NCBI GenBank assembly: GCA_964036045.1
Contig: OZ038378.1
Span: 199,764,001-199,828,000 of the forward strand
Reading direction: 5' to 3'
DNA length: 64,000 bases
DNA from: Eutreptiella sp. 'Long Island Sound 2002'
Lineage: Eukaryota > Protista > Euglenida
Shown: positions 1 through 64,000 of the stretch, one piece after another
How the letters are laid out: each line of letters opens with the position of its first letter
How positions within the stretch are numbered: position 1 is the first letter of the stretch
Program-made: the position numbers and the translations under genes
The notes under the pieces: generated by a model
What the model saw: the letters and a program-made list of their open reading frames with translations, nothing else
Databases searched by the model: none
Told to the model about the DNA's origin: nothing

Positions 1-245
1 CGAAGAAAGTGACGGATTCCCATTTGGAACAGCCCATCTACAGAGGTTGACGGAGTGGTGGACACAAAACACGTCGGCAAAGCACAGCAAAGTCCACTGA
101 CAGCAGAATCAGGCGTCTGTACATGACTGCATCTAAGGCATCAGTCAGTATGCTGCATCTAATGTGCCTCGAAATGGCACAGTCTCCAGCAAAGCCCAGA
201 AATTCCCGACACAGCCGGCAATAAGGTTCCTGACAACATTCCTGA

Positions 246-382
246 GGAAAAATGGGAAATTGGGAAAAATGGGGGGGAATGGGGGGAAATGGGGGGAAAT
301 GGGGGAAAATGGGGGAAAGTGGGATAAACGGGGGAAAGTGGGGAAAAGATGTTGGACAAATGGGGGAAAATGGGGGGAAATG
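246..382. repeat. Degenerate (GGGGGAAAT)n minisatellite
   Basis: About 13 imperfect G4-6/A3-4/T units; explains the low-complexity ORFs at 145-718. Confidence 0.9.
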
Positions 383-2049
383 TGGAGACTAGTGAAAAAT
401 CGGAGAGCCAGCCAGGTGATACCCAACCCCTCCGTGGGTCAGGGACAACCTTCAGCAGAATGTAACGCACATGGTCCATGGGAGAAAAGAGGCAACACTG
501 TGAAACGGGACCCATGGACTGCATGTAAACCTTTCATGCCCCCCCCCTGCCCCCATGTATCCCCAAAATTCCATACTTTCTCTGCTTCGGAATGGTGTTC
601 TGGCAAGGTTCTGGCAATGGCCTTGCTTCCTTTTCTGGGCCTTGCTCCAGGGTTATCACAAACAAACAAATATGGGCATTCTTCACAGGCCAAATTCTTT
701 TGGCCGAGGAACTTGTGAACCCGAGGAAGCACGGACCTGCATTCAAGGGGGTGGTGCTTTGCAGATATCAATTTTTTCAAAATTGTATGGTGCAAGGGAT
801 AGGGATCAATAAAACCAGGATAAAGAAAAAGACAGGCCAAAAAACACTTTGGCTTGTTCACATGGTCGTTACCAGCCATGCAGGCGGGGACCTAAAACGT
901 GGGCCACTGCAACCTCACCTGTGGAGTGCGTGCACTGCACAAGGTCAGCGCTAGAAAACATCATGAGCATTCTGAAATGCACAGTGGAACAGATCAGACA
1001 CGTAAATTTAACACAGCCCTCATTAAATTCCTTGGAGTCCCTGAGGTTGGGTGTATGGTGTACACAGTGGTGACAGAAGTGAAAATAAAATTCTGGCAAA
1101 AGATGGTGGAAGCTACAAAATGCTCTTGCAGGGCGACAACATACACAGTCTACATAAGACTTGCACACTCACTAAAATTTCAAGGGCATCATTGTTGGCA
1201 TCCGACTGTCCCTGTCACCAACATGGCCATGCAAACCGGCATGTGTATGGGGCCATCGGTCTCTCATAGTGGATGAGCTGCAGATGGCAAGGCAATAGAG
1301 CAAGGACTGGTGCAGCAGCAAGTCAGTGTCGGGCAATGGGGAGGTGAGGACGGAGCACAAGAGAAGCCAGCCCAGCAGGATTCAATACCTTTGCCATGCA
1401 ATTGTCTCAAGCGGACTTTCAACTCTTGTTTCATGGTATCGGGCCACTGAAGAAAAGGAATTGCACGCAGGTGCTGTGGGATGCAGATGTAACACCAAGA
1501 AACAGGTTTAGCAGTTGCCACCTCACACAAGCAGTGCCATCAGACCACAGACAGGTGTGCCATCACATCAAGTTACACACACCTCAGCTTGCAAACAAAC
1601 GAAGCATGGGGGCCCCATGGGCAGGAAGCCAAGCTTCCAGCCAATATCAGGAGGGAGACAGCGATGCACAGAAAAGTGTGTCAGACTAGAAGAGATGGAC
1701 GAATGCAAGGGATGCGGTGCACGAAGCCAATTTAGGGATTAGTACTTGCACTGAACCTGCACCCTGCGTACCTTTGGGGGCAAACAGTCCTGGAAAGGCC
1801 ACACGATTGCTCCCTACCAGAAAGGTACTGTGGGATTATCGAACACAACACACACAAACAAATGCAGTATAGCCCTCATGCAGAAACGAAAGGAGATTCA
1901 ATGCAATGCAAATGCAAAGGGGAGGCATACCACGGACAGGAAAGGCATCCTGGTCAGCGAGCGCTTGCACTAGAAGGGCCAACAGCAAGTAGGACCGATG
2001 GAAACATTTCATTCTGTGATGGTTAACATTCAATGCTCGTCATACATTG

Positions 2050-2975
2050 GCAAGTCTGAAAACATACAGCAGCAGATGCCACTATCAACAATGGACTGAC
2101 AGGTTTAAATCATGAATAAAAGTGGTTTTTCCGATTCATCCTCATGCGGCTCAGGTAAACCTCCTTGCGCAACTGGATGGATCAGCAAATTTACGACACC
2201 TCGAACCTGTTGGCACCAAGATCATGGAGTGCTTTACGGGGCAGTTCACAGTCCACACATGGAGTCTAGCCTCCAAGAATATCACTGCAAGGAGCTGTGC
2301 TATCGAGTGCAGCCACATTCATGGCAAAATTGTCAACTCCCAACATCCGGTGGGAGAAACATTAAAAGGGAGCTAAAACGTCAAAGATTGCAGAGGACGA
2401 CGAAGGGCACAATCCTGCCACTCAAGAGTGACGAACCCCATGGATATCACAGAACAGCTAGAAAAGAGATGACTTCTTTTTTTGGGTGGGGGGGTCCAGG
2501 CCTAGGTAGCTGGCGAACCCCTGTTATCAGATTGTGCTCATGAAAACTCGCGAAATCAACAATCTGTCCAACGGTACCGTTCTGCCACCAAGCAACGAGA
2601 ACAGCCAAACAAGAGATGATCCTCTCCTACACCTATTTTCACAGCACAAGACACACGACACCATGGCATGCCTTGGAGATGACCCTCATTGTGCTGAAGG
2701 CGGGTACCCATGGCGTATGTCAGCAGGACCAGAATGTCCGCCTACTTGTAGCACCAGGGCTCCGGGCGCACAAGCACCCCATGCCTTTTGCTCCTCTCCT
2801 GGAGACCTGCTCCCTATTCCCATTGGACTGGTGCCTTGCCCCCACCATGGGGTGTGAGCGGGAGAAGGCTACTCAGGAGCTGCGAAAGGGTGGCTTCGCT
2901 GAATGCGCACCGTGACCGTTGCCCCCTTTGCTACCTTGCCTTCTGCCCTACTGAGTGGGACCTTGTTGTATAGGC
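2050..2975 (+). mobile_element. Decayed non-LTR retroelement 3' part (RNase H-like and C-terminal Cys motif relic)
   Basis: Broken frames with LDGSA (RNase H DGS-like) near 2170 and CPLC near 2915; several stops and frameshifts. Confidence 0.3.
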
Positions 2976-3572
2976 CTCCCCACCTCCCCGATTAGCGCCA
3001 TCCCGAGGTCAGGGCCGAGGTAGTGTGGCCCGTGGCGCTGCAGCGCGTCCCGGCTGGTGTGGAAATGCGTCCAAATATAAAATACATACACTCACTGGGC
3101 CTGACAGGCATTGAGGGTCTGCACGTCGGCCCTCCGCGCCTCAAACCGCTGCCTTTGAAGCGCCAAGTGCTGAGTTCTCTCTCTGGGTGTCTGTAATCGT
3201 CTCTTCCATTCCTGCCACGCAGACATTGCTTATTTTTGGGTTCCTTTGGTCTTTTTGATCTTGAACAGCTGAACAATGCCAGATTCAAGCCATTCTGAAG
3301 GGACTGGCGCGTCCCGCACGAACTAGCCAGATGCCCTGTGTGGTTTATTTCCTGCCTCAGTTTCTTCAGAACCAGTTTTCTAGCCAGCTAGCAACAAGTA
3401 ATGAATTGTTGTCTTTTGCAATGCTGAGGCATTGCAACATGTTGCACGAAGCAAACAAATTTTCATCTTCGGGAGACAATCTTTCACTATGACATCCAAT
3501 TAAAATCAATGGGAACCGGATGCGGGTGCAGCATCACTGGAAAATTGCTGTTTTTGGGGCGACAGATAATTC

Positions 3573-3783
3573 AGGGCACTCGCCTCAGGTTCTTTTTTTT
3601 TTTTTTTTTGGTGCTGACCAAGATGAGCTGGCGTAGCCCGCTCACTTCACAGTACTCGAGATGACCTCTCGGAATCAAGGTTCAGAGCTGTCCAGTGCTA
3701 CGATGATCCCACATTGGCTGTGGTAGCGGATCTGACACGTAGGGAGGATTAGCTGAGTCTGAAGGGCACTCGCCTCAGGTTCT
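3573..3783 (-). mobile_element. 153-nt retroposed insert with poly(A) tail and 21-bp target-site duplication
   Basis: AGGGCACTCGCCTCAGGTTCT occurs at 3573-3593 and 3763-3783; T16 at 3594-3609 (minus-strand poly(A)); body 3610-3762. Confidence 0.85.
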
Positions 3784-5099
3784 AATCTGCACTGTACGAC
3801 ATTTCGGTGACTCATGCACTACAGGGCGCTGCACAGTCACTCATTAGATTTGTTGACTCGAGTGAATTCTACTGCCCGTCTGTTGCTTTCTCCATCCTGT
3901 TTTTTGTCAATGGCACCCAGTAGTTTAGATACGCCACCTTTGTATTGAAATCCCACCACCGCCGCACTTGATCCGCCCTGTTCCTCATGGAGAAAGACTG
4001 GCCACTGAATGCAGACCGCAGGCAGCACCATGGTACCGATCGTAAGAGAACGTCCGTAAGAGTGGAAATCCCTATGCACTGTCGGCGGGCACTTCAAGCA
4101 ACACAATAAATCCACTACGTGCAATGCGGACAGATTTCACATGAGAAGGCATGATAATGACCAAACGCCTCACACGATTTCCAACGTTGGATCAGTTCTT
4201 CAAGTGCATTACCACAACGTACTGCATCTTGTGTACAGGCATTTCTTTTCTGCACACAAGACCGCAAAGCACCGTCACGAACATTTCCTGCTTCAGCCTA
4301 TCTGACTGAAGCCTCATGGAACCTTGCAGGAACTGATTGGACGCATTTGGAGCTGGTAACAGTGGACCGGATCTCAGGATCGGGGCCAGATTTTGGGTCC
4401 AGGGTAGACCGGATCTCCGGACCGACTGACCGCGTTCAGACTCATTTCAATGTGTAATGAACCTCAGTGGACCTGATTGCCCAACAAAAGCAGTGGCCAC
4501 AATGCAACACTTGGGAAACAATGGACTCTGGTGCACCTCATGAGGTCTGATACCTGTAAATTCTGAATGCATGCAATATAAGGGAAGCACTCATTCATGC
4601 TGCGCGTGGGCATTATGTGTGACAGTGTCACCGAGCATTGGCTCAACCCCTTGCTTGAGACACCAAATCAAGTGTAAGAACACAAATAGCAAGGCATCCT
4701 GGTAGCCCCTACAAGGGCCATTATAAGGTCAATACACGGTGATGCACCAGCTTCCACAAGGAGCATGGCATTGTTCAGAAGACAGGTGCATGCACATGCA
4801 CACATGCATGCACACATGCATGCACATCCACCCACACCCACACTCACACTCACCCACACACTGACACTTAAAACAGCCAAAAAGAAAACAAAAAGTGTGT
4901 CTTTTCTTGAGCAGGCAGTACTATGGAAATGGTGCTTAGAACAGAGACAAAGACGAAGAGACAAAGACAGAGACAGATACAATGGCAAACCACACTCCAA
5001 GGGGAGCAGCAAAGGGGTGAGACAAGAAATATTGGGGGCCAGCGTCCGGGCGTGGCCCAAGGCACACTGAAGTCAGGAACAGAGAAACAGGCAGACCCA

Positions 5100-6150
5100 C
5101 CCAGAGGGGGGGGGGGGGGGGCAGGGCGTTGCTTGAGCAGAGGGGGAAGGGGGGGAGGGGGTCCAGGGGAGGGAGGGAGGGGGTCCAGGGGGGGGGAGCC
5201 CCCCCCCCCTTGCCGCAATGAACCATATCAACCAGAAATTACAAAAATGCACCACATTGACCCGTTCAGCATATACATTTGTCATAATGTCTGAACACAG
5301 GTACTCAAATCATCTTTTTGGGTCCATACATTGTGCCCTCACCTAAACACCACCAGGCAACACAAACAGGAGACACGGTGCAATGCTCATTGTTATCAAA
5401 TTGTTTGCTGAAGATCAATCAGATTTGGACTCAACTGAGCTGAGCTCACCAATGTCATCCTCTTCTGAACTGGAAGAGGAACTAGAAGAATCTGAGTTGG
5501 ATGACGAGTCACTGCTTGGGGCGGACACATCATGGAGTGTTCAGAAAAAAGGTGGAACATGCTTTCTATGCCACATTGTATGCCTCTTGCCTTTTCTTCC
5601 CAGTCCATCTATCTTGGAAGCAGAAATAGAGGATCGCGTTTACAATGTCCTCGCGTTTTGCGCGGGGACACGGTTGGACCGGGGTGCCGAAGAACGCACT
5701 TATGGGACGCTGGGACATGGTGTCTGCAACAGAGGGAAGAAAGGATACAGTGGAGTGACCAAAGAACCCTGCTATAGGTGCGCCGAAGGCGCGGGAGGAA
5801 AAAATTGGCCCAAACGAAAAAATGTCCCCAGAACCCTGATTCTCAGGTGAATTACAGCGGAGGGGGGAGGGGGGGAGGGGGTCCAGGGGGGACCCCCCCC
5901 TGCCGGAATGAAAATTCGAGCAACGCCTTGGGGGGGGGGGGGGAGAAAGAGAGGGAGAGAGAGAGGGAGAGGGAGAGAGAGAGAGAGAGGGAGGGAGTCA
6001 GACAGAGAAATGCAACAACAGGGTCCTACCAAATCTTCAATGGCTTGGGCGGGCGGGCTTTCACTTCCGGGGGGGGGGGGGGGGGTGGATAGAGCCCTCC
6101 GGCCAGACCCCCCCTCCCAAAAAGGACTCAATTGATGGGACCCCCAAAAT
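5100..6150. mobile_element. Non-autonomous element(s) carrying the G-rich motif GGGGGAGGGGGTCCAGGGGGG and a small ORF relic
   Basis: Motif at about 5150-5210 and 5860-5900; reverse-complement copies at about 59805-59845 and 63790-63830; internal Ser/Asp-rich coding relic. Confidence 0.5.
5566..5718 (-). CDS. 50-aa ORF MSQRPISAFF... with an N-terminal PIP-box-like motif, followed out of frame by a Ser/Glu/Asp-rich tail
   Basis: TTCCCTCTGTTGCAG acceptor 5 nt upstream of ATG 5718; QxxIxxFF; stop TAG at 5566-5568; SDSSSNSDSSSSSSSSEEDD in another frame just downstream. Confidence 0.35.
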   Translation of the reverse strand: MSQRPISAFFGTPVQPCPRAKREDIVNAILYFCFQDRWTGKKRQEAYNVA

Positions 6151-8469
6151 CCTACCGAGAGTGACCCCCAGGCCTCAGAGGTGACCCAGACCCAAAAATC
6201 GGCTAAAAATGAAAACGAGATTTTTGGAATCAGTGTGTTTAGGGGGTTCAGAAAAGTCTTCATTTGCCATATATCTGGTAAAAAAAATTGACCAATTTTA
6301 ATGCTCAAAAAAAGTTTTGGCCCCTTCAGCACCAGAGTTCATAATAACTCATTAATGGTGCCTGTCAACTGAGCCCTTTTCCCGAAACCCCCCCCCCAAG
6401 TTTTGGGGGGCTCTATCGACCCCCCCTCGGAAGTGAACACCTGGTGCCCCCTGGGGCATTTTTGCGCCACTGCCATGCAACAGCCAGGGAGCAAGCTCTA
6501 CTCAAGGCCTTCTGCTACACCGGAGATGCATAAAAAAAAAGGCCCTTATCTCTGCATCTGGACCCTCTGGCCAGACCCTAGCAACCTCAATCCCATTAGG
6601 GGGAACCTGGGAACCCATACATAGTGATGAAGCACATTGGTGCAAGCACTCAAATATGCTGCCTCATCAGCACAGTAGCCTACATGGCTTTGGTGCAAAG
6701 AGCCAAGCTCAGGCAAAACCTTTGTGCACCTGCCTTGAGGCTATGGGATGGGAGGTATCCTGGTATCACCCCAGCCTCATCCCAGGATTGGTTATTTGCC
6801 ACGTTCACACTTGCAGGATAGTAGGAAATTTTTGGTCATCAACAACTACAAATTTCATGTGGTGTCTTGTGCATGTTTGCTCCAAGATAAGTGCAAGTGC
6901 GGGCAAACTGCCAATTACCACCCTGCAGACATTGTAGTTGCAGCCTTTCAAGATATTTGGGCACATTTCATAAGCCATTTGGTCATCAAACAAGATTTCT
7001 TTGAAAAAGGATAATGTCTACTCCAGAACAACATTGTGTGTGTGCACCCTTTTGGTATTTTAGACATGTCAAATCATACCCCAACCCAACTAGAGTCTGC
7101 TGTTTGACCTAAGAAGCAGGAGGGGGAGGCCGTGGTGGAAATGAAGCCCACTCACACCACAGCTGCCACCCCTAGTCAACCGATTGCTTCTGTATCAATA
7201 CCGTAACGTGCACCCAAGGCAAAGCCCAAGCCTCGACATTCAAAACTTGTCCATTTAGTGGACTCTGTGACCAGCATGAAAAGAATACATGCATGCCATA
7301 ATCAAATTTTGATGGACAGGAAAAGAGCATGGACAGTTTTGGAAACTTGATCCCTATTTTGTGCAACAACGGAAAAAGGGTCTACTAGCACATCAACGTC
7401 ATGATGGACATACTATCCGTCTTGCAAACACGTCTTTTAAGCAAACAATTTCCCGATCTCGCAAATCTTTTTGAATATTCCTCATTTTACTCATTCCTCA
7501 ATTTTCCTTTTGTCTCCACTGGGCACTAGTTTGCCATCAGCAGCTAGCATGTGTTTACTGCGGCCTGCAAGATAGGTGATGACCGCCAAAGAAAGAATCT
7601 ATTGGGACCGACCTAATGCAAAGAACTTGGGGGTCTTGAGATTAAAAGGGACACACTTGCATCGTGAGCTAGCTCGAGCCTATGAGGTTCAGACCACACC
7701 CTCGACGCTTAATCCTACCTTCAAAAGATGTGGCTCCTTTTGGAGCGTTTTTTTTTTGAAGATGAGAAGTAGGTGACACCTTGCATGCGCATGTTGTCAC
7801 CACAGTGAAAGACATGGGAATGAATGCCAAAGAGGGCAGCACCATGGTATTATTGACGCGGAAAATGCGGTGTATGGGGGGGAGACTGGGGGGGACTTGC
7901 AGTCTGAACTTGGAACCAGGGCAGACAAACAGCAGCACACACACGCACACACACACACGCACACCCACGCACACAATCATAGAAAAAGTGATGCACAAGC
8001 CCTGCCCGAAACTCAGGCTGAGTACACAGACCTCATGAAATCGCAGTCAGACAACAAAACGACAAGACACCTTTCTGCGGAACAAAAAAGAACAGAGACT
8101 CAGCACAGGCCTGACCACCCACTCAAATGAAAACAACTGAAAGTCACAAAGGCGGACATGCAGCAGCCAAATGCGTCGAAAGACTAACAAACGACCAAGT
8201 GGTTGAATTCACACAAAATAAGCAGTGCTGCTGAGCCTGTGACGCCTCTTGCTCTGTGGGAAAATGTTTGCTGATGTGTGCATCCCCCGTGCCAAGACAA
8301 AGCCAAAATAGTAAAGGCACAGAGCCAATGCCCAACAAAGAATTGTTTCAACAAGATTGTTAATTATGCTTGATCCTGCAGCTGTGCAACCCAATACACA
8401 GAAGGAACCCAAGTGTTGTGTGGACAAGGAGGAGAGGTTGTAATCCCTCCCAGTGTGATGCTATGAAAA

Positions 8470-8800
8470 TCCTCAGCACCTTATGGAGGTTAAATTCCCT
8501 CCTGGGTACCTGCATGAGGAGCAGGAGGCTCTATCACGTCCATCAAAGACTGTACAACTACAAAGAAGTCCAGGAGCAGCTCAGCACTGCGTTCGGTATG
8601 GCACTTGTTCTATCATCGCCACTGATCCGTGTCTATTTGGGAACAATTACCGACAGATGTTACCCAATAGTGTACAGATCTGCAGAATTATGCTGCACTA
8701 CCAAAGAAAAGAGGTGGGTGCAAGTACGCACTTCCCTGGGAATGGTACTGAAGAGCATTGGCACGGGGATCATTGTCATGCTGACCAGGTCGGGCCATTC
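8470..8800 (+). pseudogene. Possible tyrosine-recombinase relic (DIRS/Ngaro-type retroelement)
   Basis: LWRL..LLG.C.R / EAL (box I-like) and LHYQR(R)GGAST (HxxRxGGA box II-like) appear only if frameshifts are allowed. Confidence 0.3.
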
Positions 8801-9434
8801 AAACCGTCAAAGGCGCCACAAATACCGGATAACGCCCCACCGTTGTGCCAGACCAAAAAGGGCACCGTGGATCCAGAGGGTGTCTGGGGACGTTCCTCCT
8901 TCTGTGGAGGTGGCACCCGACTCAATAGTAACCACAAGCTGCGCCCAGATTTGGACTGGAATGGCGTTTCATTGCATTTGGGCCCCTCCAAACGCTCTAA
9001 CCCCCAACTCATGCACAAGAAGGAGGTATGAATCTGGTCACCGAAGGCCAGAAACCCCCCAATCCCACCCCCCCACTTGGCTGCCTTTCATGAGGCATAC
9101 AACCCCCCTGTAGCCAAATTGTTTGGTCCCTGGCCTACTTTCAGGCAGAACAATCGTGTTTGAAACGCTGTCCTCTGGCGTTGCTTGCTTGTGTTGGGCC
9201 TTCTGGCGGATCATGGAATGGGCGCCACTGCTGACTGCAACCCCGTGCAAACCTGAAGTTATAGGGGCAGCCTGAAGAACGGTTGCCCTTAAAGGGGAAA
9301 AAAAAGCAGAAAGAAGGCCCGCTTGACAAGTGGCCTGCGAGTACATGCTGCTGTTTCACACAGAACCACCAGAACTTCCAACCGTTTGGTTGCCTCAAGC
9401 TGCCCCTGCTCTGAAAACAGACCACACACCCTCA

Positions 9435-12302
9435 TCAAAACAGGAGCCCTTCAATTTCGGTTTGCAGATCAGCCGGCCGCACAGTGGAGAATTCGTGCAG
9501 CAGTTCACCATTCCGATAAATCATGAACCAGGGCAGACTGCGGATCCCCAGAGCCTTAGCCTTCTCTCCGCCTCCAGTCGTAATGTCGTAGGTGTAGACG
9601 GACAGGCCTTCAAAGTCCTGTGGATGCGACGTTGGATGCCGTCAAGGCAGCAGCAGGCAACAGATGCTGTGAAGAGATTGTGATTGTTGAAATACATTGG
9701 TTGCTGAGAGACAGCAGTTGCTGATGACCAGATGGTGGTGTGGCCAATCGCCACTAGCGTCGGGCAGGCAATTGCTTACAGACCCCCAGGGGGGGGGGGG
9801 ATTTGGGGCCCTGGCCAGCGGCGGCCCACCCCCTCATCACCCCACATCAGAAAAATTTTCATTGGGAAAGAAATGAAACTTATTAAAGGGGGTCCCAAAT
9901 GAAAGGCCAATTTTGGGGACACAACCTTGTTTTTGGCCTCTGAACCCCCCAGGCCCCCCAGGGGGGTGGGGAGGTTTTTTTCTCAGCAATAACTGGAGAA
10001 CCAACTTCTCCTCTTCCATGTTGGAGTGTTCCCCGCACACCTGCCCCGCTGCGCTGCGACCGATCTGCCCACAGGAAAAGCAGGCGGCCCACAGAAACGA
10101 AGAACTACTTTCGAGGGGTTTTTCCCGCAGTGTGCACAGATGAGACCAATGTTGCGTTGTTCTGTTCTGTGCGGACTCCTGCGGGCTACTACCGTTACTT
10201 TACCACTGACTGGCGTGGCTTTATTGTAGTTGCCGGGCGACGCAGCGGCTTTAAGACCAAGGTTCATCACCATTGGCAGAGTATCTTCATCCCAAATTTG
10301 TCAGGGTTTGTCACCGATGCTCCATGCTGATCTGTAGGCTGGGCCAACACACAGCCCATCTGCATGTTGGCTTCTGGTACATCCTGGCACATCTGCTGTC
10401 TACTCAGGATCCCTTTCCCATTCTCATGAACGATGGATAACTTGTTGCACAGCGCAGTCCATGTCAGATGATCAACATTCATGGGCTGCATCTCAGACTT
10501 TCCTGTTTTTTTCTTCTCACATGCCCCCACACCTCCTTGTCCAAGCCCAGGCCAAGAAGCAACATAATACAGTCATCAAGATATTTGGACTGAGACAAGA
10601 GAGTCCTTACGTGCCGCGTATGAAACAGTAATCTGGCGCTTCGTGCAACCATGTTCATGGCAAATTCCTCCACTTTTGGGTCCAAAAAGGCAGGCAACTG
10701 CACAACAATGCACGGACTCTCAGCAGCCCTAAGGAACGCAATTAATTCAGTTCGGTCTCAAAATAATACGGTCTACCATGCGTACCCAATAATTGGTTTG
10801 CACGTGCTCGGGGCCTCTAGCGGTCACAGTCAGCCCCTCAATGAAAGCATCTCCGATTGCCAATGGAAAGCATAGAAGGAAGTGCAGATGCGTCTTCGTG
10901 CTGCCGCCCCCCCCCCCCCCTAGAGTTTCGGGTCGGAAAAAGGGCGCGGGGCAGCCGCTTGTTTTGTGTGAATTTGAGAAGAGGCCCAGATGGCGGACTG
11001 CAAATGACAATGTGTGTTTGGGGCTACAATTTATATGCAGCAAGTGCATGCAACGGGTATTCGATTGGGCGGGACAGGTACAGGGACCAGCAGCTCAGCA
11101 AATACATTTGTTCAGGGGCATTGAGAAAATTCAAAAAAGCGGTGGCCTTTCTGCTGCAACCGAACATAACCTCACATGCACATGCAAATTGACCAGTAAG
11201 AGTGCATATGAGGCAGAGCACATTTCTTGGTGACATAAAATACGCCTCAAACCTGCGGAGCATATGTATGGAGGATGTCTGCAATGCTGGCAACCCGCAA
11301 CGCAGGGTTTCTGCCTTACCAGTGGCACGAAAAATCATGGAAATAACAGAAATTGGCCAAAATTGAAAGTAATGGGGGAAATCACGGAAATGGAGAATGG
11401 TGTTGCCATTGCTGTTGCTGTTTATATTATTGTTGCTGTTGCTGTTTGTTGCTGCCGCTTTGCGTGTTTGGTCACTGGGTACCATAAGTAGAGCCGGGAC
11501 CTTCTGCGACACCAAAGGTCCCGACTCCCAGAATTTGATACATCTTTGGTGGTGTGGACGTTTGGATAGACGTCTATACAATACCGATCGCACTCTCCCT
11601 AAGGCTCTCGATGAGGAGCTGTGGGTTTGTTGGACGAAGACATGTAAAAACTAGAATGGGGAGATAAATAAAGACAGAATGGCTGGACAAAACTGGCTGC
11701 AGTATCATTTAGCAAAGATTGGTGTAACAAAAATAACCAGAACATGGCTAGGGGCATGTGCAAAACTTGTGTGAATAGGTTCTGCAACGAAGGTGTGGAG
11801 GAACGCTTCTGAAAATGGCAGTCGGCCCCCCTGTCTTGTGCTCTGTTTGACCCCTTGCGGCAACCCACCTTGCATTCTTTCATTTCTTTTTTGCACAATG
11901 TGATGGCTTCTGGGAAGTCGGAGTAAAGCAACATTTTGCTTGGTCGTCAGCTCTTAAAGCCTAGATTTGTGACCGATATGGAACTTCTGCAGCCACCGAA
12001 ATGCGAAGGAAACTCACAGAAAATTTTCACGGTGAAATCACAGATGAAGCAGAAACCGTGGCATAATGTGCACTGATAAGATTGCACACCTGTGACAATG
12101 TTTGCACCGTTGGACTTATCCTTTTGCAGGGTCCACACCAAGGGGCAGTGAAATAGACGATCACCTTCTCAGCACCCAACACAAGATCATCATACGTATC
12201 TGAGGTCACCATCATCACAGCATTCCCAGAAGGATCTTCTTGAGGCTCAGTCACTGTGCTCGGTGTGGTGGCGTGTGCAATTATGGGATTTGGGCGGCTC
12301 AT
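9435..12302 (-). CDS. trx: Thioredoxin, 131 aa, complement(join(9435..9617,12090..12302))
   Basis: Exon 1 MSRPN...VYFTAPWCGPCKRISPTVQTLSQ (WCGPC active site), donor CAG|GTGTGC. Exon 2 after CCACAG|: DFEGLSVYTYDITTGGGEKAKALGIRSLPWFMIYRNGELLHEF...LF*. Phase 0; 2472-nt intron. Confidence 0.93.
9782..9975. mobile_element. Short MITE-like insert in the thioredoxin intron
   Basis: CCCCCAGGGGGG motifs at both ends around an A/T-rich core. Confidence 0.4.
10200..11700 (-). mobile_element. Reverse-transcriptase relic (probably Penelope-like) in the thioredoxin intron
   Basis: SKYLDDCIML (YxDD) at about 10560-10590; FYMSSSNKP-like motif near 11650; many stops. Confidence 0.45.
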
Positions 12303-15300
12303 GTCCCCAGTGGCCGGTAGGGCATGGCGAGGCTGAGTGATGTGACTGTGGAAGACAAACGGCGTTGCACAAGCATGGAAGTGCTTCAACAACACTATGA
12401 TTGCCCACCTCACGCTTCCTAGTGCCCTCCTTTCGCCTCCCAATCTATCGTTGCACCGAAACGCATATCATCTCAATGCAATACATACCGATGTTGCCAT
12501 CCATGTAAGGAACAAGAAAGAACCCACTTAGTTCCTAGAACACGAAAAATCTTCGAAACTTGGCCCTCCACATTTTTGCTAAAAATTTTTGCACTTTTAT
12601 GAACAAAGGCAAAGAGGCCAGTTCCTGGTCGTCTGTGCTGCCACCCCACCCTCCTTGATAATCCAAAACCAACCGCAAGCAGGCACACAAGCACACAGGG
12701 CAGCTCGTGATTGCAACTGGTCGCGGGAAGTTACATAGCCATAGGTTGCACTCCAATCACAAAGATGGGAGGCGCAGAATGCCACTCAAGTGGCTTGCAA
12801 CTTGTAGACCATGGAGACATTTGTGGACAGGGCCACCTGACAAGCAATTTGGTCGCACAGCATTTGTAATGACACATTGCATAAATCAATCCGGTGTCAA
12901 GCACCGATACACTGTTGTTTCGTTAACTTCTGTGATTGCATGTGCTCCTTGGAGGGGCGGAGCAGAAAATCCTTATCAACTTGATTCCATTCTTGTAGCA
13001 TTGATTTCATCAACACGAGCCGCAAGCCCTTGGTTGTATAATTCCAAGAAGATTCCAAGACCAAATGATCAACCACTGGCTCAAGCAAGCTGCAACCGAG
13101 TCTCATGCTCGACTGCTTCTCACAGTGCTTTTGAATCTCCCATGTGTCTATCGTTCGTCTACCGCATGATGATGAGATTGGTGAGGAGCGATTACACTTC
13201 AAATGAAACGGGGTCAAATGTCATTCACGTGCAATGCGTCGAGATCACCAACACAGCACACATGGACAAATGGACAACACCATGTCTGGCTATCGGGAAC
13301 CAGAGGGGCACCAAAGCAGAACGGGCACCGAACAAGAGACTGATCACACATTAGGCCAGGGTTAGGGTTCGGCATTAGTCATTAGCTGCAGGGTGACAAT
13401 CGAACGTGATAGGGTGTAGTCAACTGCACGAATTGCTCTTCTGTCATGTTGTTCATTCACCGTCATCATCACTACTAACACTGCTGCAACTGCTGCTGCT
13501 AGAAGGAGCTAAATGAGGATGTTGAAGAACTTGAAACCGAGTCACTAAAACCATGGCAATCACCCAATTCATCCATGCCACCTTCACCCGAAACCTTCGA
13601 CCTTTTGTATGTCCCTAACTGCCCTATGCTGTGGAGGCTTGCCCTCCTTGCGCTTTTTGCCGCATCAACCTTTTGCAGCCCATGCATCCCTTCATATGCA
13701 TTCTAACGTTCCCCTAAATCATCCCAGTACACAATGCTGTCATAACACGATTCAGGATAGTGAGGGCACGCTTAGCGTCAGATGATGAACAACGAGACAG
13801 CAAAACAACAGCAGCATGGTGCCACTAAAACACAGTTGACTGCCAAAAAGTCCCCAACGGACCAGTGACCCTCCACTTTTTGCCCCTCCAAACGTGATGG
13901 TGGTATGTTGGGAGTCACTATGACAGTGCCGGTTGGAATTGGAGTCTGCCAAGTGCCTTGCAACGTAGGTTTTGCCTTCATTTACATGGTATTTCTTTCT
14001 GTCCGTCAATCTGGCTGTTTGCCACATGTGTCTCTCATGTTCCCAAGATTGCTTTTTGATGATAATACTGTCCAAGCAGCCTGCCCATCCCCCGAATGAC
14101 GAAAACTTTTATTTTGCTGGAGCAAAAAAAATTGCTGGTACCAGCAATACATGCGGTACATGGCCCAAAACACTTTTTTTTTGTTTGCACCACTTGTGCA
14201 GTAGGTAGTCCACGAATCACTGATCCGCGGGCTCCATAACCCCCCCCCCCCCGTTTGGACCATGGACCACGGATCACCTAATCCATATACCCCAACACCT
14301 CCAAGACCCACCACCCAACCCACGGAGGCTGTTCCACGGCAATGATATTGAGTGCCCGCTGGCAAATTTTTTGCAAGATGAAAGAGTGGAGTATTTGTTT
14401 GCTTTACAGTTGCATGCGAGGTGCATGTCATACAGGTGCATGTCACTCGTCACCAGGTGCGCTTTGTTTTTGAAGATGAATTGGTGGTGATTAGCCCCGA
14501 GGAGTGTCCGCGTGTGCGGATGGGTGGTCCGGGAAAACCGCGGATCAGGGCACTTCCTCCTTAGCTTCCAACACAGGACCCTACCACTCCCTTATGGCGG
14601 CGTCAAACTTTCGCAATGCAAGTGAGACGAGAATCATGAAGGACATGGAACTTGTTCAATGAGTAATCAACAGCCAAACATCGTCGCAAAGCAATGGCAC
14701 ATTCAAACTGCCATCATTGATTGAAAACACACCTCGGTACAAAGCTACCGGGCAATTGTATTGTCTTCGGTAGGAACAAGTTGAGTGGCATGTCAACATG
14801 GGGCGCAGAACTTGTCACCAGCATGATCATCATGAACGTCAAGGTTGCAGCAATGCAAGCGGTCAAGGAAGGGCTAAAGCTACGTTGATGCCTGCAGCAA
14901 TGCGGGACAAAATGGGGCCAACACCAAGACAAAGAACGAGAATGGTGCATACACTCTCCGCTTGCCAAGGGATGCATGATCGTTTCCGGCACAAGAATGA
15001 GAATTTGCATTTTGTATTTTGTAATGGCGTAATAATGCAATTGTGCATGAAACATCGATGCACCCCACCAATTGTTGTGTTTGCGCTACCGATTGCTCTC
15101 ACATCTGGCCAAAACCGCCATAATAGTGCGATTTCCCCTTATTGGGGGATCGTTGTGTAGAAGACCTGTGGCTGGCATGGCCTCATGACGTGCAACTAAA
15201 GTGCACCAAAACTGTTTGGGTATTCTCTACTCACTCTTTGCTTCAACAGAGGCTCACATTACCAACACCTCAATCGCAAAGCAATTTAGAAACCACGTTG

Positions 15301-16249
15301 ACATGAATTCTCGCAAGATTCAAATTCGGTGCGAGCCTTGAAGAGTTGGGCATCCTTAATCAGATATTTGCGAAGCAAATCATGGAACACCCAAGGACAT
15401 ACTCAATAGCACACCACCCATGGGCGCTTTGCACAGCCGGAAAAGAATGGTATTGGTCATTCGTGCAAGGTAACCTTGAAGGCATTTTGCACAAAACCTG
15501 TGGAACATGATGTGTGATGATGCAATGTAAGGGACCGTTACTTATTAACCGTCTCCACCGTTGCCGAGCCGTGTGAGCAAATGACCGTGGACGAAACATG
15601 TGCATTGTGGCACTACATCATGGGTTTTCGCATTGATACGAACCCCACAGCGCCCCTAATACCCTTGACAAGAGTGTCGGACAACCAAAATGATACACCA
15701 AGGCAATGGTGCACTCGGATTGAAGATGCCGAGTTGCATTACGGAGCCAAAAAACGCAAAACAAAGTGGGTTGATGGATGATTCTGCTAGTTCGTCCATA
15801 ACCAATTCAAATCTTCACAACCAATCCACCTCCTGCAAGCCACACAGACATGTAAGAAGAATGCGCAGATTGAAGAAACTTTTGTACCAGGGGGGCGGAA
15901 ATGAATTGCGGGTGGAAGGCTACCCCAGGCGAACACTTTAAACTTTGGTGAAATCCCTCGTGCACGAAGCGCTAGATAAATCACATGTACCCCAAATCAT
16001 CGTCGGATACACGCGTACAACCCACACATACCACAAACGGGGCAGGTGCAGCTCGTTTGTATACCCTGTGCACGACAAGCTGCACATATCTCTCCCTCTA
16101 TTCTATGGCACTAATCATTTTGGAGAATCCGTCCAGGCATATTTGGTAGGAGATTCAACAAGGATGTAGTTCACAAATCCCAAAACCCAGTGCGAACATT
16201 GACAAATGAGCACACCCATTACAAACTCAATCAGCAGAGCTGGCAAGTG

Positions 16250-18060
16250 AAGGCACTACACCTCATGGGCTTTAGCACCACAAGTCAAGAAATGCATTGC
16301 GGAACTTTCAACCATTCCTAGTGCGTGAGCCCAAAAACTTGCATTCGCTGGCTGGTGAAGAACAGCAGGTGTGTCAACGACAAAGCAAAGAGGAGATGCC
16401 CAAAGTATGGGAGATATGTGTCATGTTGCATGTGCTTTGTGCCGTACATCACACTTCTTCCGAGCACCCACCCATCCCTCCCTCAATGTACTTGGTACGG
16501 CAAACGAGGCAAACCTGGGCTTAGCAAGGAAACATGAGGAGAATTCCAAGCTGGAGCAAGTACCCTCTGCAGGTTAAGGTGCCCTTGGGACACCCCCACC
16601 ATATTGTCACAGAAACGGAATGGCCGATGTGGCAGGAGGGAGGGTGGAATGGGTTTGGATACCTGGGTCCTGAACTCGCTGTGGTTCTGACTGTAACATG
16701 AGTGTGGCTTGTCAATACAATACAAACACGAGAGCTGGGCAGATAAGGCTCCTCCAATCGCCACTCCTTTGACCTGTTTAGATATCTGATTGCTCACTGT
16801 GAAAAGACAATTTTCCATCAATTCCCACTTGGTATTCGTACACTTGCACAAAAGAATAGCTCTCAACTTGCTCCCTTGCTCCTTGGCCCACGTGGTCCAT
16901 ACCCCTGTCACACCTGTGTATTGCAAACCAAATCCCACTGTCTGCATCCGCCCATTTACCCCTTCAACAATAAGGACATGGACTCGGCGGATCGCATTCA
17001 AGGTATCCTGTTGGTCCATGGAGGGGAAAAAGTCATATATGTCCAATGCCCAGAGGGAATATGGACTTTGGGCGGGTGTGGGGTGTCTGGGCTTTACATG
17101 GCTACCCCCCCCCCTTGTATAAGCTACGCCAAAGTCCCAAATTAATACGGTCCCTGCGCCTACTGTAGCTTGGACACGGGCGTAGCTTGCGCGCGACACA
17201 TACAACTACCGACACACAGGTAAGTGAGCGCATTGTATGAGTGCACCTCAACCTCCACCCATGTTTCCAAAGGCATGCACACAAGAAAGTGTTTGAAACA
17301 TGGAAATTCAGGTTCCCACCCATGTTCTCACAAGCAATGAAGCATGAGAAGCCTACAAATGTTCAGCTTGGAAACCCTTCTTGCGATCATACACTATGCG
17401 GAACAACGGCACATGCTCACCACTTGAAGATGCTTTTGAAGATGCCTTTGCCTGAGGTTTAGGGGCTGGATTGGGCTGGGGCAACCTCAGGTTCTTGGGA
17501 ATGAAATTGATTTGAACGTGGTCTCTTGTAAAATACAACTTCCCATCAAAGACATGGGCCATTCCCCCCACACCTCGGGCAGCCTTAGCCCAAACAAATT
17601 CAGTGGTAGCATCATCAGAGTCACTAGAATCATCACTTGAAGAAGAGGACTCAGAAATGGGGTGGGTTCAAGTGGGGAAACACTCACAACAAATGTGCCC
17701 ATGACTCGATGTGACTGGCAAATTCGTGAAACCCTATCTTATGTGGCTGCACTACGTTTGGTAATACCGAATTAAAATTAGGTACCAAATTCATACGGTC
17801 CCTACGCCTACTGTAGCTTGGACAAGAGCGTAGCTTATACAGGAGGGGGGACTTACTGACATCGCCCACTGTTTAACATCTGTGATGCGGTCCATGTCCA
17901 ATGTCTGCAAATGTTCATATGCCAGTCGTACTAAGGATGAGGCGACACCCATTCTCCTTGGGTGGGCTTTCAGCGGATGAGAGAAATAGGAAAAGACGAT
18001 CCGGTGCTTCCACCCTGTAACCGTCTCTTCTTGGATCTTGTTCTTTGGAAGCTACAACGC
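16250..18060 (-). mobile_element. Penelope-like element reverse transcriptase, split by a TIR element
   Basis: LPKNK...WKHRIVFSYFSHP (17851-18060), then LDIYDFFPSM, ENCLFTVSNQISKQVKGVAIGGALSAQLSCLY and FRFCDN (16483-17104): PLE RT motifs in the expected order. Confidence 0.75.
17105..17850. mobile_element. 746-bp TIR element (MITE-like) inserted in the PLE RT
   Basis: Left end CCCCCCTTGTATAAGCTACGC and right end GCGTAGCTTATACAGGAGGGGGG are inverted repeats; subterminal direct repeat ATACGGTCCCTRCGCCTACTGTAGCTTGGACA near 17140 and 17793. Confidence 0.85.
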
Positions 18061-21000
18061 ATTGGCGCAATCATCATTCACACTGCATCAGTTTTGTTGT
18101 CCATTGGGATATGCTATGTACATTCAAGATGAAACTGGAACGCATTTGGGGGGGGGGGGGGGGGCTTTCCTGTCCCTCCCTCCCACTGTTCAGTCAGTCC
18201 GTGCTCCTGTATTGTGGTGTATATCATTTTCATGTATGCATCATGTGTTTCCCTCTTATTTTTGCACTCCGTTATCAGCTGGAATTGGGTTTCATTGTTG
18301 AAGGCTCGTAAGATGGTGGTGTAGTACAACTTTCAGCACACACATACGAACTTTTATCAAGCTGTAGGAAAACCAGGTCAGTGTGGGTCTCTCTCAATTT
18401 CTTCAGTCTGGATTTATGCAATATCATTGGCACATGCATGCGTGCGTCATCCCAGACTTGTCACAGGGCTGGTTGGAGGATGGCCTCCACCAGCCACCCG
18501 TTATCTTCACCCACACACTTATGAATGCGGCATAGCTGGCCCGTTACCGAGGTCAGTGCTTCCTCCACATCTTTCCCTGCTGTCAGGGTCGTAGTACTGG
18601 CTTTTGCCTTTGGGCCTGATTGCCACTGATGTGAAGCATACCCGGTTCAGGTGACCGGTACAACGTTGCGCAGAAAATCGATGCGCTGTGTTAGCTGGGT
18701 TGGGGCCCGTAACCCTAATTGGAGGCTGCAGGGGATCGATTTTTGCAGGAAATCATCATATTGAGTAATCGCAACCCTAACCCTGGACCTCAATATACCA
18801 GTATATCCCGTAGGTCGTGTGTGTAGGTTGTCACTGGCGTGAAATATATTAGGAATCCCCTGCTGTTTCACGCGAGTGGCAACCACACCCTGTGGGGCAC
18901 AGGTCTGTGGAGAAGTGCCAGTCACAGTCACTGCGCACGACCTCAAGAGTCAGGTCGCTGAAGGTGAGAACCTCTTCACGGGCCTCTCACCGCTGAATAC
19001 CTGTATCAAATGGCCTTCAGCCTGTGGAATGAGGAACGTCAATCGGGTTGTCAAAGAGGCTTTTTGCAATGAAAATACACCAACTAATAATTACATGTAT
19101 GTTCCCATGTGCATGGGTAAACCCTGTTGGCATCCCGTTTTTGGAGCAAGGAGGCCTTTGGCGCCCTTGCTCCGAAATATTGGCACTTGTCTACAACATG
19201 AGGACATTGTATGCAATTGGCAAACTGCGTCTACTTGGGGGTAGACCGCGTATACAAACTACGGACGGCCATGCCCATGTGTACGAGTAAACAATGTTAA
19301 CAGACCGTTTTAGGGCAAGGGGGAGCCTATCAGGCTGTCTTAACTCCATGGTATGTCGGATAATGACCTCGGATGAATGGAATCACAGACCAAAATCTGC
19401 ATTTTTTGACTGAAATGCCAAACCCAGAACCTATATAACTAAGGGCCATTATGGTTGGAGTTAGCAAACTAGCAGTCTTGCCCATCCCTCTAGCTCCAAA
19501 GTACCGCAACATACTTAGTTGAAATCCCACGGAAAATTAGAGACGTAACGCGGACACTCGGTAGGGATAGAACCTTTGTATCCGCCAGTCCCGTATGGGA
19601 CCCACAAAGTGCGTCCAAGCAATTTTGCATGCCTATGGTGTCTAGGAAGAGCATACGAGGGCGAAAACTTAAAGATACAAGCTTTTTAGGCAATGCTTTT
19701 GATGATTTTCATAACACAAGCGTGCCAAAATCACGGGTCTCCCCCATGCAATGGAGACACTCAAACGGACTTGAGCACTGCTTTTCACGAATCAAAACAC
19801 AACAAAAGACACAAGAACAAAAGACACAACACACACAAAACAACAAAGCCACAAAACAAGCAAAAGAAGCAAAACGCAATAGCGCACAAAAGAGCAAACG
19901 AAACAACAATCCACCACAAGCAGCTGAAACAACACAACCAACAGTCTTTGTGTCTTCTGGTGTGGCTTTGTGTTGTGTTGTGTCTCATCCTTGCCCCTTG
20001 GCGCGTTCTTTGTCTTTGTGTTGGTTCATTCCGTATTCTCCCCCTTTTTTTTGAGTGTTTGTGTTCGACTCATGTTGTGGTGTGTCTTGGTGTCCTTGTT
20101 GGCCTTGTGTCGGTGTGCCCTAGATCCTAGGGTTCGCATTGTTTCCTATGGCTTGGGGCACGCACACATGCACTTCACATGTGGGTGTTCTTTGCCGGCT
20201 TCCGTAGCTTTGCTGGTTTGTCTTTTTCCCTTCGCCACGTTGGTCTCTTTGCGTTCACAAACCTCAAATGTCGGAACACACCTCTCACCTGTTGCTCTTG
20301 CTGGGGCACGCACTGCATGCACAGAAGTCATTTGTCGTGTTCTTCATTGTTCCCTGGCTGACCTCGCCAATTTTCGGCTCAAAATTTTTCGGGGGGGGGG
20401 TTCTAAAGCCGCCAATTTCAAAAATGCGCTTGGTTTCTGTCGCTTCTGCTGGTTTCTCTTGATTTGTTTAGTTTTCTGTGCTGCTTTCTTTCTTTCTCCT
20501 TCTGTGCTCCAAAAGAATAAGTGAACTAAAATGGGAACACACATGAATGACAGAAAACGGCAAACTAACTGACATGCCATCAGCAACGAAAAAAAAAAAG
20601 CCACGGTGCAACTAGATGACAGTGGAAACAGTGTGCCACATGACACCAATGCAGGGGCTACATACAGACTGATTGGTGCTGTACAATTCAAAGGGGAAGA
20701 TATCTACAAAGGCCCCCACTGCTGCAGGACCGACTGCCACAAAAACAAACTACCACTGATGCCACTGCACAGAAATGGATGCCGAGCTGCACCAGAAACT
20801 TAGTTGCTCTTCGGTTGCCATTCCACTATGAAGATCAGAGGCTTAACTTGCAACACCCCTACATTTCATGCAGCCCCACACAATGGTAGTCCTGAGTGGT
20901 GGTGTAGGGAGTGACTGCACAGCAAGGATGGTTCTAGACAGATTGAAAAATAACAACTAGGCCACCTCCAGACCGCTGATGGACACTAAAACTGACACGA

Positions 21001-22782
21001 TCCCCCCAGAGAAAACATCATTCGGACCAGGGGAGATAACGGCACCCCTGCAGAGGCAGTCATACACTTCTCACCCCTCGCATCCATCCCTTCTTTGCTG
21101 TCTTCCCCAGGTACAACTAATCCACCTTACACTGTGCCATACATGGGGCACTGTCCCAATGCAAAAAAAAATACCTGTTGTTGTGGGTGTGACGTGCAGT
21201 GTGTTGTAAGAGAGCGCGGTTGAAAGTGAGGGCGTGACATGGACATAGACATGTGTTGGTGCTTGTACCTGAGAAAGCAACTGGAACTATATTTGTGGCT
21301 CAATACACGGTTGGGTAGCCGACCGTGATGACCGTTCTTCCGAGACTTGTGCGCAAGGTTGCCCGTGTGTGTACAGTGTGGCGGACTAGCTGCCTCAGAC
21401 TTCGGATACACTCCCATGTGGGCAGGGTTTCTTGCTGTACCATAATGCATGCAGGTACGCCTCCGACAAATTACAACTCAGAAGATCACTCCCCAGCCCA
21501 ACTGCATGACAAGCGCAACTGACCCTGTGCCATTGGCAGCTGTCAGGAGTTGCTTGCTGTGAAAAGGCAGCTGGCCGCAACACAAAGAAACATTCAAGGA
21601 AAGGTTTCCCGGTTTGAGGTCCGCTCCATCCCCCCTGTCCCTCGGCCCTGTGAATATCTTCCCACCAAAATCCCATTTTCGCCTGCGCACAGGGGGATCA
21701 CCTCAAGGGCCGTCCTGCTACACTTTGTGAGGGCTGAAATTCGCGAAAAAATAGTAAAGAAGATGCAAAGGTGAACATTTCAGTTGTTCTGTTCTGTGAA
21801 AAAGCACACAGGCAGGAATTGCCTGTTGCGTAGACATCCGAGGCTTCCAGCACAGAGAAGCAGGGATGATGGTCACGTATACTGTGGCCAGAAGGATGAA
21901 CAGCAGATGTGTCATGCAGATACAGCAGTTGTCGACCGAATGGCTGTGTACCACCGGTCATGAGGATTGGCTTGGGTTGGTTTCAGCAGTCAAAACACAC
22001 GGTCAATTCAAAGGTTAGTAAAACTCCCTGGCCATTGATATGCACGCCGTCGATGGAGTGGAAGTGTTTCCCTGCGCCTCGGGTACAATAGACTACAGGC
22101 AACCAGAGCAACAGCCAATCTCCTCGGCTACGGCGCGGGGTTGAGGGGTGCTTGTTAGGACCGGGCATGGGGCACTGTGATACCAACAGTGCGCGTGTCT
22201 TGGAAGGGTTCTCGATAAAACCCGCTGGAGTCAATTACAAAGCCCTGCTGTCAGCGAAATGGCAGCAAACCACTCAGGATCTTTTTTTGTGGACGTGACT
22301 GCAGTCTGCCACATAAAACATTAGGCTTTCCTCAGCAAAAAAAGGAAAACAGCAAGACAGGGGATACCGCCAGTGCCAGTGGCAAAAGGGGGAAGGGGGG
22401 GCGGACGCAATCAGGGTTTCGAGGCTTCCTCTTCAGGATTGAGACACGACGGTAACAAGAGTTTTGAACATTCACCAGAAATGGCGGCAGGGGAAGGGGG
22501 TACACGAAGAGGCGGGGAGGAGGCGCAGGTACAGTCACCGTCGCCATTGGTGTGACAGTGACTGGGAGGAGTGCCAAAAACCGGTTAGTGTCATGCTGCA
22601 TTCTCCCCCCTGAGGGCTACACTTACGTAATAGCAATGCCACACCTAAACGCAACCTCTGAACTCAGGAGAATGAAACCCTCGCAAATCTTTTGCAATCA
22701 AATGAGTCACCGCCAGATCTTTAGCGTCCAGAGAGCTGCCCGAATGTGATGTCATGTGACATCATGTGACCCCAATGTGACA

Positions 22783-25700
22783 TCATGTCATCCTCGTCCA
22801 GCTTGTGGAGGCCTTGCGGGGGGCGGCCGATGGCTGGGCCACAGAAAGGGAATTGTTCTGGATCAGGCTCTGGGAGTACCTGCGCGAGGTTTGGTGGGTG
22901 CGTTCCACCTCCTCATCAATGACCTGTGTTGATGATGGCAATCCTTTCTTGTGGGCTCGACCCCGGAAGCGAGGCTCCAAGAGCCGAGGAGTTCCGATGA
23001 CCTGTGAAGGGATTCGCATGCATCGTGTCTCACCGTTCTCTCGTTGCCAAACCCAAGATACCGCCACTCCACAAGCTGTTACATGCAGCAAGGCACCTTC
23101 CTCCCCAAAACCCTAACCAGTACGCACAACACCCTGAAGTGCCTTTACTTTCCGGGTCCCTCGCCTGCTGCCCCTTCACGCCCCCTCCTTTTCGATCGGT
23201 GCCTCTGCCTGTGCTCTGTATCAAACGGCCTGGCACTGCAGGGGCTGCCGGGATATGGCGGGGATGAAGCGGCACGGCAGGGGACTAGTCCCCGGAGCAC
23301 GGAGCAGCGTGCGGGTTCAGGCTCGTCTGTGCCGCGTCGGCATTCTTTTGCTGTGCGTTGAGCCAATCGCCGGGGCTCACACCCAATGTGCCATGAGCGC
23401 TCGACTGCATTCATGCGCCTCGTGCGGAGGTGGTGCACCGGCCGGGGGCAAAGGCTTGGTCCCTCCCCCTGCCCCGTGCTCGCTGGACGGGCTGTCGCAT
23501 GTGCGGCCCGCGAGTTGCCTTAACATGCCGTGCTCCCGCCAGCCCCCCCCCTGCCGAGGGTTCCCCCACCGATGACCTCCGACGGTATGCACGCCCCCGT
23601 CGCAGCAGAAACCAACGGCAGCGCGCACGGCGGGCACCCTCCCAAGATACGCAAACACTAACTGACCACAAGACGACAGTTTCGTTCAAGTGCAAAGACC
23701 TATTGAAATGTTTCCTCTTGAACATCACACTAAGAGACCGGCCCAGAAAATGCGAAAAAAAGCGGACCGCATCCCCCCCCCCCCCCCCTGTGTGACATTC
23801 CGTCTGGTTGTTGTTTCTTTACGGGGCCCTGGACGGTCACCCGTTCTTCCCTCCGCATGTTGCGTCGGGTCGCTGCGTTCTGTCGGCCGTTGCGGCCGGT
23901 GCTCCTGCTGGTGTCGTTTCTGCGTTCGCGGAGCCCAGTAGTTGGCGTGTTGGGACTGTGCTGAATGTGGCGTGGTGTGCCGTTTGCGTGTCAGCGGCGC
24001 CCAATAGTTGGCGTATTGAGGATGTGCTGGTTGTTGCCGGGGTCGTTTGACTGTTTTTGCTGTCCACACACCTCTGTCCACAGGCCGTCCATAGCCTGCC
24101 TCGCTGTGTTTCTGTGCGGCCCAGGTGCCCTGTTCCTCCACGCGCTGTCCGGGCCGTCCACCATATGTCCTTTTCCCCCTCACGGTTGGTCTGCCCCTGA
24201 TGGGCTCCCACTCCTGTTGCGCAAACAGCCCATCTGGGCTGCGGGAGACACCCCCCACCTGATGCCGGTTGAGCAGGGGTTGCCCTGGCACCCGGTAGCG
24301 ACGGGGTTGGCTGGTCAGGCCATCCCCTTTATTGTCGCTGCCTCCCATGCGCACGCTCTGCCATCCGCTCCATTCTGGTTCTCTGTTCCCGCTGTTCCAG
24401 CTGCCTCTCCCGCCTTGCTGTGCCCCTCCTCCTTGTCTGCTGTGCCCGCCCTTGTCCCTCCTGGTGTGGCTCCCGCGTTCTGTGTGTCTGTGTTGCTCCT
24501 CCCCCTGTCTGGTGGCGCTCCTGGGTGCCCATGTCGCGCACCCCCTCCTGTCCCACCCGCCTGCCCCCCCATACGAGGATATCACATCTCCATACAACGT
24601 GGACTGCTCCGTGCCCGGTTGGCCCCCCGCCCCGATGAGAGGCCAGGGTTAGGTACACAAACTGGTTTTTGCCCTCATACCCCCCCCCGTCTCGCAGGCC
24701 AAACCCCAAGCACAACTCTCAGATGCGGACCTGCGCCACTGGGGACATGTCAAAGCCATGCAAATCGTCTTCCTGGGGCGTCTGGCAGGCCCCGACGGAG
24801 CCCGAGCCGGGGCGCAGGGACCCGGGCCTGGGGCTCGCCCCCGTGAGGCTGTCGGCGTACGCCTTGGCCTCGGCGTGGGCCATCCGCAGCTCCCGCTCGG
24901 CGTTCCGCTCGAGGGTCTCGATGACGTGCGTCAGGTCCGCCGTGCGCTGCTGCTCCTGCTTCTTCTCGTACGCCGTCGTCACGACGTGCGTGTAGAGCGT
25001 CTCGAGCCGCTGCAGCAGCTCCTCGCGGCTCAGGGCCGCGGCGCCGGCCATGAAACTGCCACGGCGCTCCAGCAGCTGCTGCTCGTGCGCCACAACGTCG
25101 CGCACATGCGACGCCTCGGCCTCGAGGCGATCCCGCACCCACGCCACAACGTCGGCCTTTTGCACCTGCGGCCACAACAGACGCAGTGCAGCAGTTGCGG
25201 TCGGGTTCCATCCCACGACTTACAGCGCAGGCGTTCCTGAGGCCGAGGTGGCCAACCACTGAGCGACCTGCTCCAGTGGTGGGGTTGGGCGGCTCTGGGT
25301 GCAAACACGACCGTTCTCAGGACCTACGTGTCACTTACGCCATGGAAATTCCCTTGAGCTCATGCCATCCGCACAACGTCCCGAGTCATGCACAGGCAAT
25401 GAAGCATCACTGGGATGTAGTGTGTAACAAAGAAGCATCATTGAAATGGTCCATGTGATTCCTTCAACTCAAACAATGGAAACGTGCACGAATACCCCTC
25501 ACTGACAATACCCTCAGGTGATCAGCCTGCTCTTAGGCTCAACGTACAGCCCCCATATGGGACATTATGTCCACTCGTGGACGGTGGAGCCCAGAAGCTC
25601 CCGTTTAGGTTTCGGGATCATCCTGCCCCTCGTGATCGTCTCCTCGGGCCAGCTCTATGTGCCAGCTCTATGTGCCACTCACTGGCTGTGTCAAGGGTTT

Positions 25701-28624
25701 GTGCCAGTCGATTTACTTGCACCGTAGTGTCCTCGTTGTATTCACACGACTGCCCGTTAAACCGTGATTGAATACTGGCAACGCAAAGCTCTTTGTTTCC
25801 CCATGTCATTAGGTAAGCCTCTGTGGCTAAGGCAGGGGCGCACTAGAACGGAAAATTTTCAAGGAGGAGGGTTGCCCCCCCCCCCCCCCTTCCTCAGCCC
25901 CCTGCCCTTGGATCCTTCAAAAATTCCTCCGGGGAAAAATAAAATTATATAAAAGAAAATTTTTTCGGACGATTTTTGGTATACAAACCCTTGGGTCTCA
26001 GACCCCCCACCCTCCTGTCCTTCTAATGCGTCCCTGGGCTAGGGGTGAGTTGTTACACCACGCAACGTGCTAACTATTGGGGGGCACATGCCAGTGAACC
26101 TTCCCAAGAAGCACCCCGCCCCAAAACACCGACAACAGCACAAAATCTTAGCACTTTCTTCGCAGTTTACAATACAGTGCTTCACGTCCATGAATGCCAA
26201 TGCATGATGCACACATTGACAACTTGCATGTGTCACAGTTAGTGATAGGTGCTTTGGTGTTGGCAGCAAAGTTGACAGACAAGTGCATAATCAGTGTTTT
26301 CTTCCATAGTGTGTGGGCACTTTCTGTCCACACACTTTCAAGAACATGGACCAGTGGACCATACGGTGGATTGTCTGCGGATCGAGAGGCCCCATATGTT
26401 TCATTGCACACCAAAGCACACCACAGAGTTTGCTTGTACTCCATCTACAAGTCATTGGCAATGCTAACAAGAGGCAATGGTAGAAGAAACGACATTGCTA
26501 AACTTCGCAGTAAGTTTGTTTCGCATGGCACCTGCAAAATTGGGCGCAATGTTCGCACGAAACCGACATGCCAAAATTTCCGCAACAAAAATTCCATTCG
26601 CAACCCCCCCACCCCCCACCCCCCGTACATTGACAACAAGGTTGGTTTGGGCACCGAGGGAAAATACCTGCGATGCAGCGGGGTCATCGTAGGCTGTGAG
26701 AGCAAGAAGACCAGCAGGTTCGCTGCGTGGTCCCAAGGGTGTGTGGTACGAGACCATGCCGTCTGCCTGACTCAGACCAAACATGCCCTGCTTTCGGTTC
26801 TGGGGGCACGGATGCAGCAGGACGGCCCGCACACGCTCCACTGCCGGCAGTACCTGGAATGGCACGACGACGGGCAGCCTGGGAGAGGGCATCAGACCTG
26901 CAGTTCTTCCACAGCAACGATGTAGTGGAGCCATCGGCAAATGCCGGCCCATGTTCCGGTTAACACGCCTGTGCTTGATGGTACCACTCAGATTTGCTTG
27001 TGTGAGTCCCAAACCACGCACCTCTCCAAAGGTATCTTATCCAAAGCACAGCCTGTTGGTGGTACCGCACTTTTGGGACCATGGTTCCACGGTCTCAGAA
27101 GGAGCCTTGTCAAGCGGCTTGACTGCCAATTCAGTGGCCACACATGTGCGGGGTCAATGTAGCGCCCGCATTTCACACACTTCAAATCAAATGTCCTCTT
27201 GGGCTGGTTCCGTCGTCAGGGTGGACTTAAGCAACGCAACAAAGCATGAGCAATGAGCATGCCACAAGAAACACTCGTTCGAAAAAAAAAATAGACACTC
27301 AGAAAGTGTTTCCTTCGGGTCACCGTCGGTGGACCAAGCGCTAGCCGCTAAAAACTGGCATTTCTGGTCGTGACCAGAGTTAAGGTTGCCTCACATGATA
27401 CTGCAGAGCCGCACGTTGCAATCATTTTGTGTCACCAGCCCGGCGAAATGATCCCAGAGCGGTTGGTGGCGGCGGCTCGGTGTCTGCATCGTCCATTCAT
27501 GGAGGCTTAGCCCATCGTACAGTCCTGGCCCATCCCTGATAAGCAGTGGGTTACAGTGACAGCCCCTATGCCACATGCATGCGGGCGCCAATTGGCTCCC
27601 GCAAAATAAAATAATGCATACCACTGACGGCACACGTGTATCGCCATCTCACACATCCCCTGGTGTTGTGCTGTGTTGTGTTCTGTTGCAATGTGCCGTG
27701 CTGTCGGGCATCATTGAACTGCCTGCAGTACTGCAGGGGGCAGCAAGAGGACAGGGGATGGCCAGAGTACAACTCCATGAAAGTGAACCCGAACATGCGG
27801 AACAAAACCGTGTTGTTGAGTGCTTTGTGCCTCAGTTCCACCCACATTTGCCGGTCCCAGTCCACAACAGTCACGCAACTGGAAGCTCAGAACCAGACCT
27901 TTATCGCTACTAGCCACTGCACTGCCCAATGCACACCCAACACAGCCGGAGGGTGATCACCAATGGCTGACCGGGGATCTGAGAGTTGCCCAGAGCAAAA
28001 AGAAAACAAGTCGACATTTTCAGAAAATCTCTGCCGCTCCGCACTGTGGTTGAGGGGACGTGGGTGCACCATCTGTTGAGGAGGTTGGTCTGAGGTCTGG
28101 GCCGCAGGGCGTGCACCTGAAGCTCCATCAGCTCAGACTGGGTCGCATCACTGTCAATACCGTCGAGGCATGCACACCAAGCTGTGTGCGCAGACTTGGG
28201 GGGCAGGGCCCTGATCACTGCTGTGGTCACAACAAACCAGCTCTCCAGAACTGTGAGTTGACTTTCGTTGAGCTTCATTGTAAGGCCAAAAGCCACAAAA
28301 CGCTGTGCACAAGAGACAATGAGGCTCATGGGAGACATTACCTCCGAGGAGTTGATACACGGGGTGCATCGCAAGCGAGGACAAGGAAATTCTATTGCGT
28401 TTGCCATGAGTGGCAAGATTGTTTTGTTGCATCATGCAGACAGTGCAGGGGCACTTGGTGGCCGCGGAGTTCGAGCCGCCACACATGTAGTTCGACCCGA
28501 CACATATGCAGGCGCGGTTCATTGAAGGGACGCTGAACGTCATCAATAGCTGTGCGGTCATAAGGCATGCCACAACGCACGAGGCATATGCCTCGTGGCA
28601 CAAGGATGAGGAGAATTGAGACAT
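22783..28624 (-). CDS. Hypothetical 481-aa protein with a coiled-coil region, complement(join(22783..23001,24731..25165,26668..26878,27732..27878,28070..28220,28342..28624))
   Basis: All five introns are GT-AG with matching phases; total 1446 nt = 482 codons. Exon 24731-25165 is strongly coding (RLEAEASHVRDVVAHEQQLLERR...). The first exon is the least certain. Confidence 0.6.
23789..24200. repeat. Dispersed GC-rich repeat family A, copy 1
   Basis: TGTGACATTCCGTCTGGTTGTTGTTTCTTTACGGGG...; reverse-complement homologues at about 35530-35692 and 36850-37260. Confidence 0.85.
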
Positions 28625-29191
28625 CTCTTACAGATCGGAACCGGTTATCAAAGTGCTGTGGTACAATCTGCTGTTGCAAATGCTCCTAGCTTTGCACCTG
28701 ATCCGCCCTTCCCAACACGGGCCCATGTCATGGGTATGACAAAGCTATGAGGCGTGCAGTGTCGGAGAATTCCATGGTAGCGTTTATAACGACTGAAAAG
28801 CAATGCACGCATAGGTTTCATACAGCGATTTCATGCGGTCACTCTTGCTAGCCGTCAACAACAAGGGGGACGAGGCAATCCGATCCGAAGCGGAGCAGAG
28901 GTCCGAAGAACCTTGCCTCAGTGCGTGGACCGATTGTCCTCCGATTCCGATGATGTTGGAGAAGGGAAAGGAGCTGAGTGAGCAAACGCTTTCGCAGAGA
29001 ACACTTAACAAATGATCATGAGGCAAAAAAAATAGTCAGAAGATGGGAATAGGGTTAGAGCGAGGTATTCGCCGAATCCGAGATGGGGTTTGCGAAGGGA
29101 AGGGATGCAAAATGAGCAATCGAGGGAATCCAGATCCCAATTCGATGAAAAGGGTTATAGGGCTAAGTCCGGGTTATAGACCCACGAACTC

Positions 29192-29266
29192 AGACCCGAG
29201 TCCGGTTTATATAACCCGGAACTCCAGTGGCCCAAGTTCCGGCTTATATAAACCGGACTCGGGTCT
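29192..29266. repeat. 32-bp-arm inverted repeat (1 mismatch, 11-nt loop)
   Basis: AGACCCGAGTCCGGTTTATATAACCCGGAACT versus AGTTCCGGCTTATATAAACCGGACTCGGGTCT; related motifs at 29740-29820. Confidence 0.9.
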
Positions 29267-30231
29267 CAGTGGTGGGTTATAGGGGTACGGCATACTAAAC
29301 GATGCAAGTCGTAATTGTTGCCCGGTTAAATGTGATTGTCGCTCTGCCATCTTCCACTTGGGATGTGCTTGGCTAGACTAGTCTGGGTCATCCACCGTAG
29401 TTTGGGTCATGGGCATGTGAGGGATGTAAGAAGACCATATAGGCCAAGTCTACTCTAGCATTCTTTGGCCATTGCTTTAATTCTTTGCTTATTCGATTCT
29501 AGCTGAAGAGACTGGTACCATACCATGTGCTGCGTACAGTGGTACCAAAGCATGGAATCTATCTTACGGATTGCCAATGGCACATAATTTGCTATTGCTA
29601 TTTGCTACTGCTCATGTTGGGCAACCCGAGGGTTAAAGGTGGAGGCTATAGGGGATGGGTAAGGGGGCAAGAATGGGGGAAAATAGCAAGCTGTCCACGG
29701 ATACATAGACTCGGGTATGAGTTCCCATGTCTCCATAACCTAGGCTTAGAAACCGAGTGTATAACCGGGTTACATACCTGAAACTCAGCCCGAGTTCCGG
29801 GTTGTACAACCGGTATATTATAAAATAGATCAATGGGTTACATTTCGTGGAGAAAAGTGATGCAAGTATCCAGCCACACGGGTGCTGCGAATATGAAGAT
29901 CCGTAGTAGGTGGAGTCACAACATTCATATCCGACAAAAAAAATATGAGTGTAATGCTCCCTTGACCTGACCGCTGTTGATGTCCAAGTGTAACAGTGTG
30001 TGCATTGTACATGTTTGAAACCCGATGCCTCGTCTTTAAGACAGTCCTAGCCGGCCTAAGGTTTTCTTCGAACTCTTTCTACATGACCATTGATTGCACA
30101 ACACTGTCGTGAGCTTTGTCCCCCTCTCGTACTCTGCATTGTGCACATAGGTCGACACAAGGTTACACACTACGGACCACATCAGAATGATGAAAGTACC
30201 GCTTTCCAAACTGTTTGGAGCAGGTTACTCA

Positions 30232-30750
30232 CGTCGCTCACTTCCCTCACTTCCCTCACCTGAATGGATGTGCAGTCAAGTGACCGGTCAACTGCTACAA
30301 GTGAACGAAGTGAGCGAAGTGTTGTGAAGATACTCAGTTCCCTGCCTTCCCTCACTTCCCTCACTTCCCTCACTTCCCTCACTTCCCTCACTTCCCTCAT
30401 TTTAGCAGATGTCAGAAGCATTTGTGGATCATTTTTTGCTTTGGGCTTGCATGCCACACTACAACGGCGGATGCACTTCGAACAATTTTTTTAAGAAGCA
30501 TTTGTGGATCGTTTTTTGCTTGCTCTGCTTGCATGTCACACCACAGTTCCGGGTCCGCGTTAAATTTTTTTTTCAAGATGCATGCTTGGACCATTTCTTG
30601 CATTTTGACATTGTTTTGCTCCGGAAGCATGTGTCACTCGTTTTTTGCTTGGTGCTGTGTGTCACACCACAACGCTGCGTCGGCTTTGACGACAATTTTT
30701 GGAAAAAACATGTGTGGATCGTTTTTGCTTTGTGCTTGCATGCTAAAATC
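30232..30750. repeat. (CTTCCCTCA)n array followed by a degenerate tandem repeat of about 50-80 bp (AGAAGCATTTGTGGATC...)
   Basis: 9-mer repeated 6-7 times at 30340-30400 (gives the REVREV ORF); five related units at 30415-30735. Confidence 0.8.
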
Positions 30751-33369
30751 AAGCGTATCTCCACACCGAGTGCCAGTACAAGCCCATGCATTACGCCCAT
30801 GCAACCCTCTACCGCCCCAACACATGCAAAAGTCCAATAAGTACTGCCGATGCATGAGCATGACACAACACAAAGCGGTCTCAAGCGCACAACCTGGAAG
30901 CATGATGTGAGAAAGATCGCAGTACTGTAATACTGTAGTATGCTACAACCCCGCATCCAAGATCTCGCAGTTTTGATGACCATTTTGCCAAAGTGGTATG
31001 GTCAAGTCATGTCACGTTGCACAGCGCTGAGGTCGTTCAAAGCAAAATCGTTCAAATCAAAAAACTGGGAGTCCACCCCCTGCGACTGCTTGTGACCGCC
31101 TGCGACGCATTTCTGCGGATAAGGGAAAACCTGGGCAAATGAGACTCGCGCGCGGGCTCTGGAGTTTTGCAAATTTCTCGAAATTTTTGGCAGATTGAAA
31201 GGCGAGGAGCTGGGAACGTGTTTTTCAACTGTTGGTCCACCCGGTGCACTGTTTAGATTTACGTCAAATCGATTCCAGGTAGTTGATTTTTGGTCAAACT
31301 TTTGGGTGTTCCCGGGTGCTGTTTTTGGTGCTTACCTCAGCAAATGAGACCGAGTGTCAAAACCTCCTGTTCAACAACTTTGTACCACTGTTTTGTTTTT
31401 CAGTGAAGTTTGTTGCTTTAGAGTCTCTAAGGCCTATAGCTATGAGGTTGGTCTAGCAAGCGGTAAAGGGTCCTAGCACTGTTCTTAGCCTTTGTTCCTT
31501 GTTTGTTTGGGTGGGGGGAGTTTACGCCGAAAACAATCTTTGTCATGCAAGTTAGGTGTGTTAGCATTGCTCATTTAGGGTCTCCGGCCATTTTCTAGTG
31601 ACAAGGAGAGTAATGGTGTGTTACGATGGTGTTCTTAGGTGTATGATCACCAGGTGCAGTGGTTTTTTGGTCTTCATCTCCAGTTTAAACTTGTTCAACA
31701 GCAGTTCGTTGTCTTTGTTGTTTGTGTTTGCTTGTAGCATTTGAGCATTCTTGCAGCCATTCCACCTTGATGGGACATAGCATTCCCAAGTTTCCCAAGT
31801 GTTTGTGGTCTATTGGTTGCACTGTCAAATTGCCTTCGTGGGGATCCTTCTTTCCACCCAACGACGTTTTCGAGTTTGTTTGAAGTATTTTCACTCGTCA
31901 ATCACTCGTCAATCTGGTTTTTTTGGGCTTGCTGCCATTTACTGTGCCACTTTTGCCCTCATCTCCTTGCCCATCACAGCCGCTTGACGACGTGTGCGAC
32001 AAGGTGTGCATGATGGTGATTCGGAGTAGATGTTTTGTTTTTTTTGTATGACCATCCTTGTCTCGTCGTTGAAATCAATGTTGACCTAGATGTGATCATC
32101 ATGCATTGTTGAGGCATTCGGCATTTCGATTGTACATTGGGGATGAAAACAGTTTTGTTGAAGGTGACTTTTTGGGTGGAAAATATTGAGTGGAAAACCG
32201 AGGCTTTGTTTGTCAACGAGGCAACGCACAAAATCTGATCTTGATCGAAATACTTTAGAATCTCTCATGGAGTGCAACAAATAGTGCAAAACAACACTCG
32301 AAGAGACGATAAATGAGCCTAGAGGTCGCATGGGTTGTCCACACGACGTAGGAGTACGTCAAGGACTCGGGTTCGCCCCCATTTACTAACCGTTGTCGTC
32401 GAGCACTGTCTAGACTATGCTATGTTACCAACTTGTGGTGCAGCTTGAAGAGTTCCTCCGATCCACCGAATCCATGAGTCAAGTCAACTGTCCGTGGGGC
32501 GGTAACGTGTTCATCGTAGTTTTACTCGTCTTGAAGGTGAATAGAAATGTGCGAAGAACATGCGGCTTGTCGCCAATCCCCAAGATTTGCGTTGAAAGCA
32601 AAATTCCACTTACGCAAGTTGAGAATGCAACCCCAACACATCCTTGTTGTGGAAGAATTTTCAAGGTGTTCCACTGCTTGTGGATGCACGACCGACGTTA
32701 TTTTATTTGAGATGATATCAAGTGGGTGTGTACCATTGCTTTCGCAATATTTCCTACAAATAATGGTGCATCCGGTGAACGTTTGCCACAAAAGCATTGA
32801 GGAGTCCGCTAGAGTATGGTCACCGTGAAATGCCGATGTCGATGTGCACTTTGGTCACAATTTGATGAATTATGTCGGCTTGCACCCCATGAATTTGTCA
32901 TTTGCCCCGGCCCGATGAGTATGCCTTTTCAAGCTCTTTTACACCTCGGTCCTCTTGCACGCTTCATCTCATTCTTGTTCACCTATGAATGTAGCCATGA
33001 TTACTCGCATGCAGATGGTCGACGTTGAAGATGATGCACGAGGTTCGTGGAGAGAACGTGACTAAACCTTTTTGAAGGATTACTAAGAATGGGACACATC
33101 ACAAAAAATCCGTGGGCAAAGCGAACGCGTAGAAGGAAAGCTTAAGGTGATTGGTCGAGCCAATTGTTGCTTTCTATGCGCCGGGGGATTGCAGATACCT
33201 AGCGTATGAGCACTGTACGCACGTGGTGTTGCGAAACCACCCTCATTATGTTAATATGCTCAGAGCACCGTGGGAAGTGCTTGTGTTCGCGTAAACCGGA
33301 CTTTGGGCCCGAGGTTCATGGCAACAATTGGTTTGCCCACGTATCTGTAGTGTCCATTCTTTTTTGAAA

Positions 33370-36300
33370 ATGGCTTGGAGAACTGCGAGCTACACAAATG
33401 ATCCTAGACGCTCTGGTACACGGGCGATTCCGGGCTACACAGGCCATCTGCACAACGCAAAGGATGTTTTCGGGGTCTCGGCCGGCAAAGCGCTTCAACA
33501 AGATTCCGAAGGCGTGGACCATACCACGCTAAAGAAGCCAAAACGCTCCGCGGCAAGTTCCACACTGCTTTCACCATTGGATTGTGATGGCGCAATTTGG
33601 GACCACCACTATGAGACGAGCAACCAAGCCATGACATCCGTCACCGCCGCAGACTTCGATGCCAAAAACGCGGACCATGGAAAGCAAGTCCAACCTAACA
33701 TCGTCGGCTACACGGGGCACATTCACATGTCGCACGACATTCTAGGGGCCTCGCATGACTCGGTGGTGCGTGTGTCCCAAAACGCACGCCGAGAGCAGCT
33801 TCGGAACATCAAGCCTCTTACTGAGGAGAGCCGGCCCCATTGGACAGCATTTCGGGCGGGCAACAAGACTAACCCGGCGTGGAAACAAGAGTACGCCCAA
33901 ATTCTCACTACCAGGTCATCTCACTCTTGGATCGCCACAATACAAAGGGCGGATGGGAATCTTTGCGTAAGGATAGCGCGATTGCGCAACTGGAGGACGG
34001 TCGTGAATTGCTACATTGTGTCTCCAATGGGGAACGTTCCACAAACCCGCACCGTGACATTCCTCGAACCACCATTGTCGACGTCCCGATAGGGGTTGGT
34101 TGTTCCGAAGCATCCCCTTCCAACCAAACAATGTCAAGAAGTGTCCGTTTTTTCGTCAACGCTTCCGAGACGAATTCATCCATTCAGAAAAAATGAGCTT
34201 TTTTGCAAGCATAGCATCAGCCGGAGCAGCCCTGACAGCCGGAGTAGCCCTTGACGAAGCAAAGCGGGAGCAACCCTTGAGCAGCGCCAAATATAGCCCA
34301 ACCGCAAGGCAACAGCAAGAAACCAGCAGCGGAATTTGATCCGGCTAGCCTCCTCTGCTCTCCAGAGGCATAGCTACATAAATATGCACCACGGGGAAAA
34401 GTTGAAACCCACATAATACTTCGCGGCAGCATCACATGCCGTGCCCTGCGAGTCATGTCAGAGGTCCAAGTGGCGCGCACGCGGTCGGGATGAAGTTGGT
34501 TCGAATCCTGGCCATGCACAAGTGTGACGGTACTAGATGTCTTCGAACGGTAGTGGCCATCATGGCTCCGTGATGCCACTGACCTGGCCGCAGTTTTTTT
34601 TCAACATACCCCGTGACAGTATACCTGAACACGCGGCCTCCAACCCTGACCCCTTTGCCGCGCACTGCCCCCAACCCCTCAACCTTTCTCCTCTCCATTC
34701 TTCCTAGCCCTGTGCCCACCAGCTGTCCCCCCGTCCCCCATCATTGCAGACCCAATCCGAAGAAATCGGAGATGACCCCCGAGCAAGAGAACGCCGTCAT
34801 GACGTTGAAGGAAAAGATGCTACAAGAACAAATTAAGGCCGCAACGGACGTTTTGGGAACCACGACACCCCACCCGATGACACCCACGAGCACGCGCTCT
34901 CCGCTGATGTCGGCGCCACGCGAGACCTTTACGGAGAGCGTCAAGGAGCATGCCATGATGACCCTCGCGGGACCAGAAGACGAGCGCAGCTACACTGGGC
35001 ACTTCAGTAGTGCACTGCCAAGCAGGAGGATCGTGGGATACACGGGGCACCTCCGCGGGACCCAAGATACTATTGGTCAGAATTTTGGCCGCGTGGAGCG
35101 CCTGACGGACCCTCATGACAGGCCGCGGGACCCGCCACATCCGCTCGGGCAGCGCTACCAGAACGCTGCGCCACCGGGCCCCCCCATCAGCCCCCAAGTG
35201 AAGCAGCTGGTGCAGAAGGCGTCCAAGCCGACTCCCGCTGGTGTCCCGATCATCGACACCGTGAAAACCAAGATCATGCAGCGGGTGTGCGATGGCCGCT
35301 GCGTGCGTGCGGGCGGGCGGGCGGGTGGCCGTTTCTCGGTTTTTGCTGCCCACTCCCCCCCCCCCCCCGCGCCGTCTATGGTTCACACCCCCTCCCTTGT
35401 TCGCTGTCCCCCACTTTTATGCCGGCACGACACTAAAATGATGGACATCGCCGCCCACTGCACAACCTGCAGCCGGGTAAAGAGGGACGATCGCCTGTCC
35501 AACCATGAGCTCATGCACCCAGAGACAAAACCGCACACATGCACGCTCCGCTAACGCGAAAACGGCACCAGCAGGAACACAGGCCGCAGCGGCCGTCAGA
35601 ACGCAGCGACCCGACGCAGCACGCGAAGGGAAGAACAGATGACTGTCCAGGGCCCCATAAAGAAACAGCAACCCGACAGAATGTCACACAGGGAGAGCTT
35701 GCCAGAGCTCGATACATGCCTCAGCTCCTGTTGATGGCTGCGGTACCCAGGGCATATCTGCCCGGAGCCCTGTTGTACCTTTCAGCCAACTCGCATTCGG
35801 TGTTGCGGCAAGCCGCACGGCATGGGCAATGCATCGCTGGGCGTAGTGTATGTGACAACCGTGTTGGGCTCGCGTTGCGCAAGGCGTGTTCCCGAGGTAC
35901 GGCGCCTGGAACGCGGATCGTGTCACATGTTGACTCCTCGCCCGCTACTTTTCACTGCTTTGCACCTTTGAGCGCGGCCGTGCCACCTTCATCGTGCCCC
36001 TACAAAATCGTGCCAGCAAAAGAATGTGGGTGTGCTGTTTTGTTTCCGCTTGCAGTGGGTGAAGGGGGTGCAGGGCTGGGCAGGGCTGGGCAGTGCATAC
36101 ATCTCGAGTTAGCACCCAAAGGCCGTCCCGCCATTCGTGCTGCGCGGACGTGTGCAGGGCGGCCGCAACGGTTTCCGATCCCTTGTCCGCGTTCTGCGGG
36201 TGCTGGATGACGACGGAAACAAGAAGTTGAGCCGCTACGAACTGCTGAACGGCCTCAACACGTACGGCATTCATCCGAGTCAGCTGGAGCTGGACGAGCT

Positions 36301-39300
36301 TATGATCTTCCTCGACCCCGATGGTTCTGGGCAGATCACTGTGACCGAATTTGCGCGGGCCATTCGCGGCGAGATGAAACCTCCGCGGCGGGCCCTCGTG
36401 CTGCAGGCGTACCGGCTGCTAGACGAGAACTGCGACGGCTCCGTGACGCTAGGCGACATTCAGAACCTTTACGACACGTCCAAACACCCGGAGGTACGTA
36501 GCACCTGAATTTTTATCAATTTTTATCCTCACATTTGTATCGCAACCCTGTGACCTGCAGTAGTGCACTCGCATTCTTGCCATGGAAACATTTTCGAACA
36601 TCCAATGAGCCTGCCACTCGTGCGCAACGTACTACATGGGGTGGCGATCGCCCTGATCTCCGATAAGGAGCTCAGTGGGTTGGAGATGATGGTGCTGCGG
36701 GCAGGGGGGGGGGGGGGGCGACCCACCTCTCCCGCGCCACAGAGCTCGTCTTTTCCGTTCTGAAGAAACACACAGTGGAAGTTTTCCATAAAACCTGAGG
36801 TTTTGAGGGAGGGGGGGGGGGGGCACCCGCGAAGCGCACGCTACCCGCAACCAACAAGGAACGCGCCCTGCGCACGCGCGACCCACGGAGTGGGGGAGCG
36901 ACCGGGACAACGCGTGGAGGAGCGGGGCACCTGGGCCTCACGCACACGGAAACACAGCCAGGCAGGTCGGGGACGGCCTGAGGACGGGGGTGTGGGGACA
37001 GCAAAAACAGTCAAACGACCCCCGCAACAACCAGCACAATTCCAATACGCCAACTACTGGGCGCCGCTGACGCTTAAACGGCACATCCCGCCACATCCAG
37101 CACAGCCCCAGCACACCAACCACTGGGCTCCGCGAACGCGGAAACGACACCAGCAGGAGCACCGGCGGCAGCGGCCGACAGAAAGCAGCGACCCAACGCA
37201 ATATGCGAAGGGAAGAACCCCGTAAAGAAACAACAACAAGACGGAATGTCACACAGGGGCCAGTATTGAGGGTGACCTGTGTCCCGAACCCCCCCTCCCA
37301 TTTACCCATATGCCTGTCCTCTGTTGAGCTTGATGTTATTACTGTGAGGGTGTCACATGTTGACTCCTCGCCCGCTACTTTTCACTGCTTTGCACCTTTG
37401 AGCGCGGCCGTGCCACCTTCATTGTGCCCCTACAAAATCGTGCCAGCGAAAGAATGTGGGTGTGCTGTTTTGTTTCCGCTTGCAGTGGGTGAAGGGGGTG
37501 CAGGGCTGGGCAGGGCTGGGCAGTGCATACATCTTCTTCCAAAACAAAGGTCTACAACATGCTTCCACACTGTGTTAAAAAAAAGAATCAGTTTCGCAAT
37601 TTCGATTTTGGAGTTGTTGAGGCTAAAAGCTGCAAAAATTGCGGGTTGTGCCGCTAAACAGACTGCACATGGCAACTTTTGGGGGGGCATGGCCTTGGCT
37701 ACACGGGCCTCCTGGTCCCCATGGGTGCGAGAGTACCCAGATTGACACCAAATGATTGCAACCCGCCAAACCCAATTTCCAGCCCCAATCTAGGATGAAA
37801 CCACATTGGCTCTTGCCACCACACGCAGGTGCCTCCAAAACCTCCAAGAACTGCCCCACAGCTGGAACACGTGACCCAAGGAGACAAGTGAATATGAGGA
37901 GGATGCTGACCAGAAAGTTTCTTGATAAATTGGGTATTTAAAATGTAAGAAACTTTGCTGGTTGGTGTCCTCCTCACGAATACTCCACTCCTTGGGACAC
38001 CCTAGTCCGGCTTTGGGGCCTCTTAGAGGCTTTGCAGGCACCTGAGAACATGCATTGTATGTTTTCCTTGCACGATGCTCCGACAAGGGCTTGTGGGCAA
38101 ACGTTGTGGTGTGTCACTGTCACCGTGTGCCCCTGTGACCAGACCCCCACCTTCCCTGCACCCCAAAAATTTGTGCACTGGCGATTAATGATGTTGGAAT
38201 GATGGAGAATTTTGGGCCTATTTTGGGCTCACAAAACTTCCCCCTGAGACCTGTTCCCTCCCAATGCTGTAATATACAATAGAGGAAGCCATTTTGATCA
38301 TTTCATGCAACAACACTGGACCTCTGCTGAAGCCTAGCAAAGGCATGGTCATGGTGCATCCCTGGACACGGGCCATCATAACCAATCACTGTCGCTGCCT
38401 GCACACCCCTATCCCCACCTGCAGACATCCTTGCTACCACCTGCTCCATCCTTGCCAGTGCCCATACATTTTATCACTACCCACACATGCCCCACCCTCC
38501 CCACTGAGGGATGGCTTGCCCTGCCCGCTGCTTTGGCGTGTCTGGGGGCAATGGGCCTGAGTGACGATTTACCACACGATGCATGCATTTGTTTCATGTT
38601 CTTTCACACAGTGGTCTGTTGGACTGGAAGTCTTCAGGGCCCGCTTGTTGTTGTGCCTCTGGTCGGCTTACCCTTTTGCATGGTTTGGACGGGCTACACA
38701 AAGGTGGCTGCAAGATGGTGGTGTATTAGGAAGCACCGTGGTTCATCCCCAGCACGGAGGGAGGGCAGGGGGGCCGGGAGGCAAAAGGCGTGCTGCAGGG
38801 GGGGCCGATGGGCATGCCGTTTGTTTGAGGACCAGGCTTCTTGGCAACCATCCCCCGTGGACCGACCATTGCTGAGCCCATGCACCCACCCACCCACCCA
38901 CCCACCCACATCAGAAAAAATCTTCGGCAGCGAAACCGAGTGTACCGAGGGCCTTCTAATTAAAAGGGATGGCCAAGAGAAAGAGAGGTGCACAGTGCAG
39001 ATCAAGCGCCCTCCTGCCCCCAACAGACGGGAGAAGGAACAGGTGGTGTTTCTAAAGACATCAGGCCGAGGTGTGTGCATTCACGTGGCCCTGTCCTGCC
39101 TGTTAGAATACCCCACCAATCTATGCAAGGCCCATGTGGGAAGATAAACTCAAGAGGGGACAAAATTCCAAACATTCGTCCCATTTGAAACCCCTTGAGT
39201 GCCGTTGCCTCCGCCCCAACACCTCCTCCCCCTTGTCACGTATATGCTAATCACTAATCACCCCATTGACTGGCCGTGACCAGACCCTCTACACCTCACC

Positions 39301-39893
39301 CAGTCAGATGGGAGGAGTACACATGGGGTACGGAATGGTGACAAGACAGGATATCGCCATTCGGCTTTACTATTTCACCCCTGCAATCCCCCCCCCCCTC
39401 CCACACACACACCATGCGCACACACGTGCATGCACCCCCGCCCCCCGCCCCCCCATACATGCACCGATGAGAAAGAGAAGGAGAAGGAGGATCGGATGAT
39501 AGTGGACCATATCAAACGACTTCTCAGGTATTGGCTGGCGAGAAGACTGCCAAAGAGGTGCTGCAGGATTTCACGGCGGGTTGGGACAAGAACCAGGACA
39601 ACCAAATTACGGAGAGGGAGTTCTGCGACTACTACAACGACATCAGCGCCGGCATTGATGACGACCAGTACTTCGAGCTCATGATCCGCAACGCGTGGCA
39701 CATCAGTGGGGGCGAGGGTGCGGCGGAGAATACCAGCTGCCGTCGTGTGCTCGTCATTCACACAGACGGCTCAGAGACGATCGAAGAGATAAAGAACGAC
39801 CTCGGCATTGGTGCCCACGACAAGGAGAAAATGCTGCAGAACCTTCTAGCCCAAGGGGTCACAGACATTAAGCACGTCCGGCCCTATGCATAG
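33370..39893 (+). CDS. GYTGH-repeat plus calcyphosin-like EF-hand protein, 593 aa, join(33370..33914,34750..35284,36158..36493,39528..39893)
   Basis: Repeats IPGYTGH, IVGYTGH, SYTGH, IVGYTGH. Four EF-hand loops (DDDGNKKLSRYE, DPDGSGQITVTE, DENCDGSVTLGD, DKNQDNQITERE). Calcyphosin-like HPEV..GEKT, YFELMIRNAWH and RRVLVIHTDG. GT-AG introns in phases 2,0,0; 1782 nt. The intron 1 donor (GTCATC) is weak, so extra exons there are possible. Confidence 0.85.
35530..35692. repeat. Repeat family A, short copy (intron 2)
   Basis: Reverse complement of about 23789-23940. Confidence 0.8.
35920..36104 (+). repeat. 185-bp block duplicated at 37350-37534
   Basis: GTGTCACATGTTGACTCC...GCAGTGCATACATCT; the two copies differ at 2 positions. 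Confidence 0.95.
36850..37260. repeat. Repeat family A, long copy (intron 3)
   Basis: Reverse complement of about 23789-24200. Confidence 0.85.
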
Positions 39894-42801
39894 GCCATTG
39901 CCCCAACAAACCTGGTACATTCCGGTACTGAAGGCCATTGTGAGACGCACTCGCCAGTGGCTTCCGGGGGTCGTGTGGCCCGATCTGTCAGTTGTAGCCC
40001 CATGTGCTCTTAATGCATCTCCTTTGCTTGAACATATACTTTGGCACCTCACCTCCTCCTGCCCCTTTCACTACCGCACAGGATTATCCCACAATCTGCC
40101 ATTCCCACACACATTGCACCGTGACCGCCCCCCCCCCTTTCCCGGCGTACGCCCCCCTCCCCTGCTTCAGGGTGTGCGGTGCGGCCACAATGGTGTTGAT
40201 GGGAAACGGTAGTAAGTGTCCAGGATTGCCCCCTCCCGCGCCTGTATTTGTTTCTCTTCCATGTCAGTCTCCTCTCCCCTCCCCTATCCCCGTTGATTTG
40301 ATGATGTAATTCTTTACCACATTTACTCGGCAGTAAGTTTCAGCACAACGCCGGCTGTTCAGGGGATGCCTGTCGGTTTCATCCGCTAATTTCCCAAGCA
40401 CAGCCCATCGCTCCCAATCCTGAGGGTGCTCAACCCCAACAATGGGCTAGTCCTCATGCGGAGGTACATAGCACTTAAACTTGTTTGGCAGGTGTACCAG
40501 AGCTGAGCTGACACCCGCCTGACGAGGACAGCAACAGACTACACCACCGCCATCACCAAAACAGCAACAACGAGAAACACGAAGCAGAAACAGATTTTGT
40601 AACGGTTGCGGACACGCTGGCCATCGCGCCAGGCACGTCTGGGCAGCCATGGGCGCAGGAAGCAGTCTTCATTAGAAATCCTGGCTGCTTGGGTTTGGAT
40701 CTGAGTTCTGCAGAGGCTTGCAGTTCGCATCAACACTTGTTGCGTCCCATTGGAGGTCACGGCGTCACTGCCCGTGGTGCATTTCCACCGACTCATTCAC
40801 TTGCACATATTCAAACGCATGTGCATCCCAATAGACATACACGTGTTTGACAGATGAATTGAGACCCAACAAAGGAAAAGATTTTGTCCTCACACTTCCG
40901 TGAGAAAGGCTACTTGTTCATTGTGAATGCTACATGATCAGTGACGGGCGGCAAATGTTGAGACGGGGCCCGATGTGTTGATCAGGGTGGGGGGAGGCTT
41001 GGCCCAGAGCTCGGGCATCCCAACCAGATTGGAATGCTGATGATGGGCCGTTTGAGGCTCACCGAGAGCGTGTGACACCCTTCGGTCCGTGATCCCGGTC
41101 TTTTGGGCAGGAGCGGCCTGCGGTCTCTTTTGAGAGTCTGGGCCTCAGGCAGCAAACCGCATCCAACCCCCTTTCGGTTTGTCAATGCGGCGTGTGTTGC
41201 CTTGCCCTCGATCGCGCAGGCGCGACTTCGCTTGTGGTTTCAGGGACGGACAAGGCCAGGGGTTTTTTTTTTGTTACGATGGCAAGGCAATGTGGGTGAC
41301 ACGCCCTCGGTCAGGCGTAGTGCACCGTGTTCATGCCAACCCTAACCCAGAGGCGCTGGGATGCGCTGCGGTTGCAGTTGCGGTGCATTCCTTCGGGGCT
41401 GCAGCGTGCATCGCATCGTGGGGGATTGTGTGGTGCGCAGTTGCCGTCCACCACATCAATTTGTGGTACATTTCCATCAACATAACCTCTTCCATGTCAC
41501 TGTACAGCCCAATGTGTCTCCCTCGTTCACTTCGTGTCCATGTGACGCAGTGCTTTGCGCTGGGGAAGCAGGTTTCGAGGGGTTGCATATCCCAGTCACA
41601 TGGTAGTGTAGCCACCGATGAAGTACCTGTCAGGCCTGGGCTTAGTCCATCCAGCCCAGCAGCCTAGCAGAGCTGCTTGGCCCCAGTGGTCAAAACGTGA
41701 CAACAGATAAGGGACGACGATAAGAGCAGGCCAAGTGAGGTTCCTTCCGTTGTTGCCCCATCCGAAATGGAAAATAGGAATGTTTGGAAACGGAGACGAC
41801 GCAGAGAGACGGTCCAAGAGGAAGTCCGAAATTACAATTTGGGCCCAGCCTGATGATACGACGGTCGTTCATCAGCGACATCGTGGTGTAAATAGTTCGG
41901 AGATGACACATGCTATCGTGGTTGGGGAGTGTGGCTGGCTGTGTTTCAGAGCTTCCCGTTTGTGGCACAAATGAGCATGCTCAATCACGGATGAGCACGA
42001 ATTTGGCTGATTTTCGCTTTCTCGTTCGCAAAGAATCATGGCTAGTCACGAATACAAATTCTGGTGACAGGAGATTATTACAAACAATCACACACATAAA
42101 TTGACAAGAATTGGTACGCTTTTGGCAGCAGTGTGATGGCCGTTTGTATGCTGCTGTCAGCCCTTTCCTCTACTTTTCAGTTCCAGTTGAGCACTCTTTT
42201 AGCCTGCCCGGGTACATTGATCGACAGAAGCAAATGTCACCATGTGTGCTGCAGCAGTAGTTCCGCACACGTTAAGCGTGATGTGGTGCCGGCTTGTCAA
42301 GGGTTGAGACACATGTCCAACGCATTCCAAATTGGAACCTGTCGCTCTTGTTTTGTGTGTTTGTGTATTCACGGGTAAGATGTGTCATCCTTTGAGGTTT
42401 GGTTGACCCCATACCACATTCACAATGTGCAGCTTGGGGTCCTGAGTGCGCCACAAGTAATCATGAACAATCAAGAAAAATCACAAATGCCAATACATCT
42501 AAATCGCCAATACATCTGGTGATGAAGGGTTGGGAAGCTTTGCTGTGTTGCCAACGAAGGGATCTGCCCACTCAATAAAACGTTGCCACGGAATCGGGTC
42601 CGTTGTGCTAAGTTGCGCACACGCTAATGTGCACTCGGGCTGCACCTCAACAAAGGCAATTTTGAAGGTGAGCCAATGTCCTGCCCGCCTGGCTATCGCA
42701 GTCGCACACTCTGTGGTGCAGGTACATGTTCCCACAAAACAGTCGCTGAGCCCCGAGGTTTAGCCCTTGCAGTTGCGGACCCACCCACTGGCCCAGGCGC
42801 T

Positions 42802-45800
42802 ATGGCCTCCGGGCGGGATCCGGGGTACACCGACGATGCCACGTCGGCGGATGAGCTGCTGGATCAGGCCAAGATCCTGACGCAGGCCCTATCAGAGAAG
42901 CCCGCTACGGTGGCTGTGCTGCTCTTTCCAAAGATCCACATGCTGGTGGTGCAGGAAGCCGACCGGTTGTTCCGGGAGCGGCATATCCGGGTCTACATCA
43001 CAGGCACCGTCACGCCGGGTTACGAACAGGGCTCCGCCTTCATGCAATTCGTGATGCTCTACCACAAGGTGGGTTGCGCCCCTCCCCCACTCTTTTACAC
43101 CCCCCCTTTTGTTGTATCCCGCTTGTCCTACCCCCCCCCCCCCCCTGTTGTTGCATCTCTCAGCTCGCTTTTTGTACCCCTATCCCCCTTCGTGTACCTC
43201 CACTTGTTGTTACAGGGGAGGGAAATTTTTCGGGAGGGTAGAATTTCGCGGGAAATTTTCGCCGTTAAGAAACGTGGCGAAATTACCCCTGCCGCGAAAT
43301 TTTCGAAATGCAGGTGAGAATTCAGAAACGTGCACCAGTGTACCAGGCGGAGGGAAAGTACAAAGATGTTTTTTTTTTTCAACATGCAGTGGTTGTGTGA
43401 CTGGAATGCATTGGAATGCTGTGTTGCCCAAGATTTTGAAAGTGCCCACCAGGAAATAAGAGGAACCATCAGGAAATAACAGCAAGTTTCAGGATTCCCG
43501 GAGGCGGCGAAATTTTCCCCGTCCAAATTCATCCCTGTCGACATTGTCCCCTGGCAAACTTGTCCCCCCCCTTGTACGGCCACATTTCCTGTCCTCCTTA
43601 CCCCCTGTGTTCTACCCCTCCCCGCCCTTGTTGGCCCCCCACCCCACACCCTCCTGTTGTAACCCATATTTTGTTGGGGGGGCAGCCAAGGGGGCAACCA
43701 AGGGGGTAGCCTGCCGAGTGCTAGCCCTTGGAGTGGGCATTATGGTGACTTTGTCATGCGGCAGACTGCACAGTTTTTTTTTTTGCTGATGGGGACAGGA
43801 GGCCTAATACGTTTGGAGTTGATTGCAAAGCTGTGAATTTTTTTTGGGAAAATCCACGGGTGCAAGGATTGGTTCATTGTGGAGAAAAAGACGGGCAGCT
43901 GGTGGTGTTTTCTTTGTTGCCTGTCCCGAGTGCCTAGGTTTGTTGCTCACAGCTCCTTCGAATGCTCACAGCCCTCCGGATCCGCCTCACCAACGGTGCC
44001 GGTGCTGTGGCACCATCTTGAAGTACCTGTGTAGCATGGAGGGGGATTTGAACCTATGACCTGCCGTGCAACGCATGGGGCATATGTTTGGACCACCAAA
44101 TGCCACGGTAGGGACAAGGTGAAAAGTCATAGAGATTCACGTGAATTGGTTCAAAATGTGCACAAAATTCGCATCCACGGCGATTTTCACATGTGTGCTG
44201 GCATGTGGCTGTGAATGTGGATTTTGTGTGCATTTCATGCGAATTTCACACTCAAGTTTTTGCATCGTGCTATACTGCATGCTACGACCAGGTGATTGAA
44301 CTCTAGGGGCAGAGGTTGTTGTTGCATTTTGCAAATTGTTGATTGTGTGCACATGGGATCTTCTTTCTCACGGCCACTTCTTTCTGCTTGTGTGTTCACC
44401 CAATGCCGCGGGGAGATGGGAACAAGAGCGCTGGCCCCTTCCTTGCCGTGCAAGCCCAAACCCACATCAACCCTGGGCTGAAGTCCCTTGAGGAGTTGTG
44501 CGGAAAGAGTTGGGAGCCCCTTACACATGTCAACTCCTTCCCGAAATTGGCCAAATATGTTAACCCCCCAAAAGGAGACCACATCGCTGGCTCCACCAAG
44601 CGAGCCGACCAAATGGGACAAGACGGTGTATGGGGGAGCCTTAAGCGCAGTGCGCGTGCAGTGCGCGTGCAGTGCGCGCGCAGTGCAACTATTTGGGCGT
44701 CTGGCCGTACTGGAGACCCATGCTTTGAGATCATAGGGGCATCATCGTTACCCTGTTGCGTAGGTTTTGATGCTTTTTCCACATTGGGGATATAGCATTT
44801 TTGGAATTTCACCCAATTTCACCCATTTCCACCCTTTTTCACACTTTATCTCTATTTGCAAGGGCTATTTGGACCATGTCTTTGTGCAGGATACTACCCA
44901 TCTCTTTGAATTGTGCTATGCCTGTGATTCCAAGCCAAGTCGCATTTGAATTCGCCATCAAATTCTTCGTCCGGCTGGTCGCATCAACTTACGAGGGTTG
45001 ATGTGGCTGGTGAAGCGAAAGACCCGCCAGAGGGTGAGTAGTTCAACTCCGAATAATCTCGTAGCGGAAATTGCCTCCGCGGGGCTGTCGCCGCAACGGT
45101 CGTCGTATTATGTCGACAAAGGTTTCGATGCACATACGAAAGGAGGTACCCCCGGCCGACTCCCCCTCTACATTAGAGGATGTTGAGGGGGGCAACCAAT
45201 ACGCTGTTCATGGCTGTTCGAGATGTGCATGATGTGTGTTATGTGAAGGGAAGGTAGTTTGCAATTTTCTTGAGCTGGGGCAGTTTGGGTCACCTAATTC
45301 TAAGGGCGTTTCCAAGGGGCGTGCCTAGGGGCTCTTCTGGGGGAACATAGTCTAAAAGTAGCGCGCAGTGCGCGTGCAGTGCGCGCGCAGTGCGCGCGCA
45401 GTGCAAGGATTCCCCCTATGCGTAATGGTGCCTCCAGTTGCTTCACCTATCGGGGATTGAGGCCCAATAACTCACACCGCTACTAGCAATGGGTGTTACG
45501 TGGCGTGGCGTGCACGGCACCCTCCGCCAACTTGCACAACCTGCGGCTCAACTGTTTGCAGCGGAGGATGGGAACAACACCACCATCTACAGTGCAGCAT
45601 GCCCCCTACCAGCCCGGCTGCAGCACTTATACGAGTGCCGACCTATTGCGCCCATAGATGTACAACAACCGAGACCCCCTAAGTATCATTGGTTGCCGAT
45701 AGCCGTGGACGGCACCAAAAGGCACGAGGCCAGCTACGTGCACTGTACAATAGGGGCTAGTACTAGTCCGGATGAGCTTGCCTATTGGTGGCTCATTGGG

Positions 45801-48800
45801 GGATCAGAGGAATGGGGCACGTTGTATGCAGCTGCTGTTGATTTTGACCGAGAGCTCGCTGATGCTAGTAAGGTTACCGTCGTTGACACGGCTGGGGAAG
45901 GCTGTGAGCCCCTTTTTCTTTTTATGTGCCGATGGGAAGGCACAGATTTTGCTAAGTGGGTGCAAAAACTGGAAGGCTGAGTCCCCACATGTCAACTGTG
46001 TGCTGGGTATGCGGTCATTACGCACACATATAGGTATACGCAAAGACGCGCTGAACGTATGAGCGAACACTATTGCGCGTGTACGTTTACATGTATAAGC
46101 TTGTAGACGTACAGCCCTCCGAAAACCTTAGATACTACGACCGCTGAAGGACGAACGCTGCAGGATGCTGCCTGAAAGTGGCCAAAGCACAAGAGGAGGA
46201 GTGTACAGATTTGTGGTAGATCACAACACTGAGCCTTTTGGCATCGTTGTAGCGTTATGCCATGTATTCGGAGACATGCCATCATGCCCGTTGTCAAATC
46301 ATCTGCCCCCCCTTTTCCTGGGCCAGTGAAAGACCGCTGCACCTAAGAAGCTGGACCATCCACAGTGAGCGGTTTTCAGCTTGGTAAAGTCACCAAAACG
46401 ACGGGCATTCTGCACGAGACCTGCGGAACCGCCCCCTATGAGTAGGAACTCTCTCAACAGCAGACGTTCCTTCATCTCTTAGGTCTTCCAGGCGAAGATC
46501 GCAGAGCTTTTCGCGACACTACAGGCGTGTCGGAAGGCCGTCGCCCATGCCAATGCCACAGTGCCGGAGATGGAGCGGTGGCTGAAGATCCAGCAGCTTG
46601 CAGAGATGGAGCAGGAGACTCTCGTGGCGGATTGCCTCCTCTATGCAGCTGCCGTGACATACTTTGTAGCATTCCCTCGGCCGATGTACGCCCACCTGCT
46701 CAGCAAAAGCCGCGCACTTTGCAAGGCAAACCACCTGACTTGCACGGATTCGGACGGCTTCCAACTCGCGCGAGCCCTTGGGCTGGGCGGCTTCCGTTTC
46801 CTCGACCCTGAGGTGGAGCTACTGGGTACCATGGGCCTGCCTCATACTGACCCGCACACCAGGTGTGTGTGTGCACATGCACGCTCAGCAGCTTCACAGT
46901 GCCTGTTTGTCATGTTCATCGTGTGTGCGCACGCATGTGTGTGTGCCCGTGCGTGCACTGGCGTGTTTCTCAGGGTCAGGCTTTCCACTCCAACGCCGTG
47001 AAAACTTCTGGTTGTTATGATGCAGATATTCCGGTTGCAGTCCTGTTATGAAAAGGAAGGCCACAGATGTGCACAGTTTTTGACACTCCTGTTTTCAATT
47101 TCAAACTCAGGGTCTAGATCATTGATACTCGAAATGCAGGCCAGGCTGCCCCCCCCTCCCTGCGCAAGCACGGGCTTGTCCAAGCAGGGCGACCCCATCT
47201 GACCGTCGTTTTTTTCCGGTTTTTTTCCGACCGCAGTTTCTATGGTCAGAAATGTAACGTGACGCGGTTTTGCTCCGATTGTAGAGAGAAAAGGTGGCTG
47301 GATCATGCTTGTGGTAGTTCCTCCTGCTCATACCAACATTCTGCTTGCAACTGCGCTGTTTGTTTTGATGCATTTTTCAGCCATGGATGATGTTGCTATC
47401 GCTGGCATGGCTGTTAGGTACATCTGGTCCACCGGTGAACATGTGCCCGTCACTATTATTGGTCCTTCTACTCGTGGAGATGATTCTTTTCATGTGAAGT
47501 ACCTGCGGAATGGGCATGAGATTGAGCATCATGCTCCTTTGCACTGTGTCCTTTTTCCAATCCAATCCAATTGTGATCAGGGTAAGGTATGGGCAGGTTC
47601 TCGCTACGTACATTCTTTTGGTACTGCGTGTCGTGCGCAAGCACAGCCTTGTCCAAGCATGGGGGCCCATCTGACCGTTGTACTCCCGATTTTCAGCGTG
47701 CTTGCACAAGGTGGGGGGTACGAAAATGAGGTCTTGGAAACCATCTGTGTCAATGGAAACAAGAGGCATCTTGTTGGTGCTCCTCTCAAACAATTATCGT
47801 GAATGTCGGCCTTGATCCAAAATTCCCAAAAGTTCCCGAAAAATGTGGTGTGCATATCAGTCTTGCATCCCAGAAGCAAATTCCATTTATTCCTACACAT
47901 GGTACACACATCTATCAATGCTGTCCACCCAAGGCCGGCCCCAAAAATTTTGGTAGGAATGGAGGTGGGAGCAGATGTGGGAGCGGATGTGGGCGCAGAG
48001 GGGGGAATGGAGGTGGAAGTGGAGGTTGAAGTGGAAGTGGGAGTCACCACCGTACAGCCCACACGCCGCCTGCCCAGGCTGCCTGTGTGAGGCCTTCTTA
48101 CCAGTTGTGAAATGGTAGGCTCCTCTCACCAGTTCGCTTTCCTTGTTCCCTGTGAGGCAAGCTCCAGGCTCTGGCTTGCTGGTGTCTTTTTTCGCCTTTT
48201 CTGTACTGGGAGTTGCTTGCTTCATGTCTGTAAGGGATGTGGCGGTCGCTGTGGAGCTGTTGGCTGGGCCCAATGGCGCTCGGTGGCCCTTCATACTGGA
48301 CCCTCTGGGCATCTTCGTCAAGTGGCTGCAGGCGAGCCTCCGCTGCAGCGGCGCCAAAGTGCTGCAGCTGGCGCAAGACCCCGTCCAGAGCATCACAGAC
48401 CTCGCCCAAGCTGCCCAGGATGGGCTTCCGGTGGTGCTGACGGGCGTAGGCCACATGTTGCCCCCACCGGTGCTTCCGTTCCTTGACCGCGCCTACATTC
48501 GCACGCACGGCAAAGTGAAGCTCCCGTTCGCGGTGCCAGTCGGCGGCACCGAATGCGCCGACGTCCCGGTGGCGAGCGGCTTCATGCTGTTCCTCGTGTC
48601 CACTGCACGGCACACTACGGGCCTTCCGAGCGCAGTGTTTGCCCTCACGAGCCCAGTGTGGGTGGCGCCGTCCGCCGGGATGCTGGGAGCCGTGTTCCTG
48701 CCGGCAGTGCTGCAGCTCACCGAGCCAGCCGTCGCAGCGGATCTGGGGGAGCACGCGACTGACGTCGCCACGTACAGTGCGATGCTGCGCGACGCGGACG

Positions 48801-51800
48801 CGGAGTGCCGCGTGGCAATCGCGGACCCCGGTGCGCTAAAGGCCGCGCGCGCCCGGTACGTGCTGCTGGACTCCAAATGCATGCAGGCTGGCGACCTCAA
48901 GGCCCGTGGAACTGTGATCCGCGACGCCTACGTCCCGGTTGCGGAGCTGCTGAGCCGCCTGTATCTCGTGGCCTACCACGGGGGCCGTTGCGGTGCACCG
49001 GAGGAATTTGTCGAGCTGTTGGGCGCCGGGGCCGCCTCCCACTTATTGGCCGAGGCAGACACCGGGGAGGACCCGGGCCAGCGGGCGATGGCGGCGGGCG
49101 CTGGGCTCACGGAGGCCGTCCTCCAGCACTTCGGGTCCAATTTCGTGCTCACGAGCGCGGCGGCCGTGCGTTGCTTCCCTGACCCCGACCCCGATGCGGT
49201 AGAGGCCCCGGTGAGCGATGAGATCTTTGCGCTCGAGGGCACCGGCAGCGACAAGCAGTGCGTGCAGTTGACCGTGGTGGACCTGATGGACGTGTTTCGG
49301 CGCTTTCCGGGGGAGATCTCCGACGTCAAGATGGACGCAGGAACGCTGGGGGTTATGCGCGCGCAGCTGCAGGTCCCACTCCATTCTGCTGCCACCACAC
49401 GCCGCACCGGACCACGCCACGCCACACCACAAGCCGCCCCTTCACACCCTGGTCCTGTCCCAAGTGTCGACCATTGAGTCTCTGGATTGCCAGAATGAAC
49501 CTGACTTTATAACAAGTGACGAGGGCTCTGCAATGGAGTTTAGCGCGGATGTTAGCTCAACTAGGAAACGTAGGACCCAGCGATAAATCTAGCTTCCCGG
49601 CCTGACACTCTCCCCTCCCATACCTCCCAGCCTAAGGTTAACCATCAGACCTGTGGCCGATTGCATGCCAGCCTCTGAGCGCGGTCTCGTGGATATCTGA
49701 AGCTGCCCCAGTAGTAACATGCAGACTGCTTTGGGTGGTCGACAAAACACGGCAGCCATTGAAAGACATGTGGTCCACGATGTGTACTTAATGGTCAGCG
49801 ATGAAGAACCCTATTGAATGAACTGCCGAACATTGCTGCATATGCATACCAGGACGTGTGTATGTGGAGTGCTTGTTGACCTGTGTGCGGCCTTCACACC
49901 CCACCCCACCACACCACACACCACCACACACCACCACACCACACCACACCACACACCACACCACACCACCAGGGGGACATCCCATCCCCCCAGCCTGTGG
50001 GCCATGCCCCGTTTGGTGGCTGCTACCCACTGCTAACGCTCCTTAGGCTGCAACCATGGGCCCGGGGAACATCCCATTCCCCGGGCCTGTGGGCCTCGCG
50101 CCTTTTTGGGCCCACTACCCCCCCTCGGCACTCCATAGGCGGCGACCTCAGGCACAGGGGGACATCCCATCCCCCCGGCCTGTGGGCCTTGCGCAGTTTT
50201 GGGTCCACTGCCCCTTGCATTGACAGTGCACCGAAGCGTATCCACTGCCCACTGCCCCAGGCAGTGTGGCAGTGCGCTGAAGGATACCCACTGCCCCCTC
50301 ACATATGACTAATCCCCTCGGGCTGGGATTGGTGCTTGGAAATTGCCTATGGTCAATGCACGGAAAAAGTGCTTGGAAATTTTGCTTCGATCGTTTCAAT
50401 ACCAAACGAGTTGTTATGTCTCATTAGAAGTTTTTTCGGGGTGATCCTAGCAAGAAGTGGTTGGGGAAAGCAGTTCCAGACATACCGCGGCACACCATCA
50501 CGTTGAAGCAATTGTTGTCTCCATGGTCCAACTAAAAAAAGTCGGTTGTGAAAACCAGAGAAGAGATGTAGCAATACCTTTGACCAAATATACATTTTAT
50601 GGGAAATATATTCGTTACAGGTGTGCAGGTGTGCAGTGGGGCAGTGCATGGAAGGATAACCCCTGCCCACTGCCCCTTGAAGCGTGGCGGTGCAATGAAG
50701 GATGCCCACTGCCTACTGCCCCATGCAGTGCAGCAGTGTACCGCAGGATCCCCACTACCCACGGCAAAGGTAATGAAGGTTGCCTGCTGCCCCCCGTAGT
50801 GCGGTAGTGCGCCGAAGGATAGCCACTGCCCACTACCCCCTTGCAGGCAATGCGGTTGTGCGCTGAAGGATACCCACTGCCCATTGCCCGTTGCAGTGTG
50901 ACAGTGCACAGAAGAATCCCACTGCCCACTACTCACGGCCCCGTGCAGTGTGGCTATAGCAGTGCACTGAAGGATGCCTGCTGCCCACTACCCCGTGCGG
51001 TGCGGCAGTGCACTAGAGGATACCCACTGCCCACTGCCCCCGTTGTGTGGAGGTGCACTACTGGATACCCATTGCCCACTGCCCTCTGCAATGTGGCACT
51101 ACCCTGAAGGATGCCCACTGCCCAGTGCCCCATGCAGTGTAGCACTGCACTGAAGGATACACACTGCCCACTGCCCCCGCAGTGCGGCAGTGTATTGCAA
51201 AATCCCCACTACCCATTGCCTACTGCAGCGCAGCATTGTACAGAAGGATCAGCACCGCCCACTGCTCCATGCACTAAGGCAACATACAAATGCCGCCCTG
51301 TTACCCACTGCCCCAAGCAGTGAGGCAATGTATAAAACCAGCCCCACTGCCAGGTGCTGCATGCGGTGCCGTTGTGTACTGAAGGAGCCCCACTGCCTAC
51401 TGCCCCCATGCAGTGCAACAGCGAACTGAAGGATGCAATGCGGCCATGTACCGAAGGAGCCCCACTGCCCATTGCCCCATGTAGTAAGGCAGTGTGCTGA
51501 AGGATCCTCACGGCCTAATGCCCCATGCAGTGAGGCAGTGTACTGAAGGATCCCCACTACCCATTGTGCAGTGTGGTGAGGTAGTATTTTGGAGAAGCCC
51601 CGTTGCCCCACCCCATGCAGTGAGGCACTAGTGAGGCACTGTACTCAAGGATCCATGGTGCCCACTGCCCCACGCAATGAGGCAATGCACCACAACATCC
51701 CCCTTGCCCATTGCCCCTTGAAGTGAGGCAGTGTAGTGAAGGATCCCCATAGCCCATTGTGCAGTGTCATGAGGTAGTGTTCTAAAGGAGCCCCGTTGCC

Positions 51801-54800
51801 CCGCCCCATGTAGTGAGCCAATGTACTGAAGGATCCCACAGTGCCCATTGCCCCACGTAGAGGCAATGTATAGAACGGTCCCCATTGCCCACTGCCCACT
51901 GCCCACTGCAGCAGTGTTTTAAAGGATTCCCTTTTATAGAATGCCCTATGCAGTAGGGTGGTGTGAAGAAGGAGCCCCACTGCCCATTGCCCCATGCAGT
52001 GTCACAGTGTATGCAAGATCTCCACTGCCTGCTAACCCATGTAGTGAGGCAGTGTACTGAAGGATCCTAGCTGCATACTAGCCCATGTAGTGCGGCAATG
52101 TATTGCAGGATCTCCATTGTCCACAGCCCCATGCAGTAAGGCAATGTATTGCAGGATCTCCACTGCCCACAGCCCCATGCAGTGAGGCAATTTACAGAAG
52201 GAGTCCCAGTGCCCATTGCCCCATGCAGTGAGGCAAGATTTTGCAAGATCCTCACTGCCCACTGCCCAGTATCTTCACTGCCCACTGCCCCATGAAGTGA
52301 GGCACTATACAGAAGGAACCCCATTGCCCATTGCCCCATGCATTGCAGCAGTGAACTGAAGGATCCCCACCGCCCAGTGCCCCCTTGCAACGAGGCAGTG
52401 TACTAAAGGAGCCCCATTGCCCACTGCCCCATGAAGTACAGTAGTGTAATGAAGGATCCCCACCACCCACTACCCACTGAGTGCGGTGCTGTACAAAAGG
52501 AACCCCATTGCCCACTACCCCATGCAATGAGGCAGTGTTCCGAAGAAGCCCCGCTGCACACTGCCCCATCGAGTGCAGTAGTGACTTGCAGGATCCCCAC
52601 TGCCCACTATCCCATTAAGTGAGGCAAACTACAGAAGGAGCCCCATTGGCTATTGCCCCATGCGGTGATGCAGTGTACTGAAGGATCTCCGCTACCAATT
52701 GCCCCATGTAGTGAGCCAGTGCTTAGAAGGTAAAGTGCCTCACGGCATGGGGTAGTGGGTAGTGGGGCTCCTTCTCTACACTGCCTCATTACATGGGGCA
52801 GTGGGCAACGGGGAGTTGGCAAGCCACTGCTACGCTGCATGGGGCAGTGGATAGCATGGCTTCTTCTATACATCGCCTCACTGTAAAGGGCGGTGGGCCT
52901 CACTGCATCAGGCAGTGGGTAGTGGGGCTCCTTCTTACCAATGCCGCACTGCTATGGGCAGTGAGCGGTGGGGCTCCTTGAGTACACATCCGCACTGCAT
53001 GGGGCAGTGGGCGGTGGGGATCCTACAATCATTGCTAAACTACATGAGGCAGTGGGTAGTGTGCCTTTTTCTCTACACAGCCTCAGTGCATGGGGCAGTG
53101 GGTGGTGGGGCTCCTTCAATACACTTCCTCATTGCATGGGGCCGTTGGCAATGGGGCTCCTGCATGCCTTGTTGCATGGGGGCAATGGGTAACGGAATCC
53201 TTCGGTACACTACCTCACTGCATGGCGCGGTGGGCAGTGGGAATCCTTTAGTGCACTGCCTCACTGCATGGGACAGGGGAGGGTTAGGTGGAATGGAATA
53301 GATAGGCCTGATACGCCCTTGCCAGTCCACGGCGATCAGCGGTGGCCGCGAGGTAAAAACCAGCCGGGGGTTTGTCTACCATTGGGGCCGCACGATCTAG
53401 CTCACCACGGCCATGGAGGACGTCATGGCCACACTTGTAGTGGCCGTGGTACTTGTGGTGTATGAGCAGCCCACGAATGACCTCCCCAGGAACACCCACT
53501 TGCACAGGCTGCCGGTGAGCCTTTCGGACATCCAAGTGCAAATGGAGCCCCACCCTTACATGCGTGCCTACAAGAGCACCCCTATGTTGCTACGCTCCAG
53601 TAGCTCCAAGCTGGCCCCACGAAGGGCCCCACAATGGTATGGCACCAGGCGCTGCTAGGGCAGCGCTATAGGGACTGGGTGTCCCACGTGCGGCACACAG
53701 TACGAACCATCATGGTCACCGGTACCCCTCGAAAAAAAACTAGCACCCGCTGTAGGAATTTTTTTCCGCAAGGAGGATTTGCATGTAACCTTCACGTTGC
53801 TACATTGTGCGCCATAAGGAAAATTTGCTTCATCTGGTAGAGTGTGAAAAATTGGGTTTGCACCCCATGTGTCTATAAATACTCAGATTTTTCAGGAGAA
53901 CTCAATAATGGATGAAAACCATATTGGACCAAATATCAATACCGTCCCTGTGCAGACAGCTGTCAGAGATGGCTTGTACCCTACTGGGTAAACATGGGTA
54001 AACAGTGCCTCTCTGATGGGAAGGACTTGCGTTCAATTCCCAGGGCTGGCAATCTCCATGATTACAGGTAGGATGTGAATGGAAATTTTTTATTTTTGGT
54101 TTTGTTGCTTTTTTGTGCTTTTGTGCTTTTGTGCTTGTCCCCTTTGTTGGAGACCCCCGAGAATGCAGGGTTATGTAGCATTTCCGCCCACTTTTGGGCT
54201 TGCCGATAAGAGGCCAGGGTCGGCGCTGCACAGCCGGAACAGACCGGGCGTCTTTGTGCCCTAAAACACAACTACCACCCATATCGGCTGAAACATCAAT
54301 GGTTACCTTGAAAAATATCCTCCTTGCACCTTCCAAACCCAAAGAGATGGGGTAGAGTTGAGGAATTTCAGGTTTGGGGGTCCGAAAAAAAATTTCGCGC
54401 GATTTTTTTCCGTACCCCCCCCCCCTGCCCTCTGGGGGTACCCCTCGAAAAAAAAGCTGTACGCCGGTACCGGGAATCCCCCCCCCCCCCCCTTGTACAT
54501 GGCCCTCCATGCCTGCACGTGCTGCCGTCGGAGCTAGGCCCCGCCCCGCGAATGCACTTGCGGGAACATTTCCGGGATAGCGCGACGCTTGACCCCCATT
54601 GGGCCCCCACGGCGGCGCCTCAGTACTTGCAGCCTTGTATGGGGCCAGGCGTTTGGTTTCATGACTTGCCGCCGGGAGCTATGACCCGCGGGGCCATCAT
54701 AGCAACCGACGCCAGCACCACCCCGGCGGGAACGGTCATGGTGCTCGCATATGAGCGTGCACCAGGGCAATACAACATTAAGGCAGCCTCAGGAGTGGGG

Positions 54801-56507
54801 ACCTGTCAAGAGGGCGAGGCCCCAACCCTACTGCTAAGCGCTTGCCAAATGGCACTGCAGAAGCGCATATTCTGCGTGGTACCAGACTCGGAGTTTGTTG
54901 TAGGCACCCCATGCACCTACTAGGAGGGCAGACATTGCATGGACGGCATACACCACTTGTATGCGCATACTGTGGGGGCCCAGCGCCTAACCTTGAAGGA
55001 CGCAATCAACATCGTGGTCACACCATCGCAGTGTATAACCACCATCAATGTGCGGGTGGACATTGCCACTAGGGGAGCCGCAGGCAGACCTTACCTGGAT
55101 GCTGTGCCGGCCTTATGCCTTCCCATGTGCGGCAAGTTCCGGCACCACTGCAAGCTGGCCCCAACGGATCCGTAGGAGTGGCTGCAAGAGCAGGCGGTGA
55201 TTCCCGCTGGGTGCAATATGAGCACTGACGGGGACAGAACTGCGGGAAAGGCCTCGGTCTGCCTCTGGACTGGTTTACTAGTGACCAACAATGGCACTTG
55301 GTGGCCCATCAGATGTGCAACCTCCCCACCATGATGGTGTTAGCGGAGCGCTCCGAGCACACAAACGTACAACTGTGCACGCATTGTGCACGCATTGTCT
55401 GCTGTGTGGAAGCAACCCGGAAACGGCCCGACATCGATGGGAGTGCCCAGTGCAATCCCATGAGTGGCGGTTGGTAGGGCCTGCACACGTGGCTAAGCAC
55501 CTCTGTGGGGCCAAGGGCGTCGTAAGTGCAAAGCCATGGGGTTGGCAGGACTGCACAATATGGGGACAGAATCTGACAGGTGCTTTGGGAGTCACAGAAG
55601 GTCTGGCTGGCCCACACCAGAGCTCGCGACGGCCTCACCCAGGCCCGCTTGGGGCCAGAAGGCACAATGGCGTGGGCGTTGTGAGACCTCCAACTGCACC
55701 AGCAGGCGGAGTGGCAGGGCGTCCCCAGGGCAGCCCTGAACTAAGGCCATTGTATGTAGGGACAGCTGTCCCCCGCCACAGGTGCACAACACACAGCACA
55801 CAGCGCGCGTTCAGACACACAGCCCTCCCGTTTTGCATTACCCGTATGCAAGACATCCCGTCCATTTGGTCACAGTGCCTTCAGCACACCACATCAACCA
55901 CACCACACCACACCACACCACACCAAACCACACCACACCACACCACACCCATTGCCACCCCCTGCCATCCCGCCTTTGCTATCACTGAAACCAGGTTTTG
56001 GAGCAGCGGCCAACTGAGCTTAAGGATTTTACGAATTTCAAGGAAACATTCGAGAAGATGCGAACGCTGCATGCGGTGTACGAGGATGAGGTAAAGGCGC
56101 TGCACGCTCAGCTGTGCGTCGCAGTGGCCAAGGACCCAAAGTCCAGCGACCACCCGAACGCCGTGAACGCAATGGAGGCGTTTGCGGTGCTGCGGGACAT
56201 GCAGAAGGCGAAGGACCCCGCAGAGCGCTTCATGCTGCAGCACACGCCGCAGTTTCTGCAGAAGCTGCACACGGAGGTGGTGGGGCTCACGCAGCGGATG
56301 CAGGACAGCAAACTTACGCTGATGGAGCAGGATTCTGAGGCAGCGCTGGTCGCCATCCATGATTATAAAAGCGAAGTGGAGCTTCTGACAGCGCAGGCCC
56401 AGATGTTGGGTGGAGCGGCCTGGCGGCTGCATGCGGTGAGCAAGGCCCTCGTTTTGTGCCGGTCTCGCGCAGATGAGCTTAGCGATACGTTTGCGTCCCA
56501 CAAATGA
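42802..56507 (+). CDS. Rearranged dynein-heavy-chain-like protein, about 765 aa, join(42802..43068,46483..46862,48235..49372,55995..56507); may extend further 5'
   Basis: KIH..V....RLF...RVYIT (AAA4 end); EMERW...LVADCLLYAAAVTYF...GLP.D (stalk base); RWPFILDPLG and IRDAYVPVAELLSRLY (AAA5); then LEQRPTELKDF...LQKLHTEV...QDSKL (tail-like). GT-AG introns in phases 0,2,0. Confidence 0.72.
44040..44113 (-). mobile_element. tRNA-derived SINE head
   Basis: Minus strand shows A-box GTGGCATTTGGTGG and B-box GGTTCAAATCCC at tRNA-like spacing; cloverleaf not intact. Confidence 0.55.
44644..45406. repeat. Two (GCAGTGCGCGY)4 arrays about 715 bp apart
   Basis: Arrays at 44644-44688 and 45359-45406 in direct orientation. 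Confidence 0.85.
45489..45980 (+). other. Unassigned 163-aa ORF in dynein-like intron 1, probably transposon-derived
   Basis: Open frame with no coiled-coil character and no recognisable motif. Confidence 0.2.
50620..53265. repeat. 2.6-kb degenerate minisatellite with an internal orientation flip
   Basis: Units of about 40-50 bp, consensus near CCCACTGCCCCATGCAGTGAGGCAGTGTACTGAAGGAT, forward to about 52730 and inverted from about 52740. Confidence 0.9.
53700..54500. mobile_element. Non-autonomous insert interrupting a LINE relic
   Basis: GGTACCCCTCGAAAAAAAA near 53720 and 54436; C-runs at the right end; inner segment related to the 60780 repeat head (GGGTTATGTAGC...CCCACTT). Confidence 0.5.
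54505..55880 (+). mobile_element. Non-LTR retrotransposon 3' half: RNase H and C-terminal zinc-knuckle-like domain
   Basis: IATDAS, TCQEGEA, VVPDSEFV and IVVTPSQ..IN.RVD (RNase H D/E/D/D-type motifs); CLLCGSNPETARHRWEC; frameshifted. Confidence 0.7.
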
Positions 56508-56550
56508 AGGGTGAGCTCCTTGTGGAAGTGCATGGGACTTTTGGCGTGTG

Positions 56551-56644
56551 TGGGGTGGGGTGGGGTGGGGTGGGGTGGGGTGGGGTGGGGTGGGGTGGGG
56601 TGGGGTGGGGTGGGGTGGGGTGGGGTGGGGTGGGGTGGGGTGGG
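56551..56644. repeat. (GGGGT)n pentamer array
   Basis: About 18 perfect units; related (CACAC)n tracts at 49900-49966 and 55900-55950. Confidence 0.95.
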
Positions 56645-57669
56645 TTGTCCACGCTTGGGGATGGAGCAGCCCATTTTGCTGTTCTTCCCAGCTGCCCCCC
56701 AGTCGGTGCCATCAGGCTGGTTGTGGCCTGACTGGTGTACAGAATGATGGCACGGTTCCTCTGTGGTATCTGCTGGCCTGAAAGTTCTCCCAAACACAAC
56801 GGGCGTTGAGGGGGTGTTCATGTCCGATCGGTAGTTGGGTCACAGTGGTCAGACAACACTCTCATGCCTCTTCCGCTTTGGCATTCTGTGGACCGTAGTC
56901 GGCAGTCGTGGCGATCAACCGACGGAACCTGACGAGGATTGGCAGAAGGGGCGGGTATCAAAGAGCACTTGGTGATTCAACTACAGGGGTTGCTGGTGGG
57001 CCGACTCTTTATTGAGGATAAAGCCGGATTCCCGGGGAGCTGCTATCCTGCCCTCAGAGCATTGATTGTTGCTGCTGTGTGTGTGTGCTTCTTTTACGCT
57101 TCATTTTTCATAGTGCCCGCCACCAAAAAAACAGAAGCGCAAAATCACACGGAGCCCTTTTTTGGCTGAGACTTTTCCGATCTCTGGGGGAACGAGCCGG
57201 CGTTTTTTTTTTTGCATCCCTTATGCACCCCTGGAGGCAGTTGGCGGGACTAGTCGAGATATTTGGAGGTGGCCGGGTGACTGTCCTAGGTGGTCTGAGG
57301 TCAACGCACGCAGCAGGCAGTCGCGTGCCTGTACAGCTGTGGTGTACTGCACTGGAGGCATCAGATGTGAATGTTTTCATATAAGTGCCTTGATGTGTTC
57401 ATCTGACGGCGGTTGGGCTGTAACTATCAACAATTGATGGTGCTGACGGCTCCTGTTGTGTCATTGATAACAGTCTGCGGGTAAGCAACGCCGGTTGACT
57501 CGTAAGTGGCGGCACCTGGCTGGGGGAAAAATTAGGAATCAAGTTCTAGCCTTCCCAGTCCATTTGATCCCCAAACACCCTTTCTGCTTTGGGTTGTGTT
57601 GATCTATGCACTTTCATGGATCGGTGGCTCTGGCATCTGCGGCTGTGCAACAGCCACGCCGTCCGCTAG

Positions 57670-58430
57670 GGTCTGCTAGTGGCATGGGCAATGAGTAAAG
57701 TGCCCTGGAGACCCTCCATCCAATCTCCTTCGGGTCCGTCTCCTGCATGTGCCACCGCGCAAGTTGCATGGCCACGGCTCGGTGCTGAGCAGTTCAGTGC
57801 AGGATGTATTCGCAGGTTGGGCAGTTGCAGGCCCAGTTGCAGGCCACCGTTGGCAGGCCATCTGGGCCCCCTTTACATGTTTGGTGTGTTTTTTAACAAG
57901 CCAAACACACCGAGCCATGTATGTACGAATCTTCTAATCCTGTCCGCCCTGACTCATGTCAAACATGTGCATGTGCTGTACTTTGTTGTACCGGAAACGG
58001 AACCGCTTACCCACTGCACGTCAATCGAAAATGGTAACAGCTGAAGTCGACTTCAGCGCAGGTCATACAAATTCCGCTCTCTACTCCCAATGCTCTCATT
58101 GACAGAAGGCATTGCTCCAGTTCCCGCTGGTACACAGCCACCATTGGTACGGTGCTCCAGGTGAGGTTCAACGTTTGGGTTGTGGCCAAGGAGCTAAAGC
58201 CCAGAATGCAGTGAGGCTCCCACTGTTGTATCACATCCCGACGTGAGAGCGTGGTGAAGGTTTCATATGGAGTCCGGTGCACTCTTCGTATGCCTGTTTG
58301 TGATCTGTTGCCACCACATTTGTTTTCATTTTTCACTTATCCATTTTTTTTCACATTGCAGGATGGTGTCGGGATTCAGGAAATGCGTTCAATTGACGTG
58401 TTTGAGTCGAGTGCCGCTGGCGTGTCTGTT
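57670..58430 (+). pseudogene. Probable decayed downstream dynein-tail exons (57670-about 57800, 58041-58160, 58362-about 58430)
   Basis: Phase-0 acceptors CCGCTAG|, TAACAG| and TTGCAG|; donor CAG|GTGAGG. Peptides W..SK, LETLHP, P.ALIDRRH and EMRSIDVFE resemble consecutive DHC_N2-region motifs; includes a frameshift and a stop. Confidence 0.35.
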
Positions 58431-58435
58431 CATTG

Positions 58436-58735
58436 TTGTGTTGTTGTTGTTGTTGTCGTCTTGATCATTGTTGTTGTTGTTTTTGTTATTGTCGTTGCTG
58501 TTAGTGCTGGGGCTGCTGCCGCTGCTGTTGTTCCCGTTATCGTCTTCGCCGTCGTCGTGTTCCCTGTTATTGTTGTTATGGTTGTTGATGTTGTTCTTCT
58601 TCTTCTTGTTGTTGTTTTTGTTGTTGTTGTTGGTTGTTGTTGTTGTTGCTGTTGTTCTTATTGTTTCTGCTGTTGCTGTTGCTGTTGTTGCCGTTGTTGT
58701 TATTGTTGTTGTTGTCGTTGCCGTTGTTGTTGCCG

Positions 58736-58782
<47 letters not shown>

Positions 58783-58786
58783 GCCT

Positions 58787-58821
<35 letters not shown>

Positions 58822-58825
58822 GCCT

Positions 58826-58878
<53 letters not shown>

Positions 58879-58882
58879 GCCT

Positions 58883-58974
<92 letters not shown>

Positions 58975-58975
58975 G
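58436..58975. repeat. (GTT)n microsatellite of about 540 bp, degenerate 5' half and near-pure 3' half
   Basis: Direct reading; produces the poly-C/V/L/T/N ORFs. Confidence 0.97.
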
Positions 58976-59248
58976 GCGCCACTTCTCAGCCCTTCTCGAC
59001 GATCGAAGGACACTTGCTTCGGCATGTTTTGGCGGTGGTATCTACGACTGGGGGGGGATTGGACCGAGGGAGATGTGCGCATATTGCTGGCAGTTGAGAG
59101 ATATTCGTGAATGTCGGTGGAGATCGACGGGAAGTGGAGCGAAACGGGGCGAAGTCCTGGGGAAACCAAACCTCTGAGCGGTACACAGGGGCGTGGGGCG
59201 AGGTCCAGGCCCAAAGGCCCTCGCACTCCTTTGTCCCCCGCAGGAGCG

Positions 59249-59756
59249 ATGCATGGCAGAGTCACTGCCACTCGCCCCACGACCGAGGCCCAGCTGTCCC
59301 CTGGTGCGGCCATGCCCGGTCGCTGCGTCTGGCTGGCCGCCTCCTGCCTGGTGGTCTCCCTCCTGGCCCCCCTGGCCGTGGCATGTGTGCCCCCTGCGCC
59401 GTCCCTCCGGGCGCTGTACCACCCAGCCACGTTCCATGGGGCCCGGGTGGCTGCTGCCGCCGTCCCGTATCCCCCGGCGCCCCGTGGCAGCCCCTCGTAC
59501 ACCGTCGTGGGGGCGTCACGCAGGGCCCTGTGGCCTGGGACCACCGGCCGAGACATAGGGCGCACCCCCGCCCTTGTCCCCTCAATGCCCCCCGTCGGGG
59601 CGTCTGGATTGCGGGCGGTGTTCCAGGCGTGGGTGTGCGCGTTCATGTCCGTGGGCACCGTGGGGCTGTTGGCGGCGATGATGCAGAGTCAGAGGGCAAG
59701 CCCCGGCGCGCCGGGCCACAGTGTGGCCCTACTGACGGCGACCGGAGAGAACAAAG
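59249..59756 (+). CDS. First exon of a plastid-targeted protein (euglenid class I presequence); mature domain not identified in this window
   Basis: Acceptor CCTTTGTCCCCCGCAG 5 nt before ATG; TM1 CVWLAASCLVVSLLAPLAVACV; Ala/Pro/Arg/Ser-rich transit peptide with LYHP; TM2 VFQAWVCAFMSVGTVGLLAAMM; VALLTATGENK; donor G|GTATGC (phase 1). Confidence 0.75.
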
Positions 59757-60779
59757 GTATGCAGGAGGGCCCAGGGGCTTGCGTTAATTTTCATTCTGAC
59801 AGGCGGGGGGACCCTCCCCCCTGGACCCCCTCCCCCCCTCCCCCCTTCGGCACTGGTCTGGTTTGCACTGCGGTGCAACAAGGCAAAACAATGCACAGAG
59901 AGAGCTGTGGCGATGGCCATATGCCTGTGACACGGGGGTATATGCGAGCTCTGTATCCGTTGCTTTATGGCCCCCCGCCCTCAGCTGAAGTGCAGCTGAA
60001 AACCTGCGTTTTGGGGACTTTTTTAGTGACGGAAAAACAAAATCTCAGTGCCTTTGGCGAATGCCATACACTGGTAGTTGCCTATGCTTCTGCTCCGTGG
60101 TCTGAATATGATGCTTCTGCTGTGGCAGCAGAATCACCTCGAAGAGAGCTCGTTAGATCAAGCGCAGGCGCGGGCGTCGTATACCCCCTTTTTTGAGGTC
60201 ATTCGCGTAACATACCCCAAGGCATGATATTTGATGTCCAACCCCTTGTAAAAGTGTATGTTGTAATTCGTGTAATTTTTTTTTTTTCGCTGTAAATGCG
60301 CGTAACAAAAAAACCGTATAGTCGTGTAATTTTTTTTTTCCCGCTGTAAGTCGTGTAAGCCGGCTTACACGACTTACAGCGAAAAAAAAAAAATTACACC
60401 ACCTGACGGTTTTTTTGTTACACGCATTTACAGCGGGAAAAAAAAAATTACACGACTTACAGCGAAAAAAAAAAATTACACCACCTGACGGTTTTTTTGT
60501 TACACGCATTTACAGCGGGAAAAAAAAAATTACACGACTTACAGCAAAAAAAAAAAATTACACGACCTGACGGTTTTTTTGTTACACGCATTTACAGCGA
60601 AAAAAAAAAATTACACGACTTACAGCAAAAAAAAAAATTACACGACCTGACGGTTTTTTGTTACACGCATTTACAGCGAAAAAAAAAAGAATTACACCAC
60701 TTACAGCAAAAAAAAAAATTACACGACCTGACGGTTTTTTGTTACACGCATTTACAGCAGAAAAAAAAAGCGTCAGGGG

Positions 60780-61510
60780 TTATGTAGCCACCTTGCCCAC
60801 TTGTGGGCCACTTCTGATTCTGCCCCCCGCTCTGCAGCGGTGGGGCTCCCCGATACGGCAGGGGTGAGGTAGCCAATTTGCCCACTTGTGGGCCACTTCT
60901 GATTCTGCCCCCCGCTCTGCAGCGGTGGGGCTCCCCGATACGGCAGGGGTGAGGTAGCCAATTTGCCCACTTGTGGGCCACTTCTGATTCTGCCCCCCGC
61001 TCTGCAGCGGTGGGGCTCCCCGATACGGCAGGGGTGAGGTAGCCAATTTGCCCACTTGTGGGCCACTTCTGATTTTGCCCCCCGCTCGGAAGCGGTGGGG
61101 CTCCCCGATACGGCAGGGGTGAGGTAGCCAATTTGCCCACTTGTGGGCCACTTCTGATTTTGCCCCCCGCTCTGCAGCGGTGGGGCTCCCCGATACGGCA
61201 GGGGTGAGGTAGCCAATTTGCCCACTTGTGGGCCACTTCTGATTTTGCCCCCCGCTCTGCAGCGGTGGGGCTCCCCGATACGGCAGGGGTGAGGTAGCCA
61301 ATTTGCCCACTTGTGGGCCACTTCTGATTTTGCCCCCCGCTCTGCAGCGGTGGGGCTCCCCGATACGGCAGGGGTGAGGTAGCCAATTTGCCCACTTGTG
61401 GGCCACTTCTGATTCTGCCCCCCGCTCTGCAGCGGTGGGGCTCCCCGATACGGCAGGGGTGAGGTAGCCAATTTGCCCACTTGTGGGCCACTTCTGATTC
61501 TGCTCCTCGC
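60780..61510. repeat. 85-bp tandem satellite, about 8.5 near-identical copies
   Basis: TGGGGCTCCCCGATACGGCAGGGGTGAGGTAGCCAATTTGCCCACTTGTGGGCCACTTCTG recurs with period 85. Confidence 0.97.
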
Positions 61511-61907
61511 TCTGAATTTTGTCCCCTTTTGTTTTTGCCCTTCGTGTATGCAACAGTGTCCTTCAAGCAATGCTCTGCGAATGGCACCGGGGCATACACG
61601 AAGAAATCGGCCACAATGAGTTCCGTGGGCACGGATGATACCCTATGAATACACATGCAATGTACTATTGCTTGGCTGTTTGGGACTCTCTACCCTTGAG
61701 CTGACGAAGGAGCTTATTCGTCATTCAACGGTGAGGAGCCACAAACCCATGATATGGTGCAATGCATGTGGGGGACCGACAATGAAAGTGCATTTCCTAT
61801 TTTCGGCTGCTATGCCAATTGGACATTCTCTGGGTTACCTTCAGCCTCCGGCTTGGCTGTCCCCCCTCTTTTGTGTGTGACATTTCCTCTTTGCTAGTGT
61901 GTAATAT

Positions 61908-62210
61908 GTGCATGTGCACAATGGGCCGGAGGCCAGGCCGCAACCTTCCGTGGACACTCCCACCGAGGAGGAGGACACCCGTCCCAAGGTCCTCATCCGT
62001 GGAGAGTGGCGCAAGGTGCCGGATGGCTACCCAGCAGATGCATCTGGCCAGCTGGAGCGTGACCAGCTTTTCATTGATGACCTATGCAAGCAGGTAGTTC
62101 CAGAGTTGCGCGCCGCTTGTCAGCTTAACGCCAATCCTGGTGCAAAGCCCAAGTCCGGTGACACAAAAACGGACTTGATCTACAAGCGTGCATTCTGCAA
62201 CTACTTGTAG
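61908..62210 (+). CDS. ORF of about 100 aa with a SAP-like motif, probably transposon-borne
   Basis: LCKQVVPELRAACQLNANPGAKPKSGDTKTDLIYKR resembles the SAP pattern (V.EL+...G.K..LI.R). Confidence 0.3.
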   Translation: MHVHNGPEARPQPSVDTPTEEEDTRPKVLIRGEWRKVPDGYPADASGQLERDQLFIDDLCKQVVPELRAACQLNANPGAKPKSGDTKTDLIYKRAFCNYL

Positions 62211-63017
62211 CGGGTGCATGTTTTGTGGGCTGTATTTTCCTCCGCCGTTTGGTGTACCAATGGTGGAGCGTATAAGATTGCTATAATATTGGCCCCATGC
62301 CAGTGCCTTGGTGGCCTATAATGGTGGCAGTAGCGTTGGCCATGGCCCTGTCGGGACTCTTTTTCTTGAGCCTGATTTTGTTCCCAGTGCAGGCACACTG
62401 GATGTTGGCCATGGCCCTGTCAGGACTCTTCTCTTGGGCCTGATTTTGAGTCTAGTGCCAATGACAACATGTGAAACTATGTTATATTGGCCGAGTCCCA
62501 ACTAATTGGTGGCCACGCAGAGTACTATGTGCTTTGTGGACTCGGCGTCCCATCGTTAAGGTCGCTATGGGGTGCCGTACGGAACCGGCAGCTGTACATA
62601 TTGCGCATGTATTGCAAAGGTTGGATTTCTTTCAATTTTTCAATTTTTTTTATAATTTACACGACTTACAGCAAAAAAAAAAAAATTACACGACTTACCG
62701 CAAAAATTAAAAAATTCAATTTTTTTTTATAATTCACACGACTTACAGCAAAAAAAAAAAATTACACGACTTACAGCATAAAAAAAAAAATTACACGACT
62801 ATACGGTTTTTTTGTACACGACTTACATTTTTCACCTTGTAAAATCATTATTTTACCCAATAAGACAATCCCCCAATGGATTTTTTGATTCTGAGGCCTC
62901 TATCCCCTAAAACTGGATATCACTTTTTTGAGGGGGGGGGGGGGGGGGTAGGGGGTGGGGGGGGTCAAAAGTTTTCGCTCAAAAGGCCACACAGTGGGGA
63001 GACGCTGTACTGTAACA

Positions 63018-63160
63018 ACCCAGCCTGCTCGACTGGTAACGCAACCAACCACAGACTTTTAGGTCAGCGGTTCGAATGCTGCTGGGTGGACCCGACCGGG
63101 GTTTGAACCGCCGACGAAAACGTCAGCGATCGGCTGCATTACCGTTCGGCCACCACTTGC
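63018..63160. mobile_element. Two homologous tRNA-like (SINE-head) units in convergent, tail-to-tail orientation
   Basis: Plus strand: ACCCAGC..GCTCGACTGGTAACGC..GCGGTTCGAAT..GCTGGGT. Minus strand: GGCCGAACGGTAATGC..GCGGTTCAAACCC. Confidence 0.6.
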
Positions 63161-63342
63161 ACCGCAAACCCCATTTCTTCCCCACTGCTTACGGCTGCGT
63201 CTGCCACTGACAACAAACCCAAACTGTGTGTTTCTGTCTGACTGACTGACTACTGGCGTGGCTAACTGACTGATTGGCTGACTGTCAGCCTCTCTTCGAG
63301 GTGCACTGCCGAAGGCAATAGAATTTTCAGAAAATTGGATGG

Positions 63343-63576
63343 GTGCACAACACTTGTGCCAAGCGAAAGGACAAGGGTGCCAAGCGACAGAAAACAGATG
63401 TGTGTGATGCTGAGGTACCCTCTAATCCTGAGTCAGTGCCCGATGAGGCACTGTCTGATCATTTGTCTGATGTCTCCCATTCAGACAGTGACGCAGATTC
63501 CTCATCATCATCAGGTTCCGCCTCTACTTCCATTACAGATGGAGCCTCTAGTTCAGGGGAGTCTAATTCTGATTGA
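63343..63576 (+). other. Lys-rich then Ser/Asp-rich ORF relic next to the G/C-run motif
   Basis: KRKDKGAKRQK...SDSDADSSSSSGS...SGESNSD*. Confidence 0.3.
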
Positions 63577-64000
63577 CCATGGAGATCACTGTGATTTGGC
63601 ATGAGATGGCGAATGTGCAGCTTTTTTGTATATGTTGTGTATTAGTTAGATGACGGAACCCTGAATTGACCTGCAAGGATGAATTGGCTTTGTTTACTTC
63701 AGACAAGATGGCATTTCCATGTGCCGAGTGGTTCATTGCCCACTAAATTTTCTGTTCCCTGTGGACTGGGTACGTTCTGACAGGGGGTGGGGTTTCCCCT
63801 GGACCCCCCCCCCCCCCCCGCTCAAGCAAGTCCCCAGGGAGGGCCCCGGGGGCCCTGGCCTTGAGGGAGGGCATCAACATAAAGCGGTCGAAACTGGATG
63901 ACGGTGCTGAGTCGTGTTTGGTCGCACTGGGACCGGCCACTGCCTCTGCATCGTAGCAGAAGGCCGTCGACGGCGGTTGGTGGTCGCGTGTGGGGGTGAA

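Follow-up and report, generated by a model that had tools for sequence, protein, structure and literature searches.

The stretch of DNA analysed here, referred to below as the window, is 64 kb long and contains a four-exon gene on the + strand, the features of which are listed in Table 1. All of its introns run from GT to AG, and the coding sequence is 2298 nt in length, corresponding to 765 codons and a stop codon. Exon 1 stops on a complete codon at 43068 (...LYHK) and is followed by gtgggt, while exon 2 opens in phase 0 at 46483 after ...cttag and reads VFQAK...EMERW...ADCLL. The junction at 46862|48235, which is in phase 2, restores the dynein motif ...GLP...RWPFILDP at the start of AAA5 and is colinear with the orthologues described below; and the junction at 49372|55995 (...RAQLQ|VLEQRP...) matches the sequences ...AQLNVLKNRP... 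and ...AQVQVLRKRP... of the orthologues. The exons have GC3 values of 0.71-0.83 (0.82 for exon 1), compared to a GC content of 0.51-0.56 in the introns; for intron 1 the value is 0.52, against 0.61 for the exons on either side. Intron 3 is mostly made up of a 46-bp satellite and (CACAC)n runs. The directly upstream neighbour is an unrelated EF-hand (calcyphosin-like) gene, which ends near 39890.

Table 1. Features of the gene, numbered from the first nucleotide of the window.
Feature	Position	Strand	Description
Exon 1	42802..43068	+	89 codons; start codon, putative remnant of the end of the AAA4 small (lid) domain, first turns of the stub
Intron 1	43069..46482	+	3414 nt, GT...AG; stalk/MTBD coding sequence absent
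Exon 2	46483..46862	+	380 nt; rest of the stub hairpin, CC2 base, N-terminal part of AAA5 as far as the GLP motif
Tip loop AHANAT	46543-46560	+	within exon 2
E..RW motif	46567-46581	+	within exon 2
Intron 2	46863..48234	+	1372 nt, GT...AG, phase 2
Exon 3	48235..49372	+	1138 nt; AAA5 large domain, buttress hairpin, AAA5 small domain
Pfam AAA_9 match	48275-48796	+	exon 3
RWPFILDP	48281-48304	+	exon 3
Buttress hairpin	about 48716-48979	+	exon 3; 10-11 residues shorter than canonical
Intron 3	49373..55994	+	6622 nt, GT...AG, phase 0
Exon 4	55995..56507	+	170 codons and TGA; C-terminal antiparallel helical bundle

An exhaustive HMMER search, together with word searches, retrieved three orthologues: P0010 from Euglena longa (768 aa, a complete transcript ORF), P0002 from an MMETSP euglenid (754 aa, also a complete ORF, with an in-frame TGA upstream of the ATG in the transcript) and P0003 from E. 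gracilis (687 aa, the 5'-partial transcript EG_transcript_4446). All three are colinear with the four exons, none has stalk-coding sequence at the junction of exons 1 and 2, and the methionine that starts exon 1 is aligned with the starts of the two complete transcript ORFs. The in-phase splice from 43068 to 46483 that was proposed in the original prediction is therefore borne out, both by its GT-AG boundaries and phase 0 and by the colinear transcripts. The proteins share a common layout, consisting of a lid remnant, a 29-residue stub, AAA5, the buttress, and a C-terminal bundle ending in ...DELSDTFAS.

Overall, the window protein is 41 % and 37.5 % identical to the distant orthologues. Its exon 1 is 51 % identical to the N-terminus of P0002 and exon 2, part of the stretch that is best conserved across the family, is 54 % identical to P0002, while exon 4 is 33-36 % identical to the C-termini of the orthologues. 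The E. gracilis and E. longa members are 65 % identical overall and 80 % in the stub. Between distant species the stub is 56-67 % identical, as against 37-41 % for the whole protein, and is the most conserved element in these four sequences. The family forms a clade with 98/98 support and the topology (MMETSP,(window,(E. longa,E. gracilis))), which matches the expected species order. No paralogues were found within the Eutreptiella genome, and the gene is thus single-copy; nor were any relatives found outside the euglenids. The family is a euglenid protein of 750-770 aa, defined in the present analysis, which is conserved in at least four euglenid lineages and whose orthologues are expressed, transcript, protein and localisation evidence being absent for the Eutreptiella species itself. 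Searches of the proteome texts and supplements that could be read gave no sign of the E. gracilis orthologue.

The relationship to dynein heavy chains is supported by several profile methods. Exon 3 matches Pfam AAA_9 (PF12781) with 35.9 bits, above the curated gathering threshold of 27.4 bits, and the orthologues P0002 and P0003 also exceed this cut-off, with 55.6 and 33.6 bits. A scan of Eutreptiella's own genome gave a match at 199812275-199812796, which lies in exon 3. Comparison with dyneins of the same genome using hhalign gave 98.9 % (E 3.2e-17) over a region running from the E..RW motif through the buttress, showing that both the AAA5 module and the buttress hairpin are present. The phmmer matches of exon 2 are to the end of dynein CC2 and the start of AAA5 (8glv_JG 3132-3232 and human DYNC1H1 3462-3540). 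A profile built from the family matches 66 solved dynein chains, with the best scores (62 bits) for single-headed inner-arm dyneins, followed by dynein-1 at 47 bits and outer-arm chains at 28-40 bits. The dynein homology on which the original prediction depended is thus upheld. The identity to canonical dyneins is only 16-22 %, and the language-model neighbours are exclusively ordinary dynein fragments.

The assignment of exon 1 is less secure. On its own it has no significant dynein match in Pfam or in PDB sequences. In hhalign it gives a weak but correctly placed match to the end of the AAA4 lid and the start of CC1 (E 0.008, probability 5 %), and a MAFFT alignment also sets it at the end of the AAA4 lid. 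Its identification as this part of AAA4 is consequently not significant by sequence alone, and depends mainly on the predicted structure of P0002, for which the underlying alignment was shallow, with 18 rows.

The rest of the dynein motor was not detected. Neither the exons nor P0002, P0010 and P0003 contain the Walker A pattern G....GK[ST], or even GK[ST]. The only module that the window exons and the complete ORFs of the orthologues yielded was AAA_9, corresponding to AAA5; AAA1-3 and AAA6 are absent, and at its N-terminus the protein has neither a tail nor a linker (Pfam DHC_N1 / DHC_N2).

The stalk, which in dyneins is an antiparallel coiled coil carrying the microtubule-binding domain (MTBD), is almost completely missing. 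The LYH anchor and the E..RW motif are separated by 29 residues in the family, whereas four ordinary dyneins encoded in the Eutreptiella genome have 299-313 residues at this place, which is in good agreement with the contrast between about 30 and roughly 300 residues drawn in the original prediction. Pfam MT (PF12777) has no match in the window exons; in P0002 it reaches 13.1 bits where 24 would be required, and the match is confined to positions 292-338 of the 344 in the profile. The buttress had also been suggested to be shortened, and it is indeed shorter (81 residues compared to 91-92 in ordinary dyneins, or 10-11 fewer), although the reduction is modest.

The absence of a coiled-coil exon from intron 1, also part of the original prediction, was confirmed: none of the intron 1 ORFs of at least 25 aa matches a dynein HMM at E<=10, and none of those inspected resembles a coiled coil. 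A full-length dynein HMM was made from three of this genome's intronless dyneins, and the only dynein-like segments that it picked up in the 64-kb window were exons 2-4. Furthermore, the orthologue transcripts are continuous across the junction between exons 1 and 2, and hidden stalk exons are therefore absent. Neither of the two outcomes that would have refuted the original prediction, transcripts with additional stalk exons or a lack of HMM support for dynein homology, was thus observed. The view of the locus as a dynein that has lost its stalk holds as far as the stalk is concerned, but is an understatement, since the fragment constitutes the entire protein (ORFs of 754-768 aa).

The fold of the whole protein was taken from a model of P0002 as a proxy, and exon 4 of the window gene was folded alone. 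The P0002 model has a pLDDT of 78.3 and matches dynein motor domains in Foldseek with E 9e-14. In VIA, residues 3..555 of the model superimpose on residues 3066..3890 of human DYNC1H1 with a Z of about 29.6 and an rmsd of 3.9-4.2 Å; 471-482 residues are aligned, over a span of 552 residues compared to 824. The predicted structure thus fits the dynein motor fold. The stub of P0002 is predicted to consist of a helix (79-109), a loop (110-115) and a second helix (116-148), with pLDDT of 80-94, and the buttress helices are predicted at 378-407 and 412-444.

The AlphaFold2 model of exon 4 (pLDDT 87.8) has four helices. Its best structural match over the whole length is a bundle in the tail of dynein-1 (8pr1_A 1152-1330; Z 11.4, rmsd 3.2 Å, 162 residues aligned), but this is no better than generic helical bundles would be expected to give, and Foldseek gives it an E of only 0.32. 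No sequence signal was detected by Pfam, phmmer or hhalign, a shape search of the ESM Atlas found nothing, and the weak sequence hints to the dynein tail map to mutually inconsistent positions. With no more than a middling structural match, an origin of exon 4 in the dynein tail is not demonstrable, and the question remains unresolved.

The best canonical matches to the family are the single-headed inner-arm heavy chains (Chlamydomonas 8glv, Leishmania 9y6s_7C, and human DNAH6, DNAH12 and DNAH2). In common with canonical dyneins, and in the same order and fold, it has the last helices of the AAA4 lid, the AAA5 large domain, the E..RW, GD.LL and RWPL.IDP motifs, the buttress hairpin and the AAA5 small domain. 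It differs from them in lacking a demonstrable tail, the linker, AAA1-3, most of AAA4, AAA6, the C-terminal domain, any nucleotide site, and about 270-280 residues of the stalk including the MTBD; in its size of 765 aa rather than 4000-4800; and in its novel C-terminal helical bundle. Without a six-module ring, a P-loop or an MTBD-bearing stalk, it cannot be classified as a dynein heavy-chain motor. Lacking a P-loop, any further AAA module and an MTBD, the protein is unable to hydrolyse ATP, to walk, or to make up a ring on its own. A non-motile, stalkless, dynein-derived protein had been inferred originally, and the 29-residue stub and the lack of Walker A and of other ring modules bear this out.

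The ancestor was probably an axonemal dynein heavy chain of the inner-arm type, a fragment of whose motor appears to have been retained as a non-motor part. The locus is an intact four-exon gene encoding a euglenid-specific protein of 765 residues, which derives from a dynein heavy-chain fragment; its structure, its homology, the extent of the deletion, its conservation and the expression of its orthologues are all documented by the results above. That the protein functions as a static adaptor or regulator, or as the scaffold or regulator suggested originally, is an inference, made without data on localisation, partners or expression in Eutreptiella, and we consider this interpretation as a whole somewhat probable. 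Of the dynein ring the protein retains one block, in which the final AAA4 small-domain helices are followed by both parts of AAA5, its large domain and its buttress-bearing small domain. The 300-residue stalk (CC1, MTBD and CC2) has been cut to an antiparallel hairpin with ~30 residues per arm and a six-residue tip loop, and a helical bundle of 170-200 residues has been added at the C-terminus. The stub hairpin, braced by the slightly shortened buttress, may then replace the MTBD as the binding surface, and the C-terminal bundle may serve to anchor or oligomerise the protein, the most plausible site being a flagellar or dynein-associated structure. We take the stub as the working surface because it is the most conserved element; this is inferred from nothing more than relative conservation among four sequences, which could also reflect structure, for example packing of the hairpin on the buttress.

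A more specific and decidedly tentative version is that the block of AAA4 lid, AAA5 and buttress is an autonomous regulator acting in trans, or a docking subunit, for dyneins or for a stalkless pseudo-dynein, with the stub as a new binding head. Dynein heavy chains are usually regarded as indivisible machines of 4000 residues, and if this version is true, the protein would be the first free-living dynein 'ring fragment' with its own conserved function. Our literature searches found nothing on stalkless or fragment dyneins in euglenids, and no description of a natural, conserved and expressed protein consisting only of stalk base, AAA5 and buttress.

The stalkless pseudo-dynein in question is encoded in the same genome. 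At about 145.80 Mb there is a ring-complete dynein (2555-aa ORF) in which the stalk is likewise reduced, with only a short hairpin of about 60 residues, including a Gly/Pro-rich loop, joining the AAA4 lid end to the E..RW motif. It retains the linker, the P-loops of AAA1-AAA4, AAA5 and AAA6, and its stub differs from that of the family in length and sequence. In a tree of AAA5 sequences it groups with ordinary dyneins and not with the family, and because of this the two stalk losses in the Eutreptiella genome look independent. Descent of the family from this large stalkless dynein, which lies on the same chromosome, can be rejected, as there is neither special similarity nor a sister relation.

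The same dynein enters into an alternative that we think unlikely, in which the protein is a subunit of a split or composite pseudo-dynein and supplies the AAA4-lid/AAA5 block in trans to a partner carrying the other ring modules, either a truncated dynein-like protein or the ring-complete stalkless dynein ~54 Mb away. The N-terminal boundary lies inside the AAA4 small domain in the structural alignment, so that the retained piece is a small-domain(i)/large-domain(i+1) block, which in AAA+ rings moves as one body; and a second non-canonical, stalk-pruned dynein is indeed present in the genome. A natural split motor is also known, namely Dyn1/Dyn2 of Ustilago maydis. Dyn2, like the family, is a natural polypeptide that starts near the boundary of AAA4 and the stalk, but it keeps the stalk, MTBD, AAA5, AAA6 and C-terminus and forms an active motor with Dyn1; the family has no MTBD and no AAA6, and is not a Dyn2-like split dynein. 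Furthermore, a search within the window identified no partner gene without AAA5, the large stalkless dynein is already equipped with AAA5 and AAA6 and does not branch as the sister of the family, the absence of AAA6 means that at least three polypeptides would be needed, and the appended helical bundle has no place inside a ring.

It is very improbable that the locus is a decaying pseudogene, that is, a functionless fragment of a duplicated dynein gene. The strong divergence from canonical dyneins (16-22 % identity), the fast evolution (even the E. gracilis and E. longa proteins share just 65 % identity) and the lack of expression evidence for Eutreptiella could be read in this way, but the frame of 765 codons is intact over four exons with coding-type GC3, ORFs of similar length and the same order are expressed in three other euglenids, and the gene is single-copy, with a tree in the expected species order. 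A normal heavy chain with exons overlooked in intron 1 or upstream of 42802 is equally hard to sustain: there are long introns (3.4 and 6.6 kb), and the unconventional introns of euglenids are easily overlooked, but no dynein-like ORF occurs in the introns or the rest of the window, the upstream neighbour is the EF-hand gene, and the orthologue ORFs are complete at 754-768 aa with the same start methionine, in one case preceded by an in-frame stop.

If the protein described here as a static adaptor or regulator is functional, the stalk-base/AAA5/buttress block would be an autonomous folding unit, and a minimal natural system in which to study the interface between stalk and buttress. It would also represent a lineage-specific layer of euglenid dynein or flagellar biology, beside the second, independent stalkless dynein. 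For annotation, an AAA_9 match on a short gene model should not necessarily be treated as a fragmentary dynein prediction. Laboratory constructs with truncated or replaced stalks (PDB 3vkg, 'MTBD truncation mutant', and the SRS-fusions 8fd6/8fcy) show that shortening of the coiled coil does not prevent the AAA4-lid/AAA5 platform from folding. These engineered proteins have a whole ring and a longer coiled coil, whereas the family is natural and ringless; these entries are among the structural matches of the P0002 model.

The four-exon gene encodes, on firm evidence, a free-standing, nucleotide-free fragment of the dynein motor without a stalk or microtubule-binding domain (MTBD), and is real, conserved and restricted to euglenids. 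Without RNA or protein data for this Eutreptiella species, we infer that the product is a static adaptor or regulator; the rival reading, that it is one part of a split or composite pseudo-dynein, has not been ruled out.

The exons sum to 2298 nt (765 codons plus stop), and have a GC3 of 0.71–0.83 as against an intron GC of 0.51–0.56. Splicing of exon 2 to exon 3 restores the dynein AAA5 start, ...GLP...RWPFILDP. The gene is present in only one copy in its genome, which is 2.28 Gb in size and contains dozens of loci for dynein heavy chains, including intronless ORFs of 4300–4800 aa. The direct upstream neighbour is an unrelated EF-hand (calcyphosin-like) gene, which bounds the dynein-fragment gene on its 5′ side. 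By inference alone, the acceptor just 5′ of the ATG would suit spliced-leader addition, as commonly occurs in euglenids.

Exons of the dynein-fragment gene and features in its introns and upstream flank (window coordinates)
Feature	Position	Strand	Remarks
EF-hand gene, first ORF	36113–36505	+	EF-hand_7, E 1e-20
EF-hand gene, second ORF	39471–39890	+	weaker EF-hand remnant
Pyrimidine-rich acceptor	42770–42772		...cccttgcag, 29 nt 5′ of ATG
Exon 1	42802–43068	+	begins with ATG; complete last codon (...LYHK), then gtgggt
Similar peptide strings, intron 1	44560–44640; 45340–45410	both	short, Arg/Ala-rich
11-bp tandem repeat, intron 1	45361–45404		GCGCGCAGTGC
Exon 2	46483–46862	+	after ...cttag; VFQAK...EMERW...ADCLL; 3′ end AG/gtgtgt, phase 2
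Exon 3	48235–49372	+	after ...gtaag; 3′ end CAG/gtccca
Satellite array with (CACAC)n microsatellites, intron 3	49895–53161; 55885–55949		46-bp satellite unit
Exon 4	55995–56507	+	phase 0 continuation to TGA

An exhaustive HMMER search with the exon 3 product found only two strong relatives besides itself (E 1e-57 and 9e-40); the next matches were fragments of ordinary dyneins, with E around 1e-4. Word searches using the first relative and the family profile brought in one further full-length protein, along with three short fragments of environmental origin. The two strong relatives and this further protein are all from euglenids: P0002 (754 aa, complete ORF of an MMETSP transcript), P0010 (768 aa, complete ORF, Euglena longa GGOE01000613.1) and P0003 (687 aa, 5′-partial, Euglena gracilis EG_transcript_4446), the last being absent from the lists in the proteome supplements examined. 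Each of the three can be aligned over its whole length with the four exons in the window, P0002 being 51, 54, 37 and 33% identical to exons 1 to 4, respectively. Both complete ORFs start at the exon 1 methionine. In the MMETSP transcript the start at nt 89 is preceded by an in-frame TGA (nt 2–4) and by no ATG, implying that the N-terminus of P0002 is real. Every orthologue sequence runs uninterrupted through ...LYH[KR]-[VIL]FQ.K... as well as across the join between exons 3 and 4, so the fourth exon is part of the gene. The original prediction, of a dynein-like module with its stalk apparently deleted and exon 1 spliced directly to exon 2, therefore had the junction right: the orthologous transcripts are continuous across it and no stalk exon has been skipped. 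This orthologue evidence contradicts the readings of the locus as a mis-modelled full dynein or as a pseudogene.

Exon 3 scores 35.9 bits against Pfam AAA_9, the dynein AAA5 module (cut-off 27.4), and also matches axonemal dyneins of solved structure, and exon 2 aligns where CC2 ends and AAA5 begins (8glv_JG 3132–3232; human DYNC1H1 3462–3540). Exons 1 and 4 gave no significant sequence match when searched singly. In profile–profile comparison, family positions 120–481 correspond to a dynein stretch that starts at E..RW, takes in the AAA5 large domain and the buttress, and ends within the AAA5 small domain (probability 98.9%, E 3.2e-17). The best match of the N-terminal 124 residues is weak (E 0.008, probability 5%) and falls exactly on the last AAA4-lid helices and the first turns of CC1, a placement also given by MAFFT. 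No Walker A motif is present in any exon or orthologue. Compared with the AAA4-to-AAA5 regions of four ordinary dyneins from the same genome, the family has only 29 residues between the LYH anchor and E..RW, as against 299–313, and its buttress spans 81 residues rather than 91–92, the missing 10–11 being at the hairpin tip.

AlphaFold2 was applied, with an 18-row alignment, to the orthologue P0002, and the resulting model (mean pLDDT 78.3, pTM 0.64) stands in for the joined protein encoded in the window. In this model the stub replacing the stalk is a helical hairpin (helix 79–109, loop 110–115, helix 116–148; pLDDT 80–94). The best 50 Foldseek matches are, without exception, motor structures of dynein heavy chains (lowest E 9e-14), and VIA-align gives Z of about 29.6 and rmsd 3.9–4.2 Å over 471–482 aligned residues. 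Model residues 3–555 superpose on human DYNC1H1 3066–3890, that is 552 residues against 824, the difference being the stalk. The reading of exon 1 as a putative remnant of the AAA4 small domain finds its best support in this alignment of a predicted model. In AAA+ rings, each moving body combines a module's small domain with the large domain of the module that follows; what the family has retained would thus be one such natural, rigid block and not just any piece.

Window exon 4, folded with the three orthologous segments, is confidently predicted to be an antiparallel four-helix bundle (pLDDT 87.8). Over its whole length, the structure that it matches best is a dynein-1 tail bundle (8pr1_A 1152–1330; Z 11.4, rmsd 3.2 Å, 162/170 aligned), with a Z usual for helical bundles and a Foldseek E of 0.32. 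Pfam, phmmer, hhalign and an Atlas shape search returned nothing for the bundle, and the faint sequence hints map to mutually inconsistent positions in dynein tails, so that a dynein-tail origin for exon 4 is unproven. If the product is an adaptor or regulator, we infer that its binding surface would be the conserved stub, with the trimmed buttress as a brace, and that the C-terminal bundle would anchor or oligomerise it.

In a maximum-likelihood tree of AAA5 and buttress, the four family proteins are united as a clade (98/98) with a long stem, branching as (MMETSP,(window,(E. longa,E. gracilis))), the order expected of orthologues. The family profile scores highest against single-headed inner-arm dyneins (62 bits), followed by cytoplasmic dynein-1 (47) and outer-arm chains (28–40), which suggests, from sequence scores, that the ancestor may have been axonemal. 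Overall identity is 37–41% among distant members and 65% between the two Euglena species, indicating fast evolution. The rates are uneven: the stub hairpin is 56–67% identical (80% between the Euglena species) and the buttress and AAA5 small domain 19–45%. An environmental dynein fragment from ENA metagenome contigs (P0006/P0014, 427 aa), which keeps a long CC2 (Pfam MT 23.4 bits), comes out as the family's sister (98/97) in the AAA5 tree. Because its branch is very long, it could be either a relative with a stalk or a long-branch artefact.

A second stalkless dynein, a 2555-aa ORF, lies about 54 Mb upstream of the window (G000:C1:145802229–145809893, loci L010–L012 on the same contig). It has the linker, AAA1–AAA4 P-loops, AAA5 and AAA6, with FDQFNR as the AAA1 Walker B. 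Only about 60 residues of stalk are left, and these include a Gly/Pro-rich loop. Unlike the family, it is ring-complete; it has no special similarity to the family and is not its sister in the tree, and the two stalk losses appear, on sequence alone, to be independent.

The introns contain several repeats. In intron 1, ORFs on both strands give alike peptide strings at two sites, which hints at a repeat, either dispersed or inverted, and there is a short tandem repeat. Intron 3 is mostly satellite array, roughly 3 kb long and bordered by (CACAC)n microsatellites; its consensus is reported in reverse orientation from about 52.9 kb, and it translates into long spurious ORFs on both strands.

Follow-up and report, generated by a model that had tools for sequence, protein, structure and literature searches.

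The question raised by this locus is whether the domains of a dynein heavy chain can be read in a new order in an intact gene. Few eukaryotic architectures are as rigidly conserved as that of dynein heavy chains, with the canonical order tail, linker and AAA1 to AAA6, and in real dyneins some 2000 residues separate the neck from AAA5, which comes after it. In the window, by which we mean the whole 64,000-nucleotide stretch of Eutreptiella DNA analyzed here, a sequence-only reading had proposed a chimeric, permuted or tandem-derived dynein gene in which an AAA5-like region is fused in frame to a dynein tail segment. Our answer, to which we assign a probability of roughly 75%, is that the locus is a four-exon gene for a non-motor protein derived from an axonemal dynein, in which AAA5 is followed by the neck, and that this permuted AAA5-neck protein belongs to a family specific to euglenids. 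The permuted order of the earlier proposal is thus kept, but a dynein heavy chain it is not; the product is a 765-aa derivative with dynein fragments.

All four coding exons lie on the forward strand, and they sum to 2298 nt, which is divisible by three and gives 766 codons including the stop (a 765-codon gene); all three introns are GT-AG. Exon A (42802..43068) opens with the ATG at 42802, encodes the N-terminal 89 aa, and ends at the donor AAG/gtgggt. Exon C (46483..46862; acceptor ..ctcttag/, donor ..ACCAG/gtgtgt) carries the stalk base and the start of AAA5, and the codon left open at its end takes its third base from the start of exon D. Exon D (48235..49372; AG acceptor, donor ..CAG/gtccca) encodes the AAA5 large domain, the strut, and a linker region, and exon E (55995..56507; acceptor ..aaccag/) encodes a 170-aa four-helix domain followed by the stop. 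The GT-AG intron of 6622 nt between them (49373..55994), which parts the AAA5-derived from the neck-derived coding sequence, contains a 46-bp satellite and CA-rich pentamer repeats. Exon D joins exon E in phase 0, and the frame ends with the TGA at 56505-56507. An ORF in the first intron (45471-45977) was considered as a further exon and rejected; none of the orthologues contains it, and Pfam gives no match.

With a 6.6-kb intron full of repeats and no RNA reads for the source species, one could propose that exon E is part of another transcript, or that the juxtaposition of the two halves is an assembly error. We regard this as extremely improbable. Full-length, transcript-derived proteins from three other euglenids (754, 768 and 687 aa) are collinear with all four exons. 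They are P0002 (754 aa, from a complete 2872-nt transcript), P0009 (768 aa, a complete ORF) and P0003, the orthologue from Euglena gracilis (EG_transcript_4446). All three read ..AQ(L/V)(Q/N)-VL..RP.. through the exon D/E junction, marked here by the hyphen, and have the same C-terminus. Because these contiguous transcripts, from three independent transcriptome assemblies, cross the AAA5/neck junction, an assembly chimera and a pair of separate genes are both ruled out, and the 49372/55995 splice that had been predicted from the DNA is borne out, with GT and AG at its ends and the phase matching exactly on its two sides. No other coding potential was found downstream of exon E. In addition, a 1754-nt contig from an independent DNA run spans 47788-49541 with 0 differences, and therefore exon D and its donor site are correctly assembled.

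Pairwise identity within the family is 33-39% and no stops are seen, which argues for long-term constraint. The Eutreptiella copy could still be a decaying or silent pseudogene whose orthologues are expressed elsewhere, and protein searches found no transcript-derived protein of the source species, while three presumed RNA runs of this species contain nothing on 46400-49999. These runs hold only ∼4 Mb of contigs, however, so their silence on the locus says little. Moreover, all four exons are open and in phase, the start, stop and GT-AG sites are intact, and the conserved residues of the family are kept. We therefore consider a pseudogene quite unlikely and infer that the gene is expressed in Eutreptiella. 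An exhaustive phmmer search of 1.84 billion representatives returned only the AAA5-neck family and weak matches to canonical dyneins. The whole-protein analyses below employed the full-length orthologues from the database rather than the joined exons of the window.

The first half carries a divergent AAA5 module of dynein. The peptides quoted for the in-frame run from the AAA5-like region into exon E are found where they had been placed, and exon D matches Pfam AAA_9, the AAA5 domain of dynein, with 35.9 bits (E 5e-9) against a cut-off of 27.4 bits. The match covers the large domain at about 48275-48796, with the RWPFILDP motif at 48281-48304, and AAA_9 is the sole Pfam domain above threshold in any family member. 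It is followed by the strut/buttress hairpin and the start of the AAA5 small domain (about 48737-48979), and then by a poorly conserved linker region modeled with low confidence (about 48980-49300), which corresponds to the variable, low-pLDDT residues 455-586 of P0009. The neck-like domain begins in the last ∼20 residues of exon D. When the family is compared with canonical dyneins by hhalign, the stretch that begins where stalk CC2 ends and takes in AAA5 and the strut (P0002 residues 118-462) aligns with 99.5% probability; an AAA5 module with a strut after the stalk is a feature of dyneins. Exon C aligns with the canonical CC2 end and AAA5 from its EMERW motif onward, and BLASTP places it on residues 3487-3522 of the IDA f-alpha chain of this genome (E 8e-5). 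It is the only single exon recognized by BLASTP or phmmer in that chain. Among PDB chains, phmmer with exon D retrieves dyneins at residues ∼3100-3290, the best matches of the AAA5 part being Chlamydomonas single-headed chains, albeit weak ones. The family HMM also matches a stalkless dynein paralogue of the same genome (E 1e-14), though no better than the ordinary dyneins P0005 and P0008 (1e-22); the boundaries of the stalk deletion in the AAA5-neck family differ from those in the stalkless paralogue.

The remainder of the motor is missing. AAA_9 stands alone in the exons and in P0002, P0003 and P0009, with no six-AAA+ ring and no catalytic AAA1 P-loop. As the sequence-only reading had noted, no AAA6 follows AAA5; the frame stops after exon E and the three orthologues end at the same residue. 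Neither Pfam nor alignment reveals a coiled-coil stalk with a microtubule-binding domain in the family, and P0002 matches Pfam MT only at profile positions 292-338 of 344, weakly (E 0.049). Pfam likewise gives no match to DHC_N2, the linker, in the exons or orthologues. The part encoded by exon A is collinear with P0002 1-89 and P0009 1-90 and conserved in the orthologues, and AlphaFold models it with pLDDT <50. Comparison of exon A with the whole dynein profile by hhalign is not significant (P 0.78, top alignment in AAA4). The ..LYHK helix that closes it, about 35 residues from the EMERW motif, may be a remnant of the base of stalk CC1.

What, then, is the C-terminal half? In an hhalign comparison, exon E together with its orthologues scores 39.6 over 135 columns against a set of 20 dynein neck sequences (P 4.8e-5). 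Among 200 shuffled queries the maximum is 23.2, the reversed query gives 19.2, and as the neck profile is enriched P falls from 0.068 to 0.017, 7e-4 and finally 4.8e-5. In a scan of a whole-dynein profile of 4627 columns, where the stalk, the strut and eight further bundles of the tail were also on offer, the top match is the neck. The alignment places exon E at ∼1219-1400 of dhcC8, equivalent to ∼1155-1336 of human DYNC1H1. In dhcC8, PF25007 occupies 1201-1310 and DHC_N2 starts at 1380, and exon E thus spans the C-terminal portion of PF25007 and reaches just into DHC_N2. Lengthening the query by 70 residues upstream did not improve the neck match, MAFFT misplaced the fragment from the end of exon D, and hhalign at very low mact was too greedy. 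With respect to the kind of tail, the DNAH6-type assignment that had been suggested is only weakly indicated; exon E scores 32.5 with an inner-arm-type neck profile vs 25.7 with that of IDA-f-alpha.

The structural data point to the same segment. The AlphaFold model of the exon E domain has a pLDDT of 88.6, and its top match by VIA-align is residues 1157-1337 of human dynein-1 heavy chain (8pr1_A), superposed over 163 of 170 residues with an rmsd of 4.0 Å and a Z of 11.3, although a Z of 11 is within the chance range of helical bundles. This dynein-1 segment is the only low-rmsd match over the whole domain, and the structure-based placement (1157-1337) coincides with that from the sequence (∼1155-1336). 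The full-length AlphaFold model has a pTM of 0.32, and the packing of the domains can therefore not be read from it.

These matches have to be weighed against the possibility that the C-terminal domain is a helical bundle or coiled coil with no relation to dynein. Its likeness to the neck would then be convergent or accidental, and the gene would be a truncated dynein with a new tail and no permutation. Several searches are in line with that view. The neck match escapes Pfam and HMMER: exon E and the C-termini of P0002 and P0003 give only chance-level coiled-coil matches in Pfam, PF25007 is absent at E <= 1, and the window is not among the PF25007 matches of this genome. Exon E and a three-sequence profile, run with phmmer and hmmsearch against all PDB chains, find no dynein, and against their own genome they find only themselves. 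Foldseek yields no match for the exon E model at E <= 0.001, the Atlas shape search nothing above TM 0.5, and a wide VIA search of the PDB returns generic half-domain helical bundles, with no dynein tail chain among the best 50 rows; three-helix bundles of a generic kind, matching half of the model, score Z 9-11. The language-model features of the Atlas count for the neck in that exon E is nearest to PF25007/DHC_N2 clusters (0.95), but its recognition value is low, and P0009 residues 560-768 do not reproduce these neighbors, reaching only 0.76 to AAA_9 fragment clusters. An unrelated bundle, however, does not account for a score of 39.6 where 200 shuffles give at most 23.2 and reversal 19.2, for the gain in significance as the neck profile is enriched, for the neck being best among all 4627 dynein columns, or for the sole whole-domain, low-rmsd structural match falling on that same dynein segment. 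We consider it unlikely. Taken together, profile comparison, modeled structure and the language-model features of exon E support homology of the last 170 residues to the dynein neck, the final bundle of the tail, just upstream of DHC_N2. This is the origin that had been proposed for the C-terminal half.

A collinear order was also considered, in which the C-terminal domain is a diverged extension of the AAA5 lid or a diverged AAA6. By eye, the residues after the strut resemble the canonical AAA5 small domain, and the P0009 query to the Atlas, weak as it is at 0.76, is nearest to fragment clusters bearing AAA_9. Against this, the hhalign alignment with canonical C-terminal halves ends at the strut, and the whole-dynein scan gives no match for the C-terminal domain downstream of AAA5, its second match being the stalk (P 0.21). 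A collinear order thus appears very unlikely. Compared separately with dyneins, the two halves find AAA5 (99.5%) and the neck (P 4.8e-5), the neck-like domain comes after AAA5, and the chain stops at the point at which DHC_N2 would start; the order is thus permuted.

In the AAA5-neck reading, the parent would have been an axonemal dynein heavy chain, from which the stalk base, the AAA5 large domain and the strut, and then the neck, would have been kept, while AAA1-4, AAA6, the linker, the coiled-coil stalk and the microtubule-binding domain would have been lost. Because these last elements are absent, the protein is expected neither to hydrolyze ATP in a ring nor to walk on microtubules, and we infer a non-motor function for its 765 aa. 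The gene presumably arose when an inner-arm-type dynein gene was duplicated or had its segments shuffled. The protein may act, probably in the flagellum, as a scaffold or regulator made of two modules, each of which could bind the partners of its dynein counterpart. In the folded motor, the neck forms the base of the linker and covers the AAA4/AAA5 side of the ring, by the stalk base. A more daring version, which we rate as rather doubtful, is that the kept pieces are a free-standing copy of this neck/ring interface, made by permutation of an inner-arm dynein gene, which docks onto flagellar dyneins or competes with them as a euglenid-specific regulator. If so, it would be the first natural dynein heavy chain to be reduced and permuted to a mini-protein. 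Apart from this version, the constraint on the 765-residue protein across euglenids indicates that dynein submodules can fold and be useful alone and in a new order. For work on the AAA5/strut unit and the neck bundle, nature here provides a minimal construct, and the family is a candidate lineage-specific flagellar regulator.

The literature searched contains no description of such a dynein offshoot, of EG_transcript_4446 or of permuted dyneins, and the closest known systems are dyneins themselves. With axonemal dyneins, and especially the single-headed inner-arm chains (DNAH1/6/7-like), the family shares the stalk base, the RWP(L/F)ILDP motif of AAA5 and the strut, and the dynein neck that directly precedes DHC_N2 can be aligned with and superposed on its C-terminal domain. 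Axonemal dyneins, however, comprise 4000-4600 aa rather than 765; the family lacks their AAA1-4, AAA6, C-terminal domain, linker, stalk, microtubule-binding domain and tail proper, and its neck comes after AAA5 instead of before AAA1. In Pfam terms, exon E aligns with PF25007 (DYH2-5-8_CC) and the N-terminal edge of PF08393 (DHC_N2), although neither model matches any family member at E <= 1 and the likeness appears in profile-profile and structural comparison only. Finally, DNAHX of sea urchin and DNHD1 are non-motile dynein heavy chains, or "pseudo-motors"; according to the abstract of PMC11785096, DNAHX keeps AAA1, AAA4 and the stalk-MTBD, albeit with insertions and degenerate ATPase motifs. 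These derivatives, the ones known so far, have thus retained parts of the motor domain. We read DNAHX as a full-length chain in the canonical domain order, which is our interpretation of the preprint rather than its statement. Such a full heavy-chain architecture with degenerate ATPase sites is not found in the euglenid family. DNAHX, DNHD1 and the euglenid family are alike in being dynein-derived and in having lost motor function, showing that dynein parts can be reused, whereas the euglenid family differs from both in that it has kept only two fragments and carries them in a permuted order.

The four coding exons of the gene all lie on the forward strand of the window (G000:C1:199764001-199828000, within a eukaryotic genome of 2.28 Gb): exon A (42802-43068), which bears the ATG, exon C (46483-46862), exon D (48235-49372) and exon E (55995-56507). 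Together they amount to 2298 nt, or 765 codons and a stop, and every intron between them, including the one after exon C, follows the GT-AG rule. The 49372/55995 splice proposed in the sequence-only reading has a GT after the end of exon D and an AG before the start of exon E, as there is an AG before exon D, keeps phase 0 and leaves the frame open to a TGA at 56505-56507; the peptides quoted there are found in the sequence exactly as quoted. In the window 3' of 56507 we found simple repeats alone and no convincing coding sequence. A 169-codon open frame inside the first intron (45471-45977, +) has no Pfam match, is missing from the orthologous proteins described below, and is probably non-coding. 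Upstream lies a separate gene at 33.3-39.9 kb (33328-39893, +), which encodes repeated GYTGH motifs, akin to those in FAM166/CIMIP2-type ciliary microtubule inner proteins, and then carries calcyphosin-like EF-hand exons; a Pfam scan of its single ORFs returned nothing significant.

Repeats are abundant around these exons. Much of the 6.6-kb D/E intron is a 46-bp satellite (50958-53161) with higher-order units of 92-137 bp whose copies are ∼65-80% identical. Pentamers of (CACCA/CACAC)n occupy 55885-55949, just upstream of the exon E acceptor, and a similar CA-rich array lies early in the intron (49895-49969); a perfect (GTGGG)19 at 56550-56644 begins 43 nt past the exon E stop codon. The segment at 47120-47720, in the C/D intron, reaches a word depth of up to ∼73,000 vs ∼38 for single-copy sequence (one DNA run) with many contig joints, and represents a highly abundant genomic repeat or mobile element. 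Farther downstream are a long (TGT)n/24-bp repeat array (58433-58975) that gives rise to spurious long ORFs in several frames, and tandem arrays at 60365-61514 and 62639-62800, built of an 85-bp unit (8.7 copies, 98% identical, at 60774-61514) and of 82/161-bp units consisting of TTACACGACTTACAGC and A-runs.

The query was the exon D reading frame by itself, run with phmmer exhaustively against 1.84 billion representative proteins. Eight matches were returned, comprising the ORF of the window itself, two clear relatives and five weak canonical dyneins. One relative, P0002 (754 aa), derives from a complete MMETSP transcript of 2872 nt that includes both UTRs; the other, P0003 (687 aa; Euglena gracilis EG_transcript_4446), is 5'-truncated. 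A profile search added P0009 (768 aa), whose ORF, from a GGOE transcriptome, is complete. All three are transcript-derived and collinear with exons A, C, D and E, share the C-terminus of the window protein, and read through the D/E junction, where the window has ..AQLQ|VLEQRP.. and the others ..AQLN VLKNRP.. or ..AQVQ VL(Q/R)KRP... Identity to the window protein is 33-39% without interruptions, and thus the fused protein has long been maintained. The fusion could in principle have come from an assembly chimera or from assigning exon E, which might belong to a separate transcript, to the wrong gene, two of the scenarios under which the earlier claim would fail; both are excluded by the three collinear orthologues that span the junction and end at the same C-terminus. 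A DNA contig of an independent run shows 0 differences across 47788-49541, and the locus sequence is absent from three runs of this species guessed to be RNA, with only ∼4 Mb of contigs each. Short ORFs from ENA genome contigs (P0010-P0012) are 76-93% identical to parts of P0002, so the gene, split into exons, is also present in the assembled genome of an organism closely related to the P0002 species.

The first dynein-derived part of the predicted fusion product is an AAA5 region. Pfam AAA_9 matches exon D with 35.9 bits (E 5e-9), and phmmer against the PDB gives only weak matches, all to dynein chains around residues ∼3100-3290 and led by a Chlamydomonas inner-arm chain (E 7e-5). The family profile aligns with canonical dynein C-terminal halves at 99.5% probability over 321 columns; the aligned stretch starts at EMERW, where stalk coiled-coil 2 ends, crosses AAA5L and stops once the strut (R..Y.PVA..) is complete. 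Since only ∼35 residues separate EMERW from the upstream helix ending in ..LYHK, the protein lacks both a coiled-coil stalk and a microtubule-binding domain. The N-terminal 89 residues have no significant match to the dynein profile.

For the C-terminal domain, neither Pfam nor phmmer nor an HMM built from three sequences, with the PDB and this genome as targets, returned anything. Five independent approaches point to one place in dynein, the neck, the last tail bundle just upstream of the linker (DHC_N2). The protein-language-model features of exon E have nearest clusters that carry PF25007 (DYH2-5-8_CC) and DHC_N2 (0.95, 206/256 features shared); a second feature query, made with residues 560-768 of P0009, failed to recover the PF25007 neighbors. 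When a four-sequence C-terminal profile was scanned along a profile of 25 full-length f-alpha-type dyneins (4627 match columns), the best local match fell at 1267-1364 of the dynein dhcC8 (score 25.7, P 0.068) and the best global placement at ∼1219-1400, where dhcC8 has PF25007 (1201-1310) and DHC_N2 (from 1380); the runner-up was the stalk (P 0.21). The score climbs as the neck profile is enriched, from P 0.017 with seven paralogues of this genome to P 7e-4 with fourteen inner-arm-type sequences and P 4.8e-5 with the merged 20 sequences (score 39.6, 135/170 columns aligned), with a constant register that sets VL.RP over the neck's conserved ..P..L. As controls on the merged profile, the reversed query scored 19.2 and none of 100 column and 100 block-of-7 shuffles exceeded 23.2.

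AlphaFold2, given exon E and the three orthologues, returns a confident four-helix model (pLDDT 88.6, pTM 0.74). Foldseek gives this model no significant E-value, and the highest TM-scores go to dynein tails (9e23_f, 0.66; 8pr1_G, 0.56); a representative-set structure search gave generic half-domain bundles only. VIA-align re-ranking places human cytoplasmic dynein-1 heavy chain first (8pr1_A 1157-1337, 163/170 residues, rmsd 4.0 Å) with a Z of 11.3, a value inside the chance range of helical bundles, and 8pr0_A 1152-1327 second (Z 8.9, 159 residues, rmsd 2.9 Å); the remaining whole-model matches have rmsd of ∼6 Å or more, mostly 8-15 Å. Converted through the dhcC8/DYNC1H1 offset, the sequence placement becomes DYNC1H1 ∼1155-1336 and coincides with the structural one. 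The tail identity first proposed for the segment after AAA5 is supported by the profile-profile P of 4.8e-5 and the 8pr1_A 1157-1337 match, and with all lines taken together homology of the C-terminal domain to the dynein neck appears well supported, at a probability of roughly 85%.

From N to C, the product runs from the 89 residues through the stalk base, AAA5L, the strut and the start of AAA5S, and ∼110-130 poorly conserved, low-confidence residues to the neck bundle. Because the neck of dyneins lies before the linker and AAA1, the order is permuted, as had been claimed from the neck-like segment lying C-terminal to AAA5. The D/E intron sits no more than about 10-20 residues from where the two dynein-derived parts meet, a position that exon or segment shuffling would leave, which is not proof of it. 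With the family HMM, ordinary dynein AAA5 regions (P0005, P0008) score E 1e-22 and outrank a stalkless dynein paralogue of this genome (1e-14); the family's stalk-deletion boundaries are also unlike those of that paralogue, so the family is no offshoot of it. In the paralogue itself (G000:C1:145802229-145805999, −), the stalk is cut to a short Gly/Pro-rich link from the CC1 base to the CC2 end. Both halves look slightly nearer to single-headed inner-arm chains, a likeness that assigns no class. Among other dynein loci, the inner-arm f-alpha gene (G000:C8:18034987-18048918, −; L007/L008) is an intronless single open frame of 4636 aa from the first Met, and shares 100% identity over 601 compared residues with a Eutreptiella gymnastica UniRef entry, which points to this marine euglenid or a strain very near it as the source; several more have open frames of 2300-4800 codons, and others are split into many small exons.

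The 765-aa product is without everything that motor activity needs. Dynein AAA5 binds no nucleotide and the protein has no other AAA module, which suggests a non-enzymatic scaffold or regulator, the role in which two folded modules on a flexible tether would act. Its site is most plausibly flagellar, given the axonemal-dynein ancestry and the restriction to euglenids. The family is a conserved, lineage-specific, new variant among dynein-derived non-motor proteins; the literature searched describes neither a reduced, permuted dynein derivative nor transcripts of this family. Its closest described counterparts are DNAHX and DNHD1, both non-motile dynein heavy chains. DNAHX is reported to retain AAA1, AAA4 and the stalk-MTBD (PMC11785096), and by our reading both are full-length chains in canonical order.
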